Source: Kiritimatiellia bacterium (GTDB taxonomy: Bacteria > Verrucomicrobiota > Kiritimatiellia > RFP12 > UBA1067). Taken from it: 64,000 bases of DNA. Below, in pieces: positions 1-64,000 of the stretch. Where the stretch lies: the NCBI GenBank assembly GCA_017520845.1, contig JAFXEU010000052.1:23621-87620 (forward strand). Direction: 5' to 3'. The notes beneath the pieces were generated by a model that saw nothing but the letters and a program-made list of their open reading frames with translations, was not told the origin of the DNA and did no database searches. Numbering within the stretch: the first letter of the stretch is position 1; every line of letters begins with the position of its first letter. A program made the position numbers and the translations under genes.

Positions 1-87
1 AACGGCCTCGATAGTCAAACCGGAAGCATTGAAATCAACTCCGGCATAGCCATTCACCTGAAGATCGACCCATTTATCTGTTTTCAT
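1..87 (-). CDS. nagA: N-acetylglucosamine-6-phosphate deacetylase-like amidohydrolase, N-terminal 29 codons only (gene continues beyond window start)
   Basis: The reverse complement of 1-87 reads MKTDKWVDLQVNGYAGVDFNASGLTIEAV. The DLQVNGxxGVDFN motif matches the metal-site region of NagA-type amidohydrolases. A GGGAG RBS lies 9 nt upstream of the ATG at 87-85. The context is a GlcNAc catabolism operon. Confidence 0.45.
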   Translation of the reverse strand, partial: MKTDKWVDLQVNGYAGVDFNASGLTIEAV

Positions 88-127
88 GTTTCTTCACTCC
101 CGAATGCAGCATACTGCGCGCTAAACG

Positions 128-1291
128 TCATTTCTTCGACGCCGCAAAAAGCCCTAACCCGAACAAATACGCAAGGCAGACCGCCAGGACAAGGACGAGC
201 CCGACAGCGCCGATCGCGCGCTGGGCCAGCCCCAGCACCGCCGAAACGACACCGCCGCCGACAATCGCCATCACCATCAGCGACGTAATCTCGTTTGCTT
301 TGCCGGGGACGCGTTCGATCGCCAGGCCCATGCACATGCCGAAACTGTTGGCCGACAGGAGCGCGACAAGCGCCACGAGCGCGAGGAAGCAGATCGCCGA
401 CGGCGCAAACGGGACGGCGAGAATCGCGACAAGAGCCAGTCCCATGCACCACGGCAGGCAGACTGCGGCAGACACCTTGGCGAAAAGAATGGCGCCGGCA
501 AACGCCGCGACGGTTTTCGCGACGAAATACACTGTCGGTCCTGCGCCGGCAAGATCCTTGTCGACATTGAATACGTTTTGAAGATATTCCGGGATCGCAA
601 CAGACATGCCGACATCGGCGCCGACTGAGAAAAGTATTCCGACAGTCATCGCGGCGACATACGGGTTTTTCATCATCGCGAAGCAGCTGGCAAAGCTAGT
701 CGCGCCCTCCCGCCTTGACTTGCCGGCACGCTCGTCAGGAATGTCGGAAATCCACAGCCACACCCCGACGAGTGCAGTAAGCGCTCCGTAAAGCGGAAAG
801 ATCAGCTTCCAGTTTCCGAGTGCGCTCGCCGTCAGATAAACGAAGAGAGGTGTGAGCGCCGCGCATATCGCCTTGACGAACTGGCCGAACGAAATGCGGC
901 TTGCAAGCCTGTCTCCCGCAACCATATTGCTCATAAGCGCCGGAAGCGCAGCCTGTATGACCGTATTGCCGATTCCGATCAGGGCGAAGGCCGCAACATA
1001 AAGATACCACCTCTCTGCATTTGCGAACATCGGCACGGCCATCGCGGCCAATGTGACGGCCAGAGACAGAAGAACCGTATTCTTCCGCCCGATTCTGCCG
1101 GCAAGGACTCCCGTCGGAATTGAAATGAGAAGGAACCATACATACGCGAAAACAGGCATCAGCCACGTTATCGTATCGGCGTCTGCCACGCATTCAGCCT
1201 TGATCTGATTCATGACGGTTCCTATGATGTCGCCAAATCCCATCACGAAAAATCCGGCGAAAAGCGGCAGGACAGCATAATTTTTCTTCAT
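128..1291 (-). CDS. MFS sugar transporter (FucP/GluP-like permease)
   Basis: 12-TM hydrophobic profile. The likely start is the internal MKKNYAVLPLFAGFFVMGFGD at 1291. The track's upstream extension to 1405 overlaps the ROK gene and is Arg-rich junk. Sits in the nagB/ROK operon. Confidence 0.7.
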   Translation of the reverse strand: MKKNYAVLPLFAGFFVMGFGDIIGTVMNQIKAECVADADTITWLMPVFAYVWFLLISIPTGVLAGRIGRKNTVLLSLAVTLAAMAVPMFANAERWYLYVAAFALIGIGNTVIQAALPALMSNMVAGDRLASRISFGQFVKAICAALTPLFVYLTASALGNWKLIFPLYGALTALVGVWLWISDIPDERAGKSRREGATSFASCFAMMKNPYVAAMTVGILFSVGADVGMSVAIPEYLQNVFNVDKDLAGAGPTVYFVAKTVAAFAGAILFAKVSAAVCLPWCMGLALVAILAVPFAPSAICFLALVALVALLSANSFGMCMGLAIERVPGKANEITSLMVMAIVGGGVVSAVLGLAQRAIGAVGLVLVLAVCLAYLFGLGLFAASKK

Positions 1292-1307
1292 CTCGAAAAA
1301 TCCTCGA

Positions 1308-2213
1308 TCACTTGTTTTGAGCATCAAGAGCCACGGCAAGCGCAGCGTAATCACCGACATTCTCGCCGAGCGCCGCAGGCACGATCCTGCATACCTTCCT
1401 CGCAAGAGGCAAAGCCTCCCGCTCGAGAATAGGATTCAGGACAGGCATGAAGAGATCCGCATTGCGCATAAAGACTCCGCCCAGCACAATAACCTCGGGA
1501 TTTAGGATGTCGATCGTAAAGGAAAGTACCATCGCAAGCTTTTCGGCCGACTCGCGAAAGATCTCCACGCAATCCGCATCGCCCGCGCGCACACGCTCAA
1601 AAAGCTCTTTTGCCGTAATATCGAGCCCTTTTCTTATTTTCGCGAGCCGCGCCATGCCCGCACCCGAACAGAAGCCTTCAGCGCTCCCCTCCTTGTTGTA
1701 GCCGACCGGTCCTGTCGGCGCGAGCCGGATATGGCCGATTTCTCCGGCATTGTCGTTGGAGCCGCTGTAAAGCCTGCCGTCGATGACAATTCCCGCACCA
1801 AGCCCCGTGCCGAACGTCATGAACACAAGATTCCTGACCCCGCGCCCCGAGCCGTACATATACTCCGCGAGCGCGCAGGCGTTCGCATCGTTCTGCACCG
1901 CAACAGGCACATTGAAGCGCTCTTCGAAAAAACGGACTACGGGCACATTGTCCCATCCCGGAAGATTGGGCGGCGACATGATGACGCCCCTGCGGGAATC
2001 GAGAGGCCCGCCGCAGCTGATCCCTATCGCCGAAATTTCATGGCCGTTCTCCTTCATCCTGGAAATTCTCGCCGCAAACTCCTCGAGGACCTCCTGCCAC
2101 GACATCCCTGCCGTCGGGAACTCGTCTCTCGAAAGGATCCTGATCCCTCCGTCCGCCGCTTCACCTGCGGAAACAGCGCACTTGGTGCCGCCGATATCAA
2201 GACCTATATTCAA
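1308..2213 (-). CDS. ROK-family sugar kinase (glucokinase/GlcNAc kinase-like)
   Basis: The LNIGLDIGGTKCAV N-terminal ROK motif and the CSGAG...CGCG region are present. The track ORF extends to 2495 through an Arg-rich antisense-like extension. The likely start is a TTG at about 2213, 6 nt after a GGAGGA RBS, but this is uncertain. Confidence 0.65.
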   Translation of the reverse strand: MNIGLDIGGTKCAVSAGEAADGGIRILSRDEFPTAGMSWQEVLEEFAARISRMKENGHEISAIGISCGGPLDSRRGVIMSPPNLPGWDNVPVVRFFEERFNVPVAVQNDANACALAEYMYGSGRGVRNLVFMTFGTGLGAGIVIDGRLYSGSNDNAGEIGHIRLAPTGPVGYNKEGSAEGFCSGAGMARLAKIRKGLDITAKELFERVRAGDADCVEIFRESAEKLAMVLSFTIDILNPEVIVLGGVFMRNADLFMPVLNPILEREALPLARKVCRIVPAALGENVGDYAALAVALDAQNK

Positions 2214-2854
2214 AACATTTCCTCCTCTATCGCCGCGCAAAGCGCGTGGTAAACACAAAGATGAAGCTCCTGCACCTTGAAGGTCTCCGTTTCCGGAACC
2301 CGTACAGCAACGTCGCACACCTCGGAAAGACGAGATTCGGCCCGACCCGTAAGGGCGATGGCCGCTCCGCCTTTTGCGCGCGCGACCTCTGCGGCGGCGA
2401 CGCAATTCGCGCTGTTGCCGCTCGTCGAAAGCGCTATCAAAACATCTTCCGGCCTGGCCAGAGCCAGCACCTGCTGCGCGAATGCGCACTCCCATTCGAC
2501 ATCGTTGGCGAAGGCGCTGATGAAGCCGCTCATGGAAGCGAGAGAAACGGCCCCCAATCCTCCCTCAAGCCTGGCGGCCAGCTCCGGACGGAGCCGTGCC
2601 GCGACTTCGGCGGGAAGAGGACGAGACTTCTTGAACTTCTTCAGAAGCTCTCCGCATATATGTTCAGCATCAGCCGCACTCCCGCCGTTGCCGCATACGA
2701 GCGCCTTGCCGCCCGAGCGGAACGAGCGAACCAGAATCTCAAACGCCTTTTCAATCTCGACGCGGCAGACCTTCAGTTCCGGGCGCCTCGCCAGAAGTTC
2801 GTCAAAGATCGACTTGACCGATTCTTTCATGATCTGTCCGGGCCTTTCCGCCAA
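2210..2854 (-). CDS. SIS-domain sugar-phosphate isomerase (GmhA/DiaA family)
   Basis: A single SIS domain is present with VCGNGGSAADAEH and ALSTSGNSANC motifs. Length is 214 aa. An alternative start at MKESVKS (2830) is possible. Confidence 0.6.
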   Translation of the reverse strand: MAERPGQIMKESVKSIFDELLARRPELKVCRVEIEKAFEILVRSFRSGGKALVCGNGGSAADAEHICGELLKKFKKSRPLPAEVAARLRPELAARLEGGLGAVSLASMSGFISAFANDVEWECAFAQQVLALARPEDVLIALSTSGNSANCVAAAEVARAKGGAAIALTGRAESRLSEVCDVAVRVPETETFKVQELHLCVYHALCAAIEEEMF

Positions 2855-2860
2855 TCGGCA

Positions 2861-3601
2861 TCATTTCAGTTTGGCGGCAGCATCCATGTCCAGATACAAC
2901 GTACAATCACGATGACGACGGAGGATCGACGATGGGCACATGTTCGTCAGCGGTCCGTCGACGGCTGCGGCGACGGCATCGGCCTTGCGCGCGTCCGGGA
3001 CGATTACGAGAATGGCATTCGCCGCCATTATCTGGGGAACCGTCATCGAAAAGGCATGTGTGGGAACGCTGTCGAGATTCGGGAACCACCCTTCGCCGAC
3101 CTGCTGCATGCGGCAGGCCTCGTCAAGCTCCACCACCGCAAACGCGGCATCGGTCTCGAAATCTGCGGGCGGGTCGTTGAATGCGATATGGGCGTTCTCG
3201 CCGATCCCGATGCAGGCAAGATCAATAGGCTTTTCGCGGATGGCCGCTTCCAGACGCGCACATTCCGCGGCCGTATCCGCCGCATCGCCGCAGACAAAGG
3301 TAAATTCCTTCGGCAGCACAGGAAGCTTTGACAGAAGCCTGTCCTTGAAATAACGCCGGAACGAGGCAATGTGGGTGTCTGGGATTCCGACATATTCGTC
3401 AAGATGGAACGCATGAACCTTCGTCCAATCAATCTCGGCATGGGTCGTCAGCGATTCGATAAACGCAAACTGGCTCGCGCCGGTCGCCAAGATCACGCGG
3501 GCTTCGCCGCGTTCGGCGATTGCGGCGCATATCCGCTTCGCCGCGTCATCGGCTGCGACGCGCCCCATATCTTCCTTCGTCTTTTCAATGACTGTCTTCA
3601 T
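2861..3601 (-). CDS. nagB: glucosamine-6-phosphate deaminase
   Basis: NagB/6-phosphogluconolactonase-family sequence with ILATGASQ, HLDEYVG and GIGENAHIAFNDP motifs. Length is 246 aa. Confidence 0.8.
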   Translation of the reverse strand: MKTVIEKTKEDMGRVAADDAAKRICAAIAERGEARVILATGASQFAFIESLTTHAEIDWTKVHAFHLDEYVGIPDTHIASFRRYFKDRLLSKLPVLPKEFTFVCGDAADTAAECARLEAAIREKPIDLACIGIGENAHIAFNDPPADFETDAAFAVVELDEACRMQQVGEGWFPNLDSVPTHAFSMTVPQIMAANAILVIVPDARKADAVAAAVDGPLTNMCPSSILRRHRDCTLYLDMDAAAKLK

Positions 3602-5108
3602 TTGTGTTTTCTCCGTCTATTTTTCTGAAAAATCCATCGACATCGCGTCTCTCGCTCTCGCTGTCACGGAGAAGGAGAGACCCCAACGCCACAAGCCCGA
3701 TGCTTGCCGCAGAAGTAAGCGGAAACGACCAGACAATCTCGCGCAGGAACGGCCACCGGGAACTGAGGGCAAAAAGAGAAAGACCGAAGACTATGCCGCC
3801 TACGAGGGCCAGCATTCCGGATCTGCGGGAAATCCTGCGGCAAACCAGCCCTGCAATCATCGGTATCGCGATTGGAGGAAGAAAGACGCCGAAAATCTTG
3901 TTGGAAACGTCGAAGAGGTCGTCCGCACCCTGGACGTACTGCATGATGAAGGTAAGAGCTATGACAATCATCCCTATAAGAACGGTAGCCGTCCGTGCGA
4001 CAACCATCTTGGCCTTGGACATGGCCGCAGGAAACATCTTCAGGAACATTTCATTTACGACAACGGCGGCGGCGGCATTTATGTTTCCTGCAAGAGAGCT
4101 CATCGTGGCGGAGAACATCGCAGCGATGACCATCCCCATCATCCCTATCGGCAACACGTGCGAACAGACAAGGGCATACACCCCGTTCATGCCTTCATCG
4201 GGGATCCCCGGCAGGAAGATTCGCGCAGCCATCGCAGGGAAGAAGAACAGCGGCGGACCTGCGAAAAGAAGCGCGGCCACGAGATGCGCCATTTTTTTGG
4301 CATCCCTGTCGCTTCGCGTCGAATAATATCGCTGAACGAGCGACCAGTTGGTCGAAAGAGTAGAACCCACACAGCAGAAGAACACAATCATGTAGACCCA
4401 GGTGTATCTGCCGGCCGTAAACCAGAAGAAGCCTTCAGGAGCCCGTTCGATGAAGACGGAAAAGCCTTTTGCCAAACCGCCACCGCCGTCCAGACGAGCC
4501 AAATGCCCGAGACAGAGGACAGGAAGCGTCAGCACCACGGCAAGAATGAAAAAGAACTGGATGAAGTCGCAGACGAGCGTCGCCTTCAACCCTCCGAGAA
4601 ATGTGTAGAGTATTATTATCGCGCCTGAGATTGCAATCGACCAGAAAAGCGGGAATCCCATGCCAACGCCGACAACAGTCCCTATCGCAAGTAGCTTGAA
4701 TGCATTGTCAAGAAGCTGCATCGGAAGCCCGAGAACGGCAAGCGTCCTGCACATTTGCGGCGTATAGCGCTTCGCGATGTAGTCGATCGGACTGCCTGAA
4801 GCCGCCCTGCGCCAGCGCACGGCCAGAAAATGCGCCCCGAGAAGAACCGCCGGAACCGAAAGCCAGCTGACCGTAACAGGAACCAATCCGTACTTGTACG
4901 CCAAAGCGGAATACATGACAAAAGCAAGAGCCGAAAAGCTGTTCATGTAGAAGGATATCCCTGCCAGCCACCACGGAACGGTCTTGTCGCCGCCAAAGAA
5001 CTGCTCCGCGGACTTCGAACGGCGGGCGAAATAAAGGCCGACCGAAATCATCACGGCGAAAAAGACCGCAATTACGGAATAATCGACAAATGACAGGCTC
5101 TTCGACAC
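3585..5108 (-). CDS. sodium:solute symporter (SSF family)
   Basis: 507 aa with about 13 TM helices. The N-terminal VDYSVIAVFFAVMISVGLYFARRSKSAEQFFGG motif is typical of SSF/SGLT transporters. Confidence 0.75.
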   Translation of the reverse strand: MSKSLSFVDYSVIAVFFAVMISVGLYFARRSKSAEQFFGGDKTVPWWLAGISFYMNSFSALAFVMYSALAYKYGLVPVTVSWLSVPAVLLGAHFLAVRWRRAASGSPIDYIAKRYTPQMCRTLAVLGLPMQLLDNAFKLLAIGTVVGVGMGFPLFWSIAISGAIIILYTFLGGLKATLVCDFIQFFFILAVVLTLPVLCLGHLARLDGGGGLAKGFSVFIERAPEGFFWFTAGRYTWVYMIVFFCCVGSTLSTNWSLVQRYYSTRSDRDAKKMAHLVAALLFAGPPLFFFPAMAARIFLPGIPDEGMNGVYALVCSHVLPIGMMGMVIAAMFSATMSSLAGNINAAAAVVVNEMFLKMFPAAMSKAKMVVARTATVLIGMIVIALTFIMQYVQGADDLFDVSNKIFGVFLPPIAIPMIAGLVCRRISRRSGMLALVGGIVFGLSLFALSSRWPFLREIVWSFPLTSAASIGLVALGSLLLRDSESERRDVDGFFRKIDGENTNEDSH

Positions 5109-5123
5109 TTCAAACCACCTCCG

Positions 5124-8100
5124 TCACCATGCTGTCACCGGATTGGGGCTGTAGGCTCCGAAGTCTTCTGCGGCTTCGTCAAGCTCTTTGATCGTATCGG
5201 CTCTTCCGGCGAGATAGTCCGAAAGTCTCCGTTCGGCTTCAGCCATGCGCTCCAGCTGTGCGGCATTGCGCTTCTGGATGCGCTCGAAACCGAACGGGAG
5301 GGACGTCGAATGCCAATCTGCGCGGTATTCGACGCAAAAGTCCTGCATCAATTTCCTCAAGCACGGAAGATCCTCGAAGGTTATGCGGGCAATAAGAGCC
5401 TTGTCCTTCCTCTTCCATGCGGCAAGGATGTCCGCTTCGTAATCGAGCTTGGCGCGAAGAACCTTGACGAGCGATTTTGCGGAGGCCGGAAGATTCTCGA
5501 GCTTCTCGCATTCGACAAGCGTGCGCCGGTAATCCGCCATGACCGCATTGGCGTCATCGCGCCATTCCTTCGTTTTGTACTTTGCACAGTAAAAACGCCT
5601 GTCCTTCGTTTCGCTAGGTTTGCGGACCAGATAGTTGCGGTAGTTGCCGCAGTAGATAGGATCGTCGTAAAGAATCGAGAAATCAAGAATCATGTCCGGC
5701 CACTCGTCGGCATAATGGCGCATCACATCGCCGAGTTTGACAAGGGCGCGGTAATCAAGACCCGTTATCCTTCCGAAACGCGCGCAATTTTCCGCATTTG
5801 GCTCGGGGGTCCTTCCGGAAGAAAGCTCCGCGCAGGCGAAAAGGCCTTCTTCTGCGATATCGGGCATTGATGCCGAACCATCGTCCCCCCACACTGTGAA
5901 CCACATCTCTCGACAGCCCTTCTTGAGCGCGGCCCTGACAAACGGCGCGGACGTCGCCAGAGTCTTTTCTCTGTCATGGAGGAAATGCGCCCACACCTGA
6001 ATGCCGCCCGCGAGAATGAGATTGTCCGAAAGCTTTCTGTGTCCGTCGATCATCTTCTCGTAGTATTCCTGCCTGTCGTGATAATAATCCCAGTAGCAAA
6101 GCGTGACGTTTTCCGGAAGCTTCTCGGCAAGAGACGGATCTACCGTCGCGTTTTCGTCATAATAGTCGTGAGTCGACGATGCGTTGCGGTAGATCATATC
6201 GCTCCAGATTATCGGACGAGAAAAACCATATTTCGCGCAAATTTCGTTGACGCGCCTCAAATGCTCGACAAACACTTCACTCTTGTCGCGCTTGCCGTTC
6301 TTCTTGGCATATCGCGCGCCCGCAAAACCGCCGGCTTCGTCCATGCCGAGATGTATCTGCTCGCCGCCGACCGTCTCGGCCCAGAACGCGATCATCTTTT
6401 CGATGAGGGCATAGGACTTCTCCTCGCCGACAAGAAGCGTCGAGCCGGTGTTTTTGATGTCGGCGTAATCGCTCCACCTGAGAACGGTCTCGAGATGTCC
6501 GAGCGTTTCTATGCACGGCACCATCCTTAGTCCGTACTTGTCGGCGAGCTCCTTTATCCGTTTGACGTCGGCTTTTGAATATCGCCCTTTCATATAGCCA
6601 AACTTCGCCTCGCCGTCGAGCCTGAACACGTCTTCGCAATACAGCATGACGGCGTTGTACCCCATCTCGCTCATCCTCTTGAAGCGTTTTTCGAGATAGT
6701 CGATCCTCAAGACCCTCCCTCGCGACACATCGATCATCGCACCAAGCGTCTCGAACTTCGAGTGCGACGAAGGTCTTCCGGCCGTTTCATCCGTTTTCCT
6801 CTCGGCCTTGAGGGCGTCCTTGAGATTCCAGATCGTCAGCCTTGAGAGAAATTCCCCGGCCGTCATTTTCGCGCCCGGAGCATATCTGAAGACCCTGCGG
6901 CCGCCGAAAAGCGTCACAAAATTCTCGTCAAACTCTCCGCCCTGATCTCCGGCCACATAGAGCATCGTCGCGAACGAGGGGGCCTCGGAGGAGACCGAAA
7001 CCTCGACACTTCCGTCTTCAAGGACTCTCGCACCCTCAACCTTCAGCCCCGGAGACGGAAGATCCGTCCTGGCGAGACGCGACACGGTCTCGGTCTCCTC
7101 GTTCCGGTAGGCTTTTCCTTCGGCATCGAAGCCTTCGACCGAAAGGACGAGAAACGTCCCGGAGCTTTCACGCTCAGTTTCGCCAAACGTCTTCACACCC
7201 GCCCCTTCGAACGAGAACGGATAGGTGTTCCTTGCCGTTTCGGCGCCATCTGACATCCTGCGTCTCGACACGGTAAGCCTGCCCTTGAGCGGACGCGGCA
7301 GATCCCAGACAACAGTCGCCACGGAATCGAATTCGCTGTTCGTCCTAGAATCGAGAAACGCCACGAGCGGCTTGTTGAAGCGCCTGGCGGCATACATCGC
7401 AGCCTTGAGATTCAGCGCATGGTCGATCGACGAATCGCTGTATGTCGGCCACCAGTCATTGAGCTGCCAGTTCAGCACTCCCATGCAGTACGGCATTTCG
7501 GCGTGACAACGGTTCTGCACCTTTCTCAAAAGACGGGCCTGAAGAACCTGCGTGAGATACATGAAAGACTCTTCGTCTTTCGGCTCGCCGAAATATTCTT
7601 TTATCGCCGCAAGCGCGCGCTTCTCCTCGCCCTCCTTCTTGACGTGGTTCATCATGTCGGGCGATTCCGGATCGAGCGAAGAGACGAAACGCCTCATGTA
7701 ATCGGCCTGCGGATACGAGCGCCAGCCATATTCGCTCATAAAGCGGACTTTGAGCGCAAGATACGCCTCTATCGGACGGTTGCCGCCGCCCACCCCCCAG
7801 CAATGGCTGTCGCCCTTGTCGTAATCGAAATTCTCCTCCCAGCGCCTGTCGCCGGAACAGGGAGAACTAGGCCAGAAAAACCGCCCGGGATCGGTGCGCG
7901 CGGCAGCCTCGGCTATCGTCGTCGAAAGCCTGTCGCAAAGCGCGTACCACGAGCGCGTCACATAGCTGCACCAGTACGATTCGTTGTCGCCGCACCATAT
8001 CGCGATGGACGGATGCGATTTGAGGCGCTTTATCTGGTGGACGACTTCAGCGCGAATATTGTCGCGAAACTTCCAATCGTCCACGGGATAGTAAGCGCAT

Positions 8101-9302
8101 GCGAACATCATATCCTGCCAGACGAGAAGCCCGAGCTCGTCGCAGATGTCGTAAAATCCGTCATCCTCGTAAACGCCGCCGCCCCATACGCGGATCATGT
8201 TCGCGCCCGTCTTCGCCGCTTCGCGCAGCTGAAAAGCGGCCCGGTCGGCCGTGCGCCGCGAAGGGAACGCCTCCGAAACTATCCAGTTCCAGCCCTTCGC
8301 GAAAACATCCGCTCCGTTCACCCTGAAGAAAAACGATTCGCCGCCCTTCGAGTCCTTTTCACGGACGAGCTCGACCGTTCTGAAGCCGAGATTGCGCTTG
8401 AGAGTTTCGCCCTCGCACGAAACGCTGTAACGGTACAGATTCTGTTCGCCGTAGCCGTTCGGCCACCAGAGACGCGGCTTTTCGACAACGAAAGGAGCTT
8501 CGATCGTGAACGGAGCGCACGAGCGCGGCACTTTCGCTTTTACAGTTTTCTTTTCACCCTCAAACTCGAAATCGACTCGGACCTCGTCGCCGGCCTTCGC
8601 GCACGCGACGGGCGAAACTTCGGCCGTCAGAACGACGCGGCCTTCGCCGTTTTCGATTTTCTGGGCGTGCCAGACGTAATCGAGATACGCCGTATCGGCC
8701 GATCTAAGGCGGACTTTACCGAGAATGCCGGACGTCGGGACGGAAACGCCCCAATCCCATCCGGCCTGACACTGCGTGCGCCGGAGAAAATTGATGTACC
8801 TTATCGTGTTGCGCCCGTGGCTGGAGATTTTGTCGGAACATCCCGCGGCGGCCTTGCGCTTAAGACTCGCTTTCAGGGGAGAAGGCAATCTCACCTCGAG
8901 AACGTTTTCGTCTTTGAGGATCCCCGTCACGTCAAACGACCATTTGCGGAACTGGTTGTTCGCGTAAAATCTTTCGCCGTTAAGAACGATTTCGGCAGGA
9001 TCGTCTACCGATTCGAATTCAAGTCGGACGTTTTTAGCGTCTTTCATCGCCGGCTCGAGTTTGAAGCGGCGCGTGAAAACGCTCGTGTCGTTCACATGTT
9101 TCTGCACGAGCCATTCGTTCGTCCCGAAGAAAGGATCGGGTATCAACGAGGCTTTCAAAAGCGCGGAATAATTGTCTCCCGGTATTTCCGCGGCGATTGC
9201 GGGGGCGTCGCCCATCTTGAGCTCCCACGCGCCGCCGAGATCCTGCTCCGCCGCCAACGAAGGGAGCGCAGCCAAAAAACTTATAAAAAAGAACTTTTTC
9301 AT
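5124..9302 (-). CDS. secreted GH2 beta-mannosidase-like enzyme fused to a C-terminal hexosaminidase-like (GH20-like) TIM-barrel domain, 1392 aa
   Basis: Signal peptide MKKFFFISFLAALPSLAA. The WWPNGYGEQ and VWGGGVYEDDGFYDICDELGLLVWQDMMFACA motifs match GH2 beta-mannosidases. The C-terminal region (NAVMLYCED...MVPCIETLGHLE...IHLGMDEAGG) resembles the GH20 catalytic core. The C-terminal family assignment is tentative. Confidence 0.6.
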   Translation of the reverse strand: MKKFFFISFLAALPSLAAEQDLGGAWELKMGDAPAIAAEIPGDNYSALLKASLIPDPFFGTNEWLVQKHVNDTSVFTRRFKLEPAMKDAKNVRLEFESVDDPAEIVLNGERFYANNQFRKWSFDVTGILKDENVLEVRLPSPLKASLKRKAAAGCSDKISSHGRNTIRYINFLRRTQCQAGWDWGVSVPTSGILGKVRLRSADTAYLDYVWHAQKIENGEGRVVLTAEVSPVACAKAGDEVRVDFEFEGEKKTVKAKVPRSCAPFTIEAPFVVEKPRLWWPNGYGEQNLYRYSVSCEGETLKRNLGFRTVELVREKDSKGGESFFFRVNGADVFAKGWNWIVSEAFPSRRTADRAAFQLREAAKTGANMIRVWGGGVYEDDGFYDICDELGLLVWQDMMFACAYYPVDDWKFRDNIRAEVVHQIKRLKSHPSIAIWCGDNESYWCSYVTRSWYALCDRLSTTIAEAAARTDPGRFFWPSSPCSGDRRWEENFDYDKGDSHCWGVGGGNRPIEAYLALKVRFMSEYGWRSYPQADYMRRFVSSLDPESPDMMNHVKKEGEEKRALAAIKEYFGEPKDEESFMYLTQVLQARLLRKVQNRCHAEMPYCMGVLNWQLNDWWPTYSDSSIDHALNLKAAMYAARRFNKPLVAFLDSRTNSEFDSVATVVWDLPRPLKGRLTVSRRRMSDGAETARNTYPFSFEGAGVKTFGETERESSGTFLVLSVEGFDAEGKAYRNEETETVSRLARTDLPSPGLKVEGARVLEDGSVEVSVSSEAPSFATMLYVAGDQGGEFDENFVTLFGGRRVFRYAPGAKMTAGEFLSRLTIWNLKDALKAERKTDETAGRPSSHSKFETLGAMIDVSRGRVLRIDYLEKRFKRMSEMGYNAVMLYCEDVFRLDGEAKFGYMKGRYSKADVKRIKELADKYGLRMVPCIETLGHLETVLRWSDYADIKNTGSTLLVGEEKSYALIEKMIAFWAETVGGEQIHLGMDEAGGFAGARYAKKNGKRDKSEVFVEHLRRVNEICAKYGFSRPIIWSDMIYRNASSTHDYYDENATVDPSLAEKLPENVTLCYWDYYHDRQEYYEKMIDGHRKLSDNLILAGGIQVWAHFLHDREKTLATSAPFVRAALKKGCREMWFTVWGDDGSASMPDIAEEGLFACAELSSGRTPEPNAENCARFGRITGLDYRALVKLGDVMRHYADEWPDMILDFSILYDDPIYCGNYRNYLVRKPSETKDRRFYCAKYKTKEWRDDANAVMADYRRTLVECEKLENLPASAKSLVKVLRAKLDYEADILAAWKRKDKALIARITFEDLPCLRKLMQDFCVEYRADWHSTSLPFGFERIQKRNAAQLERMAEAERRLSDYLAGRADTIKELDEAAEDFGAYSPNPVTAW

Positions 9303-9320
9303 GGTCGCATATTCCTTTTC

Positions 9321-12300
9321 TCATTCCGGTGCGCCGATGATCTTCATCTCCTTGTCTTCGGCACCGCTTTTGACGTCATCGAGCCACTTCTTCTCTTCTC
9401 TGATCGCGCTCGCCCTGTATCCGTCCCATGCGCGGCGGAGAGATCTCACCTCCGCCGCCGCCATGGGATCGCGCACACGCTTTTCGGCCGACGCGATGCA
9501 CTTCTCGAGTTCATCCGCCACGGAACCAGCGAAAAATCCATCCGCTTTCGTGCGCATGGCGTTTCGCAGGATTATGTCGCAATCCTCAAATTCCATGGGA
9601 GACGCGAACGTAAGATTCTCGATCGCGGCCGACATGACAAGCGAATAAAAGCGTCCGACATCTTCCGCCGCTTCGCGGAAGGTGCGCTTAAGATAGTACG
9701 CGCGAAGCTTCGGCACGTCTGCGCCCGACGCGCCCCAGAGAAGTCGCTCCATAACCCACTTTTCCATATTACTCAAAGCTTTCGACTCCGCCTCCGCGTG
9801 CCAGTCGAAAAACCCGAGCTCGACCTCGGCCTTGTAATCCCACGCGGCGACGTCGGCCCACGGACGCGCCCCGACGCAGAGGAAGTATTCGTAAAGAGAA
9901 AGCCTCACATCCTGCTGGCTCCACGCGACCATCGAACGGTAATGAAGATCGTTCATCGGCGCGAAGATCGGCACGAAATAATTCTTTCTGATATACGGGC
10001 AGAATCTGATGTCGTAATTGCGCGAGACCGTTATGAGCGGAATCGGCGACATCCAGAAATATCCGATCGACTCTATCCGCGCGTCGCGTTTCGCGAAAAC
10101 GTTGACCGCGTTTATCATCGCGGAACCGTTGGCGTAATACTGCGTCGAGCGGAACGCCGCGCTTTCGGGGCCTACCGTGGAACCGTCGGCGAGACGGATC
10201 GGGGTCAGACACTCCGAGCACTGGCACATCGAAATCGAATCTTCGACCCAGAGACCGTGAAGATCGTATGAGTTCCATGCGAACGCGCGCCCCTTCTCCT
10301 GCGTTTCCGCGAACGGTCCTCTCGTTATGCGGGCAAAAGCCGACGCTTCCAGATAGTTCTCGCGCGCCCTGTCGAGAACGCGTATGAGACACGGATGCCC
10401 CGTATAGCAGCCGGGCTTCATCAAAGTGCCGTCGGCGCGCCGCCCCCACGTATCGTTCGGCTCGCCTTTCTTCTCGTCACCCCTCGGCTCGGTGCCGTAG
10501 CCCCACCAGTGGTTTATGCAGCGCGTGCGCTGACGCGCGAAATGCCAGCTGCCCTCCCACTGGAAACCGGGCACGCGATTCGGCCCGTCAACGCCGAATA
10601 TGCTGTATTCGGGCATTTCCGGCGCGTGGACGAAGCCGTCGCCCCACCTGATTTCGAAGTCTCCGCCCGCATCCGGCTCGAAAATCCTCACGGGCCTTCC
10701 GTCCGCGCCCGAATGCGGATAAATGATGTCCGTGTTGTTTTCAAGAAGCTCGTAAAGCGCGAACGCGAGCCCTCTGACGTTTCCCGCGTAATTATACCGC
10801 GAAGCGTAGATATAAACGTTCGTTCCGTCCGAGCGTATTGCGCAGCCCGGCTTTCCCGCGAGCGCCTTCATGTCGGCGTCGTACTGCGCCTTATCGATTT
10901 TCGAATAGGCGTTGCCGCCGACGATGATCGAATTTTCGATCTTGGCGCCTTTCTTCGGCGGCAGACGCGTCTCGATCCTGATGTCTGCGGCCATCGAAAA
11001 CTTGCGCTGGAGAACGCCCGCGAATTCGTTGGCGGCAGCGAAAACGATTTTGGAATACACCGCGCGCTCCGCCGCCGTGGCACCCGGCGGAAAACTCGCC
11101 GGCAGAACGTAGATCTTTCCCTTGGGCCTGCGCTTTTCGATGAATTTTATCGGTGCGGCGAGCCTCCCTTCTTTCGGCGGATCGAACGCGCTTTTCATCG
11201 AATCGAAATCGATCACCCTTTTCGTGTCGCGCGATCCGAGGAATTCCCTGTATTTCGCGAGATCGCCGCCGGTATGCATAACGCCTCTGGTGAAACGCGG
11301 GTCGGCTATCGTCACGACGACTTTCTCATTGTTGTTTGTCGGTATCTTCTTGTTGTCATAATAAAAACACCAGTGGGTGAGCTTGGTGTAATAGGAGCTC
11401 TTGTTGTTCGATGGATCCGAGTTGGCGATATCGTAAGCGAAAACCCTCCAGCCGTCTCCGCCGCGCGAAAGCCCGCTCGACATGTCCTTGTTCTGACAAT
11501 AATCGGCCTGAGCCAGACCCCAGCGCGTCCAGTCGCAAAAATCGTGCGTCTTCGAGAAGAAGCTTATCTGAAACGTATCGAAAGGCTTGTTGAGTTCCTT
11601 CTGGTTGGTGCCGTAAAGCATCGGCTTCAAGTCGCCGAGAAGCGGCTTCGCCCCGTCGAACGTCTCGACCTTGGCGAAAAACGTGAACGTGTTATAGTCC
11701 AAGCCGTCGATCTCCACCGGAAAGCGCAGAAGACAGCGAGGACCTCTCTGCAAAGTTATCTTGACGGCCGGGGCGTCCTTGCCGAGAACTTTCACCGTCG
11801 TATATTCGACCGTGAAGCCGCCGTCTTTTTCTTTTTCGAGCTGCGGGCGAAGTTCATACCTGTCCGGAAGCGCGGGGATCGAATCGGCCGCGCCCTCGCC
11901 TCGGGCATACTTGAAAACATCGTCGATGCACTTCGATTTGACAAGCGGCTCGCCGGTGCCGAAAACATTCTCCTTTCTGGTCCAGCGTCTTTCAGGCAGC
12001 GCCGTAAAGCGGGCTTTCGGTTTCGGCCTCAAAAGCCTCAAGTCTATGATCTCAAACTCCTGCTCGAAGTCTTCGCCGTCAGCCGCGCCCGCGACAAACG
12101 AGAGCCTGTCTATCGTCGCGGCGTTTTTCGCCTTGAACGGAATCGTGAAATCTTCGAATTCGCCGCCGACATTTCCGGAAAGCCGCGCCGAAAAGTTTTT
12201 GCCCGAGAGCGCGACCAAGAGAGACGGAGAAGCGTTTTTGACCTTCGCTCTGACCCTGAACGCCAAACCCGTGAAATCGTCGGCGCGGAGATTGAGCCTA

Positions 12301-12689
12301 TCGATGACAATAGTCCTGACGTCGGGGTTTTTCTCCGCGGCAGACGAAAAGGAAAGCGCGGCCTTGTTCTTGCCGGTGTCGATAAGCCCGACGGCGATCT
12401 CCTTCTCGATCACCGTCCTGTCTATCGGGCGTATTCCGAGAGCGAGAGCGTACGCGCCTTCGTATTTAAGCCAACGGTACTCGTTGACGCGCGTATTGAG
12501 AGTATATCGCGCGACGGGGGTTTTCGGCACGGCGTCCACGGGAAGCGGATAGTATGCCGTGACGTATTCTTTCTCCGGCATCGTGCCGAGCTCTTCGCTC
12601 GGCTCCGCCGCCTTGATCTTGAGGGCGGGCGCGGCAAAAAGCGACGTCGACATCGCGATTGAAACTGCACATGCGAAATTTCTGATCAT
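9321..12689 (-). CDS. large secreted hypothetical protein (1122 aa), paralog of 13839-16184; possible glycoside-hydrolase-like (DUF4838-like)
   Basis: Signal peptide present. Shares a conserved Cys-containing C-terminal block with 13839-16184 (W-N-x-x-x-x-x-x-x-x-x-C-x-C-x-x-C ... RSTQY ... C-terminal RAYYLKRTFREA/FLRRVYREG). The DUF4838 label is from memory, not verified. Confidence 0.5.
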   Translation of the reverse strand: MIRNFACAVSIAMSTSLFAAPALKIKAAEPSEELGTMPEKEYVTAYYPLPVDAVPKTPVARYTLNTRVNEYRWLKYEGAYALALGIRPIDRTVIEKEIAVGLIDTGKNKAALSFSSAAEKNPDVRTIVIDRLNLRADDFTGLAFRVRAKVKNASPSLLVALSGKNFSARLSGNVGGEFEDFTIPFKAKNAATIDRLSFVAGAADGEDFEQEFEIIDLRLLRPKPKARFTALPERRWTRKENVFGTGEPLVKSKCIDDVFKYARGEGAADSIPALPDRYELRPQLEKEKDGGFTVEYTTVKVLGKDAPAVKITLQRGPRCLLRFPVEIDGLDYNTFTFFAKVETFDGAKPLLGDLKPMLYGTNQKELNKPFDTFQISFFSKTHDFCDWTRWGLAQADYCQNKDMSSGLSRGGDGWRVFAYDIANSDPSNNKSSYYTKLTHWCFYYDNKKIPTNNNEKVVVTIADPRFTRGVMHTGGDLAKYREFLGSRDTKRVIDFDSMKSAFDPPKEGRLAAPIKFIEKRRPKGKIYVLPASFPPGATAAERAVYSKIVFAAANEFAGVLQRKFSMAADIRIETRLPPKKGAKIENSIIVGGNAYSKIDKAQYDADMKALAGKPGCAIRSDGTNVYIYASRYNYAGNVRGLAFALYELLENNTDIIYPHSGADGRPVRIFEPDAGGDFEIRWGDGFVHAPEMPEYSIFGVDGPNRVPGFQWEGSWHFARQRTRCINHWWGYGTEPRGDEKKGEPNDTWGRRADGTLMKPGCYTGHPCLIRVLDRARENYLEASAFARITRGPFAETQEKGRAFAWNSYDLHGLWVEDSISMCQCSECLTPIRLADGSTVGPESAAFRSTQYYANGSAMINAVNVFAKRDARIESIGYFWMSPIPLITVSRNYDIRFCPYIRKNYFVPIFAPMNDLHYRSMVAWSQQDVRLSLYEYFLCVGARPWADVAAWDYKAEVELGFFDWHAEAESKALSNMEKWVMERLLWGASGADVPKLRAYYLKRTFREAAEDVGRFYSLVMSAAIENLTFASPMEFEDCDIILRNAMRTKADGFFAGSVADELEKCIASAEKRVRDPMAAAEVRSLRRAWDGYRASAIREEKKWLDDVKSGAEDKEMKIIGAPE

Positions 12690-12693
12690 CGCC

Positions 12694-13842
12694 TCATCTC
12701 CTCTTGTGTTTTTTCCTCTTGTCTTTACCGACGCCGAAAACCGCTTCTCCTATCCCCGGAAGGACCTCTTCCCACGGCTGACATCTCTTTTTATCGTCCT
12801 TCTCGAGACAAAACCACGTGCATTTCTCTCCGTAAATCCAGATATGTCCGCCGCTCGCCCGTCGTTTGGCCTCTTTGAAATTGTCCTTGAAAAAATGGAC
12901 CTTCGATTTCGCCGCGTTAATGGCCGGCGTGAGGCAGCCGCTTTTCTCGGGCCAAGCGTAGGCATCGAGATAGAACGCCGGGGCGAAACCGCCCTGCTTG
13001 CGGTGCTTCGAAGCCAGTCGTTTATCGAGCATTCCGCAGCCCGTCTCGTTTCTATTTTCCATACGCTTGTAGGCGGCTTCATTTTTCGCGCAGTAGCCGT
13101 TCCATTCGTCGCCATCGACAAGCCTCGCCTTGGGCGGCATCGTCTCAAGAAGTCCGTTGCAGAACTCGCCCATAAGGTCCGAACCGTTGAAGCTCCAGAG
13201 ATAAAATCCCCACAAGACGATTTCGGGAAACTCTTCAAACACGCGCTCACCCACTTCGCGCCCGCGCCTCCGAGCGACTTCGAGATATTCTTTTTGGGTG
13301 TGGCTTAAATCCGGCGGCTGAACGCCACCGCCCTTGATCTTCCCGCCGCCCTTCACCCACCACGCGCTCTTCCAATAGCTGTTGACCGGATACACGCCAT
13401 AGCCTTCCGGGTCGAAACATATACCCGCCATCCCCAGCCTTTTCGCAAGCGCGGCGGCTTTGCCCCAGTTGTACGCGACCGCCTTCCAATAATCATCGCT
13501 GAACCAGTCGGGTTTATGCTGATCGATGAGAACCCCGAGAAAATTATACTTCCATTTCTTGAATTTAATCCCCTTATACAACTTGGCCGCGTCATCGGCC
13601 CTTTCGAGATCGCGCTTCGAAAATTTTGTTTTTCTGAAAACGTCGCTCAGGGCTACATGAATCATGATTCCGTCGAACGGCGCGACCTCTTCGTAAAGGG
13701 CGATGTTTTTTCTGATTTCCGCCAGCGTGGGCAGTCGCGAGCCTACCGAAACGATTTTTACGGGTTCTTTCGCGGAGGCGAAGCCTTGACAGAAGAGAAG
13801 CGCCGCCGTTGCGAAAAAAAGCGATTTCCTTGAGCCGCTCAT
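12694..13842 (-). CDS. secreted hypothetical protein (382 aa)
   Basis: Signal peptide MSGSRKSLFFATAALLFCQGFASA. Shows codon-usage continuity with neighbours. No family recognised. Confidence 0.45.
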   Translation of the reverse strand: MSGSRKSLFFATAALLFCQGFASAKEPVKIVSVGSRLPTLAEIRKNIALYEEVAPFDGIMIHVALSDVFRKTKFSKRDLERADDAAKLYKGIKFKKWKYNFLGVLIDQHKPDWFSDDYWKAVAYNWGKAAALAKRLGMAGICFDPEGYGVYPVNSYWKSAWWVKGGGKIKGGGVQPPDLSHTQKEYLEVARRRGREVGERVFEEFPEIVLWGFYLWSFNGSDLMGEFCNGLLETMPPKARLVDGDEWNGYCAKNEAAYKRMENRNETGCGMLDKRLASKHRKQGGFAPAFYLDAYAWPEKSGCLTPAINAAKSKVHFFKDNFKEAKRRASGGHIWIYGEKCTWFCLEKDDKKRCQPWEEVLPGIGEAVFGVGKDKRKKHKRR

Positions 13843-16184
13843 TTATCCGTCCCCTTTCCCACGGCCTGATTCATCAGAAGCACGTAATGCTTTCTGGCGA
13901 TCGGGTTTCCGATCTTGTCGAGATACCTGCCGAAGACTTCGCGAGCCTCTTCGCCCGTAAGCATCTTGTACGAGCGCGGCGCGCCGCGAAACGCCCTGCG
14001 GCGATAGCGCGCGTAATACTCTTCGGCGGCAGGCGCCCCCTCGCGGTAGACGCGACGGAGAAACCACTTGCGGATTCTTTCCACCTCGTTGATGTCGGCC
14101 GTCCAGCCGATGCGCCCGAAGAGCCACCCGTTCATCATCGCCGTGGGCTTTTTATAGTCGTTCACCCACGCGAGCTCGGAGCCTATTGACGTTGCGCCAA
14201 GCGAAGTGTACCACTTATAGTCTTCCGCGGCGGCCTCGATAGCCGTCGTGTCGGCCCGCAGGAGCGGTCCGAAGGCAAGATAATCGTAAACGCGCATCTC
14301 TCCGCCGAGAGACTTCATCTTCAGCGTATTTTCGTAATATCCCCTGTTGAGAGGATGATAGACAGGCACATTCCCCGACGCCCTCTTGTGCCAGGGACAG
14401 GTAATCCAGACCACATTGTCGGAGATTTTGCATTTGGGGGCAGGGTACTGGAAGAGATATGCGAGAATCTCAGTCTTCACGCCGGGACACTCTTTCGCTA
14501 TCCCGTCCGCCATCGCATTGACGAACTGCATGTACTGGGTCGAGCGATAAAGCATCTCCTCGGCCGTCATGCCGCCTTTGCTCGTCTTGCCGTTCGACTT
14601 GAGAATCGTGCCGTCATCGCACTTGATGGGTTTCGTGCAGCCTTCGCAAACGCATACGCGCCAATTGTCCTCATTCCAGAAGCCAAGAGAGACGATCGGG
14701 TACGGGACCTTCTCCGCCAACGACTTCTTGACCTTCTTCACCCCGTTGGAAATCGCGATCTGGACCGCATCGGGCCCGCTCAGGCAGACCTGTCCGTTGT
14801 AGTAGCTGTGGGGAATGCGTTTCTCGCCGTCGAACGTCATGTACGGTTCCGTCTTGGGGAAGAACTCGATCATCTCTCCGGAACGCGCCGCGTGACCGGA
14901 AAGCCTGTGCACCATGCGCACCGTCGAAAAGTTGCGCGCCCTCCACATGTCCGCATGAAGGACGGGAATCTTGCGCACATTGCGGTAGTCGTTGCCCGAA
15001 AGCCAGCCGCGCGCGCCTGTGGCGGGCTTGTCGCGGCCATTGCCCCAGCGGACCGTGAAATCGGGAGATTCGTCATAGACGGTACCGAACTTTGGATCTG
15101 CCGCCGCAAACACGATCGTCGAATTGTTTTCGAGAAATGCAACCGCACCGCGAAACACCCCGACGGCGCAGGCGTCTCGCGGCAGACCGCAAGATGCGGC
15201 ATTTTCGCTTGTCGTGCCGTTCGGGACGGCGCATCCGATATGGATGTCACGCCCCTTTGTGCGAACGAACCACCCGTCTATGCCTTTCGCATCCTTCAGC
15301 CATTCGACATCCTCCCTCCAGAGTTTGTGCGCTTCGTCCGAATTGAGGAAGATTCTGTATTTGACAGTTCCGGTAGGCGCCTCTACAATCGCAATCTTCG
15401 CGCCCGTCATCTTGCCTATCCAATACTGAAGTTCTCGCGCGGCAAGCTCGACAGAGCCGTAGACGTCTTTAGGAGCGACAATCTCCACATGGGCGACACC
15501 ATTCTCGACGATCTTGAGCGGCTTTTCAAGCCGACCTTCTGCAGGCGGCTCTAGCGCCCATGAAGAATCGGACATATCAGGTTCGTACTTGTCGCACCAG
15601 GCAAGCCACTTCCTGAAAAGCATGTCGCGCGGAGTACCCTTCCACGAATCTTCGCGGAAAAGACGGATATCCGAAATCCATATCTTCCTGGTCGCGCTTT
15701 CGTCTTCACCACCCTCGGGAAGAACGGTCATGCGGATGCGCGTCATGCGCCTGCAATCTATCCAGCTCGCCCAGTACGGCTCGTGCACGAGTTCGCGCCT
15801 AACGCGCGTCAGCAGCGTCTCCGTCTTCACCGCCTTCTCGTTCATGGTCCCGTGGACATTGTACCCGCCGCGGTACTCGACTATCGTCCGCACCGGGAAG
15901 GTGCGCTCGATGCAATAGTCGATCACCTGGTAGTCGTTCATCATATCGACACCACCCAGAGGTATCTCGATGAACAGGGTAAACCCCTTTCTGCACGGAA
16001 ATTCTACACAGTAGGCAGGCCTCGTCTCTCCGCCGAAATCGTGCGGAGCGCATGTAACGCGACACTCCTTGGCTCGGTTTGTCGGGATGTCCAGTTTGAA
16101 CTTTTCTGGCCTGATGATATGAGACAGCGCCTCAGCACCCGCTAAAAACGGCAGAAGAAGAAATATTAAGACTATTTTTTTCAT
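13839..16184 (-). CDS. large secreted hypothetical protein (781 aa), paralog of 9321-12689
   Basis: Signal peptide MKKIVLIFLLLPFLAGA. Alignable to 9321-12689 over the C-terminal ~450 aa (CVCEGCTKPIKCDDG...LYRSTQY vs CQCSECLTPIRLADG...AFRSTQY). Confidence 0.5.
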   Translation of the reverse strand: MKKIVLIFLLLPFLAGAEALSHIIRPEKFKLDIPTNRAKECRVTCAPHDFGGETRPAYCVEFPCRKGFTLFIEIPLGGVDMMNDYQVIDYCIERTFPVRTIVEYRGGYNVHGTMNEKAVKTETLLTRVRRELVHEPYWASWIDCRRMTRIRMTVLPEGGEDESATRKIWISDIRLFREDSWKGTPRDMLFRKWLAWCDKYEPDMSDSSWALEPPAEGRLEKPLKIVENGVAHVEIVAPKDVYGSVELAARELQYWIGKMTGAKIAIVEAPTGTVKYRIFLNSDEAHKLWREDVEWLKDAKGIDGWFVRTKGRDIHIGCAVPNGTTSENAASCGLPRDACAVGVFRGAVAFLENNSTIVFAAADPKFGTVYDESPDFTVRWGNGRDKPATGARGWLSGNDYRNVRKIPVLHADMWRARNFSTVRMVHRLSGHAARSGEMIEFFPKTEPYMTFDGEKRIPHSYYNGQVCLSGPDAVQIAISNGVKKVKKSLAEKVPYPIVSLGFWNEDNWRVCVCEGCTKPIKCDDGTILKSNGKTSKGGMTAEEMLYRSTQYMQFVNAMADGIAKECPGVKTEILAYLFQYPAPKCKISDNVVWITCPWHKRASGNVPVYHPLNRGYYENTLKMKSLGGEMRVYDYLAFGPLLRADTTAIEAAAEDYKWYTSLGATSIGSELAWVNDYKKPTAMMNGWLFGRIGWTADINEVERIRKWFLRRVYREGAPAAEEYYARYRRRAFRGAPRSYKMLTGEEAREVFGRYLDKIGNPIARKHYVLLMNQAVGKGTDK

Positions 16185-16225
16185 ATGTCGTACTGATTGC
16201 CCACCTGCTTTTCAGCAAGCTCCGT

Positions 16226-19200
16226 TTATCTGACTATGACCCTAAAGCCCTGCATTATCTCCAATTCAAAGCAACCTAAATCTACCCGGTCTCCGTAAAC
16301 CCTCGCCTTGCCCGAAAGATCAAGCGCGCCTTTCATCCACTCTTGCCTTATGCCGGCATTTAACGCCGGGGACCTGCGGCCAAAGGTATAGTCGTCGTTC
16401 AAAAGAGGATCTGCGGCGAGATTGCCTTCTCCCGCGACCTCCCCCTTCGTGAGCGTATATGTAGCCGCAGCGCCGCCGGAAAGCACCAGGTTTCCATCAA
16501 TCCAAGACTGATTTTTTCGTTGACCGCCGTTATCGAAGCAAATTGAGTTTATTATGGAGCCGGCGAGCAAATATACACCGCCCGCAGCCTGATGGACGCA
16601 AGACCTGTTGCCTACGATTGTACAGTTCTCGACAGCCGCGCCGGCGGAATAGCTCGCGCTTTCGGTCGTTCTAACAGCGCCTGCAACTGGATAATCATAA
16701 ACTGTGTTATTCATCTGAGATATCGAATTGTTCACGATAAGACAGTTACGCACGGTCGTTTTATATCCGAGCAGCACACCGCAAGACGCCGCTTTGATAC
16801 TAGAATTGACAATATCGCCGACGGATGTCGTATTGTTGGAAATAACGCAGCTGTCGATAAGAACATTGCCGTAATCGGCGCTCCACTTCGTATCGGTATA
16901 ATATGACGCCGCATTTACTCCGATTCCGAGATAATATGCATTTCGGTTAAAATAGTTCTCATTGTTGAAAATCCTGCATTTCAATATCTTAGCGCCGCTA
17001 CCGGCGGCAACAGTTCCGCAGCGATAACCGAATTCGCGCATTTGATCGCTATTATTGTAAATATCGCAATCGACCAGAGACGACGCGCCGCCGTCAACGG
17101 TTATGACTCCGGCATATTTGTGACGGCTGATACAGCCAAAAACCTTAGACGACCCGATCGAGCCCTTCACGACCCATACGCACTTGCCCGCGGTGCCGGC
17201 GTTTCCATCACGGATAACGCTGTTGGTGATGACGCCGCCGTTAAGATAAACCCAATGTTCGACACAACCTTCAGATGCGCCCGTTGTAACGGCATTGCTT
17301 ATGACGCAATTGTCGACCGTGCCGGCGTTCACCATATTGAGCGCATAGCCGACATTGGTCCCCGTCGCAGACGTAGACGAAGTCCTCGCCCTTTGTATCG
17401 TGAGATTTTCAGCTCCCGCGCCGCCGCCTGCAAGCGAAAGGACGCGACGGGTGCCTTCACCGTCGAGAACCGTTTCCTCCGCAGTGGCGCCCGTTCCGAC
17501 GATACGGACCGGTCTGGAGATTGAGACCAGATACGATCCGTCGGCGCTGCAGCCCGAAGAAGCCGTATAAACACCGGGAGCGAGGTACACGACGCCCGGG
17601 GCATCCGCCTCCTCGCCGTAAACGGCTGCAACGGCATCGGCGATATTATGCGCCGCCTTTTCCCATGTATCGTACGGAGCGGTATTGCTCCCCGATGAAG
17701 AAACATAAGTCGCCGTCAACGCGCCATGAATGGTTGAAGTGCACTGAGATGATTTTCCGCCGAGCCATTCGGTTGTAAGCGTTACGGTAAAATCCGTAAA
17801 CTTGTGAGCGAACTTGTAGCGCCACTCGTTCGAGCCGGAAACCGTTTCTTCGACAACGGTGTTGCCGTCGCCGTCAACGATCTTCCACGTGTGGGAAACG
17901 ACTTCGTCAATATGATTCGGAAATGCCTCAAAAGCGATTTCCGCCCCCTTTGGACCGACAAAATCGGACGTCTGCGTAAACTCAACCAATCTTTCATCGG
18001 TATACACAAACTCATAGCAGCCCATATCATGCGCAGCATCTTGAGGGCGAAGCGTGCCTAAAATATCATCGGTCGGCGCTTCGGTTGCGGTTCCCGTATT
18101 ACGGCAAGGCGATTTTTCATTAAGCTCATAATTGCCGTTCTCGGGATTGGCGAAAAGCGGGTCCGAATTTATGCAACCCGTACCGGACATCGCCGTTGAC
18201 GAGCAGCAATATGCGGCATCAACCTTCGTTCCGTTGGATTCTACTTTAAAATTGACAGCCCCTTCAGGTCCATTCCCGTAGAAAATCGAATTACGAACAT
18301 ATGCCGCCACATTCTTGAGGTATATGCCGTGCGACCGGAAACGGCTGACTTCCGTATCGATAGAGTTGTTCACGACCGTGCAATTGAAAACCTTTGTTCC
18401 GGCCGTGTCTACACGAAGCCCCCCTGCATAAAACCAGGTGGTTGTCGTGCCTGAACGCGGATTAGTTATACGGTTACCGTATATCAGCAGATTCTCAAGT
18501 TTCGACGCGCCGTTCGCGACCCACACGCCTCCTACGCAAGCGGAATACGCCATGTTGTTTCTGACGACAGTTCGGCGAACCGTTGCCGCGCCGTTAAGAT
18601 AAATCGGAGCGCTATCGAAGAGGGGACTGGCGGCCGTATCATTTTCGGTATAATTATTCTCAACGACACAATCTTCTATAAGCGCTCCGGTCGAATGAAC
18701 TCTGATGCCGGGAGTCGCTCCGGTGAATTTTTCATGTGCAAGCAATCTATTATTCGCGACGACGGTTTTTGAAAGCGAGGAATTGCCGCTCATGTAAACC
18801 ATCCCGATTCCGATTGAGCGGATTACATTGTTGGTCACATGACATTGCGTCATTTCGGAATTCGACAACACGACCCCGGCTCCGCCCAACGAATAATTCT
18901 TTCCGTTTTTATATGTGGCATTCCTGATGACGGACTTTTCGATTTTGCTTTGCAGACTCAACGAAACCAACCGCCCTTGATAGCTCCACGTACCGTCAGG
19001 CGCCTTAGCGGTCCCGGGATCAACCGCCGCATCCGTAAAAATGCAGTTTGAAACCAAAGCCCCGTCCTGCGCGGTCAAAACCCTGTATTTCAAGGTGTCG
19101 TCCTTCGTGCACCTCGCCCCCTTGAAAGTGAGATTCTTTACAACGCCGTTGGTAACGTAAAGAAGCGAAGCCGATGTCGTATCGGAAGCGGTGGCGCTAT

Positions 19201-19474
19201 ATGCCTTGAAGACGGTATCTTCCGGCGAATTGCCCGTACCCTCGAGCGTGACCCCGCTCGGCACCGTAATGCCGGCATAGTCCGCGAGCATATATTCGCC
19301 AGGGGCAACTCTCACCGTATCGCCACTCACAGCTACGGCGAGCGCCGCTTCGACGGTCGCATAGATGTCAGGCACATTAAGCTCTGCCGCGCTGGCAACC
19401 AACGGCGCCATCGCCATGACGGCGAGGGACGCGACGCAATACACTGTTCTTTCAATTTTCGACTGCCTTTTCAT
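16226..19474 (-). CDS. secreted parallel beta-helix repeat protein (1082 aa)
   Basis: Signal peptide present. Has dozens of short N/T/V-rich repeats (VxNN, TVxNN, NNxI) typical of right-handed beta-helix (pectate-lyase fold) proteins. Its start overlaps the GH20 stop (19471-19474). Confidence 0.55.
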   Translation of the reverse strand: MKRQSKIERTVYCVASLAVMAMAPLVASAAELNVPDIYATVEAALAVAVSGDTVRVAPGEYMLADYAGITVPSGVTLEGTGNSPEDTVFKAYSATASDTTSASLLYVTNGVVKNLTFKGARCTKDDTLKYRVLTAQDGALVSNCIFTDAAVDPGTAKAPDGTWSYQGRLVSLSLQSKIEKSVIRNATYKNGKNYSLGGAGVVLSNSEMTQCHVTNNVIRSIGIGMVYMSGNSSLSKTVVANNRLLAHEKFTGATPGIRVHSTGALIEDCVVENNYTENDTAASPLFDSAPIYLNGAATVRRTVVRNNMAYSACVGGVWVANGASKLENLLIYGNRITNPRSGTTTTWFYAGGLRVDTAGTKVFNCTVVNNSIDTEVSRFRSHGIYLKNVAAYVRNSIFYGNGPEGAVNFKVESNGTKVDAAYCCSSTAMSGTGCINSDPLFANPENGNYELNEKSPCRNTGTATEAPTDDILGTLRPQDAAHDMGCYEFVYTDERLVEFTQTSDFVGPKGAEIAFEAFPNHIDEVVSHTWKIVDGDGNTVVEETVSGSNEWRYKFAHKFTDFTVTLTTEWLGGKSSQCTSTIHGALTATYVSSSGSNTAPYDTWEKAAHNIADAVAAVYGEEADAPGVVYLAPGVYTASSGCSADGSYLVSISRPVRIVGTGATAEETVLDGEGTRRVLSLAGGGAGAENLTIQRARTSSTSATGTNVGYALNMVNAGTVDNCVISNAVTTGASEGCVEHWVYLNGGVITNSVIRDGNAGTAGKCVWVVKGSIGSSKVFGCISRHKYAGVITVDGGASSLVDCDIYNNSDQMREFGYRCGTVAAGSGAKILKCRIFNNENYFNRNAYYLGIGVNAASYYTDTKWSADYGNVLIDSCVISNNTTSVGDIVNSSIKAASCGVLLGYKTTVRNCLIVNNSISQMNNTVYDYPVAGAVRTTESASYSAGAAVENCTIVGNRSCVHQAAGGVYLLAGSIINSICFDNGGQRKNQSWIDGNLVLSGGAAATYTLTKGEVAGEGNLAADPLLNDDYTFGRRSPALNAGIRQEWMKGALDLSGKARVYGDRVDLGCFELEIMQGFRVIVR

Positions 19475-21651
19475 TTTTTAGCGCCTCCAATTTTTATGTT
19501 TGTGTTTTCGCAATAGATCGGCGCGGCATTCACGCCTTGCATGACAAGCCGCCGGCGATGCTGTTGAAGACGCTCAACGAACTCGCCGAAATCCTTTTTT
19601 GTGCTACCTGTCCACAAGACCTCCGCAAGTGCGCAGGAGCGCGGCCACATGCGCCAGTCGAGGTCATAGCGATTCCAGATAACTTCGCTCCAGAAACACG
19701 CCTGCGAACCGAGAAGATATTTTTCAGCGTCTCCTTCAAGCCCCCGGGCGGGATCGAACGAATAGACTTTTTCAAGCGAAACGACCTGATGCGTATTTCT
19801 CGGCGTGAACGGATCTTCAGGGTTGCCGTCTGTGCGGTTGAAATAGCAATGGCTCGAAGGACACATGACGAAAGGACGCCTCTGCTTCACAGCTTTAAGC
19901 CCGCCATTGCGCCCGCGCCAGCTCATAACGCGGGCGCCTTCGGGAATATCACACTCTAAAATCTCATCCCAGCCGATAATCTTCTTGCCCTTCTTCCCGA
20001 GATACTCGGCAAAGCGCGCCGTCACATACCCTTGGAGTTTCTCGGGCTTTATGCCCAGCGACTGCGCCTTGGCGCGGCACTTCGGGCACTTCTTCCATCG
20101 TGCCGTCGGGCACTCATCTCCGCCGATATGGACGAACTCGCCCGGGAAAAGCCCGACAACTTCGTCAAGCACCTTTTCTACGAACTTCAGAGCCTCTTCG
20201 TTCCCGACGCAAAGGACGTCGCTCTCGATCCCCCACGTGCAGCGCGGAACGCGCGGCAGTTTCTCTCCCGCGCACGAAAATTCGGGATATGCCGCGAGCG
20301 CCGCGCGGATGTGTCCGGGAAATTCGATTTCGGGAACGACTTCGATTCCAAGCGCATCGGCGTATGCGACAATTTCGCGGATATCATCTTTCGTATAATA
20401 AAACGGGCCGTAAACATCGCCGTTGAACTCATCGCCGCGCGCGAAATGGACGGGCGAGCACGGACGGACGGCGCCATATTTTATGAGATCGGGATACGCG
20501 TCAATCTCGATTCTCCAACCCTGATCCTCCGTCAAATGCCAATGAAGAACGTTGAGCTTATGCGCCGACATCTGCCTTAAAACGTGCTTTATCGTCTCCT
20601 TGCCGAAGAAGTGCCGCCCTTCGTCGATGAGAATGCCGCGCCACGGATATCGGGGATGATCTTCTATTTCGCAGCAGGGGATGACGAGAGGCCGTCCGAT
20701 GTCGCCGCCCGTGTAGAAATCGCAGTTGCGGTAGAAGGTCTTCTCCTCCCCAAGCTGTCTGAGCGTCGCCATCGCATGAAGTTCGCCGCGAACATCCGAA
20801 GCTGCGACCTTTACTCCGCCGGTTGTGACGGAAAGCCTGTACGCCTCGGCCCTCATCGTGGGATCGCGCTCGAATTCGATCCAATCGCGCGTCACATAGG
20901 GCGCCGGAGCCCGATAGGCGCCCGGCGTTTTGCGGATCGAGCGCGGAGCCGGCACCAACGCCGGAACCGGCCTGTCTTCAAGCGCCGGCGACTCGTGCAG
21001 ATTGACGATTTCGCCGATCTTCGCCTTGCCGGAGCAGTCTTTTACGACATCACCCTTCGCATACGCAATAATGTACTCTACTTTGACAGATTCGTTTTCC
21101 TTCGTCACCAGAACGCACGGCGAACCTGAAGGCTGGCCGGAAGCCGCAACCATCATGTTCGAAATCTTGCCGTTCTTCGTTTTGTCGACGACTACTGCGC
21201 ACCCGGCGACATCCTGAAACTCGAGATTCGAAACAACATACCCGTCTGCGTTTCCGATGTTGAGCCCGGTGCGGCCTCCACGCAAAACGGCCTTTTTGAA
21301 ACGGACGCCCAAAACCTCGAAAGCCTTGTCGCTCTCGCAATCCGCACCGCACGACGCATTCCTTATGACATCATCGGCAACGCCCGCCTTAAGCTCGAGA
21401 ACCGGGCTTTCGAGAATAAGCGAAACGCCGGAAGGAAGGACAATCGCGCGGTCGAGACGCCAAACGCCGTCAGCGCTCAAAGGATCCCTCTGTGGGATCG
21501 TAACGCGCCTCGTCCCGTCGGCAACAGCGCCGGCGATAGCCTTTTCGATGCGTTGCGATGCGGAACCTTCAAACTCCGTCGGCGAACGAGACGGCATCGC
21601 CGCAGCGACAGAGGCTGTAAACAATGCGAGAAAAAACATCTTCATTTTCAT
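19471..21651 (-). CDS. GH20 beta-N-acetylhexosaminidase
   Basis: LNVLHWHLTEDQGWRIEI, VPEIEFPGH and HIGGDECP motifs (GH20 catalytic D-E pair context). Signal peptide MKMKMFFLALFTASVAAA. Confidence 0.8.
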   Translation of the reverse strand: MKMKMFFLALFTASVAAAMPSRSPTEFEGSASQRIEKAIAGAVADGTRRVTIPQRDPLSADGVWRLDRAIVLPSGVSLILESPVLELKAGVADDVIRNASCGADCESDKAFEVLGVRFKKAVLRGGRTGLNIGNADGYVVSNLEFQDVAGCAVVVDKTKNGKISNMMVAASGQPSGSPCVLVTKENESVKVEYIIAYAKGDVVKDCSGKAKIGEIVNLHESPALEDRPVPALVPAPRSIRKTPGAYRAPAPYVTRDWIEFERDPTMRAEAYRLSVTTGGVKVAASDVRGELHAMATLRQLGEEKTFYRNCDFYTGGDIGRPLVIPCCEIEDHPRYPWRGILIDEGRHFFGKETIKHVLRQMSAHKLNVLHWHLTEDQGWRIEIDAYPDLIKYGAVRPCSPVHFARGDEFNGDVYGPFYYTKDDIREIVAYADALGIEVVPEIEFPGHIRAALAAYPEFSCAGEKLPRVPRCTWGIESDVLCVGNEEALKFVEKVLDEVVGLFPGEFVHIGGDECPTARWKKCPKCRAKAQSLGIKPEKLQGYVTARFAEYLGKKGKKIIGWDEILECDIPEGARVMSWRGRNGGLKAVKQRRPFVMCPSSHCYFNRTDGNPEDPFTPRNTHQVVSLEKVYSFDPARGLEGDAEKYLLGSQACFWSEVIWNRYDLDWRMWPRSCALAEVLWTGSTKKDFGEFVERLQQHRRRLVMQGVNAAPIYCENTNIKIGGAKK

Positions 21652-21688
21652 TACACGTGATTATACCACCTTCAACCACTATTGCAGC

Positions 21689-21706
21689 AACCTGTAAATA
21701 CAGGTT
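21689..21706. promoter_or_regulatory. 18-bp perfect palindrome AACCTGTAAATACAGGTT, 38-55 bp upstream of the GH20 start; copy 1 of a conserved ~30-bp element
   Basis: Seen directly in sequence. A near-identical 30-bp block TGAAAAACCTGTATTTACAGGTTGYTGCAA (minus-strand reading) recurs at 23251-23268. Confidence 0.4.
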
Positions 21707-21708
21707 TT

Positions 21709-23136
21709 TCAGAACCAGACCGCAAACGCGGCACATCCGTCATCTGCCTTTTTAAGAACGACCTTGCCGTTTCTCAAAGGCGCCGCCACGGCTTCGTAAT
21801 CGCGCGCATGATCATGGACATAGACCCAGGTCTCGGCATCCTTGTCGACACCTTTGAAATCCAGCACTATCTCCTTAGCGCCGCTGTGGTAATCTACGAC
21901 GATGACGCCTTTTCGCGTTCCGTCCTCGCTTCTGGCGGCAAGAGTCGTGATGCCGTCGGCACTCCCGGATTTGCAGATGACGGGAAGCGCTTTTATGAAT
22001 TCCCCGAACATCTTAAGGCCATAATAGACCTTGTATTTTGAATACCCGTCCTTGTATCCCCACGACCCGGTGTGGTTGCACCCGTAATAGTACGCCTGAT
22101 CGAGCTTCGAGGTCTGGAACATCGAAAGAAGCGTGAGATTGAAGCAGGAGGAGACGATTCCGTTGTGCGAACCAGGGCCGGTCCAGACCTTTTTGCGCAC
22201 TTCGGGATCGGGATTGCGAAGCGCGGCAAAGCCGCCCTTGCCCATGTAATGCCATTCGTTGATGATAAGCTCGCAGTCCTTGAAGCCATACTCGTCGCAA
22301 AGCTTGCGGCCTTTCTCAATCGCATTCATGACAACAGGCGGATGCCCCGTATAATGGTGCCACGAAATAAAGTCCGGAGCGACCCCTTCTTTTTTGCACT
22401 CTGCCAGAATGGCCCTGAAATAGCTCTCGTTCATCCAGCACAATGCAGGCCCGCCAACCTTTACTTCAGGAAACTCGCTCTTGATGCGCTTAAGGCACGT
22501 GACGAAAAACTTGACGAACCTGTCGCGGCGCTCCAGATCTCGGGCCTTTCTGTCGGCCGCAATCTCTTCGGGCGCATCTCCTCTGCCTGCGTCGCCGTCA
22601 GGAAGACACCACATGTTGTTGACGCCATCAGGCTCGTTCCAGATTTCCCAATACCTGATGTTCCAATTGTGCCCGTTCGCCCAGCCGCGATTGTAGTGGC
22701 GGACGGTGCCGGCGAATATCTCGGCCACCTTGTCGAAATCGTCAGGAATGAGCGTATTGAAATGGACATTCGGCCCCGAATGCTCAATGGATGCTCCAAG
22801 CCGGAAAAAGATATCCAGCGACGCCTCTTTGCGGCATCTGTCCAGAAGATAATCGGTCGGCGCAAAAACATAGTTCTTGGGATCTTTCGCATCAAGATGC
22901 ATAAGCGGAAATATCTGATGATAGTCGCATACATGCTGATTCGAGTTTACGAGCGCCCAGTCGTGGGTCCTGGCATACTTGAAGCCCATCGACTTTATTT
23001 CGTCGATGACAGCCTGGGAACACCCTTCTATCTTCGCTCCGAATCCGGAACTGTGCAACTCCGGACGCATTCTTCCGGTGTCTACCGTAAAATCAACCGG
23101 CAAAACTGTAGCCAAAACACACGCTGCGATCGTCAT
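21709..23136 (-). CDS. clan GH-A glycoside hydrolase (GH39/GH5-like)
   Basis: The IRYWEIWNEPD motif is the clan GH-A acid/base signature. The likely true start is MTIAACVLATVLPV at 23136 (AGGAGAA RBS just upstream). The track start at 23283 reads through the upstream palindrome. Confidence 0.6.
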   Translation of the reverse strand: MTIAACVLATVLPVDFTVDTGRMRPELHSSGFGAKIEGCSQAVIDEIKSMGFKYARTHDWALVNSNQHVCDYHQIFPLMHLDAKDPKNYVFAPTDYLLDRCRKEASLDIFFRLGASIEHSGPNVHFNTLIPDDFDKVAEIFAGTVRHYNRGWANGHNWNIRYWEIWNEPDGVNNMWCLPDGDAGRGDAPEEIAADRKARDLERRDRFVKFFVTCLKRIKSEFPEVKVGGPALCWMNESYFRAILAECKKEGVAPDFISWHHYTGHPPVVMNAIEKGRKLCDEYGFKDCELIINEWHYMGKGGFAALRNPDPEVRKKVWTGPGSHNGIVSSCFNLTLLSMFQTSKLDQAYYYGCNHTGSWGYKDGYSKYKVYYGLKMFGEFIKALPVICKSGSADGITTLAARSEDGTRKGVIVVDYHSGAKEIVLDFKGVDKDAETWVYVHDHARDYEAVAAPLRNGKVVLKKADDGCAAFAVWF

Positions 23137-23250
23137 ACCAACATTCTCCTGTTTTTGTGTTTGTAAATATCTCCGCCTTATTGCCCTTCTGCATTCCCTG
23201 CGAACGTAAGCACGTTTTTCATATCGTACCACAATCAGCTCTTTTGCAAC

Positions 23251-23268
23251 AACCTGTAAATACAGGTT
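23251..23268. promoter_or_regulatory. second copy of the 18-bp palindrome AACCTGTAAATACAGGTT, 115 bp upstream of the GH39-like start
   Basis: Identical palindrome plus conserved flanks (TTGCAACAACCTGTAAATACAGGTTTTTCAAAA). Confidence 0.4.
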
Positions 23269-23286
23269 TTTCAAAACTGTCATCTC

Positions 23287-23400
23287 CAGAAGTAAATGCA
23301 GGTTCCACCTGCATTTACCTCCTAAGTTTATTGGGTAGTATTGATTCTGGTATATTTCCCCTCTATTCCTTCATAGGAAGGAAACCTGCGTTTACTTCTG
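23287..23400. repeat. nested inverted-repeat structure: terminal inverted repeats CAGAAGTAAATGCAGGTT / AACCTGCGTTTACTTCTG (17/18) 78 bp apart, plus internal hairpin GTAAATGCAGGT-tcc-ACCTGCATTTAC; MITE-like or repeat-motif cluster
   Basis: Seen directly. The half-site ACCTGYAWWTAC is related to the upstream palindrome. The local GC content drops. Confidence 0.4.
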
Positions 23401-23540
23401 AACAACTCCGACACCCTTCCTTTTGTATTGCAGAATCGGTATCGTATCCCTTACCGAACGAATCCATTCGGTAGGTGCCGATGGATGGTGACGGGATACA
23501 ACAAAAGGAAATACGCCATGAAACACATGGGCAACGATGA

Positions 23541-23843
23541 AAGAAACCGCATATCGAACGCTTTCATCTGGAACTCCGGCGCATCCTCCAGAAAGGCGTC
23601 TCGTTCAACGCGCTTTCCCAAGAGCAGGTCAATCTGATTATGTCGCACCTCAACAGCTATCCGAGACCGTCGCTTGGTGGCAAAACTCCATATGACATAT
23701 TCGCTGAAGAGTTCGGAGAAGAGGGAAAGCTGTTCCTCGACAAACTCGGCATTGTCCGCATCCCATCTGACGAAGTCACGCTGCACCCTTTCCTGCTCGG
23801 GCAGAAATTCCAAAAAGCAGTTACTTTCAGAACTTGCTTTTAG
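23541..23843 (+). mobile_element. IS30-family transposase remnant (C-terminal ~100 codons only; pseudogene)
   Basis: The frame translation KKPHIERFHLELRRILQKGVSFNALSQEQVNLIMSHLNSYPRPSLGGKTPYDIF matches the conserved C-terminus of IS30-family DDE transposases (...LN.RPRK.LG.KTP.EVF). No N-terminal or catalytic part is present. The region is AT-richer than the surroundings. Confidence 0.55.
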
Positions 23844-23932
23844 TTTTGGACACGACGATCCGCTTCCTCCTCTCCGTTATTATTTGATATAATTGAAACG
23901 TATATTTCATCGCAACAAAAACCTACAACGCC

Positions 23933-25387
23933 ATGAATCTTAAAAATACATTACTCGCCTTCTCGGCACTGCTCATCACCGGCGCCTCGTTCGGCGCAAT
24001 CCGCGCCACCACCCCGACCGTCTGGCCGAAAGGCAAAGACAGCTGGCAGATGGACCGCCATAACGCCAAAATGGAAATCGTAAAGGCGGGCGGCGCAAAA
24101 GTCGTATTCATCGGAGACTCGATCACGCACAATTGGGAAAAAGCCGGCAAAGAGCAGCTTGAAAAATATTTCTCCGAGGGAGACATGAAGATGCTCAACC
24201 TCGGCACAGGCGCAGACCGCACCGAACATGTTCTCTGGAGAATTAAAAACGGGGAACTCGACGGCTATGAGGCCAAGTGTATCGTCGTCATGATCGGCAC
24301 GAACAACACGGGCCACAATTCGATCGAAAAAGAGCCTCCCATGGACACAATCCTCGGCATAAGAGAAATTCTTACGGAAATCCGAAAAAAACAGCCCAAG
24401 GCGACTATTGTTCTCTCGGCGATCTTCCCCCGCGGCAAAGACGCCAGCGACGCAAAGCGTATACGCAATGAAATCGTGAATAAGGAAATCTGCAAATTCT
24501 GCGACGGCGAAACGATTTTCTGGTGCGACTTCAACGATGAATTTCTCAATGAAGACGGAACGCTGCCTAAAAAACTTTTCCCTGATTATCTCCACCCTGT
24601 CGGCCCCGGATACGAAATCTGGTACAAGGCCGTAAAGCCCTACATCGATTACGCGCTTTCCGACAAAAAAGGCGAAGCCCCGAAAAACCGCTACTCGAAA
24701 AAGAAAGATGCCCCTAAGGCCGATAAGCCGACGACGATCCAGCCTGTGGCGCGAGTTAAGGGGATGCATCGCCCGCGCAACTACGACGTATGGACCCAAA
24801 AGCTTTTCACCAACCGTCGAATCATTTCAAACAACAAAGAGATAGATATCGTTTTTGCCGGCGATTCCATCACCCATTTATGGGGCTTTCAAGGCAAAGA
24901 GGAATACTCAAAGCTTCTTAAGAAATACAGCATCCTCAATATCGGCTACAGCGGCGACAGAACGCAGCACCTCTTGTGGCGCGGCCTTTACGGTGAATTG
25001 GACGGGTACAAGGCCAAGTGCGTAATGCTTATGATCGGCACGAACAACAGCGGCGGCAACACTCCCGAGGAGGTCGCTCTCGGCGTTCGCGCGTTCCTTG
25101 ATCTGCTCGCTAAAAAGCAGCCCCAGGCGAAAGTCATCCTCCTTCCTATTTTCCCGCGCGGCGACGCCAAGGACTGGCGCCGCGCCAAAAATGACAAGGT
25201 CAACGAAATCATAAAAACCTACGCGGACGGCGAAAAGATCGTCTGGGTCGATTTCAACGACAAGTTCCTTGATAAAAACGGCGACACTAAGTGGATCATG
25301 CCAGACCGCCTCCACCCGGAACTGCAAGGTTACAAAATCTGGGCCGAAGCGGTCATGCCGTATTTCCAGAAGTTCTGCGGAAAATAA
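23933..25387 (+). CDS. secreted tandem SGNH/GDSL hydrolase (two esterase domains; sialate-O-acetylesterase/PAF-AH-like)
   Basis: Signal peptide present. Two repeated SGNH domains are each marked by GDSIT (VVFIGDSITHNWE; IVFAGDSITHLWG), GTNN and DxxHP motifs. This is the only sizeable plus-strand gene in the window. Confidence 0.7.
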   Translation: MNLKNTLLAFSALLITGASFGAIRATTPTVWPKGKDSWQMDRHNAKMEIVKAGGAKVVFIGDSITHNWEKAGKEQLEKYFSEGDMKMLNLGTGADRTEHVLWRIKNGELDGYEAKCIVVMIGTNNTGHNSIEKEPPMDTILGIREILTEIRKKQPKATIVLSAIFPRGKDASDAKRIRNEIVNKEICKFCDGETIFWCDFNDEFLNEDGTLPKKLFPDYLHPVGPGYEIWYKAVKPYIDYALSDKKGEAPKNRYSKKKDAPKADKPTTIQPVARVKGMHRPRNYDVWTQKLFTNRRIISNNKEIDIVFAGDSITHLWGFQGKEEYSKLLKKYSILNIGYSGDRTQHLLWRGLYGELDGYKAKCVMLMIGTNNSGGNTPEEVALGVRAFLDLLAKKQPQAKVILLPIFPRGDAKDWRRAKNDKVNEIIKTYADGEKIVWVDFNDKFLDKNGDTKWIMPDRLHPELQGYKIWAEAVMPYFQKFCGK

Positions 25388-25409
25388 TCCGCTGAAACAT
25401 CCCGCAAAG

Positions 25410-25450
25410 AAGACGCCCGTGAAGTGTAATTTTCACGGGTGTCTTTTTTT
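25410..25450. terminator. rho-independent terminator (bidirectional; between convergent SGNH gene and recA)
   Basis: GC-rich hairpin AGACGCCCGTGAA-gtgtaatt-TTCACGGGTGTCT followed by TTTTTTT on the plus strand. The minus-strand reading is followed by TCTTTG. Confidence 0.55.
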
Positions 25451-25469
25451 ACGCGCGGCTTAAACCGTC

Positions 25470-26492
25470 TCACTTCTTTTTTGCCGACACCGGCACGGGC
25501 GTCGTTTTAACCTTCTCGATAATTTCCTCAAGAATCTCGGGATTGCTTTTCAGAAACTCGATAGCCGCGAGCGTCCCCTGGGCGAGCTGTTCCGTACCGT
25601 AGCTGAGCCAGCTTCCGCGCTTTTCGACGATGCCTCGGACCAAAGCCGCGTCGAGCACCGAACCTTCACGCGAAATCCCGCATGCGTAAAGAATATCAAA
25701 CTCGGCTTCCGTAAAGGGAGCCGCGACCTTATTCTTGACGACCTTTACGCGCGTACGGTTTCCCACGACCTCTCCCTGAGGATTTTTTATCGCACCTATC
25801 CGCTGGACCTGCAGGCGGCACGTCGCGTAGAATTTAAGAGCCTTGCCCCCGGGTGTAGTCTCGGGATTGCCGAACATGACGCCGATCTTCTCGCGCACCT
25901 GATTCGTGAATATGCACAACGTCTTCGTCTGTGAAATCGCCGCCGTAAGTTTACGCATCGCCTGCGACATGAGCCGCGCCTGAAGACCGACGTGACTGTC
26001 GCCCATATTGCCGTCGATTTCCGCCTGCGGCGTCAGCGCGGCGACGGAGTCAACTACGACGACGTCAAGCGCCCCCGATTTTATAAGTTCTTCGCAGATG
26101 CAAAGAGCCTCTTCGCCGCTAGACGGCTGAGAGACGATCAGGTTCTCGAGGTCCACTCCTATCTTACGGGCGTAAGACGGATCCAGCGCGTGCTCGGCGT
26201 CGATGAACGCCGCCGTACCGCCCGCTTTCTGCGCATTGGCGACAACATGCAATGCGAGCGTCGTTTTACCCGACGACTCGTGTCCGTACAGCTCGATGAT
26301 ACGCCCTTTGGGAAGCCCTCCGATTCCAAGCGCCATATCAAGCGACAACGCTCCCGTCGAAACCGCTTCAATATCACCTCGCGACTCCTCTCCGAGCTTC
26401 ATGATCGACATCTCCCCAAACTCCTTGCGTATCGCCTTCATAACCTCATCAAGCGCCGAACCGATTCTGTTTATCATTCCGTCTTTGGCCAT
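25470..26492 (-). CDS. recA: recombinase RecA
   Basis: [12 protein letters not shown], Walker [13 protein letters not shown] and [18 protein letters not shown] motifs. The likely start is [11 protein letters not shown] at 26492. The track start at 26534 adds 14 aa. Confidence 0.9.
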
Positions 26493-26524
26493 ATTGGCCT
26501 CCTTTCTTTCGTTAAGGCGCGAAA

Positions 26525-26977
26525 TCAATCGCACCAGTTTACAAATTTCCCGCGCCCGACAAAAATATCGACGCGCTCAATATGATCTATCTCAGGAGAT
26601 TCCTTCGACTCCGGAGTGCCGAAAACCTCGATAACGTCGAACCTGTACGCCCCCGCCCATTTATGCACCATAAGCCACGAACGGCACACGCGTCTCATAA
26701 GCATCCGCTTGCGGCGGTCGATGCTCCTTAAGCGGCTTTCGAACTCGCTGTGTTCGGCGTGCTGTTTCACCTCAACGAAGACTATCGCGTCGGCCTCGCG
26801 CGAATACGCGACTATATCGATTTCAAGGCGCTTGTCCGCTTTACATGGACGGACGTTGCGCTCGACGATTATATAGCCGCGTCTCCTTAAAAAATCCGCC
26901 GCGACGTCTTCGCCCCAACGCCCGTGTTCGACACCGACGTTGGGGATTTCTGGCTTTTTCCTACGCCGCAGGAACAT
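26525..26977 (-). CDS. YraN-family (UPF0102) endonuclease-like protein
   Basis: [22 protein letters not shown]...LEIDIVA...IVFVEVK matches the YraN/UPF0102 signature. Length is 150 aa. Confidence 0.5.
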
Positions 26978-27554
26978 TACCCATCTCCTTTACGCGACGC
27001 TTATACGCGGACGTATCCCGCGCGATCACCTCGGGAATGCCGAAACAGATAACCCCTAACGAATCCTCGATCGCCATGGCGAGCCCGTACGCCTCGCTCG
27101 AGGAAAGTATGATATGCGCACTTTTCGATTCCGGCGACCCGGGTTTACTGCGCGAAACCTCAAACGCATACGCGCCGTCATATTCCACAAGATGCCGAAG
27201 AGAAATTTTTGTCGATCCCGCCGGAGAGACGTGAAAGAGCCCCTTGCCGTCCTCGATCGATTCTTTAATTCCCCTAAAGACTTCAAGCATCTTGGTGAGA
27301 TCGTTAAAATCAAGTTTTACGCAGATGCTGTTGTCCCAGTCGAACGTAGCGAATTTGGGAGGCACGACGTGTCTGTCGCCGACGGTAAGCTGGTTGGCGA
27401 AAGTCGCCATTATCGAGCCGTCGACGTCGTCATGCGCGGGATGCACCTCGAGTTGCAAAGCGCCGCCCGTACATTTCGGATTCGCTCTATAAAACGTCAG
27501 CCTAGGCCGATAATGCCTAACTGAATTCTGCCTGTTATTTTCGTTAGCATTCAT
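26961..27554 (-). CDS. hypothetical protein (197 aa), no recognised family
   Basis: The ORF has a strong GAGGTG RBS 6 nt upstream of the ATG at 27554. Lies between comM and yraN-recA. Has coding-like composition. Confidence 0.4.
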   Translation of the reverse strand: MNANENNRQNSVRHYRPRLTFYRANPKCTGGALQLEVHPAHDDVDGSIMATFANQLTVGDRHVVPPKFATFDWDNSICVKLDFNDLTKMLEVFRGIKESIEDGKGLFHVSPAGSTKISLRHLVEYDGAYAFEVSRSKPGSPESKSAHIILSSSEAYGLAMAIEDSLGVICFGIPEVIARDTSAYKRRVKEMGNVPAA

Positions 27555-27592
27555 TTTGTCACCTCTTTCTTTTGTTGTTTTTGTTGATAAAA

Positions 27593-29143
27593 TCATGCCC
27601 AGAAAGCGTCTCCGTTTTCCGAATCAAGCTGTCTGTAGGAGGCCGCCTCCAGAACGGCCTCGCGCCCGACGGATTCTTCACCCGCGAGATCTGCGATGGT
27701 TCTTGCAACTCTCAATATTCTGTCGTACGCACGTGCCGACAAACTGAGAGATTCTATCGCCCGCCTGATTTCCCCGGTCGCTTCGGCCGTCAGTTTGCAT
27801 ATCTCTTTCAAATCGCGGCTCTTGGCGTCGGCGTTTGAAACAACGCCGTGCATTCCGCGATAACGGGCCGTCTGTATTTCACGCGCCCTTAAGACTCTCT
27901 CTCTAATGGCGCTGCTTGATTCGCCCTCCGATAGAGAATCAAGATCCTTTACCGGGACTGCGCTTACTCCGACCTGGATATCGATGCGGTCCAACAGAGG
28001 CCCTGATACACGACGCTGATATTTAAGAATCTGCGACTGGCTGCAACGGCACTCGTGCGTCGGATCGTTGTAGTAGCCGCACGGGCATGGATTCATCGCT
28101 GCAACAAGCATAAATCTACTCGGATAATCGCACGCCGCGAGGGCACGCGAGACAGCGACATGGCCGTCCTCAAGAGGCTGACGCAAAACTTCGAGCGCCT
28201 GACGCGGAAACTCCGGGAATTCGTCGAGAAAAAGAACGCCGCGATGAGCTAAGGAAACCTCGCCCGGAAGAGGATGAGCGCCCCCGCCCAAAAGTCCGAT
28301 GGAACTTACGGTATGATGGGGAGCGCGGAACGGACGCGAAGTGATAAAACGCCCTCCGCCTTTTTCACGCCCGGCTACAGAATGAATGCGCGAAACCTCA
28401 AGAGCCTCTTCAACCGACATCGGCGGCAGAATAGACGGTATGCGGCGAGCGAGCATCGTCTTTCCTGACCCCGGCGATCCGATCATCAGAACGTTATGAG
28501 AACCGGCGACGGCAACCTCGAGCGCACGCTTGACGAACGCCTGTCCTTTTACGTCCGCAAAGTCATCTCCGACTTCCCTGTTGAGTTCGACGAGATCCCC
28601 GAGATTCGTGAAGACGGGTTCTATCATAAGATTGCCGTTCAAAAATTCAGCCGCATCTCGAAGGGTCGCTACAGGGATAATGTCTATCCCGGAGACGATG
28701 CTCGCCTCTTCAGCGTTTTCTTCAGGCACGAGAACTGCACTCTTGCCTATCCGCCTCATTTCGAGAACCATCGGCAAAATCCCGCGCACGCGGCGCACCT
28801 TACCGGAAAGCGAAAGCTCGCCCACGAGAGCGTAGTCGCCTAAATCAATCGCCTTCAGGCGACCCGTCGCGGATAAAAGACCGACCGCTATCGGAAGATC
28901 GTATATGGGGCCTTCCTTTCGGACGTCGGCGGGCGCGAGATTGACAGTTACCGAAAACTCGTCCTTCGACTTGTAACCAGAATTCTTAAGCGCGGTCGAT
29001 ACGCGGTCCTTCGCCTCCTTGACGGCGGTATCCGGCAGGCCGACGATCGTAAACGAATTCGTCCCCTTTACGGAATAAACTTCGATTTCTACGGTAGACG
29101 CGTCGACCCCCGTAACGGCCGCGCTGTAACATCTGGCTAACAT
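27593..29143 (-). CDS. comM: YifB/ComM family Mg-chelatase-like AAA+ ATPase
   Basis: N-terminal Lon-like domain (MLARCYSAAVTGVDASTVEIEV), Walker A GSPGSGKT, and the C-terminal MCM-like/ChlI region. Length is 516 aa. Confidence 0.8.
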   Translation of the reverse strand: MLARCYSAAVTGVDASTVEIEVYSVKGTNSFTIVGLPDTAVKEAKDRVSTALKNSGYKSKDEFSVTVNLAPADVRKEGPIYDLPIAVGLLSATGRLKAIDLGDYALVGELSLSGKVRRVRGILPMVLEMRRIGKSAVLVPEENAEEASIVSGIDIIPVATLRDAAEFLNGNLMIEPVFTNLGDLVELNREVGDDFADVKGQAFVKRALEVAVAGSHNVLMIGSPGSGKTMLARRIPSILPPMSVEEALEVSRIHSVAGREKGGGRFITSRPFRAPHHTVSSIGLLGGGAHPLPGEVSLAHRGVLFLDEFPEFPRQALEVLRQPLEDGHVAVSRALAACDYPSRFMLVAAMNPCPCGYYNDPTHECRCSQSQILKYQRRVSGPLLDRIDIQVGVSAVPVKDLDSLSEGESSSAIRERVLRAREIQTARYRGMHGVVSNADAKSRDLKEICKLTAEATGEIRRAIESLSLSARAYDRILRVARTIADLAGEESVGREAVLEAASYRQLDSENGDAFWA

Positions 29144-29208
29144 GCGATCTCCTTTCGCCGACTTGTCCTGTCGACGGAAGGATTATCGCATTTTCAAAAA
29201 AAAGAAGT

Positions 29209-29268
29209 GTTACATTTCCGTTACATTTTCGTTACATTTTTGTAACGTTGATGTAACACAAATGTAAC
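29209..29268. promoter_or_regulatory. phased operator-like array: 3x GTTACATTT (starts 29209, 29220, 29231) followed by 3x TGTAAC (29241, 29252, 29263), all at 11-bp spacing, forming a 60-bp higher-order palindrome 66-125 bp upstream of comM
   Basis: Seen directly. The inner pair forms GTTACA-TTTT-TGTAAC. Confidence 0.45.
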
Positions 29269-29281
29269 GTTTCTCCCCGCG

Positions 29282-31129
29282 TCAGAAATCGCTCGAATCG
29301 CAGACGAGGGATTCCATGATGTAGTCTTTGCGCTCGGGCGTATTGGATCCCATATAGAACTTTATCGTTTTTTCGACGTCGTGATCGTCGGCGCACGTAA
29401 CGGGAGTCAGGCGCATATTCTCGCCGATGAAGTCCTTGAACTCCTTGGCGTTCAGTTCGCCAAGACCCTTGAAGCGCGTTATCTCGCACCCGCGGCCGCA
29501 CTTCCTGATCGCGACCTCGCGCTCCTCGTCGGAAAAGCAGTAATGTTGCTCCTTCTTGTTGCGGACGCGGAAAAGCGGCGTCTCGAGAATGTAGACGCGG
29601 CCGTCCGTTATGAGGGGACGGTAGAAGCGCATGAAGAACGTCGTGAGGAGCATCCGGATATGAAGCCCGTCGACATCGGCATCGGTCGCGAAAATGATCT
29701 TCGAATATCTCAGATGATCGAGCGAGTCCTCGATGTCGAGCGTTTTGATGAGATTGAAAAACTCCTCGTTCTTGTAAAGAACGTCCTTGTTGAGCCCGCA
29801 CGTGTTGAGCGGCTTACCCTTAAGGAAGAATACGGCCTGGTTCATCGCGTCGCGCGCAAGTCCGAGCGTACCGCCGGCGGACTGACCCTCGGTCAAGAAA
29901 ATCATCGTATCGTCGCCTTCCGGACGACCGGTCTTCTTATTGATCTTATCGAGCTTAAGATGATTCTTGCAATCCTTGAGTTGCGGAACGCGGACCGAAA
30001 CCGCCTGGGTACGTTCGCGCGCCTGCTTCTTGATGGTGTTGAGCTGAGAGCGGATCTTGCCGGTCTCCTCGATCTTGGCGATGAGCTTGTCGGTTTCGGA
30101 CGGCGAACGGTGGAGCGCGGCGAGGATTTCCTTGCGCATCTCGGCGACGAGATCGGAGCGGATATCGTTCATCACGAACTTGATCTTCGTCTGGCCTTCA
30201 AAAACGGGATTCATGATTCTGAGCGACACCGCTCCGATAAGGCCGTCGCGGATATCGTCTCCGTCGAATTTCTTTTTCGCCCCGTAATCGTTGAGCGCCT
30301 TCGTGAGCGCCTCCTTGAACGCCGTAAGATGGGTGCCGCCGTCGGTCGTATACTGACCGTTGACGAAAGAATGATACTCTTCGCCGAAACGGTTGGTATG
30401 GGTGAAGATTATTTCGAGATTCTTCGTCTTGATGTGAAAAGGCGCATAGAGTTTTTCGAACTGGGCCTCGTCGGCGACAAGATCGGCAAGCCCCCCTTCG
30501 GAGCAGATCGACTGACCGTTGAGATTGATCGTAAGACCGGCGTTGACGTAGCAGTACATCCGCATGCGTCTTACGACATGCTCTTCGCGCACCTTGAAAT
30601 TCTTCAGGACCTTCACGTCCGGCCTGTAGCGGATGAACGTTCCGTTCGGCTCACGCGTTTTGCACTGGCCGCGTTTCTTCGATTTTAGACGACCCTCTTC
30701 GAAAAAACCTTCGGAATACTCTCCCTCGCGGAAGGCGCGGACTTCAAAAAATTCGGAAAGCGCGTTCACGGCCTTCGTTCCGACGCCGTTCATTCCGGCC
30801 GAAAACTGAAAGTTATCGGAGTCGAACTTGCCGCCGGTATTCATCTGACTTACGCAGTCGACGACCTTCTCCAGAGGAATTCCGCGCCCGTAGTCTCTGA
30901 CGCTCGTCTCGCCCGTGTCGTAATTGACGTTGACGTCAATCTTTTTACCGTAGTTCATGACAAACTCGTCGACGGAGTTGTCGATGACCTCCTTCATCAG
31001 AATGTATATGCAATCGTGGTACATCGCGCCCGTACCGGGCTCGCCGACGTACATGCCGGGGCGCATTCTGATGTGCGTCACCGGATCAAGGGTCTTGATG
31101 CTGTCTGCGCCGTAACTGTTCTTTGCCAT
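29282..31129 (-). CDS. gyrB: type IIA topoisomerase ATPase subunit B (GyrB/ParE family, short 615-aa form)
   Basis: GHKL ATPase N-terminus (YDCIYILMKEVIDNSVDE, GRGIP), TOPRIM (EGQSAGG) and the C-terminal GyrB/ParE tail. No A subunit is adjacent, so the gyrB versus parE choice is open. Confidence 0.75.
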   Translation of the reverse strand: MAKNSYGADSIKTLDPVTHIRMRPGMYVGEPGTGAMYHDCIYILMKEVIDNSVDEFVMNYGKKIDVNVNYDTGETSVRDYGRGIPLEKVVDCVSQMNTGGKFDSDNFQFSAGMNGVGTKAVNALSEFFEVRAFREGEYSEGFFEEGRLKSKKRGQCKTREPNGTFIRYRPDVKVLKNFKVREEHVVRRMRMYCYVNAGLTINLNGQSICSEGGLADLVADEAQFEKLYAPFHIKTKNLEIIFTHTNRFGEEYHSFVNGQYTTDGGTHLTAFKEALTKALNDYGAKKKFDGDDIRDGLIGAVSLRIMNPVFEGQTKIKFVMNDIRSDLVAEMRKEILAALHRSPSETDKLIAKIEETGKIRSQLNTIKKQARERTQAVSVRVPQLKDCKNHLKLDKINKKTGRPEGDDTMIFLTEGQSAGGTLGLARDAMNQAVFFLKGKPLNTCGLNKDVLYKNEEFFNLIKTLDIEDSLDHLRYSKIIFATDADVDGLHIRMLLTTFFMRFYRPLITDGRVYILETPLFRVRNKKEQHYCFSDEEREVAIRKCGRGCEITRFKGLGELNAKEFKDFIGENMRLTPVTCADDHDVEKTIKFYMGSNTPERKDYIMESLVCDSSDF

Positions 31130-31141
31130 AATTGTCCGCTG

Positions 31142-32608
31142 TTAATTCGCGTTAGCGTGGGGGCACGATGCGCACGGACACTTGTAGCCCTCGCCGTCGA
31201 TCGAAACATCCTTGCCGGTCCAGCAGTACGTACACAGGCTCTCCGCCGGCAGTCCGATCGCCTTTACGAGATCGTCGATTCGCTGGAACGCGAGCGACGT
31301 GAGATTGAGCTTCTCGCGGATGAACTCGACCATGCGCGCGTAAGGCTCGCCGTCGGGGTCGATATACTTCGAAACATCGGCGTTCTCGCCCTCGTGCCCG
31401 CGGATGTAACGGCGCGTGACAAGATCGTACTCGCTCTTGGAGCGGGAGAAATTGAGGAATTTGCAGGGATACAGAAGCGGCGGACTCGCGATGCGCATGT
31501 GCGTTTCGAGACAGCCTTCGGAATAGAGTTTTATAGCCTGCTTGCCGAGCTGGGTGCCGCGGACGATCGAATCGTCGCAGAAAACGAGCTTGCGGTTTTT
31601 GATGAGCCCGGGGATCGTGATAAGTTTCATTCTGGCGACATGCTCGCGCTGACTCTGATCGGACGGCATGAACGAACGCGCCCATGTCGGAGTATACTTC
31701 ACGAAGGGTCTCGCGTACTTAATGCCCGCCTCATGCGCGTAACCGAGCGCGTGGGAAATGCCGGAATCGGGAATGCCGCATGCCGCGTCGGCGACGGTAG
31801 GCGTGCGCTTCGCGAGCGCACTGCCGCAACGGTAACGCGTCATCTCGATATTGCGCCCTTCGTAAGACGACGCCGGATAACCGTAATAAACCCAAAGGAA
31901 TGAACAGATCGCCATGCGTTTGCCGGGTTCGACAAGCGTAATATCCACTTCAACGGTAAGCTCGACAACTTCGCCGGGGCCGATGTCGCGGACATATTCG
32001 TAGCCGAGGTTGGCCAGAGCGCAGCTCTCCATAACGGCGATCATCGCGCCGTCCTTCTTCCCGAGAATCACCGGGGTGCGCCCCCAACGGTCGCGCATGG
32101 CGTAAAGCCGGCCCGTCTCATCGATTATGAGAATCGAACAACTGCCCTTTACCTTCTGCTGAACGTACTTTAGGCCTTCAACAATCGACGACTGAGTCGC
32201 GATAAGCGCCGAAACGACTTCCGTCGGTCCGACCATCCCGCTCGTCGTCGAAAACTGAAGCTGCATCGAGTTCCGCTCGAACAGTTCCTTCTTAAGCTCC
32301 TCGATGTTATCGATGTAGCCTACCGTTACGATAGCGAACGCGCCAAGCTTCGAGCACATGACGAGCGGCTGCGGATCGGTATCTGATATTACGCCGATGC
32401 CGACCTTGCCCGAAAACTTCGGGATGTCGTGCTCGAATTTGCTGCGGAACGGCGAATTCTGAATGTTGTGGATCGAGCGCTGAAAACCCGATTCGTTCAA
32501 GATCGCCATTCCGCCGCGGTGGGTCCCGAGATGGGAATGGTAATCCGTTCCGTAAAAGAGGTCAAGAACGCAATCGTCTTTGGAAATTACACCGCAGAAC
32601 CCGCCCAT
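31142..32608 (-). CDS. purF: amidophosphoribosyltransferase (class II glutamine amidotransferase + PRTase)
   Basis: N-terminal MGGF-CGVIS (short propeptide plus nucleophile Cys, as in B. subtilis PurF), the PRTase motif LVFCDDSIVRGTQ, and a C-terminal Cys cluster (CTYCW...CPCASCP) plausibly ligating an Fe-S cluster. Confidence 0.7.
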   Translation of the reverse strand: MGGFCGVISKDDCVLDLFYGTDYHSHLGTHRGGMAILNESGFQRSIHNIQNSPFRSKFEHDIPKFSGKVGIGVISDTDPQPLVMCSKLGAFAIVTVGYIDNIEELKKELFERNSMQLQFSTTSGMVGPTEVVSALIATQSSIVEGLKYVQQKVKGSCSILIIDETGRLYAMRDRWGRTPVILGKKDGAMIAVMESCALANLGYEYVRDIGPGEVVELTVEVDITLVEPGKRMAICSFLWVYYGYPASSYEGRNIEMTRYRCGSALAKRTPTVADAACGIPDSGISHALGYAHEAGIKYARPFVKYTPTWARSFMPSDQSQREHVARMKLITIPGLIKNRKLVFCDDSIVRGTQLGKQAIKLYSEGCLETHMRIASPPLLYPCKFLNFSRSKSEYDLVTRRYIRGHEGENADVSKYIDPDGEPYARMVEFIREKLNLTSLAFQRIDDLVKAIGLPAESLCTYCWTGKDVSIDGEGYKCPCASCPHANAN

Positions 32609-32622
32609 TTTTTTTACCTTTT

Positions 32623-32699
32623 TGGTGCGACTGACTGGGATCGAACCAGCAACCTTCGGCTTCGGAGGCCAACGCTCTATCCAATTGAGCTACAGTCGC
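32623..32699 (-). tRNA. tRNA-Arg (anticodon CCG)
   Basis: The reverse complement reads GCGACTGTAGCTCAATTGGATAGAGCGTTGGCCTCCGAAGCCGAAGGTTGCTGGTTCGATCCCAGTCAGTCGCACCA. It has a 7-bp acceptor stem (GCGACTG/CAGTCGC), a D-arm, the anticodon loop CTCCGAA, the T-arm GGTTCGATCC and an encoded CCA. Very similar to E. coli tRNA-Arg(CCG). Confidence 0.85.
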
Positions 32700-32707
32700 G
32701 TGTATTG

Positions 32708-34291
32708 TCAGAATTCAAGCGCGTCGTACATCATCGCGAGAAATTCCGCGTAGGTCATACGCGTCTGTTTCATTGAATCGCGTTCGCGTACGGTGAACGT
32801 TCCGTCTTCGACGGACTGGGCGTCGACGGTGATGCACCAGGGCGTTCCCGCCTCGTCCTGACGGCGATAGCGACGGCCGATGGCGCCAGAGACGTCCCAC
32901 ATGACATTAACCTTCTTCTGAAGCTTCGTGAAAATCTCGCGCGCGAGCTTATCCTGCGCCTCGTCCTTTTTGATGAGCGGGAAGATGGCGACCTTGATAG
33001 GCGCGACCTTCGGGCTGAAGTGAAGAACCGTGCGGATATCCTCTTTGCCTTTCTCGTCGACGAGCTTTTCTTCCTCGTAGGCCTCACACAAGAGCGCGAG
33101 CATAAGACGGTCGACGCCGGCGGAAGGCTCGATAACGTGGGGAACGTACTTGCCGTCAAAGAGATTAAGGCAGAACTTCTCGGCGGCGACGGGATCCTTG
33201 CCGCGGGCGACCCAATCGGCCTGAACCTTCTCGATAAACGCCTTGCGGGCGGCCTCGTCCATCTTCTTGGCGGCCTGCTTCAAAGGATCGTCGAACACCA
33301 TCTGGGATTCGCCGGAATGCTTCTGATGCTGCGAAAGGTCAAAATCGCTTCGCGCGGCGATACCCTCGAGCTCCTGGCGGCCGAACGGGAAATCGTATTC
33401 GATATCGACGCAAGCGCGCGCATAATGGGCGAGCTCATCAGGCTTCTGCCAATATTCGACGAAACGCTCGGTGGGAAGACCGACGGCGTTCAGGAATTTC
33501 TTACGCTGCTCGACCCAATACTTGTGCCAGACTTCCCAACCCCAGTCGTCCTGAACGGGACCGTTGAGATCGGGATTGTCGGCGAGAGTCACGACATGGC
33601 CGTGAAGAATCTCGACCGCCTCATCGGGGCGGATGAAGAACTCAAGCTCCATCTGCTCGAACTCGCGGCTGCGGAACGTGTAGTTGCGCGGCGTAACCTC
33701 ATTACGGAAGCTCTTACCCATCTGGGCGATACCGTAGGGAACGGCCATGCGCGAAGTCGAGGTGACATTCTGGAACTGTGCGAAAATCGCTTGAGCCGTC
33801 TCGGGACGCAGATACGCTACGTTCGAGGGATCTTCAATCGGTCCGACGATCGTCTTGAACATCAGATTGAAGGGCTTCGGCTCCGTAAGCTCGCCGCCGC
33901 AGTAGGGACAGAAGAAGTCGCTGCCGGCGATCTTGGGCTGCGGCTTCTTTTTCTGATCCTCGTAGATATCCTTGATCTGGTCGGCGCGCATAAGCTTTTT
34001 GCAGTCCTTGCACATCGTCATCGGATCGGCGAACGTATCAAGATGGCCCGACGCCTTCCAGATTTTCGGGTGCATGATGATCGTCGCGTCGAGACCGGCG
34101 ACATCCTCGCGGCCGCGGACCGTGAACTGCCACCAGGCCTGCTTAACATTATTCTTAAGCTCGCAGCCGAGCGGACCGTAATCCCAAAAACCGGGCATTC
34201 CGCCGTAGATTTCGGACGAATGATAAATAAAACCGCGGCGCTTGCAAAGCGCGCTGAGCGGATCGAGAGACGATTTGTTTTCTTCTGCCAT
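32708..34291 (-). CDS. glyQS: glycine--tRNA ligase (alpha2 homodimeric type)
   Basis: RRGFIYHSSEIYGGMPGFWDYGPLG and class II aaRS motifs. The likely start is MAEENKSS at 34291. Confidence 0.85.
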   Translation of the reverse strand: MAEENKSSLDPLSALCKRRGFIYHSSEIYGGMPGFWDYGPLGCELKNNVKQAWWQFTVRGREDVAGLDATIIMHPKIWKASGHLDTFADPMTMCKDCKKLMRADQIKDIYEDQKKKPQPKIAGSDFFCPYCGGELTEPKPFNLMFKTIVGPIEDPSNVAYLRPETAQAIFAQFQNVTSTSRMAVPYGIAQMGKSFRNEVTPRNYTFRSREFEQMELEFFIRPDEAVEILHGHVVTLADNPDLNGPVQDDWGWEVWHKYWVEQRKKFLNAVGLPTERFVEYWQKPDELAHYARACVDIEYDFPFGRQELEGIAARSDFDLSQHQKHSGESQMVFDDPLKQAAKKMDEAARKAFIEKVQADWVARGKDPVAAEKFCLNLFDGKYVPHVIEPSAGVDRLMLALLCEAYEEEKLVDEKGKEDIRTVLHFSPKVAPIKVAIFPLIKKDEAQDKLAREIFTKLQKKVNVMWDVSGAIGRRYRRQDEAGTPWCITVDAQSVEDGTFTVRERDSMKQTRMTYAEFLAMMYDALEF

Positions 34292-34370
34292 AATGGGTAA
34301 TATTATATCAAATCTGTAACGGCTATACAAACGCCGCCAACTACGAAAACCGGAACCGGTTCACGCGGTT

Positions 34371-35033
34371 TTAAAGCGTCTCCATCAGTTTCCTTGCAGC
34401 GGCGGAGTCGGCCTCCCGGCGGGAGCCTCCCTCGCCTTGAGCAGATCCGACTCCCTCTACCGTAACCTCAACGGTAAAAGTCGGTTTATTGCTCGTACCG
34501 GTAGTCTTAACGAGGCGATACGACGGCATCCTCGGAGGAACCATAGCCTGAGTCAAATGCTGAAGAGCCGACTTGGGATTGCCGTCAAGTTCGCCGAAAC
34601 GCGAATTGGCCGTAAGCGCGAGATTATCGAAGATCGTCTTGGCAGCCTTAAGTCCTCCGTCCAGCCATGCGGCTCCTATTACGGCCTCTACCGCGTCCGC
34701 AACTGTCTTCGATTTGGGGGAAAGTTCCCCCGCCCCCTTGTTGCGCTTTAAAAGCGAAATAAAGTCGCCGCCTTCCACCGCCTCGCAAAGGGCCGCCGTG
34801 GAAACCATGTGCTGACGCTTTCCGGTAAGTTCGCCCTCTTTAAGCGAAGGATTGTTTTCATAAAGCCAGTCCGTCGCCAAAAGCCCCAAAACGGCGTCGC
34901 CCAAAAATTCAAGACGCTGGTTGTCGGACGCTTTGGGCGTCGTCATCCTGAACGACGGTGTCGTCAGAGCCTCCTCAAGCAAAGATCCGTTTTTAAAGGT
35001 ATATCCAAAGAGAGTAGAATCAGATATAGGCAT
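34371..35033 (-). CDS. rnc: ribonuclease III
   Basis: RNase III signature NQRLEFLGDAVLGL and the C-terminal dsRBD (KTTGTSNKPTFTVEV). Length is 220 aa. Confidence 0.8.
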   Translation of the reverse strand: MPISDSTLFGYTFKNGSLLEEALTTPSFRMTTPKASDNQRLEFLGDAVLGLLATDWLYENNPSLKEGELTGKRQHMVSTAALCEAVEGGDFISLLKRNKGAGELSPKSKTVADAVEAVIGAAWLDGGLKAAKTIFDNLALTANSRFGELDGNPKSALQHLTQAMVPPRMPSYRLVKTTGTSNKPTFTVEVTVEGVGSAQGEGGSRREADSAAARKLMETL

Positions 35034-35057
35034 AAGAAGAACTTTAATCGATTATCG

Positions 35058-36131
35058 TTATGAATTAAGCGAAGCTACCGCTTTTGCTGCCGTCGCGAAA
35101 GCCATCGTCAGATTGTAGCCGCCTGTAGGCCCGTCGATATCCATCACCTCACCGGCGAAGTACAGCCCAGGCACAAGCCGCGACTCCATCGTATCCGGAT
35201 TTATCTCGTCCGTCGAAATTCCGCCGATCGTAACGATCGCCTCCTTCACCGGCCGGGGTTTAAGATTCCTGAACTGAAGCCTCTGTTTATCAAGCCAAAC
35301 CTCAATTGTATAATCTTTAAGTTTCGCATGCTCGATAAAACGCTGCGAATTGTATACGGCGGCTCCGCTGAGGCCAAACGATTCACAATCGACCTCGCCC
35401 CTGTAATCGTAAAGAACCTTACCGTCACCCGACAAGACTTTAGCGCGCGCGTCTTCGTACCTTCTGCCTGCGCGTCGCGTAATTTCCGCATCAGCTGTTT
35501 CAAGCCCGATCAATCCTGGACGGTAAGGGACGATTTTATGGCCGAGTGCGCGCGCGAAGTTCTGGCCGTCGCCTACGGAACCGAGTTTAGGATAACTTAC
35601 CCCGCCCGTAGCAAGAAGAACGTTCTCGGCCCACAGCGTAAAATTTTTAGTCGCGACGATAAATCCGTTTTTCTGGGGCTGAATCCCCGTCACCGGGCAG
35701 TTCGTAACGACCGGCGTTTCGCTGTTTCTCAGAAGGTCGCCGAAAGCGTGAACAATCGTCGTCGCCTTACCGTCGGCGGGAAACATGCGCGCATCGGCCA
35801 TTCTGCGCACAGGCACATTTAAAGATCTGAAAAAGGAAATAATCTTTCTCGGCGGACATGAACGCAATGCGGACTGAAGAAACTTCGCAGCGCTCCGCCC
35901 TTGGGGTGTGCCGACGGGACATTCGACGTCTTTCAGAAAATCCTCCGGCGAAATATCCTTTGCGAAATTGCAACGCCCGTTTGCCGTCATAAGAACCTTC
36001 GATCCGAGCCTGGCTTTGCGCTCGATAAGAACAGCGGGGATCTTTCTTTGCGCCGCCACAGCCGCGGCGAACATTCCCGCCGCGCCGCCGCCAACTATAG
36101 CCAATTTTACCGGTGTATGTTTAAGTCCCAT
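35058..36131 (-). CDS. HI0933-family FAD-dependent oxidoreductase (BaiN-like flavoprotein)
   Basis: Rossmann dinucleotide motif LAIVGGGAAGMFAA and HI0933-like middle and C-terminal regions. The likely start is MGLKH at 36131, immediately after the stop of the upstream gene. Confidence 0.6.
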   Translation of the reverse strand: MGLKHTPVKLAIVGGGAAGMFAAAVAAQRKIPAVLIERKARLGSKVLMTANGRCNFAKDISPEDFLKDVECPVGTPQGRSAAKFLQSALRSCPPRKIISFFRSLNVPVRRMADARMFPADGKATTIVHAFGDLLRNSETPVVTNCPVTGIQPQKNGFIVATKNFTLWAENVLLATGGVSYPKLGSVGDGQNFARALGHKIVPYRPGLIGLETADAEITRRAGRRYEDARAKVLSGDGKVLYDYRGEVDCESFGLSGAAVYNSQRFIEHAKLKDYTIEVWLDKQRLQFRNLKPRPVKEAIVTIGGISTDEINPDTMESRLVPGLYFAGEVMDIDGPTGGYNLTMAFATAAKAVASLNS

Positions 36132-36132
36132 A

Positions 36133-37452
36133 TTATTGAATCCTGATGAAAAACCCAGAGTCGTTCTGCGATGATGTTTTAACGCGAAGTTCGGCGTTCT
36201 CGCTTTCCTTGCCGTCCGCGTCAATCGCAGTCACCTTTATGACATAATCCGTATTTCTTTCGAGATTTGAAAGTCTGATTTTCGATTCGGAAGTATTTAT
36301 TTCCTGAACCAATTCGTGTCTTTCGCCGGCAGGTGAATAATTTTTAATAAACTTCATCTCATCTATTATCACTCTATGATTCGTCTTATTCCCGGTCGCG
36401 TTGAAAAGAATCGGCTTACCTGAGGGGAAAACCCCAAGCGAGATTATTTCACGCTTGAATTCTTTTTCAAGATCAACCGTCGCGAAAACATTCGTCGTTC
36501 CCGCCGGCTCTTCATAGCCGATGGTCATAATCCCGTTGTCCTCGACTTCCTTAATTACACTGCCGCCGTCTTCTTCAACGGCAGTAACGTGAAAATATTT
36601 TCGGACAGTCATATCAACAGATAAAGAATCGTAATCTCCAAACCCGCGATGCTTGAGAACACCCTTTTCATCACTCTTTGAAATCTGAATTTGACCGGCG
36701 GATTTTGCAGGAAGATAAATCAACGTCGAGCCTGAGAAATCCGGATACTTATCAATAAAGTCATCAGCCTTTTCGTTTGTAGCGCCATCGTTGGAAACCT
36801 CATTGAAATTATATGAAGAAACCGTTTCATAACTCTCTTCGTTCCATGAGGATTTGTAAACACTGATTTTGTTACCTTTCACAACTTCCGGATTTAGCCA
36901 TTTTACAGTAATCTGCCTTCCTCCCACACGAGTGGCCTCGAGATTTTCCGGAGGATAGGGAATTGAAACGCCGCATATCTCCGCGCTGAGGAGATAAATA
37001 TTACCATCTGAACCTTCGTCCGCCTTAAAACCGATCGACTGAATGCGATCCTCTTTCGACCAGGAGCAAAAAACCTCATTTTCCTCTGTCCCATTGGGAG
37101 TAATCTCTCTCCAATACTCTTTTCCGTCTACAGGCTTATTGTCGATTAAAGGAAAAACATAGAGAAGTTTACGTTTCTCTGAATCGTTAGTATGCTTTGC
37201 GACAACCGTAATGGACGTTATTGCAAAATCGAATATCGGTGATATTACGGCGATATCAGTTTTGCTTGATATGTAAATCCTGCCGTCAACGTTTGTTTTT
37301 GTATTTTGTGTATATACCCAATCTGTATTGTTTGTAAGACTGCTGGTAAACGTAACTTCAACCTCCGCCGCCATCCCTTTCGCAGAGAAAAACACTACCG
37401 CAAATACCATTAGAAAAGCGCAAGGTATCGACCGCGAAAAAACATGCTTCAT
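36133..37452 (-). CDS. secreted hypothetical protein with fibronectin-III-like beta-sandwich repeats (439 aa)
   Basis: Signal peptide/TM (CAFLMVFAVVFFSA). Beta-rich repeats present. No catalytic motifs recognised. Confidence 0.4.
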   Translation of the reverse strand: MKHVFSRSIPCAFLMVFAVVFFSAKGMAAEVEVTFTSSLTNNTDWVYTQNTKTNVDGRIYISSKTDIAVISPIFDFAITSITVVAKHTNDSEKRKLLYVFPLIDNKPVDGKEYWREITPNGTEENEVFCSWSKEDRIQSIGFKADEGSDGNIYLLSAEICGVSIPYPPENLEATRVGGRQITVKWLNPEVVKGNKISVYKSSWNEESYETVSSYNFNEVSNDGATNEKADDFIDKYPDFSGSTLIYLPAKSAGQIQISKSDEKGVLKHRGFGDYDSLSVDMTVRKYFHVTAVEEDGGSVIKEVEDNGIMTIGYEEPAGTTNVFATVDLEKEFKREIISLGVFPSGKPILFNATGNKTNHRVIIDEMKFIKNYSPAGERHELVQEINTSESKIRLSNLERNTDYVIKVTAIDADGKESENAELRVKTSSQNDSGFFIRIQ

Positions 37453-37505
37453 AACTTACTCCTTTCTTGATGTTCTAACGACACATAGTATTTTACAAAA
37501 AATAC

Positions 37506-40346
37506 TTAAAGAAATTTCGCCGTAAACGATCTCGGCGACGATTTTACTTTTTCAAGCGGTCCTTCCACGACGACCTCTCCTCCGCCCGATCCGCCGCCGG
37601 GTCCCATGTCGACAATCCAGTCTGCCGATCGGATAACATCGATATTGTGCTCGATGACAATTATCGTATTTCCCTGGTCGCGCAGCTTGAGGAGAAGGTT
37701 CATCAGTTTGGCAACGTCATCAAAGTGAAGGCCCGTCGTAGGCTCGTCGAGAAGATAGAGCGTCCTGCCTGTCGAGCGCTTCGAAAGTTCTGTCGCGAGC
37801 TTTATGCGCTGCGCCTCACCCCCCGAAAGCGTCGTCGCCGACTGCCCGAGAGCGATGTACCCTAAGCCCACATCAACAAGCGTTTTAAGTTTCCTCGCAA
37901 GCGACGGAACCTTCGCGAAAAATTCGTACGCCTCCGCGACCGTCATCTCCAACACTTCGGCGATTGACTTTCCGCCATAGGTGACTTCAAGCGTCTCCGC
38001 ATTGAAGCGCTTACCTCCGCACTGTTCGCACGTCACGTACACATCCGGCAGAAAACTCATCTCAAGCTTTCGTAATCCGTCGCCGCCGCAGACTTCACAG
38101 CGCCCGCCTTTAACGTTGAACGAGAAGCGTCCCGCCGTGTATCCGCGCGCGCGCGCAGCCTCGGTCTTCGCGAAGAGTTCGCGTATCTCCGAGAAAAATC
38201 CGACATACGTCGCGGGATTGGAGCGCGGCGTACGGCCGATCGGGGACTGATCAATCTCAATCACCTTGTCAAAATTTTCGTCGCCCGTAAGCTTTTTATA
38301 TTTCCCAGGTCTCGCTTTTGAATTGTAGAATTTTTTCATCAGCGCCCGCTTGAGGGTTTCCTCAACGAGTGTTGACTTGCCCGAGCCGGAAACTCCAGAC
38401 ACCACCGTAAATGCACCAATGGGAAAATGCGCCGTCACGTTCTTCAGATTGTGCTCCGAGCAGTCCGAGATAGAGAGGAAGGAGTTAGTGGTTAGGGGAT
38501 AGGGGATAGGGGTCAGGGAAGCATTTCTTTTAACTCCTTTACCGACTCCTGACCTCTGACTCCTGACTCCTGACTCCTGAGAGGAGACTTTCTTCTCTCC
38601 CGTCAGATACTGCGCCGTGAGAGAGCCGCATTTCAAAAGCCCGTCAAAATCGCCTTGATACATGACGCGCCCGCCCTCGCGCCCTGCGCCGGGGCCGAGA
38701 TCGACTATCCAATCGGCGGCACGCATCATCTCCTCGTCGTGCTCAACGATGACCACCGTATTGCCGCGGTCGCGAAGCCCCTTCAACGTCGCGATAAGCC
38801 GCTCGTTGTCGCGTGGATGAAGCCCGATTGTCGGCTCGTCGAGAACATAAAGAACTCCCGTCAATCCGGAGCCGATCTGGGTCGCCAGCCGTATGCGCTG
38901 CATTTCTCCGCCCGAAAGCGTCGACGACGCGCGATCGAGAGTAAGGTAATCAAGCCCGACATCGATAAGAAACTTAAGACGCCGGCGTATCTCCTTCATA
39001 ACTTCACCGAGTCCCGCGAAACGCGTATCGCCCTTCTCGTCGATCGACTCGAAAAACTTAAGGGCGTCGGTGATGCTCATCGCCATCACCTCGACGATCG
39101 TTCTGCCCGCGACGCGCGCGGCCCGCGATTCCGGCCTGAGCCTCGCGCCGTTACATTCGGGGCAGACCTTGTAACTCTGGTACGATTCGTACTTCGAGCG
39201 CGTCTCGTCGTCTTCCGCCTCTTCAAGACGCTTTTGAAGAACGGCCAAAACACCTTCGAAGGGTCTATCGACGCTCCGCCACGGGAGGATAAGATCGTCC
39301 TTGAAGCCGTGCATCAGGTTTTTGCGGAATCCCGCCGGCAACTTTTCATAAGGCGTTGAAAGATCGACCTTGTACTGCCTGGAGATCTGCTCCAAAAGCG
39401 CATTGTAGTACATTATCGCGTTATGGCCCGCGCGGCGCCACGGATGGATGCACTCTCTTAACGGAAGCGTCTTGTCGGGAACAACGAGATCCTCGTCGAA
39501 AAAATACAGCTGGCCCAATCCCGAACATACAGGGCATGCGCCAAACGGCGAGTTGAACGAAAAGCTGCGGGGCTTGAGCTCGTCGAATGAAATGCCGCAA
39601 TCGACACAGGCGTTCAGTTCGGAATAAACGACGCTCTTGCCGGTTTCGACATATTCCACGCTCAATATCCCGCCGCCCGATTTAAGCGCCAGTTCCACGG
39701 AATCCGTAAGGCGCGTTCTGTCGCAGGGCAGAACGACGCGGTCGACGACAATATCGATGTTGTGGGATTTTTTCTTATCGAGCTCAGGAACCTCTTCGAT
39801 CATGTAAACGGATCCGTTGACCCGCACGCGCGCGAAGCCTTTGCGCTTCAACTCCTCGAATATATTTTCGTGACGGCCCTTTTTCCCCTTGACGGCAGGG
39901 GCGTAGATTACGGCCTTACCTGTCGTTTTCAAAACGGAATCCACAATCTCCTCGGCGCTTTGACGCTGAACGGGCCTGCCGCATTCGGGGCAGTGGGCGA
40001 TCGCGGCTGAACCGTATAGGATACGAAGATAGTCGTGTATCTCGGTAACGGTCGCCACGATAGAGCGCGGATTACCGCTCGTCGTTCTCTGTTCAATCGA
40101 AATCGCGGGACTTAATCCTTCGATCTTCTCGACGTCCGGTTTCGCGAGCCGGTCGAGAAACTGCCGCGCATAAGCCGAAAGCGACTCGACGTATCTGCGC
40201 TGGCCCTCCGCATAAAGCGTATCAAACGCGAGCGACGACTTACCGCTCCCGGAAAGTCCCGTCACGACGGTTAGTGAATTGCGCGGAATCGTTACGTCGA
40301 TCCCCTTAAGGTTGTGCATCCGCGCATTTGTTATCTCAATATCCAT
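37506..40346 (-). CDS. uvrA: excinuclease ABC subunit A, carrying an in-frame ~90-bp repeat-element insertion in the inter-half linker
   Basis: Two ABC ATPase halves with zinc-finger insertions. The start is [15 protein letters not shown] (cf. E. coli MDKIEVRGARTHNLKN). The linker GEKKV-[[39 protein letters not shown]][11 protein letters not shown] is encoded by the heptamer element at 38491-38582. Confidence 0.9.
38491..38582. repeat. heptamer-repeat element inside uvrA: (GGGGWTA)x5 G-quadruplex motif GGGGATAGGGGATAGGGGTCAGGG + 25-nt spacer + (CTGACYC)x5
   Basis: Seen directly. It is in frame with uvrA. A second copy with the same architecture and orientation lies in coaE (51199-51280). Confidence 0.7.
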
Positions 40347-40353
40347 ATTCGCC

Positions 40354-41130
40354 TCAACGCGTCTCTTCAAGCGGTTCATTGTCGCGCGATCTCAGAAGAA
40401 GCGAGGGATTCTCCCTGATTTCGTCAGCGAACTCCCTCAGCGACGCGGAGGCCGCCGACAGATTTTCAAGAATCACGCTGATCTGAGGAGTTGAGGTTTC
40501 GACAAGGACGTCCAGATCGGAGGTAAGCTTCGCCGTCGATTCGACAATCTCGGTGACATTGCTGCCGACGCTCGGGAGATTCATTCTGTTCAGGTGATTT
40601 ACCGTCCGCGTCAGCGAGTCCGCGAAATTCTCAAACATCGACGGCGCGGGCGGAATCATGGTATGCCTCGGATTCCATGAAATCGGAGCCGGGTCCTGCG
40701 GCGTACGCGGATAATCGAGTTCCAACCGCGACAGTCCCGTTATTCCGTTTGAACGTACGGTCGCGCGAAGCCCCATTTTGACCTTCTGCTCGAGAGCGCG
40801 AGCGGCCGACGCATCCTGCCCCAATCCCATCAAATCCGTATCTACGGAAAAAAGAATGTGTATTTTCTCGCGGTCCGCCTCGTTGGCGGTAGGGTAATCC
40901 CGTCCGACGAAGGACACCGCCCTGACGGAACCGACCTTGACTCCGCGGAACGTTATGGGGCTTCCCTCCGAAAGTCCCGAAACGGGATAGTTGTAATATG
41001 TCTCAAGCAGAATTTCCCTGGAACCGTTTACCCAACCGCCGAAATATGCGACTGTCGCGACGATGGCCGCAACGCCCAATATGACGATGAAGCCGATTTT
41101 GGCGTAACTAGGTGAATTGTCTCTTGCCAT
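40354..41130 (-). CDS. MCE-domain protein (MlaD/PqiB-like)
   Basis: N-terminal TM helix plus the MCE domain (ILLETYYNYPVSGLSEGSPITFRGVKVGSV). Confidence 0.7.
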   Translation of the reverse strand: MARDNSPSYAKIGFIVILGVAAIVATVAYFGGWVNGSREILLETYYNYPVSGLSEGSPITFRGVKVGSVRAVSFVGRDYPTANEADREKIHILFSVDTDLMGLGQDASAARALEQKVKMGLRATVRSNGITGLSRLELDYPRTPQDPAPISWNPRHTMIPPAPSMFENFADSLTRTVNHLNRMNLPSVGSNVTEIVESTAKLTSDLDVLVETSTPQISVILENLSAASASLREFADEIRENPSLLLRSRDNEPLEETR

Positions 41131-41873
41131 TATTCACTCCCCCTGTTGAAGAACCGCTTCACAAAAGCGTCCTCCGATTTATGTTTGAGTTCCTGCGGTC
41201 TGCCGAGCGCGATCATCGCGCGCCGCGACTTGTCGAACATCGCGCACCTGTCGGCTATTTTGAAAATGCTGTCCAGCTCATGGGTGACGATGACAAACGT
41301 CATTCCCTTCTCCGCTCTCAGCTTCAGTATCAGATCGTCAAGCGCGGCAGACGTTATCGGATCGAGCCCGGCGCTCGGCTCATCGAGAAAAACGATCTCC
41401 GGATCGAGTGCCATGGCCCGCGCGATCGCGACGCGCTTTCGCATTCCGCCCGAAATCTCCGAGGGCATCTTATCTGCCGCATCTTCAAGTTCTACATCCC
41501 TCAAAAGCTGCATTGCCCTCTCGCAACATGCGCGTTTCTTCGAGGAAGTGAACTCTCGGATCGGCAGCATCACATTCTCAAGGCACGTCATAGAACCGAA
41601 AAGCGCACCGCTTTGGAACATCACGCCGATCTTCCTGCAAAGTTCCGTTCGGGTGTCAAAATCCCATTCAAGCCCGGCGACGCGCAGGTTTCCCGACAAA
41701 ACGGGATTAAGTCCGATCATGTGCTTCATCACCGTCGACTTGCCGCATCCTGAACCGCCGAGAAGAATGAAAATCTCGCCTTTGAAAACATTGAAACTTA
41801 TATTCTCAAGAATCACCGCCCCGGGATATCCGGCGTCTACGTTCTGGAGCTGAATCATCGTCTGCTTTTCCAT
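41130..41873 (-). CDS. ABC transporter ATP-binding protein (MlaF-like)
   Basis: Walker A GGSGCGKST, signature LSGGMRKRVAIARA and Walker B IVFLDEPSAGLD. The likely start is MEKQTMIQLQNV at 41873, right after the permease stop. Confidence 0.8.
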   Translation of the reverse strand: MEKQTMIQLQNVDAGYPGAVILENISFNVFKGEIFILLGGSGCGKSTVMKHMIGLNPVLSGNLRVAGLEWDFDTRTELCRKIGVMFQSGALFGSMTCLENVMLPIREFTSSKKRACCERAMQLLRDVELEDAADKMPSEISGGMRKRVAIARAMALDPEIVFLDEPSAGLDPITSAALDDLILKLRAEKGMTFVIVTHELDSIFKIADRCAMFDKSRRAMIALGRPQELKHKSEDAFVKRFFNRGSE

Positions 41874-41887
41874 CACCCTACTCCAGA

Positions 41888-42682
41888 TTAAACCCCGCAG
41901 ATATAACACAAGACGGCAAGAAGACCGTCGATCAAAGCGATTGAAACTATCCCGCTGACAACAGCCGAAGTCGCCGCGACGCCCACCGCGTCCGCGGTAG
42001 ACTTCGCGCGCATTCCGGCATAACATCCAACCATACCGATCGCCAGTCCGAAAAGCGCCCCCTTAACAAGACCGAAAACAACAGCGAACAAGCCGGTAGA
42101 GTCGGTCACATGTTCAACAAAAACCTCAAACGGCACGCCCATCAGCGAGAGCACCCCCGCGCCGCCCGCAAGCCCGGCAAGTTCGGCGAAAACGGTCAGT
42201 ATCGGCATCGCGAGAACCGCCGCGGCCACCCTGGGAGGCACGAGGAAACGGACAGGCGAGAGCCCCATGGTGGTAAGGGCGTCCAATTCCTCGTCGACCT
42301 TCATCGTGCCGATTTCAGCGGCGAACGCGCTTCCGGAACGCCCGGCGAGAACAATCGCCGTCACGAGAGGTCCGAGTTCCCTGAAAAGTCCGATCGCCAG
42401 AAGATCGGAAACATAAACCTCCGCGCCGAACATTCTGAGCGCGGCGGCCGATTCAAACGCGAGGATCAGCCCGAGAAGGAGTCCTATACCGGACGTGATG
42501 ACAAGCCCGTCGAACGCGGCCCGCTGGAACGCGAGAAAAAAGTCTCCCGCCCGGAATCGGCTCGGATGGAATAAAATTCCGCCGAAAGCGCAGACCGATT
42601 CTCCGATATAGGCGCAGACGTCCGCGCACGAGCGGCAGGCGCCCGCGACTTTAGATCCGACGAATGAAAACGGACTGATCAC
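41888..42682 (-). CDS. ABC transporter permease (MlaE-like)
   Basis: 264 aa, multi-TM, MlaE/YrbE-like topology. Shares an operon with the MCE and ATPase genes. Confidence 0.7.
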   Translation of the reverse strand: MISPFSFVGSKVAGACRSCADVCAYIGESVCAFGGILFHPSRFRAGDFFLAFQRAAFDGLVITSGIGLLLGLILAFESAAALRMFGAEVYVSDLLAIGLFRELGPLVTAIVLAGRSGSAFAAEIGTMKVDEELDALTTMGLSPVRFLVPPRVAAAVLAMPILTVFAELAGLAGGAGVLSLMGVPFEVFVEHVTDSTGLFAVVFGLVKGALFGLAIGMVGCYAGMRAKSTADAVGVAATSAVVSGIVSIALIDGLLAVLCYICGV

Positions 42683-42683
42683 T

Positions 42684-43247
42684 TCAGAGCCTCTTGAGCG
42701 CCTCGCTCATGGATCGGGTGAACGCCGTTGAAAACGCTTTTGTATAATCCGCATCCGCGGTCGGGGCGACGGCCTCGCCGCGGGACGTCGAGATCACTCT
42801 GCGCGATTCGCAAAGTCTCAGCATAACGGCGACGGACGCCTCTCGCCTGCCTTCCGTCCGGCAGTCGAGGGCCAACCGGGTAACCGTAACCTCAAGCTTC
42901 AGCGGCGAAGCGACCGACGATTTCGAATCGAGAACGACATCCGCAAACCCGGCCGACTCCAGGGCGTCGAAGACCGCTCCGGACAGCAGACGTTCGGGTG
43001 TCGATGCGAACGCGTTGCAGGGATCGAACGCGATCGAGCCGTCGGCTCTCAAGACCGCGAGCGCCGTTCCGTCGTACGGGGGACGCACGTCGACACGCGA
43101 GATCCTGACCGAAGGTTTCCGTACCGCGGTGATTTTCGGCATCTCTCCTTTTATCTCGGTAACGTGCCACTTTTTGGGTGCGGGCGGAACGGAAGAAAGA
43201 CAACCGCAGAACGCGGCCGTCACTGCAAGGTAAAAAGCGGTTTTCAT
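42684..43247 (-). CDS. lipoprotein, ABC-transport auxiliary component-like (PqiC/YmbA-like)
   Basis: Lipobox AAFCGCLSS. 187 aa. Sits immediately upstream of the MlaE/F/D-like genes. Confidence 0.45.
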   Translation of the reverse strand: MKTAFYLAVTAAFCGCLSSVPPAPKKWHVTEIKGEMPKITAVRKPSVRISRVDVRPPYDGTALAVLRADGSIAFDPCNAFASTPERLLSGAVFDALESAGFADVVLDSKSSVASPLKLEVTVTRLALDCRTEGRREASVAVMLRLCESRRVISTSRGEAVAPTADADYTKAFSTAFTRSMSEALKRL

Positions 43248-43263
43248 TCTTCGCGCCTCCTAT

Positions 43264-44331
43264 TTATCTAAAAACCCAGGTCTTCTGCAGCTTGTAGGAC
43301 AGAAGAAAAAGAATCAGATCAACTGCGATCTTAATGCCCGTGATTCTCACTCCGCATGCGTTGAAAACGGTGCTGACCAAAAAAGTTCCCGCATACGATA
43401 ATGCCATAACGGCGCATGCCAGCGCCGCGTACCTGCAAATCGACAGGGACTGCCGGTTTTTGGACCGGAAGACGAAATGCCGGTTTAAAAGATAATTCAC
43501 GCCGGCCGAAACAACGCGCGCGGCGATGACCGATATTAAGATGTAGACGCTCCTGTCAAGCGCAAACGGTGCAAGCGCGCAGAGCAAAAGCGTGAAGACG
43601 CCGTTATCGACGAAGAAACCCGCAAAAGACGAGCCGATGAACTTGAGAAACCTCCCGCCGAAAAGACCGCGGTAGATTCTCACCGTATCGCGCACGGGAC
43701 GGAAGTGGGATGTGCGGTTGCTTTCGATGTAGATGGTGCGTATCGATACCTGTTCCAGCGACTCGCGCATGTCCGCAAGCTTGCCGAAAAGTCGCATCTC
43801 ATACTCGAACCTCTCCCCTTCCGTGTCGAGCATCATGTCGAACAGGCGCCGCGGAATCGCCCTCAATCCGGTCTGCGTGTCATAAATCGGAATTCTGAAC
43901 ATAAGACGGACCAGAAAGGCGGTAACCACGTTCCCGAAGCGGCTTCTGAACGGAATGCCGGCCTTGTGAAAATCTCTGACGCCCAGAGTGACACGGTCGG
44001 TCTCAACGGCCTTCTCGACGACCTTTACGACATCATCGGGCCGATGCTGCCCGTCGCCGTCGACAAAAACCGCCACCTTGACGTCAGGGCGGTTCTCCTT
44101 CAGCCAGGCTATGGCCGTCTTTATCGCGCGGCCCTTGCCGCGGTTGATTTCATGGCGGACCAGGGAAACGCCTTCGGGCAGAAGATCAAAGCCGCCGATA
44201 TTTTCAACGCTTCCGTCATCAACCACGACGACCGTCGAATACAATTCGAGAAGCGAATGCGAAAGGGCCGTGAGCCCGGGCTCAGGATTGAAGACCGGTA
44301 TGACGGCGGCGACGGTTTTATTCCGGATCAT
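43264..44331 (-). CDS. family 2 glycosyltransferase fused to a GtrA-like 4-TM domain (polyprenol-phosphate sugar synthase-like)
   Basis: GT2 DxD region (VAVFVDGDGQH) and a C-terminal 4-TM GtrA-like tail (FAGFFVDNGVFTLLL...). Confidence 0.65.
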   Translation of the reverse strand: MIRNKTVAAVIPVFNPEPGLTALSHSLLELYSTVVVVDDGSVENIGGFDLLPEGVSLVRHEINRGKGRAIKTAIAWLKENRPDVKVAVFVDGDGQHRPDDVVKVVEKAVETDRVTLGVRDFHKAGIPFRSRFGNVVTAFLVRLMFRIPIYDTQTGLRAIPRRLFDMMLDTEGERFEYEMRLFGKLADMRESLEQVSIRTIYIESNRTSHFRPVRDTVRIYRGLFGGRFLKFIGSSFAGFFVDNGVFTLLLCALAPFALDRSVYILISVIAARVVSAGVNYLLNRHFVFRSKNRQSLSICRYAALACAVMALSYAGTFLVSTVFNACGVRITGIKIAVDLILFLLSYKLQKTWVFR

Positions 44332-46046
44332 CTGCCACCGCCTTCCTTAAAACAGGAACTGGACCAGACGGGCGACGGGAAGCCGTCCGTCTGCGACCAG
44401 TAGACCGAGTCGTCCCTCTCGAGAAGGCGAGGACCGGTAAAAACCAACGGCCATGAAACATCAACCGCATTTGTCCCTTCAAAAGAAGGCGAAGCTCCAT
44501 CTGGCAGAAATCTGTTTTTAACGACATACTCCCAGTTATCGAGAGGTTTTTCAAAACGATAATCCCGAAATTCGGCAACCGTATCGATGTTTCTCTGTCG
44601 GATTCCTTCATCACGAACCTGGCGAAGAAAGGTCGATGCGCACACATACGCCTGGTTGAGAGCAAAAACGGCCAAGACAGAAATTGCAACCTGCCGCATA
44701 CGCGCGGGCAGCGAGAAAACAATATTGAACCACAGCACGGCTATCACGAAAAATACGAAGTTGGCGTATCTCGAATATCCGATATATTTAACCGGCACCA
44801 ATAAAAAGGCCAACAGCAGAATCCAGGCGACAAAAGTGGTACGGTTGCGGTTTATGAAGAGAGAGAGAAGCGCACCGGACCAAAGAACCAGAGAAAACAT
44901 CCAACCTTGACCGCCGGACAGAAACTCCCATTTCCATTGAGGATCGAAACCGTCGACAGAATACCAGATTCTGCAGCCCCAGACCGCGAGCGGTTTACTT
45001 ACCCATGCGTAAACCATCCGCGCGACATATCCCATTCTGTTCGCATCTTCGTTGCCGATGAAATCGCTCGTCAGATCCATGGTTGGAACGTCCGCACGGA
45101 AGCTGTGGGCCGGATAAAAAGGAGAGCCATAACGCCACGCCGACGCCCAATAGGGAATTACACAAAAAAAGGCAAGCGCCGCCAGAAAAACAAGAAGCCC
45201 GAAGCGCATATCCTTTTCCTTGCGGCCGATGACGGCGGCGGAGATAAGGAGCAACACTACGCACGCCAGGCTGTTCATCTTGGTCGCGACGGCAACGACG
45301 GCGCATCCGAAAAACATGTACAAATCAATTCTGCTTTTCGTATCGAGCCACATCCTGAGCGACATTGCCGCAATGGCGATAGCCGAATACGCCACATAAT
45401 CGACAAGCCCTGAAAAACACGCTTCCGCAATGATGGTATTCGAACAGAGCAAAGCCGCAAAAACGGCAGAGGTCCGGCGCCCGGCACGGAAAACCGAGGT
45501 TGAGAATCTGTAACCGGAAATCGCCAGAGCAAAACACATAAACCAAAGCGCGTATCCGCCGGCAGAAAAAAGCCCGAAGGCAGACTGCATCTGAGCGGCG
45601 AGAATTTGGGAAAACTTCGGTGCGGCGATGATGTGATAAGCCAGAAAATCCTTAGCCTCGGACACGCCGCGGCCTGCAAAACGCGCGCGTACAGCCTCGA
45701 CCGACGATTCGGTTACCGGATTCCACCCGTCCTCAAGAAAATGACTTATCGGCAAATGACAGATCGACGCATCTACATGAACGTAGGTAAAAGTGTAAAA
45801 AGTCAAAAGAAGCGTCAAGAGATTGAGTCCGATCATCCAAAGACCCGCTTTTCGCGAATACCAAAAGGCCAATCCCGTCACTGCGGCGAATGATGCCCAA
45901 AAATGCCAGGCGTGAAGAGAACAACCGATGAGAAAACATGCATTACTCAAACCAAATCCCAAAAGCAACTGCAAAACGAGAAACGCTTCAAGTCTCATTT
46001 CTCGCTTTTCATTCGCGCAATTATTATTAGATCTGGTAAAAAACAT
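44328..46046 (-). CDS. GT-C-fold integral membrane glycosyltransferase (ArnT/PMT-like), about 12 TM
   Basis: Polytopic membrane protein of 572 aa, overlapping and co-transcribed with the upstream GT2-GtrA gene. This is the classic polyprenol-P-sugar synthase plus GT-C transferase pair. An alternative start is MRLEAFLV at 45998. Confidence 0.5.
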   Translation of the reverse strand: MFFTRSNNNCANEKREMRLEAFLVLQLLLGFGLSNACFLIGCSLHAWHFWASFAAVTGLAFWYSRKAGLWMIGLNLLTLLLTFYTFTYVHVDASICHLPISHFLEDGWNPVTESSVEAVRARFAGRGVSEAKDFLAYHIIAAPKFSQILAAQMQSAFGLFSAGGYALWFMCFALAISGYRFSTSVFRAGRRTSAVFAALLCSNTIIAEACFSGLVDYVAYSAIAIAAMSLRMWLDTKSRIDLYMFFGCAVVAVATKMNSLACVVLLLISAAVIGRKEKDMRFGLLVFLAALAFFCVIPYWASAWRYGSPFYPAHSFRADVPTMDLTSDFIGNEDANRMGYVARMVYAWVSKPLAVWGCRIWYSVDGFDPQWKWEFLSGGQGWMFSLVLWSGALLSLFINRNRTTFVAWILLLAFLLVPVKYIGYSRYANFVFFVIAVLWFNIVFSLPARMRQVAISVLAVFALNQAYVCASTFLRQVRDEGIRQRNIDTVAEFRDYRFEKPLDNWEYVVKNRFLPDGASPSFEGTNAVDVSWPLVFTGPRLLERDDSVYWSQTDGFPSPVWSSSCFKEGGGR

Positions 46047-46088
46047 TTATCGGCAAAAACCTTTCACTCAAATCACATTATACCATCT

Positions 46089-47195
46089 TTATGGCTTTTT
46101 TGTGAAGTTCTTAACAATCACCCTGTCGTCGAAGGGATACTTCACACCCTTTATCTCTTGGGTCGTTTCGTGACCTTTTCCGCAGATGAGAACCACATCG
46201 CCCTCTTGGGCTTCTTTAAGCGCGAATTCTATCGCCTTGGCACGGTCGGCTTCAATATGAACCTCACCTCCAGGCGCGATGCCTTTCTTTATATCGTCGA
46301 TAATCGCCATGGGTTCTTCGCTTCTCGGATTGTCGCTCGTTACGACAACGACATCAGCAAGACGACCGGTAACTTCACCCATCAGCGGTCGCTTCATCGG
46401 ATCTCTGTCGCCGCCCGCGCCGAAAACGACCCAAAGCCGACCTTCGGTGAATCCCCTCGCCGCCCCGAGAACTTTCTCAAGACCGTCAGGCGTATGGGCG
46501 AAATCAACATAAACCTTGGCGGCTGACGCGCACTTAACGTACTCTAAGCGTCCCCAGCGCGGCGTCAGAAGCGGGATGGTCCTTTGGATTTCCTCGCGGT
46601 CGACGCCCGCCGCCTCCGCGAGCGCCGCGGCAACAAGAACGTTCGACTTGTTATAGTCGCCTACAAGCTGAAGATCCGAAAGATCGTAGCGCGGCCTTTT
46701 AATCGTAACGGGAATCACGTTTAGCGGCAATTTCCCGACGGCCTCGAGCATCCGCTCGCCGTTCTCGCCGTCGAGGCAGACGACAAAAGGCGGCATATCC
46801 CGCCGTCCGTCGGTCGGCTTCGGAGAATAGGTCGCGGCGATCTTTTCGGCGAATGAGAGTTTTACACGGAAATACTCATCCATCGTCTTATGGTAGTCAA
46901 GATGATCCTGCGAAAGATTCGTGAACGCGCCGCCCGCAAAAACGGTGTCGCCGGTACGGTTCTGATGAATCGCGTGGGAAGAAACCTCCATCACGCAATC
47001 CTTCGCGCCCGCCTCTTCCATTTCCGCGAAGATTGATTTCAGCACCGGCAGAGGCGGAGTCGTGTAACCGGTGGAGAATTTTCTTTTAAGCGTATCGACC
47101 TCGACAGTCGTAACGTACGCCGATTTCAAAAACTCGGAAAGAATCCACGTCGTCGTGGTTTTACCGTTCGTTCCTGTAATGCCCCAGACTCTCAC
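46089..47195 (-). CDS. MurE-like Mur ligase lacking the N-terminal UDP-binding domain (368 aa)
   Basis: Starts directly at the P-loop MRVWGITGTNGKTTTT. Retains MurE central and C-terminal motifs, including TSDNPRSEEP (the DNPR motif of meso-DAP-adding MurE) and GKGHETTQEI...FDDR. Only 15 nt separate it from the upstream rmlD stop, leaving no room for an N-terminal domain. Confidence 0.6.
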   Translation of the reverse strand: MRVWGITGTNGKTTTTWILSEFLKSAYVTTVEVDTLKRKFSTGYTTPPLPVLKSIFAEMEEAGAKDCVMEVSSHAIHQNRTGDTVFAGGAFTNLSQDHLDYHKTMDEYFRVKLSFAEKIAATYSPKPTDGRRDMPPFVVCLDGENGERMLEAVGKLPLNVIPVTIKRPRYDLSDLQLVGDYNKSNVLVAAALAEAAGVDREEIQRTIPLLTPRWGRLEYVKCASAAKVYVDFAHTPDGLEKVLGAARGFTEGRLWVVFGAGGDRDPMKRPLMGEVTGRLADVVVVTSDNPRSEEPMAIIDDIKKGIAPGGEVHIEADRAKAIEFALKEAQEGDVVLICGKGHETTQEIKGVKYPFDDRVIVKNFTKKP

Positions 47196-47209
47196 TTCGA
47201 TAATTCCTT

Positions 47210-48070
47210 TTAGACGGTTGGAAATTCGGATGCGACAAAGTCGGCGAGCGCCGAACGCCAGTCAGGCATCGTATAACCTAAAAGCGCAAGAACACGTTTC
47301 TCAAGCGCGGAATTCTTAGGGCGCGGAGCCGGGCGCGGAAACTCGGCGGTGGTACACGGAACCAGGCCGCGCTTCAATGACGGCATAAGTTTCTTGAGCT
47401 CCGCCGCGAAATCGTACCAGCTCGCAGTACCCTCGCACGTCGCGTGTACGGTCCCTTCGAGAGAAGGCTTCGAAAGAATAAATCTTATCGCTTCGGCGAC
47501 GGCCTCGGCGCTCGTAGGGTTGCCGAACTGGTCGTTCACGACCTTGACGGGTTCGCCGTCGGCGGAAAGAAGCTTTACCATCGTATGAACGAAGCTCGGC
47601 CCGCCAGATCCATAGAGCCACGCGATTCTTAAAACAACCGCCTCGGGATAAAGCGAGCGGATCATCTCCTCGCCGGCGAATTTGGACGCGCCGTATACCG
47701 TGCGCGGACGCGGCGTATCCTCCTCGTTCCACCCGTCGCGCCCTTCTTCAGGTTCACCTGAAAAAACATAGTCGGTTGAAACCGCGATAAGACGCGCGTT
47801 CATCGCGGCGGAAACTATCGCGACGTTGCGCGTCCCCTCCTCGTTGATCCTGTAAGCAAGAGCGCTGTCGGTTTCACATCCGTCGACATTCGTCATCGCG
47901 GCGGCGTGAATCACGACGTCAGGATCCGCCTCGGCGAAAAACGCGGCTATGCTGGATCGATCGGTGATATCGCATTCGGGAAGATCGGCAACGACTACCT
48001 CATCGCTTTTGAACGCCTCGCAAAGCGTCCGCCCGAGCATCCCCTTCCCTCCGGTAATCAAGATTTTCAC
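47210..48070 (-). CDS. rmlD: dTDP-4-dehydrorhamnose reductase
   Basis: N-terminal MKILITGGKGMLG Rossmann motif, plus the STDYVF and YGASK active-site motifs. Length is 286 aa. Confidence 0.8.
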   Translation of the reverse strand: MKILITGGKGMLGRTLCEAFKSDEVVVADLPECDITDRSSIAAFFAEADPDVVIHAAAMTNVDGCETDSALAYRINEEGTRNVAIVSAAMNARLIAVSTDYVFSGEPEEGRDGWNEEDTPRPRTVYGASKFAGEEMIRSLYPEAVVLRIAWLYGSGGPSFVHTMVKLLSADGEPVKVVNDQFGNPTSAEAVAEAIRFILSKPSLEGTVHATCEGTASWYDFAAELKKLMPSLKRGLVPCTTAEFPRPAPRPKNSALEKRVLALLGYTMPDWRSALADFVASEFPTV

Positions 48071-49353
48071 TCTGCCGCGCCTTTCTCGTCAACCATGCCG
48101 TTTTTCTTCGCGACGATGTAAGTGCAGACGTTGTCGCCCGTAACGTTACAGCTCGTCTCGAACATGTCGAGAATCGGATTGATCCCGAGCGCGAGCGCAA
48201 CTATAAGTGAAACCTGATCCGGTTGAAGACCCATGCCTTCAAGAACCATGAATAGAAGAAAAACCGAACCTCCGGGGATACCGCCAGCGCCGACCGAGGC
48301 GAACATGATCGAAAGGCACAGCATCGAAATCTGAACGAACGTGAGATCGTATCCGAAGATATTAGCGGCGAGAATCACAAACACCGGAAGATGAACGCAG
48401 ACGCCGTCCATATTTATCGTCGCGCCCATCGGGAGCGAAAAACTCGAAAGAGAACGCGACACCCCGAGATCGTCCATCGATCTGAACGAGACGGGCAGCG
48501 TCGCGGCGGACGAGCGGGTTACGAATGCCGTCAGCATGGCGGGTCGGATTTTCCGGAACGCCTTAAGGGGATTCTCCCGGCAGAAAAGAAGAATCGCGAG
48601 CGGATAGATTACAAACATCATCGCGGCGACGCCGACGATAACGCAGAGCGCAATACGCAGATAAGGCCCGAAAAGCAGCGTCCCGTTCTGCGCGAAGTTG
48701 GCGACGGAAAGCGCAAAAACGCCGATCGGGAAATAGAGCATCACCCAGTCAATCAACTTGAACATCGCCTGCTGTGCGCCGTCAACCGCCGTTATCATGG
48801 CGCGCACAGGTGCGGCGCTCTCTCCTGCGGCGTCGATAATGGCGCGGGCTGCAAGACCGAAGGCGATCGCGAACGCGATGATCGGCAGAAACTGCCCTTC
48901 GGCGAGAGCGGCGAAAGGATTTTGAAATATCCCGACGATGAAATCGCCGAACGAGTTCGCAGCCCCGGACGAGGTTATCTCTTTGGCTCCCTCCATATAA
49001 TCGGAGGCTAGTCTTTCGGCTCCTCCCACCTTCGGATTCATAATCCAGGCGAGGGCGACGCCGAAGACCGTCGCGAAAAGCGACGTGGCGAAATACCACA
49101 GTATTACAAATCCGCCGACCCGTCCTGACTTCTTCAAAGGTATCGACGCCGCGCCGTAAATAAGCGAGAAGAGAATGATCGGATAGACGACCATCTTCAG
49201 CATCGAAACGAGAATATCTCCGAAGGGTTCTACAAAAGGCATTATGCGGGAGATGGTTCCCGCAGAACACCATTTTGAGAGCCCCAAGCCGAGAAGGGAT
49301 CCGCCGAGAAACCCCGCTAAGATTCTAAAGAGAAGCGCTTTCTTCTTATCCAT
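48067..49353 (-). CDS. dicarboxylate/amino acid:cation symporter (DAACS family)
   Basis: 428 aa. Multi-TM with re-entrant loop motifs (SSAATLP, GLQPDQVSLIVALALGINPILDM) typical of the GltP/SstT family. Confidence 0.7.
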   Translation of the reverse strand: MDKKKALLFRILAGFLGGSLLGLGLSKWCSAGTISRIMPFVEPFGDILVSMLKMVVYPIILFSLIYGAASIPLKKSGRVGGFVILWYFATSLFATVFGVALAWIMNPKVGGAERLASDYMEGAKEITSSGAANSFGDFIVGIFQNPFAALAEGQFLPIIAFAIAFGLAARAIIDAAGESAAPVRAMITAVDGAQQAMFKLIDWVMLYFPIGVFALSVANFAQNGTLLFGPYLRIALCVIVGVAAMMFVIYPLAILLFCRENPLKAFRKIRPAMLTAFVTRSSAATLPVSFRSMDDLGVSRSLSSFSLPMGATINMDGVCVHLPVFVILAANIFGYDLTFVQISMLCLSIMFASVGAGGIPGGSVFLLFMVLEGMGLQPDQVSLIVALALGINPILDMFETSCNVTGDNVCTYIVAKKNGMVDEKGAAE

Positions 49354-49356
49354 AGC

Positions 49357-50907
49357 TTAACCGAGATTCTTTAAATCAAGCGCGAGCAAAAATTCGGGAT
49401 TTGACTGCGTCTTCTTGAGCGAATTGAGTACGCTCTTCATCGCGGACTCGGAGCCGGCGGGCGAAAGTATGCGGCGCATGCCCCAAGTTTTCTCGAGTTC
49501 GACGGGATCCAGGAGGAGATCTTCCTTTCGGGTTCCCGACTTCTCAATGTCGATCGCGGGGAAGATTCGCTTGTCGGCGAGAGAACGGTCGAGCACGATT
49601 TCCATATTGCCCGTACCCTTGAATTCTTCGAAGATGACCTCGTCCATGCGAGAGCCGGTATCAACGAGCCCGGTCGCGATAATCGTAAGCGATCCTGCGC
49701 CTTCGATGTTTCGCGCCGCGCCGAAGAAGCGCTTCGGGCGATGCATCGCGAGAGCGTCGACACCGCCGGTCAGGATCTTTCCGGAATGAGGCTGAACCGT
49801 ATTGTATGCGCGGGCCATTCGCGTAATCGAGTCCATAAGGATTATCACGTCGCGCCCGTTTTCAACCTGGCGCTTCGACATCTCAAGAACCATCTCGGTG
49901 ACGTTCACGTGATGCTGCGGCTCTTCATCGAACGTCGACGAAAGGACCATCGCCTTCGTGTTGCGCTGCATATCGGTCACTTCTTCGGGACGCTCGTCGA
50001 TGAGAAGAATAATGAGCATCGCATCGGGGTGGTTCGTCGAAATGGCGTTCGCCATCTTCTGCAGAAGGACCGTCTTTCCGACACGGGGCGGTGCGATTAT
50101 AAGACCGCGCTGACCGAACCCTATCGGAGTGAACAGATCGATGACTCGCGTCGAATATTCCTTAGGATCGGTCTCGAGAATGATTCGTCTCGTGGGGAAG
50201 GTGGCCGTCAGGTTTTCAAAATGAACTACGCGGGCGGCTACCGAAGGCTCCTTCCCGTTTACGGTGTTGACGTTGCCGAGACAGAAAAAACGGTCGCGGT
50301 CGCGCGGATCGCGGATCGGCCCTTCGATGATGTCGCCCGTTCTCAAAGCATGACGGCGAATCTGCTGCTGAGTGACGAAAACATCCTCGGGGCAGGCGAG
50401 AAAGTTGTTCTTGGCGGAGCGCAGAAAACCATGGCCCTCGCGCATAATCTCCAGGCACCCGCTTGCAAGAACCGCCCCGCCCTTCGCGAGATATGAACGG
50501 ATGGCGGCAAAAATAAGTTCATGCTTTCGATACGTACCCAATTCCTCGGGATCCGCGCCGGGCATCATACAGTCGACAATCTGTTGAGCGGGCCAGATCT
50601 GAATGTCCGCAAGGCGGTATTCGGGGAGATCGGGATTACGATTTGGATTGGATGCCGTCTCCTGGGCTTGGACGCGCTGCTCCTGCGGGAGGGGTGCGTT
50701 GAGAAGAGGATTCACCGACTCTGATCCGTTCGCGCCGCGGATAGGTGAATTATTCTGTTTTTCTCTACGCTGAAACTGCGGATGATGATTTTTATGAAAT
50801 TGCTTTTTACCCCCCTGATTGGACTGGGGGGCTGGAACCGGTTTAGGAGGCTGAGACTGTTTCACCGGTTTCGCGCTCATCGCGAAAACGTCTAATTCTT
50901 CGGACAT
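49357..50907 (-). CDS. rho: transcription termination factor Rho with an ~100-aa Q/P/N-rich N-terminal extension
   Basis: Rho RNA-binding and RecA-like ATPase core (GQRGLIIAPPRVGKT, TGLVDTGSRMDEVIFEEFKGTGNMEIVLDR). The N-terminus MSEELDVF...QSQPPKPVPAPQSNQGGKKQFHKNHHPQFQRREKQ is low-complexity. Confidence 0.85.
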   Translation of the reverse strand: MSEELDVFAMSAKPVKQSQPPKPVPAPQSNQGGKKQFHKNHHPQFQRREKQNNSPIRGANGSESVNPLLNAPLPQEQRVQAQETASNPNRNPDLPEYRLADIQIWPAQQIVDCMMPGADPEELGTYRKHELIFAAIRSYLAKGGAVLASGCLEIMREGHGFLRSAKNNFLACPEDVFVTQQQIRRHALRTGDIIEGPIRDPRDRDRFFCLGNVNTVNGKEPSVAARVVHFENLTATFPTRRIILETDPKEYSTRVIDLFTPIGFGQRGLIIAPPRVGKTVLLQKMANAISTNHPDAMLIILLIDERPEEVTDMQRNTKAMVLSSTFDEEPQHHVNVTEMVLEMSKRQVENGRDVIILMDSITRMARAYNTVQPHSGKILTGGVDALAMHRPKRFFGAARNIEGAGSLTIIATGLVDTGSRMDEVIFEEFKGTGNMEIVLDRSLADKRIFPAIDIEKSGTRKEDLLLDPVELEKTWGMRRILSPAGSESAMKSVLNSLKKTQSNPEFLLALDLKNLG

Positions 50908-50922
50908 AATTTTACCTTTATT

Positions 50923-51510
50923 TTAGGCTTTGGACCTTGAAACGAGATAGTCGACCAGCTTGCGGGCTTCTGCCTTTAAGTCTTCATCGGTGGAATCGTT
51001 CAAAATCACATAATCTGATTTCGCCGCCTTTATCGCCGGATCCATCTGGGCGGCGAGTCGGGCTTCCGCTTCTTCGCGCGTATAGCCGCGCAAAGACGTC
51101 ATCCTCTCAATCTGCTTCTCGCGAGAGGAGAGGATGCAGATTATTATATCATAATCTTTCTCCCATTGCACCTCGAATAATAGCGGGATGACGGCGATTG
51201 GGGGAACGGGGAACGGGGAATGGGGACAGTCCCCTTTAACCTCCTGACTCCTAAATCCTGACTCCTGACTCCTGACCCCTTCTATCGCGGAGAGGATTTT
51301 CCGGCGGACGAGCGGGTGTATCCGCGCTTCAAGCTCCTTGCGGGCCTCGGGGTTTTTAAAAACGACTTTTCTCAGTCTCTCGCGCTCTTCTTGCGGTATG
51401 AGTTCATGAACTATGTCGTCAGCGTCGACTGTTACGACCCCTAAATCGTTCAGATAATGCGAAAGGAGGGATTTGCCAGAAGCAATCCCTCCCGTAATAC
51501 ATACTTTCAT
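50923..51510 (-). CDS. coaE: dephospho-CoA kinase carrying an in-frame heptamer-element insertion
   Basis: N-terminal P-loop MKVCITGGIASGKS. The insertion SAIEG-[VRSQESGFRSQEVKGDCPHSPFPVPPIA]-VIPLLFE is encoded by the element at 51199-51280. Confidence 0.75.
   Translation of the reverse strand: MKVCITGGIASGKSLLSHYLNDLGVVTVDADDIVHELIPQEERERLRKVVFKNPEARKELEARIHPLVRRKILSAIEGVRSQESGFRSQEVKGDCPHSPFPVPPIAVIPLLFEVQWEKDYDIIICILSSREKQIERMTSLRGYTREEAEARLAAQMDPAIKAAKSDYVILNDSTDEDLKAEARKLVDYLVSRSKA
51199..51280. repeat. second copy of the heptamer/G4 element: GGGGGAACGGGGAACGGGGAATGGGGACAGTCCCC + spacer + CTGACTCCTAAATCCTGACTCCTGACTCCTGACCCC, in frame inside coaE
   Basis: Seen directly. It has the same orientation relative to the host gene as the uvrA copy. 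Confidence 0.7.
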
Positions 51511-51521
51511 TGTATTATCAG

Positions 51522-54500
51522 TTATTCTTTCTCAGGCGCAGGCTTAATGCTTGCGGCCTCATTGCCCCCGTTATTGGCGGAAATTTTAACTTCACGACCG
51601 TGAGCATCAACAAGACGCGTGGTCAGGAAGATAAGAAGATTGCGCTTGGAGGAATATTCCGAATGGCTACGGAAGAGACGACCGATAAAAGGAATGTCTC
51701 CAAGGAAGGGAACCTTGTCGTCCATCGCCTTACGCTGCTCGGTGATGAGACCGCCCATGACGATCGTAGCGCCAGGATATACAAGAACCTTCGAATCGAT
51801 TTCACGGATATGGAAGAAGGGCTGCTCCATCGGGGCATCGTAATACGTCATATTAGCGGAGCCCTGATTGCCGAGAGAATCAAGCGCGGCACCGGCCGAG
51901 TCGAGAGCCTTGATGGCGAATGCCTCTTTGACCTCGTCGCTCAGATTGGCTCCGAGCTGCGTGAAGATACTGATGACGCCTGTAAAGATTTCGCCGACGC
52001 CCTGGAAACTCTCGAGCGAACTGGAATTGCCCGTGAACGGAATACGCATACCGTAGTTCTTCCAGGTGGGCTCGTCGATGACCTTGGTGTTGAGCTGGAG
52101 ATCGATCAGGTTGCCGTTGTCGGTAAGCCTGGGCGTTACATCGAGAATGACGCCGACTTCCTGCTCCTTGAAGTTGGTAGGCTCAACGATAGCGAGAATC
52201 GCGCTCTGGCTGCCGCCGCCGTAATCCGATCCGCCGCTTCTCGAGCTCTGAAGCTGGACGTCGTACTCATCCGGGTAACGGTACATCGTAACAACCTTGA
52301 TAACGGCCTGCTCTTCCGAGCGAGTCAGAACTTTCGGAGCGGAGAGGAGGTCCGTGTCGCTACGCTGCGAAAGCATGTGAAGAATCATAGAAAGATCAGC
52401 CGATCCGAGGAAGGCGTTAACACGCATAAACTGATCGTTCGTCGAATAACCCTCGCCGGAAATATGGTTGCCGAGCGTTGAAAGGTAACGGTTGTTCATG
52501 CCGTAGCCGGAATCTCCGCCCGTGGCGCCAAAGCCAACGCTACCCTTCGCGCCAGTACCGCGAATCCACGGAGCACCCCTGGATGCGGCATACGATGTAA
52601 GGCTGTTGTTTACAGTCGTAGACGGAGTTACAATCTGATCCGTGGGGGTCTGATTGCCGATTGTGGGAATGCTCGGTGTTCCGCTAGTGGAAGGACCGGT
52701 AGCGGGGGTGTTACCGGCAACAGACTGATTGGCCGAGCCAAGATCCCACTGACCGTTCTTTATGCCGAGAAGTTTAGAGGCATGGCGACCGAGACCGAGC
52801 GAATAGTCGCTGTTGAGAATCCACTCGAATCCGAGGGAGTTAAGATCGTCCTGGCAGACTTCAACGAATCGGGCCTCGATTTCAATGAGCGTAGGCTTGA
52901 TGTTCAGTTCGTTGAGAGCGTTTTCAAGTTCAGCAAGATTCTCGAGCGTGTTCTTAACCTGAAGTTTGCCGAGAGTCTTAATATACATAATGGAAGAACC
53001 TTCGGGCCACTCGACACCCATAAGGCGGAAGAACTCCTTCCAGTCCTGCTCCTTGTTCTCGCCGTCGTCGTTGCTGGCTTTAGGTCTGGTGCTGAGGTTG
53101 AAACCGGTGTTTCCGCTGGCGCGAAGATCCTGAACGTCGGTCTGAGCCGTGTCCATACGATCCATGAACGAAGAAAGAACGGGGAAGCTGCGAGTATGCA
53201 TCTCTTCAACGGAAGCGTCCTTGTGCATAATCGTGACCATCGGTCCCTTTACGGTAAACTTGTAGTTTACGGCCTCGCAAACGAGCTTAAGCGCATCATA
53301 GAAGGAAATTCCGCTTGCGGTGATGATCGGCAAGACCGGTCCGCGCTCGCTGGAAGGCTTGGCTTCGGCGGTTTCGCTTACACCGAAACCGCTGCCGTTG
53401 TCGGCGCCGGCCTCGGCGTCCGCGGGAGCCTGCGCAATCTCCTGAGGCTTGAAGAAGAAGTTGAAACCACGCTGCTCGAGCGGAATATCAGGACGGTCGA
53501 AATCCTTGGAGAGCTGGCTGAACGTTTCAATCGCATCGCTGAGCGTAGCCGGAGGCTTGAACGAAATCGCGGGAAGGCGCATATCCTTCATACGCTTGAT
53601 GATTTCCTGCTCGGGGGAAGCCGTCTCATCCTTCTCGTCGGTCGGCTTTTTATTCGTATCGGCGACGACTTCGACGTCGCGAACGTCGATCGCATAGTTG
53701 GGCCTCCACGCTTTATCTACTTCGGCCATCATACCCTTGCGCGTAACCTCGCGCTCGCTGGCCATAATCGTTCTGCGCTTCTGATGGATTTTATCAAGAA
53801 GCCTCAACGCCTCCTGATTATAGGGGTCGTCATGGAGTACAAGCTCAACCTCGTCGCGCGCCTTATCAAGTTCTCTTACTGAAAGGTAGTGCTGAGCGCG
53901 TTTAAGGTGCTTTTTGTACTCGGCACGCTTTGCCTTAAAATCCTCGTCGTTACGGCGATGGGTGATTTCAGATACATCGGCCTTGTTGGCGTCGGGATCG
54001 CCTTCGGCAATCCAAGCCTCATGCTGACGGCGCGCCTTGGGGTGGCGGCAGTCGATAGCCTTCTGGATCAGCTTGAGGGCGCGCTCGCGGCGACCGGTCG
54101 CATTTTCCTGAAGAGCTGCTCTGTAAAGACCCTCGGCGATACCTTCCTGACACTTCTTCCTGAGACCGGAAAGCGAAGGAGAGGAATTCAGAAGCTTCAT
54201 CGCCAACGCATAATGACGGGCGGCTTCCTGGAACTCCTCGCCGGCCATGCACTTCTCGGCCTCGGCGATTTCGCGTTCAGCCTGAAGCTTGAACGCCTTG
54301 AAGCGCAACTCCTGAGTCTTACGCAGAGCATCGCGCAATTCCGCGTCCGTAGCCTTCTTGTTGTCGCCGTAATATTTCTCGGCGGGCTTTAGCTGACCGT
54401 CGTCAGCTGCGACCTTGGCGGGCTCTTCGTCCTTAGTCTCGGCGTCGGCCGCAGCCGCTTCGGGAGCAGGCGCCGCATCCTTAGCTTCAACGACAGGCTC

Positions 54501-54773
54501 AGCCGTCGCCGTTTGGGCGGGAGCCGGAGCAGGATCATCCGACAAAATGTCTGCAGAAGCATTCTCGGCAGGCGCCGGCGCCGGTGTCGCAACGGCCGGT
54601 TCCGCCGGCTTCGCAGGCTCTTCGGCTTTCTTCTCGACCGCGGTGTCACTACCGGCGAGATCGTTCAGCAAATCGTCAAGATCGTCTTGGGCAGACGCTT
54701 TGTATCCCGCGGCTACAAAAGCCGCAGTCGCTGCGAGTACCGTTAAATTCTTGAAAGTCGTCATTTTAAGCAT
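51522..54773 (-). CDS. secretin (GspD/PilQ family) with long N-terminal Ala/Pro-rich and TPR-like region, 1083 aa
   Basis: Signal peptide present. A/P/E-rich low-complexity region and TPR-like helices. The C-terminal secretin domain ends with VPFLGDIPFIGRLFRSHSEYSSKRNLLIFLTTRLV. Confidence 0.75.
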   Translation of the reverse strand: MLKMTTFKNLTVLAATAAFVAAGYKASAQDDLDDLLNDLAGSDTAVEKKAEEPAKPAEPAVATPAPAPAENASADILSDDPAPAPAQTATAEPVVEAKDAAPAPEAAAADAETKDEEPAKVAADDGQLKPAEKYYGDNKKATDAELRDALRKTQELRFKAFKLQAEREIAEAEKCMAGEEFQEAARHYALAMKLLNSSPSLSGLRKKCQEGIAEGLYRAALQENATGRRERALKLIQKAIDCRHPKARRQHEAWIAEGDPDANKADVSEITHRRNDEDFKAKRAEYKKHLKRAQHYLSVRELDKARDEVELVLHDDPYNQEALRLLDKIHQKRRTIMASEREVTRKGMMAEVDKAWRPNYAIDVRDVEVVADTNKKPTDEKDETASPEQEIIKRMKDMRLPAISFKPPATLSDAIETFSQLSKDFDRPDIPLEQRGFNFFFKPQEIAQAPADAEAGADNGSGFGVSETAEAKPSSERGPVLPIITASGISFYDALKLVCEAVNYKFTVKGPMVTIMHKDASVEEMHTRSFPVLSSFMDRMDTAQTDVQDLRASGNTGFNLSTRPKASNDDGENKEQDWKEFFRLMGVEWPEGSSIMYIKTLGKLQVKNTLENLAELENALNELNIKPTLIEIEARFVEVCQDDLNSLGFEWILNSDYSLGLGRHASKLLGIKNGQWDLGSANQSVAGNTPATGPSTSGTPSIPTIGNQTPTDQIVTPSTTVNNSLTSYAASRGAPWIRGTGAKGSVGFGATGGDSGYGMNNRYLSTLGNHISGEGYSTNDQFMRVNAFLGSADLSMILHMLSQRSDTDLLSAPKVLTRSEEQAVIKVVTMYRYPDEYDVQLQSSRSGGSDYGGGSQSAILAIVEPTNFKEQEVGVILDVTPRLTDNGNLIDLQLNTKVIDEPTWKNYGMRIPFTGNSSSLESFQGVGEIFTGVISIFTQLGANLSDEVKEAFAIKALDSAGAALDSLGNQGSANMTYYDAPMEQPFFHIREIDSKVLVYPGATIVMGGLITEQRKAMDDKVPFLGDIPFIGRLFRSHSEYSSKRNLLIFLTTRLVDAHGREVKISANNGGNEAASIKPAPEKE

Positions 54774-54823
54774 AACACTCCTTGAGATTATCGTATATAT
54801 TATAGACTTTTTTGGTTAACTAT

Positions 54824-55942
54824 TCAAGGGCTTTCGATAACCCGCACTTTATTCGATTTTACGTTCCTGATCTTCACCGCTTCACGATCGCGTCCGTTCC
54901 CCTTGCTCAATATCTTTTCAACAACAAATTCCTCGTCTCTGATTTTAAACTTTTGTCCTTCGACCACCTTTATATCCGTAACGCCGGCACGGCTACAGGA
55001 CAATGTCGCCTGAACGTCCGTAGGAGTCTTTTTAACCTCCTTGACAAAAGTGATTATCTTTCCGTCACTTAGGCGTTTAAGCGAAATTTCCGAAACATCC
55101 TTTTTCATGGGCGTACCCCATGACGTCTTAATCTCTTGCGTCTTGGGCTTATACTCAACGACGACAAAACCGGCCCTATAGTGAGCGTTGGGACTCTGCT
55201 TTGTGTTTTGCAAAGTATTGGCGATTTCTTCGCCCTTAAGCGCCCATAAAGTACCTCTGTCGATTTCATTGCGGCGCTCCGGCAGCCTGAACTGATATCT
55301 GTAATCGCCCTGATAAGGCATCGCACCGACAAATTCCAAAGTTGAAAATTCCTGCTTCAGCGCTCCGGCCAATTCAACATAATCGATGTAATCGGGATGT
55401 GACAACGCGTCCGCAGGATTGGTTTTCGCCGTAAACTCCTCCATATTGGTGAAGCCGTCCCCGTCCTTGTCGGCGCTCGCGTCGTCGTTCGCGACGTCGA
55501 GTCCGTATGTCCTCTCGTACTCGTCCAAAAGCCCGTCTCCGTCCGTATCGAGAACGACCTTGATGTCCTTAGTCTGCTTTACTTTACAGTAGGGACAGTT
55601 TTCAAGTTTTGACGGTATCAGGCGTCCGCACCCCGCGATCTGAGAGTCCGGCGAAATACACGCCTTGCGGCCTTCGGGCGCGAGAAAACTCCCCGCGTCG
55701 TCCGAAATCCCTTTCATCGACACCGGGTCGGAAACGGATTCAAGAAGCTCGACCACGCCGTCCTTACCATCACCGCCGGATTTCCCGGCGCGCGCGGAGG
55801 AGGAAGAACCCTCGGAAACCGTCTCGGACGACAGAACGAATTTGAACACCGCTACAAGCGCCAAAACGGCAATGCCGCCGAGAGCCGCGAGTTTATCCCA
55901 ATTCGACTTGAAAAAATCACCGTCACTTTTTCGAACGCTCAT
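54824..55942 (-). CDS. membrane-anchored periplasmic protein with CxxC...CxxC knot and thrombospondin-type-3-like Ca-binding repeats (DTDGDGLLD, DKDGDGFTN); pilus-assembly accessory candidate
   Basis: N-terminal TM helix. Positioned between the Amuc_1100-like gene and the secretin. Confidence 0.45.
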   Translation of the reverse strand: MSVRKSDGDFFKSNWDKLAALGGIAVLALVAVFKFVLSSETVSEGSSSSARAGKSGGDGKDGVVELLESVSDPVSMKGISDDAGSFLAPEGRKACISPDSQIAGCGRLIPSKLENCPYCKVKQTKDIKVVLDTDGDGLLDEYERTYGLDVANDDASADKDGDGFTNMEEFTAKTNPADALSHPDYIDYVELAGALKQEFSTLEFVGAMPYQGDYRYQFRLPERRNEIDRGTLWALKGEEIANTLQNTKQSPNAHYRAGFVVVEYKPKTQEIKTSWGTPMKKDVSEISLKRLSDGKIITFVKEVKKTPTDVQATLSCSRAGVTDIKVVEGQKFKIRDEEFVVEKILSKGNGRDREAVKIRNVKSNKVRVIESP

Positions 55943-56868
55943 TTCGACTCCTTACCCTTCTCGATCTTCTGTGTGAATATCACCGAGGTTATATTCATTT
56001 TAACCTTAAGAGGCGCCTCAGCGGCGGGATCCACCACTATAGCCTTAATCGCCTGCTCTCCCGCGGCGCTTTTTTTACCCATATCCTTCTTAACATCGAT
56101 CTTCTGAAGAAAGCTCTCGCCGTCGATAAACAGTGATTCAACGACGAAAAACCACTTGCCTTCGCCGCTTGCGAGCATATTCATAAACTTTACGAGAGCC
56201 GCCGGCTTGGCCTCAAACTCAACGGCGTATGTCTGTTCGTCGTATTTCGGGGCCTCCTCGGTCTTTTCAGCCGGTTTCCTCCTGGACCTGTTTCTTGCCG
56301 GCTTCTTAATCTCCGGCTCGCTCTGAGCCTTGACGACATCCGTAAACATTCCGAGCTGACAGACTCCGGCGTCGCGCATCAGTTCCATAATATGATAGAA
56401 ATCGCTCCATTGGCGCGCTACCAGAAGTTTGTTCTTCGGAGCGACGGCGCCGTCGTCTTTAACGTAATTGTAGAAAACCTTGAAATTCTGGTCGCCGTTT
56501 TTTGCGAGGAAATCGCCTGGAATGATTTTTACGGTCGAATCCGAAGGCCAGCTCTTAATCTCCCTGAATTCCGTGTTGATCGCCTGTTGAAGCTCGTTTT
56601 CGGATTTCTCGGCATGTCTTACCAGATTGGTGTTTACCATCGAATCATATCGCTCCGACATCAGTCCGTCAATCTCTTTGATATCTTCTGCGATCGTTTT
56701 ATCGCGGCTGACGCCGTTAAGGGCGCTGCACTTATTCTGAAGATCGGCAACTTCCTGTTTACGCTGGTCGATCGTTGACCCGTTCATGAAAACGAGAGCG
56801 AAAAAGACGAGAGCCACAGCCGCTCCGACACCGCCTGTCACCGCCATCGTAAGTTGATTTTTATTCAT
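55939..56868 (-). CDS. single-pass membrane coiled-coil protein, PilO-like; candidate homolog of Akkermansia Amuc_1100 pili-like protein
   Basis: N-terminal TM (LTMAVTGGVGAAVALVFFALVF) followed by a coiled-coil. The C-terminal block VEFEAKPAALVKFMNMLASGEGKWFFVVESLFI aligns by eye with the Amuc_1100 region LEIAFQGDRESVLKAMNAITGMQDYLFTVNSIRI. That comparison is from memory and is not verified. Confidence 0.4.
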   Translation of the reverse strand: MNKNQLTMAVTGGVGAAVALVFFALVFMNGSTIDQRKQEVADLQNKCSALNGVSRDKTIAEDIKEIDGLMSERYDSMVNTNLVRHAEKSENELQQAINTEFREIKSWPSDSTVKIIPGDFLAKNGDQNFKVFYNYVKDDGAVAPKNKLLVARQWSDFYHIMELMRDAGVCQLGMFTDVVKAQSEPEIKKPARNRSRRKPAEKTEEAPKYDEQTYAVEFEAKPAALVKFMNMLASGEGKWFFVVESLFIDGESFLQKIDVKKDMGKKSAAGEQAIKAIVVDPAAEAPLKVKMNITSVIFTQKIEKGKESK

Positions 56869-58583
56869 TTCGACTCCGGCTCCTTCCCGTTGAGCTTCCA
56901 TTCAAAAACATACGCCTTCAAGCAGGTGTCGCTGCTCACATTCGGCTCGGCGATGGTATTTGTTTTTTTGCGTATGACGTCAATACCCTTCTTTTTGAAT
57001 GCGGCGATTATACCGTCGACATCCGCATCGGAAGACCCCCATTTATACAAGGTAAAATGCACTCCCGGCACTTCAACCGGCTCGTTGGTCCTGCTTCTCG
57101 CCCTCCTGTCCCTTCTGCTTCTGGGCTTTCTGTCCTTCGGTTCTTCTTTCGGTTCAGCGTCCTTTATTTTAACTTCTTCCCACTTGCCGATCCACATTCC
57201 CTTCGACTCGACCACGCCGCGCACGTCGTTCACCTTCTTGAGATAATCGTCGTGCCGGGTAATCTGTTTGAGAAACTCCTTGGCCTCGACAACCTTCGCC
57301 TCGTACTTTTTATTCTGGGCGTCGTTGTAGGCCTTGTTGCCTTCCAAAACTCTGAGTCTGGGCTCGTATTCGCTCTTCTTGGCGTCAAGCCGGCTCAACT
57401 CGCCGGACTGGACGAAATACCAAAGCGCGCCTGCCGCGGCAAGAGCGACGGCACCTATCGTCACGAACGGAATCCGCGCCGCCTCCCTGCGGGCCTCCGT
57501 GATCGACGGCGGCAGAAGATTGATGGAGATCGGCGAGGATCCGCCGGCGTGAAGCGCCAGACCCGTGGTCGCCGCGAGGTACACGCTGTCGCGCTCGATA
57601 TCGGAAGTGTCGCACGACGATCCTACCCCTGCAACATCGAACGGGTTAAGAAACGCGACCTCGATCTGAAGGGAATCCTGGAAGAAATCCGCGATCTGGG
57701 GAAGAAGCGCACAGCCGCCTGTCAGATAAAGCCTGGTCGGCATCGCCCCGCCCTGCTGACTGCGGTAGAAGTTGACTGAACGCGTGATTTCCGCATGCAG
57801 GCGCGTCATCACCGAACGGCATATCTTCGAGACGTGATCGAGCGTTTCATCCTCGTCTTCGGTCACGCCGCCCATAGACACGTATGCGTTCCGGCACTTG
57901 TAATTCTCGGCGTCTTCCTGGCTGCAGCCCAAAGTCTGGGCGATTTCCTTGGTGATCGTGTTGCCCGCGACGGGAATGGCGCGGTTGTAGATTTTCTCGC
58001 CTTCGACGATAGAAAGCGAAGTCGTCTTCGCGCCGATATCGAGAAGAATCGCGCAGCCGCCGTCGTAGGCGGGACTTGCGCGGAGAAGATTGATGATCGA
58101 GATGGGCGCGACATCGATGATTTCAGGATCGAAGCCGGCGGACTTTACGGCCTCGACGATCTTCTCGATCTGATCGACCTTCGTCGCGACGACGATAACG
58201 GACTTGTCGCCGTTGGGCATATCTCCCAATATCTGGCTGTCGCAGACCATTTCGTCGATCGGGAACGGGATGTTCTGCTCGATCTCGTACCTGATGAGAG
58301 TCTCGAATCTTTCTTTCCCGCCCGCCATCGGTATGGCGGCGTTGCGCAGAAACGCCATCTGTCCTGAAATGCTGAGCGCGACCTTACCGGGTCTGATGCC
58401 GTTGGCGCGCATGATTTCATGAAGCGCTGGCGCGAGAATCGTGGAGGCGTTGCCCGAATCGAGCGCGGCGGCGAGCTGCGACTTGCCGTACTTCAGCAGA
58501 GTCGGGGCGCGGCCGCCGATATCATACTCCGCGAGAACGACGGTCGACGCGCCTATATTAAGAGTCAAAAGCTTCTTTCCCAT
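56865..58583 (-). CDS. PilM-like actin-fold ATPase fused to a PilN-like TM/coiled-coil C-terminal region (572 aa)
   Basis: N-terminal MGKKLLTLNIGASTVVLAEY and LLDIGAKTTSLSIV (PilM/FtsA-like), then a TM helix IPFVTIGAVALAAAGALWYF and a coiled coil. Confidence 0.7.
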   Translation of the reverse strand: MGKKLLTLNIGASTVVLAEYDIGGRAPTLLKYGKSQLAAALDSGNASTILAPALHEIMRANGIRPGKVALSISGQMAFLRNAAIPMAGGKERFETLIRYEIEQNIPFPIDEMVCDSQILGDMPNGDKSVIVVATKVDQIEKIVEAVKSAGFDPEIIDVAPISIINLLRASPAYDGGCAILLDIGAKTTSLSIVEGEKIYNRAIPVAGNTITKEIAQTLGCSQEDAENYKCRNAYVSMGGVTEDEDETLDHVSKICRSVMTRLHAEITRSVNFYRSQQGGAMPTRLYLTGGCALLPQIADFFQDSLQIEVAFLNPFDVAGVGSSCDTSDIERDSVYLAATTGLALHAGGSSPISINLLPPSITEARREAARIPFVTIGAVALAAAGALWYFVQSGELSRLDAKKSEYEPRLRVLEGNKAYNDAQNKKYEAKVVEAKEFLKQITRHDDYLKKVNDVRGVVESKGMWIGKWEEVKIKDAEPKEEPKDRKPRSRRDRRARSRTNEPVEVPGVHFTLYKWGSSDADVDGIIAAFKKKGIDVIRKKTNTIAEPNVSSDTCLKAYVFEWKLNGKEPESK

Positions 58584-58607
58584 AACCTGAAATGTTTAGT
58601 ATTGTGA

Positions 58608-59363
58608 TTATTGAGCGACGTCTTCGTAATCGTTAGGGTTGACAAGAGCCCAAATGGTCTTGGAACGGTCGACGAGACCCTGTCGGCGCTCGATCATCGG
58701 TTCGCCGTTCTTGTTCTTCGCGTCCATGACCTGGGCCTCGTTCCACCACATCGTATGGCTCTTTATTCCGGAAATCTCGCTCTCGCTGTCGCCCGCGAGA
58801 ACCTCTCCTTCCGGACTGGAGATGACAAGTCCGACCGCCTTGGGCTCGCCGTACCTTTCAAGATACGAAGGCGGAAGACAGACGCCCGCCGCATGGGAAC
58901 CGCGCGGAATATTGACATAGCTGACCGTCGTCGAGAAATATGAATACGGAGGGATCGAAGCGCGCTCTTTCCTGTCGCCCTCCGTGGCCGTCGAGGTTTC
59001 AAGGAGGACATGCCAGGTGAATACGAGCCTGTCGGTCCACTGATCGTACGTCTCGTACTTGGATTCGAGAACGATCCAGCGGCGGTCCTTCATATAGCAC
59101 TTGCCGATGATCGAACCTCCGGGAATCGCGGGGGCGGCGAGAGTCGAGGCACGGCCCGCCTTGGGAAGACGGTCCAGTCTGACGCGCGGAACCTTCGCCG
59201 ACGCCGCGGCGGGACCCGTCTGGCCGACCTGCATGCCGCCGGCGCGCGTGCCGGTACGGACGTTGCGGCTGTTCCTCCTCGGGCTCTGCGCCTCGGCGGT
59301 CGTCGCCGCGAAGACTGCGGCGATAACCGCAACGGAAAAGATGAGAAGCTTTTTCATGTTCAT
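58608..59363 (-). CDS. secreted hypothetical protein (251 aa), first gene of the pili-like cluster (position corresponds to Amuc_1102)
   Basis: Signal peptide MNMKKLLIFSVAVIAAVFAATTAEA. No recognised motifs. Confidence 0.4.
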   Translation of the reverse strand: MNMKKLLIFSVAVIAAVFAATTAEAQSPRRNSRNVRTGTRAGGMQVGQTGPAAASAKVPRVRLDRLPKAGRASTLAAPAIPGGSIIGKCYMKDRRWIVLESKYETYDQWTDRLVFTWHVLLETSTATEGDRKERASIPPYSYFSTTVSYVNIPRGSHAAGVCLPPSYLERYGEPKAVGLVISSPEGEVLAGDSESEISGIKSHTMWWNEAQVMDAKNKNGEPMIERRQGLVDRSKTIWALVNPNDYEDVAQ

Positions 59364-59376
59364 TCCTCCTGTCGTT

Positions 59377-60366
59377 TTAAAGTACTTTCATTTTTGGAAG
59401 ATCCTGGATGTCGACGACGCCTACGACATGACCCGACGGATCGCATACGGGAAGATCGTCGATACGACGCTTCTCGAACACCTTGAGAAGTTCCGCGGCA
59501 TAGACGTCGTCTCTTACGAACATCGGCGAAGGGGTCATGACGGCGGAAACCTCGCCCGCGAGCATCTTGGCCGCGTCGCCGCCCTCGCTCATGCGGCGCC
59601 TGAAATCGCCGTCCGTAAAAATTCCGAGCAGTTTCCCGCAATCGTCGACGATGACGGCCGAACCGCTTTTCGCGCGGGTCATCGCCATTAGCGTATCCAT
59701 CACGCTCGACGTCGGCGAAACGCGCGCGAGCCGGTCGCCCGTACGCATAATGTCGGTAACCTTCATCACGAGCGCGCGGCCGATGGCGCCCGCCGGATGA
59801 TTCATCGCGTATTCCTCGATCGCGAACTTCTGCGCGTCTATCAGGACCATCGCGAGCGCATCGCCCATCGCCATCGTTGCGGTCGTGGAGTTCGTCGGCG
59901 CCATCCCGAAGGGGCAGGCCTCGCGGCCGCACGGGATTTCGAGATGTATATCGCTCATCCGCGCGAGCGACGAATCGGTCTTGCCGGTCATCGAAACGAC
60001 CTTGAGCCCGTGACGGCGGATAGCGGGAATGAGTTTCAGAAGTTCGTCGGACTCTCCGCTGAACGAAAGCGCGATCAGAATATCCTTCGCGGCGACCATT
60101 CCGAGATCGCCGTGCATGGCCTGGACGGGATTGAGAACGATCGATCTTATACCCGTCGAAGCGAATATCGCGCTCATCTTCTCGGCGATATGAAGATTCT
60201 TGCCGACGCCCGAAACGACAACGATCCCGCCCGCGGCGGATGTCGCAAGTATCATCTTGACGGTATCGGTAAAGCTCTCGCCAAGTGAATCGCGCGTGCG
60301 CTTAAGCCCTTCGATTTCCACATCGAAGACCTCTGCCGCTCTTGTTATCATTTCGGTTTCAGTCAT
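59377..60366 (-). CDS. kdsD: arabinose-5-phosphate isomerase (SIS + tandem CBS)
   Basis: SIS domain (VVVSGVGKNLHIAEK...LSFSGESDE) plus two CBS domains. 329 aa, typical KdsD/KpsF. Confidence 0.8.
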   Translation of the reverse strand: MTETEMITRAAEVFDVEIEGLKRTRDSLGESFTDTVKMILATSAAGGIVVVSGVGKNLHIAEKMSAIFASTGIRSIVLNPVQAMHGDLGMVAAKDILIALSFSGESDELLKLIPAIRRHGLKVVSMTGKTDSSLARMSDIHLEIPCGREACPFGMAPTNSTTATMAMGDALAMVLIDAQKFAIEEYAMNHPAGAIGRALVMKVTDIMRTGDRLARVSPTSSVMDTLMAMTRAKSGSAVIVDDCGKLLGIFTDGDFRRRMSEGGDAAKMLAGEVSAVMTPSPMFVRDDVYAAELLKVFEKRRIDDLPVCDPSGHVVGVVDIQDLPKMKVL

Positions 60367-60422
60367 ATTCTCTTTTCTATCACCGCATTATGCTAAAAGT
60401 TTAACAAATCGCCGTCTTTTAC

Positions 60423-61469
60423 TCAAGACTGTTTTTTGCTCTGGCTCTGCAGAAGCGTTACGGCGATCGTCCCGATGATATCCTCGGCGGAGCATCCGCG
60501 GGAGAGATCGTTCATCGCCTTGGCGAGACCCTGAAGGTTCGGACCGATCGCTTCCGCGCCGCCGAGACGCTGGGCGATCTTGTAGCCGATATTGCCGGAC
60601 TGGAGATCCGGGAAGATAAAGACGTTGGCGTTGCCGTGGATCTGACCGTTGGGATTCTTGAGCTGGCCGACCGAGGGTACGATGGCCGCGTCGAACTGCA
60701 TCTCGCCGTCCATCTTGATGCCGGCGGCCTCGAACTTGGGCGCGGCGATTTCAACGGCCTTCTGAACCTTCTCGACGAGAGGACCGCCGGCGGACCCTTT
60801 TGTGGAGAACGAAAGAAACGCGACGCGCGGTTCGTTACCGGTAAGATCGCGATACGTTCTCGCCGTCGCGATGGCGATGTCGGCGAGCTGCTCGCTCGTC
60901 GGATCGGGGATGACCGCGCAATCGCCGAACGCCAAAACGCTGTCGCCGGCGGGCGTAGGCTCCTTAAGATCCATGATGAAGCACGAGCTCGCGGTCTTGA
61001 CGCCCTTCTCTGTTCCGAGCGTATGGAACGCCGCGCGGAGCATATCGCCCGTTGAAGCGATGGAACCTGCGACGAGACCGTCGGCAAGACCGAGCTTAAC
61101 CATCATGCCGCCGAAGTAGATACGCTTTGTGCGGAGAGTCTTCTGCGCCGACTCGAGATCGATGAGCCTCTGCTTCTCGGCAGGCTTTTTGGACTCCTTG
61201 GCGTTCCACGCCTCTAGGAATTCCTGCTCAAGCTTGATATCGCCCTGGGTATAGTCAATAACCTTGATGCCGCGCGCGGCCATGGAAAGACCGACCGACG
61301 CTTCGGCGAGAGCGACCTCGTCCTTCGTTCCGAGAACTATAGGCTTGCAGATCTTACGGTCAACGCATGCGCACGCGGCGGTAACGACACGCGCGTCCAT
61401 ACCTTCGGGAAGAACGATCGTGCCGTTCAGCTTCGAAGCGTTTTCGATAATCTGGTTGATTGCGTTCAT
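60423..61469 (-). CDS. pta: phosphate acetyltransferase (short PTA-domain form)
   Basis: PTA_PTB family. 348 aa. SIASTGDMLRA and GGAEAIGPNLQG motifs. Confidence 0.85.
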   Translation of the reverse strand: MNAINQIIENASKLNGTIVLPEGMDARVVTAACACVDRKICKPIVLGTKDEVALAEASVGLSMAARGIKVIDYTQGDIKLEQEFLEAWNAKESKKPAEKQRLIDLESAQKTLRTKRIYFGGMMVKLGLADGLVAGSIASTGDMLRAAFHTLGTEKGVKTASSCFIMDLKEPTPAGDSVLAFGDCAVIPDPTSEQLADIAIATARTYRDLTGNEPRVAFLSFSTKGSAGGPLVEKVQKAVEIAAPKFEAAGIKMDGEMQFDAAIVPSVGQLKNPNGQIHGNANVFIFPDLQSGNIGYKIAQRLGGAEAIGPNLQGLAKAMNDLSRGCSAEDIIGTIAVTLLQSQSKKQS

Positions 61470-61497
61470 TTTATTCAGTTTAGAATTTTAAAGTTCA

Positions 61498-61538
61498 GAG
61501 TTACTAACGACTAACCACTAATCACTAACGACTAATCA
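61498..61538. repeat. heptamer tandem array ACTAACG-ACTAACC-ACTAATC-ACTAACG-ACTAATC-ACT directly abutting the ackA stop codon, in the ackA-pta intergenic spacer
   Basis: Seen directly. On the mRNA strand it reads (GRUUAGU)n, which puts UAG/UGA stop codons in all three frames. Confidence 0.6.
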
Positions 61539-62666
61539 CTCCCCAAGCACACGGACGGTGTCGCGGGCGATCATAAGCTCCTCGTTAGTCGGGATGATGA
61601 CGACGGGAATCTTAGACGCCTTCGTGGAGATAACCGCAACCTTGCCGCGCGTCTTGTTGGCCTTCTTGTCAAGCTTGATGCCGAGAGCGCCGAGACGGTT
61701 AATGATACGCTCGCGGACCTCGGAAGAATTCTCGCCGATACCGCCCGTCATGATGATCGCGTCGGCGCCGCCGATCACCGTATTGTACGCGCCGATGTAA
61801 AGCGCCATGCGGTAGGCGAGCATTTCAAGCGCGAGCTCGGCCATCTTGTCGCCCTTCTCGGCCTTGGAAACGATGTCGCGGCAGTCGCTCGAACCGGTAA
61901 GCGCGAGAAGGCCGGACTTCTTGTTGAGAATCGTATCCATCTCGGCGGGAGTTTTCTTCTCGGCCTCCATGATTGAGAGAACGGCGGCGGTATCGATATC
62001 TCCGCAGCGCGTACCCATGATGAGACCGGCGAGCGGCGTAAGACCCATCGTCGTATCGACGCACTGACCGTTCTTGACGGCGGCGAAAGACGAGCCGTTA
62101 CCCATGTGGCACGTGACGACGTTAAGTTTCGCGAGGGGCTTCTTCAAAAACTTCGCTGCCTCCTGGACGATGAACTTGTGGCTCGTACCGTGGAAACCGT
62201 ACTTGCGGATACCCATCTTCTTGTAGTACTTCGGATCAATCGCGTACATCGCCGCGCAGTCGGGCATCGTCTGATGGAACGCGGTGTCGAACACGGCGAC
62301 GTTGGGAACGCCCTTGAAGATTTTCTCGCACGCTTCGATGCCTCCGAGATTCGGCGGCATGTGAAGAGGCCCGAACTTGACGAGCTTCTTGCACTCGGCC
62401 ATAACCTTCTTGGTAACCTTTACGGAATCCTTGAAGACCTCGGCGCCGTGAAGGACGCGATGTCCGATAGCGTCGATATCCTTGGGGTTGCCGAGCTCCG
62501 CGACCACCTGCTTGAGAGCCTCGGTGTGATCCTTCGGTCCCCCGCATCCGATGCGCTCGACGAGACCCTTGGCGAGACGCTCGCCCTTCTTCATGCTGAA
62601 GAGCTGATATTTAAGAGAGCTTGAACCGGAGTTGATTACGAGAACTTTATCGATAGCTTTTTTCAT
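61536..62666 (-). CDS. ackA: acetate kinase
   Basis: N-terminal VLVINSGSSSLKYQLF acetate/propionate kinase signature. 376 aa. Lies in an operon with pta. Confidence 0.85.
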   Translation of the reverse strand: MKKAIDKVLVINSGSSSLKYQLFSMKKGERLAKGLVERIGCGGPKDHTEALKQVVAELGNPKDIDAIGHRVLHGAEVFKDSVKVTKKVMAECKKLVKFGPLHMPPNLGGIEACEKIFKGVPNVAVFDTAFHQTMPDCAAMYAIDPKYYKKMGIRKYGFHGTSHKFIVQEAAKFLKKPLAKLNVVTCHMGNGSSFAAVKNGQCVDTTMGLTPLAGLIMGTRCGDIDTAAVLSIMEAEKKTPAEMDTILNKKSGLLALTGSSDCRDIVSKAEKGDKMAELALEMLAYRMALYIGAYNTVIGGADAIIMTGGIGENSSEVRERIINRLGALGIKLDKKANKTRGKVAVISTKASKIPVVIIPTNEELMIARDTVRVLGE

Positions 62667-62685
62667 GATTTGATAATGTTAATTT

Positions 62686-62711
62686 GCCCGCCGCTTTTTT
62701 TCGCGGCGGGC
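62686..62711. terminator. GC-rich stem-loop GCCCGCCGC-tttttttc-GCGGCGGGC between the partial upstream gene and ackA (possible terminator/attenuator)
   Basis: Perfect 9-bp GC stem. The T-run sits in the loop rather than 3' of the stem on the coding (minus) strand, so terminator function is uncertain. Confidence 0.3.
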
Positions 62712-62721
62712 TGATTTATAT

Positions 62722-64000
62722 TTATTCTGTTACGACAACCTTGAAGAATCCGCTCTTCTCAGCGCCGAGTCCGTCGATATTGATCGTCTGAGCATTGCCG
62801 CCGACGACAATCGTCTCAGTGGCCTTGACGGTCCAATCAGCGTCGGAGAGTGAAGCCTTCCAGAGAACCTGACACGTTACGGTCTTTTTGGTTTCGCCCT
62901 CAAGCGTGATGAATCCGAGGCCGTTCGTGTTGCCTTCGGCGGTATTGAGCTCTCCGTCGATTTCAACGACGACATTGCCGTTCGCGTCGAAAGATACGGA
63001 CTTGATCTCGACCGACTCGACCTTGGACTCGACCTGGATCGAACCGTTGGCTCCGACGGTAACGTCATCGGGATTGTAGCCGAGCGCAAGAGCCGTCATG
63101 GCGGGAGATGCGAACGCCGTCATGATGTAGTTGTTGTAGGCGTCGACTCGCGTTCCGCTTACAACCTTATCCTGAAGGTTATCCGCAAGCGCCTTGTTGA
63201 TGCCGAACGTCTTAAGAAGGTTCCCGTCAAGATCCTTTGTGCCGGAATTGAGATTACCGTACTTCACATACTCCCACGCGTCGGGGAGGCTGTTACCGTT
63301 CGTGTCGACATCCTCGATGTAAATGTCGACGGGCTTCTCGAAACCGTTCTTGTCGGTAAGTTCAAACGCCGTCGGATTGAACGCTCCGGCGCCGGGCTTG
63401 CCGCGACCGCAGGCGTATCCCCAAGACTCGAACGAATCGCGCTGACGCTTTACTGCATCCGCCTTGTTCAAGTCGGCATACGCTCTTAAGAAGTACCTGC
63501 CCGTCGCAAGACCGGTCAACACGGCATTCGTAGGATGCTGAACGTTCTGAGCGGTTACGGACGCGACATCGGAGACGACGGCGCGGGCCGCGGGAATTCC
63601 CGTGAAGTCCGGTGTCGTGAACGCTTCGACGACGAAGGTCGACGCGCCCGCGACGTTCGAGGGACCGAAGTACTTGACGGCCACGGGGATACTCGAATAT
63701 CCTGCGCCGTTTTCGGGTGCGCTCAGCTTAAACGAAAGTTCATTCGACCAGAGATCTGTCTTGAACTTGGCGTTGTACATCGAGACTCTCCATGTGTATG
63801 ACTCGAAGTTCTTGAGCTGATCGCCGATGTAGGCGTCGGCCTCGAACGAATAAACGTCGTCCGCGTCACGGGCGGGAACAGGAAGCGGCTGACCGTTGTT
63901 CGATTCCCAGACAACGCTGCCGCCGCTGCGAACCTGAATCTTGAATGCGGTATAACCGTTGTGACCGCCGGGCATCTTCCACTTGAAGACAGGGCTCGTC
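62722..64000 (-). CDS. secreted beta-rich hypothetical protein, C-terminal part (gene start beyond window end)
   Basis: The long minus-strand ORF runs to the window edge. Composition is Ig/fibronectin-like beta-sandwich. The track ORF 62722-63975 is probably incomplete at its N-terminus. Confidence 0.4.
   Translation of the reverse strand, partial: TSPVFKWKMPGGHNGYTAFKIQVRSGGSVVWESNNGQPLPVPARDADDVYSFEADAYIGDQLKNFESYTWRVSMYNAKFKTDLWSNELSFKLSAPENGAGYSSIPVAVKYFGPSNVAGASTFVVEAFTTPDFTGIPAARAVVSDVASVTAQNVQHPTNAVLTGLATGRYFLRAYADLNKADAVKRQRDSFESWGYACGRGKPGAGAFNPTAFELTDKNGFEKPVDIYIEDVDTNGNSLPDAWEYVKYGNLNSGTKDLDGNLLKTFGINKALADNLQDKVVSGTRVDAYNNYIMTAFASPAMTALALGYNPDDVTVGANGSIQVESKVESVEIKSVSFDANGNVVVEIDGELNTAEGNTNGLGFITLEGETKKTVTCQVLWKASLSDADWTVKATETIVVGGNAQTINIDGLGAEKSGFFKVVVTE

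Follow-up and report, generated by a model that had tools for sequence, protein, structure and literature searches.

A rapidly remodelled heptanucleotide repeat block, probably a tolerated passenger, within the dephospho-CoA kinase gene of a gut-type Kiritimatiellae bacterium

The insert found in the coaE gene of a gut-type Kiritimatiellae bacterium is interpreted here, with a probability of roughly 0.6, as a heptanucleotide simple-sequence-repeat block resembling the short tandemly repeated repetitive (STRR) sequences, carried as a tolerated passenger and filtered by viability. Compared with the gene flanking it, the block turns over fast: units are gained and lost, array types are changed and the centre is swapped. 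The frame and orientation of the copies are explained by the readability of the host genes, so that no host function need be assumed. Throughout, the window is the whole stretch of DNA that was analysed (64 kb; 64,000 nucleotides).

Results

Anatomy and location of the coaE insert

The host gene, coaE (dephospho-CoA kinase; 50923-51510, minus strand), is an ORF of 195 amino acids (Pfam CoaE, 6e-33) whose product is a P-loop kinase matching Pfam PF01121 and also solved CoaE structures in the PDB. A protein search returned 2552 CoaE homologues, those with names being from Kiritimatiellae, and the gene order secretin-coaE-rho was found to be kept among the orthologue loci. The sequence was as the original prediction had described it, with approximately 80 nt of 7-nt units inside the ORF; the whole insert (51200-51279, minus strand) is read in frame and gives approximately 24 extra residues relative to orthologues of 171 amino acids. 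An insertion of 28 amino acids had been proposed; the insertion is present, but the net gain relative to the nearest insert-free orthologues (171 amino acids, junction ...AMSGENPP/IAIIPLLFE) is 24 amino acids, the final PPIA being native.

On the sense strand the insert consists of (GGRGTCA)5, followed by GTTAAA-GGGGACTGTCCCC and then (CCCCRTT)3-4, and the 7-nt periodicity runs through the whole block, spacer included. The purine-rich array (51241-51279, minus strand; TRF period 7, 5.7 copies) reads GGGGTCA GGAGTCA GGAGTCA GGATTTA GGAGTCA GGAG and encodes GVRSQESGFRSQE; on the plus strand it appears as 5.7 units of CTCCTGA-type heptamers (51241-51279/80). The centre (51222-51240, minus strand) comprises GTTAAA and the palindrome GGGGAC-T-GTCCCC in the sense direction, encoding VKGDCP, and on the plus strand the palindrome GGGGAC-A-GTCCCC (51222-51234) and TTTAAC (51235-51240). 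The C-rich array (51200-51225, minus strand), identified by TRF and a G4 motif search, reads CCCCATT CCCCGTT CCCCGTT CCCCC and encodes HSPFPVP; its plus strand over the same positions is G GGGGAAC GGGGAAC GGGGAAT GGGG. The ORF translation through the block is VRSQESGFRSQEVKGDCPHSPFPVPPIA, the predicted insert translation includes the peptides SQESGFRSQEVK and DCPHSPFPVPP, and the insert is presumably translated as part of CoaE.

In an AlphaFold2 model of CoaE, residues 84-104 were coil, with a pLDDT of <50 for residues 84-98, and the insert is accordingly predicted to form a disordered surface loop. A location in the lid region had been suggested; the modelled structure places the insert elsewhere, in the loop that connects a long helix (residues 54-83) to the strand IAVIPLLFE. 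The inserted segment is absent from the solved structures of both CoaE and UvrA, the UvrA linker being approximately 11 residues long in the T. maritima structure versus approximately 35 in the window protein.

A sister copy in uvrA and a third heptamer locus

The uvrA gene (37506-40379, minus strand, 957 amino acids) carries a sister copy (38480-38582, minus strand) in the linker joining the two ATPase domains of UvrA, 12.7 kb from the coaE copy. Its sense strand reads (GGAGTCA)4-5, then GGTAAAGGAGTTAAAAGAAATGCTT, then CCCTGAC CCCTATC CCCTATC CCCTAAC CACTAAC. That the two copies are members of a single repeat family and are arranged alike was borne out, as was their in-frame, sense orientation within both genes. 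The CTGACTC arrays are 89% identical over 35 nt, an identity limited to the array part; the centres differ, and array units and GTTAAA are all that the copies have in common, without a conserved core.

A third heptamer locus was identified by TRF in the gap that separates the stop of ackA from the start of pta (61470-61540, minus strand), where the sense strand reads (GTGATTA/GTCGTTA/GTGGTTA)x5 followed by degenerate (AACTCTR) units; relatives carry (GTCAGNG)n and (AACTCTA)4-7 at this site. Three heptamer loci thus lie within 64 kb, with TRF period-7 calls at 51201-51226, 51241-51280, 38493-38512, 38544-38580 and 61503-61540, and period 7 is the dominant tandem period in the window.

A fixed site with hypervariable content

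When coaE was compared with that of relatives, as had been proposed, the insert site was found to be fixed and its content hypervariable. Among 116 CoaE orthologues with a variable segment between the same anchors, regular-expression classes assigned both arrays to 86, the C-rich array only to 21, neither to 9 and the purine-rich array only to none, and segment lengths peaked at 25, 32, 38 and 45 amino acids. The 47 CoaE clusters that share at least 95% identity outside the insert carried 35 distinct inserts among them, and the differences were often of 7 amino acids, which equals three units. One cluster (P0007) shows 100% identity outside the insert but bears a different insert, and a pair of loci 97.6% identical (L163 vs L174) showed a change of +3 units (+21 nt). 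Array type was switched between CCCCGTT and CCCTAAC at 95% identity, and the centre GVKGDCP, which is kept in part of the clade, was swapped for unrelated sequence in strains 97-98% identical elsewhere. When the window was aligned with a 98.3%-identical strain, 17 of 66 mismatches fell in the 200-nt bin holding the insert versus 0 in both adjoining bins; the possibility that a divergent allele had been brought in by recombination across the flanking gene was rejected on the grounds that mismatches were confined to the insert, with none in the adjacent 200-nt bins.

The uvrA copy was likewise variable among relatives. In seven syntenic loci of 11-20 kb, convincing heptamer arrays were observed at the same three sites only, which points to remodelling in place rather than to ongoing transposition. 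The idea of two independent insertions proved too simple, as both sites are occupied across a clade of approximately 80-98% nucleotide identity and have been remodelled in place. In one relative (L165) coaE and uvrA both carry the purine-rich array, and in another, 95.5% identical to it (L166), neither gene does. In other Kiritimatiellae lineages the same two sites hold different small repeats (9-nt inverted arrays and REP-like hairpins), which hints at repeated colonisation, and in one locus (L185) a 57-nt element is nested in the array. One essential gene with hundreds of metagenomic alleles (75-100% identity) and a repeat at one fixed codon position thus offers a natural series, in which unit gain and loss, array-type switches, centre swaps and the repair of in-frame stops can be seen directly.

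Reading frame, orientation and stop codons

The stop content of the heptamers was computed for both orientations. Every one of the three frames has a TGA in (CTGACTC)n and a TAG in (TAGGGGA)n; the purine-rich coaE array is stop-free in the sense direction and has TGA in every antisense frame, while the C-rich coaE array is stop-free in both orientations. An antisense copy would truncate the protein, because stops stand in all three frames. The shared orientation of the two copies had been put forward as an argument for selection or for transcription-coupled insertion; it carries no such weight, being forced by the stops, and 39 of the 44 window ORFs are on the minus strand anyway. Every frame of a heptamer array encodes the same 7-residue peptide, since 7 and 3 share no factor.

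Evidence of stop avoidance was also found at the level of single units. At CC[CT]TAN, in-frame instances had TAT in 7 of 8 cases, while 32 of the 43 out-of-frame instances had TAA or TAG (Fisher p = 2e-5). In CCCCTAA-type arrays TAT stands in place of the in-frame TAA, and in one relative (L156) the third unit is altered in each of two CCTAACC triplets. All 11 loci obtained by tblastn were intact and in frame, as were those on all contigs examined.

The same architecture in other phyla

The arrangement (GAGTCAG)n followed by (CCCCNNN)n was identified at at least 120 loci, including Cyanobacteria, Planctomycetota, Acidobacteriota, Chloroflexota, Bacteroidota and others. Among the matches listed, 20 of 120 lay inside long sense-strand ORFs, of which all 10 tested were real genes; all 20 of these intragenic copies were sense-oriented, while copies between tandem genes were co-oriented in 21 and opposite in 17. 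Sense-only copies within genes and copies of either orientation between them form the pattern predicted by a viability filter, and the original suggestion that the insertions had been filtered by viability was in this respect the right idea. The matches listed also include (GAGTCAG)n followed by CCCCAGT/CCCCATT arrays, from Nostoc, Anabaena, Microcystis, Okeania and others, and many of the extragenic copies among them have a genuinely inverted layout, (GGRGTCA)n..(TGACYCC)n. A reversed order, with the C-rich array ahead of the purine-rich one, was never observed (8:0 and 4:0 in viral contigs). In-frame inserts at fold-tolerant positions comprise those of the CoaE loop and the UvrA linker, plus ten further host genes in other phyla.

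At the protein level, a search with the 42-amino-acid uvrA insert against 1.84 billion representatives gave 3 matches, two of them short SQESGVR-repeat ORFs and one an unrelated repeat protein, and an idealised 41-amino-acid composite query gave only 21 short hypothetical proteins, cyanobacterial where a name was available, and failed to recover even the CoaE orthologues. A census of non-selected arrays in the genome loci yielded only 15, too small a sample to be informative. A literature search for the exact repeat strings found no match in the papers covered, and Rfam over the window returned one tRNA and no other match.

Discussion

A tolerated passenger

It is proposed that the sites are structurally permissive, being a disordered loop in CoaE and an inter-domain linker in UvrA, and that replication slippage together with recombination whose end points lie inside the arrays would generate the variation. 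Selection would then admit only heptamers without stops, placed in the orientation that stays open, overall lengths that are multiples of 3, and point changes by which in-frame stops are lost. The coaE and uvrA copies would be in frame and in the sense orientation because selection passes only readable arrays.

Slippage in place, taken by itself, does not explain the identical two-array layout in two unrelated genes, the absence of the purine-rich array alone (0/116), the strict order of purine-rich followed by C-rich, or the parallel presence and absence of the purine-rich array in coaE and uvrA (L165/L166).

The locus also shows how short repeats whose period is no multiple of 3 may turn into translated, disordered protein segments, and the orientation and frame of such inserts are not to be read as evidence of function. 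For annotation, it should be borne in mind that repeats drive the length variation of CoaE and UvrA in Kiritimatiellae.

Alternative explanations

One alternative is a small non-autonomous mobile element, inserted independently in coaE and uvrA, kept where the frame was preserved, and having the arrays as its arms; this is regarded as possible, though unlikely. The same polar two-array layout in two genes and at least 120 loci across phyla, the strict polarity (8:0 and 4:0), the inverted arrays seen in many of the extragenic matches listed, and the parallel presence and absence in L165 and L166 all speak in its favour. So do a strong hairpin in the coaE insert of a distant orthologue (L178, z = -6.2), the 57-nt element nested in the L185 array, and a 16-nt hairpin found four times in 20 kb of a further locus (L184), always within genes and including the CoaE loop and the UvrA linker; the insert of another distant orthologue (L182) is palindromic too (z = -2.9). 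Against it, terminal inverted repeats are missing from the window copies, whose arms (GGAGTCA and CCCCGTT) are not complementary, the copies lack a conserved core beyond shared array units and GTTAAA, no target-site duplication was found, with no direct repeat flanking the coaE copy, and no new array sites appeared in 11-20 kb from each of the 7 relatives' loci. Two candidate signs of mobility were rejected: a hairpin or MITE structure, as both copies folded as DNA on both strands performed no better than shuffled sequence (z -0.24 to +1.0), and GAGAGGA flanking the uvrA copy as a target-site duplication, which overlaps native FLS codons, is absent in L156 and was judged coincidental. No transposase or reverse transcriptase domain was detected among the scanned window ORFs, the REP-linked RAYT type included.

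A further reading, considered decidedly improbable as a whole, would treat the polar pair (purine-rich 5' of a C-rich or inverted array) as a single kind of element across phyla, made or spread by an unrecognised sequence-directed process (through a dedicated enzyme, a tiny mobile unit or gene conversion primed by the arrays), which would repeatedly seed hypervariable disordered linkers in essential proteins and be turned on or off lineage-wide. Such lineage-wide switching would explain the parallel presence and absence in coaE and uvrA of L165 and L166.

That the block is kept for a function, whether as a G4/i-motif on the template strand or tandem AGGAG motifs in the mRNA modulating transcription or translation of the operon, or as a contingency locus turning coaE or uvrA on and off through unit slippage, is regarded as very improbable. 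Four G-runs with 3-nt loops had been pointed out, and a canonical four-tract G4 motif is indeed real in both copies; the only canonical G4 motifs in the 64 kb are these two (38495-38518 and 51200-51225), which both lie on the template strand. G-rich heptamer repeats are reported to favour four G-tracts (PMC4692102), and for Nostoc and Beggiatoaceae it has been proposed that heptamer repeats have a regulatory role (bioRxiv 10.1101/2022.06.06.494920; PMC4679880). In viral contigs, (GAGTCAG)n arrays often stand directly upstream of start codons, and slippage by one or two units would put the gene out of frame. Among orthologues, however, the motif is not maintained: of the alleles with heptamers, it occurs in only 6 of 10 for coaE and 2 of 4 for uvrA, and a conserved G4 function was rejected on this ground. 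Insert content is moreover unconserved even within species, and close relatives with a 171-amino-acid CoaE have no insert at all. The coaE gene is normally essential, so that switching it off would be lethal rather than adaptive, and no off-state alleles were seen, the 11 tblastn loci and all contigs examined being in frame.

Chance resemblance or an assembly artefact is scarcely credible: repeats are generally hard to assemble and nothing further favours an artefact, a possibility raised in the original prediction and ruled out by the occupation of the same codon position in approximately 100 independently assembled CoaE clusters (ENA, Logan, JGI, NCBI), while the shuffle controls and lag scan exceed chance expectation. 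In these controls CTGACTCCTGACTC with up to 2 mismatches had 7 matches in the window versus 0.28 expected, a number reached in 0 of 100 shuffles, and GGG-N4 x3-GGG had 3 matches at two loci versus 0.03 expected. A lag-7 self-match scan of the window picked out the coaE and uvrA loci only, and scans at lags 4-6, 8-10 and 12 picked out no loci; GGGGAACGGGGAAC on its own was not significant in the window.

Comparison with known repeat systems

Heptamer repeats in bacteria have reportedly been known since 1990, and we know of no agreed origin or role for them. Cyanobacterial STRR heptamers and the long simple-sequence repeats of bacteria are said to have been described by Mazel in 1990 and Mrazek in 2007, and small dispersed repeats nested in Nostoc heptamer arrays by Elhai in 2008. 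Comparable short foreign segments within arrays are represented here by the nested segment of 57 nt in L185 and by the swapped centres, a likeness of arrangement.

The coaE and uvrA copies add a further example to the heptamer repeats known for many years from cyanobacteria and other bacteria. Heptamers and long simple-sequence repeats, STRR included, have been reviewed, and heptamers are over-represented in bacteria, with one third being intragenic in Nostoc (PMC4692102). The present copies share with STRR sequences the head-to-tail 7-nt units and the strain-variable copy number, with three loci in the 64 kb, and the same layout was found in cyanobacteria; they differ in their gut-type Kiritimatiellae host and in lying within essential housekeeping genes, in frame and predicted to be translated. 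The G4-forming heptamers GGGNATC of Xanthomonas and GGGGA(C/T)T of Nostoc (Rehm et al. 2015; PMC4692102) similarly have G-tracts at 7-nt spacing and paired or inverted arrays, four tracts being present in both window copies. The window units are different (GGGGAAC and GGGGATA), however, their G-rich strand is the transcription template, the four-tract motif is unconserved, and the window G4 is a predicted one.

TAACTGA direct repeats of Beggiatoaceae, Cyanobacteria and Bacteroidetes, for which the stop-codon logic has already been described (MacGregor 2015; PMC4679880), are also common to distant phyla and have one orientation with a stop in all frames, which limits intragenic copies; both kinds are mostly intergenic overall. 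They are a different heptamer, for the most part situated immediately before start codons and at the protein periphery, whereas the window has two arrays of opposite composition inside proteins.

Rickettsia palindromic elements are palindromic, of approximately 150 bp, and form discrete families with a conserved peptide (PMC10969869). Like them, the present inserts are selfish-looking short DNA in frame in unrelated housekeeping genes at fold-compatible positions; unlike them, the window copies are not palindromic, consist of tandem units without a conserved core, and encode a peptide that varies within species. Finally, heptamer elements of Geobacter metallireducens (GGACCGG x4) occupy 49 inter- and intragenic sites (PMC2700814) and are likewise G-rich, with four tandem units, within genes as well as between them; they are single arrays, not a polar pair, and differ in phylum and sequence.

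The heptamer-repeat insert of coaE

The window is gene-dense, with 39 of its 44 ORFs on the minus strand and a negative plus-strand GC skew along its entire length, and its named homologues assign it to the Kiritimatiellae. The coaE gene (dephospho-CoA kinase; 50923-51510, minus strand) is a 195-codon ORF matching Pfam CoaE (6e-33), into which an in-frame block at 51200-51279 (minus strand) is inserted. On the sense strand a purine-rich array comes first, then a short centre that includes a 13-nt palindrome, then a C-rich array; the stretch reads GAAG GGGTCAG GAGTCAG GAGTCAG GATTTAG GAGTCAG GAG GTTAAA GGGGACTGTCCCC ATTCCCC GTTCCCC GTTCCCC C AATCGCC. A sister copy with the same layout was found at 38480-38582 in uvrA (37506-40379, minus strand), and a third heptamer locus lies at 61470-61540 between ackA and pta (sense strand minus). 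The heptamer loci of the window were beyond chance in shuffle controls and a lag scan; the original prediction of an element in coaE sharing its layout with a copy in uvrA was borne out.

The sense strand of the ackA-pta spacer carries (GTGATTA/GTCGTTA/GTGGTTA)x5 followed by degenerate (AACTCTR) units reaching the pta start, while the same spacer in relatives carries (GTCAGNG)n plus (AACTCTA)4-7, so that here too a pyrimidine-richer array follows one of GTCAG type.

Position in the protein structures

In an AlphaFold2 model of CoaE (mean pLDDT 83.9), residues 84-104 form a coil, with pLDDT <50 at 84-98, between a long helix (residues 54-83) and a strand at residues 105-107; solved CoaE structures have just a few residues at this position. 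The earlier note had asked whether the insertion sits in a surface loop, the lid region; the coil is not in the lid but at the point where the CoA-binding helical domain meets the core. The uvrA copy falls in the linker joining the two ATPase domains, which has approximately 35 residues where the UvrA structure of T. maritima has approximately 11.

Variation among relatives

The proposed comparison with coaE of relatives (116 orthologues and 24 DNA loci) revealed a segment of hypervariable content between fixed anchors. Among the 120 best homologues, CoaE length ranged from 171 to 253 aa, and this variation lay wholly between the invariant anchors IHPLVRRKI... and IAVIPLLFE. Regular-expression classification of the 116 orthologues identified both arrays in 86, the C-rich array only in 21, neither in nine and the purine-rich array only in none. 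Segment lengths peaked at 25, 32, 38 and 45 aa (three-heptamer steps). The segment is variable within species: 35 different segments were present among the 47 CoaE clusters ≥95% identical to the window outside it, and in one protein cluster (P0007) everything but the segment matches at 100% identity, although the centre differs and the C-rich array is longer.

Among the 24 coaE DNA loci, nucleotide identity outside the insert was 98.3% for the window and L186, 97.6% for L163 and L174, 97.1% for the window and L161, 95.5% for L165 and L166 and 95.1% for the window and L156. Close relatives differed in unit number (L174 exceeds L163 by 21 nt), in C-rich unit type (CCCCGTT vs CCCTAAC) and in the centre (alternatives being TTAAAGGGGACTGTCCCCA, CAGTTTTGACCTATAA and TCAGTTCTGACCAATAATTCCTCTTCTCCG). 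An otherwise L186-like allele (L185:8008-8673) has a 57-nt segment, ACCCCTGCTAGGGCATTGCCTTCGGCGACTCCTCCCTTCGGTCGTCGGGGGATAC, nested in its C-rich array, which adds 19 residues in frame. The uvrA copy varies likewise, with eight units per array in L156, both arrays in L165, the C-rich array only in L166 and no array in L159. In the seven syntenic loci compared (11-20 kb), arrays of heptamers that were convincing occurred at the same three sites only; these sites are old and stable, and their content changes.

Stop codons, frame and orientation

As 7 and 3 share no factor, a heptamer array encodes one cyclic heptapeptide in all three frames. (GAGTCAG)n gives ESGVRSQ and is stop-free, while every frame of its complement (CTGACTC)n contains TGA; neither direction of (CCCCGTT)n or (CCCCATT)n has a stop, and (CCCCTAA)n has one TAA per three units, with TAG in its complement and in (TAGGGGA)n. 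Either window element, if it lay antisense, would consequently cut the protein short. The same stop-codon logic was laid out by MacGregor for TAACTGA repeats (PMC4679880).

Selection is directly visible in the coaE and uvrA arrays of relatives, where the TAN of CC[CT]TAN motifs was TAT in 7 of 8 cases when in frame, and TAA or TAG in 32 of 43 when out of frame (Fisher P = 2e-5). The L156 units are CCTAACC CCTAACC CCTCGCA CCTAACC CCTAACC TCTCCCT, the third unit of each triplet being altered. All 11 loci identified by tblastn, a search that would have detected frameshifted genes too, were intact. Purifying selection explains both frame and orientation, and the earlier interpretation is supported in part.

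The two-array layout across phyla

One genome per species was scanned for GAGTCAGGAGTCAG-N15-45-CCCCNNNCCCC, giving at least 120 loci against a roughly estimated chance expectation of ~2. The matches listed included Cyanobacteria (Nostoc, Anabaena, Microcystis, Okeania and Trichodesmium), Planctomycetota, Acidobacteriota, Chloroflexota, Bacteroidota, Verrucomicrobiota and others; nearly all had extended arrays on both sides, and many were true inverted arrays, (GGRGTCA)n..(TGACYCC)n.

Of the 120 matches listed, 20 lay within long sense-strand ORFs and none solely in an antisense ORF. All 10 intragenic copies examined had genuine host genes, namely PyrB (twice), an NRPS, a GH38 mannosidase, MutS2, a class A penicillin-binding protein, an MrfA-type helicase, a nitrite-reductase-like protein, an E2 acyltransferase and a sigma-54 activator, and the insert was mostly between domains. 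Intergenic matches listed with callable neighbours comprised 21 co-oriented and 17 opposite copies between tandem genes, 11 between convergent and 10 between divergent genes. This answers the earlier call for a census, although it is cross-phylum, its loci were chosen through the search pattern and its ORF calls are crude. Orientation was fixed inside genes and free between them, in agreement with the prediction of a viability filter.

In two different cyanobacteria, a metagenome-assembled Chroococcales genome (L046:2-994) and a Nostoc sp. (L059:1405-2538), the composite occupies the same position in the Asp/Orn-binding domain of aspartate carbamoyltransferase. Arrays of (GAGTCAG)3 or longer were also found in 35 viral contigs (L001-L035, e.g. 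L008, L034 and L013), with up to 5 in 13 kb; they often stop a few bases 5' of an ATG and resemble a tandem Shine-Dalgarno-like AGGAG run.

Other repeats at the same sites and known heptamers

Orthologues of coaE that are 55-57% identical (L178:4001-4567 and L182:2969-3559) have in-frame inverted arrays of a 9-nt unit, (GGGACNNAC)n..(GTNNGTCCC)n, in the same loop, which fold as a strong hairpin (z = -6.2 and -2.9, respectively, relative to shuffled sequence). Their centre encodes G(D/A)CP, like GGGGACTGTCCCC of the window. A distant Kiritimatiellae genome (L184; GCA_965357125.1; CoaE of 253 aa) has a different small repeat in both places: its 16-nt hairpin GACGCATCCCTGCGTC is present in four copies within 20 kb, all intragenic (L184:9507-10268, L184:15923-18991, L184:4886), in the CoaE loop, the UvrA linker, a second uvrA site and a fourth gene, and its coaE insert also contains two copies of a repetitive extragenic palindrome-like hairpin, CATTGCGAGCCGCGAAGCGGCGTGGCAATC, plus (CCACTCT)n heptamers. 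Both sites are therefore permissive and have been occupied repeatedly.

The UvrA linkers of other Kiritimatiellae fragments (P0124, P0131, P0133, P0137 and P0172) carry other 7-aa-periodic peptides (TQHSTFNTQHS, VPSADGVPSAECLVPSAEL, DSQFSIRNSQF and QLSTPNSQLST), so that this one linker has been colonised by different heptamers.

Heptamers are over-represented among long simple-sequence repeats of bacterial genomes, with G-rich heptamers in Xanthomonas and Nostoc; in Nostoc one third lie inside genes, and paired inverted arrays have also been described (PMC4692102). TAACTGA repeats are common to several phyla and subject to a stop-codon constraint (PMC4679880), GGACCGG x4 occurs within and between genes of Geobacter metallireducens (PMC2700814), and short repeats colonise housekeeping genes in frame in Rickettsia (reviewed in PMC10969869). 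The coaE and uvrA repeat strings themselves had no match in the literature searched. The coaE insert is therefore classed as a hypervariable block of heptamer repeats, presumably translated and lodged in a permissive loop, of a kind already known.

Polarity, parallel change and mobility

Three observations leave room for a putative dispersal or conversion mechanism behind the arrays. Among viral contigs the purine-rich array preceded the C-rich array in eight loci and followed it in none (4 to 0 for true inverted arrays), a polarity not explicable by translation because most copies are intergenic. The purine-rich array is present in both genes of L165, coaE and uvrA, and absent from both in L166 (coaE near 10240-10320, uvrA near 19960-20135); two loci ~10 kb apart have thus gained or lost it in parallel, in a pair whose 95.5% identity spans coaE and rho. 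Array type was also discordant with phylogeny, CCCCATT-CCCCGTT being common to the window and L166 and not to L156. The coaE and uvrA copies of the window lack inverted termini, target-site duplication and a conserved core, and no transposase was found near them among the window ORFs scanned. A directed process behind the polar array pair is unlikely.

The G-quadruplex motif is confined in the window to the coaE and uvrA copies; its patchy presence (6 of 10 heptamer-bearing coaE alleles and 2 of 4 uvrA alleles) argues against a conserved role. Between the window and L186, 17 of 66 mismatches fall in the insert's 200-nt bin and none in either adjacent bin; the change is therefore local and did not arrive together with a diverged flanking allele.

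Other features of the window

The gene content includes glycoside hydrolases, recA, uvrA, rho and ackA-pta, as well as a pilus/secretin cluster that shares synteny with the Amuc_1098-1102 region of Akkermansia. This cluster (secretin, PilM and TSP3-repeat genes; 51522-59363) lies upstream of coaE in an order kept clade-wide, and its relatives match Pfam Amuc_1100 and Amuc_1102 (Akkermansia pilus-associated proteins); the secretin has hypervariable stretches, e.g. 80 mismatches in a single 200-nt bin relative to L161. A 37-nt repeat with the hairpin AACCTGTAAATACAGGTT occurs at 21679-21715 and 23241-23277 (92% identical), at the 5' ends of two glycoside-hydrolase genes, as a possible leader or regulatory motif common to both. 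An 11-nt tandem repeat, GTTACATTTTC x2.9, is located at 29209-29240 between comM-like and gyrB/parE-like genes.
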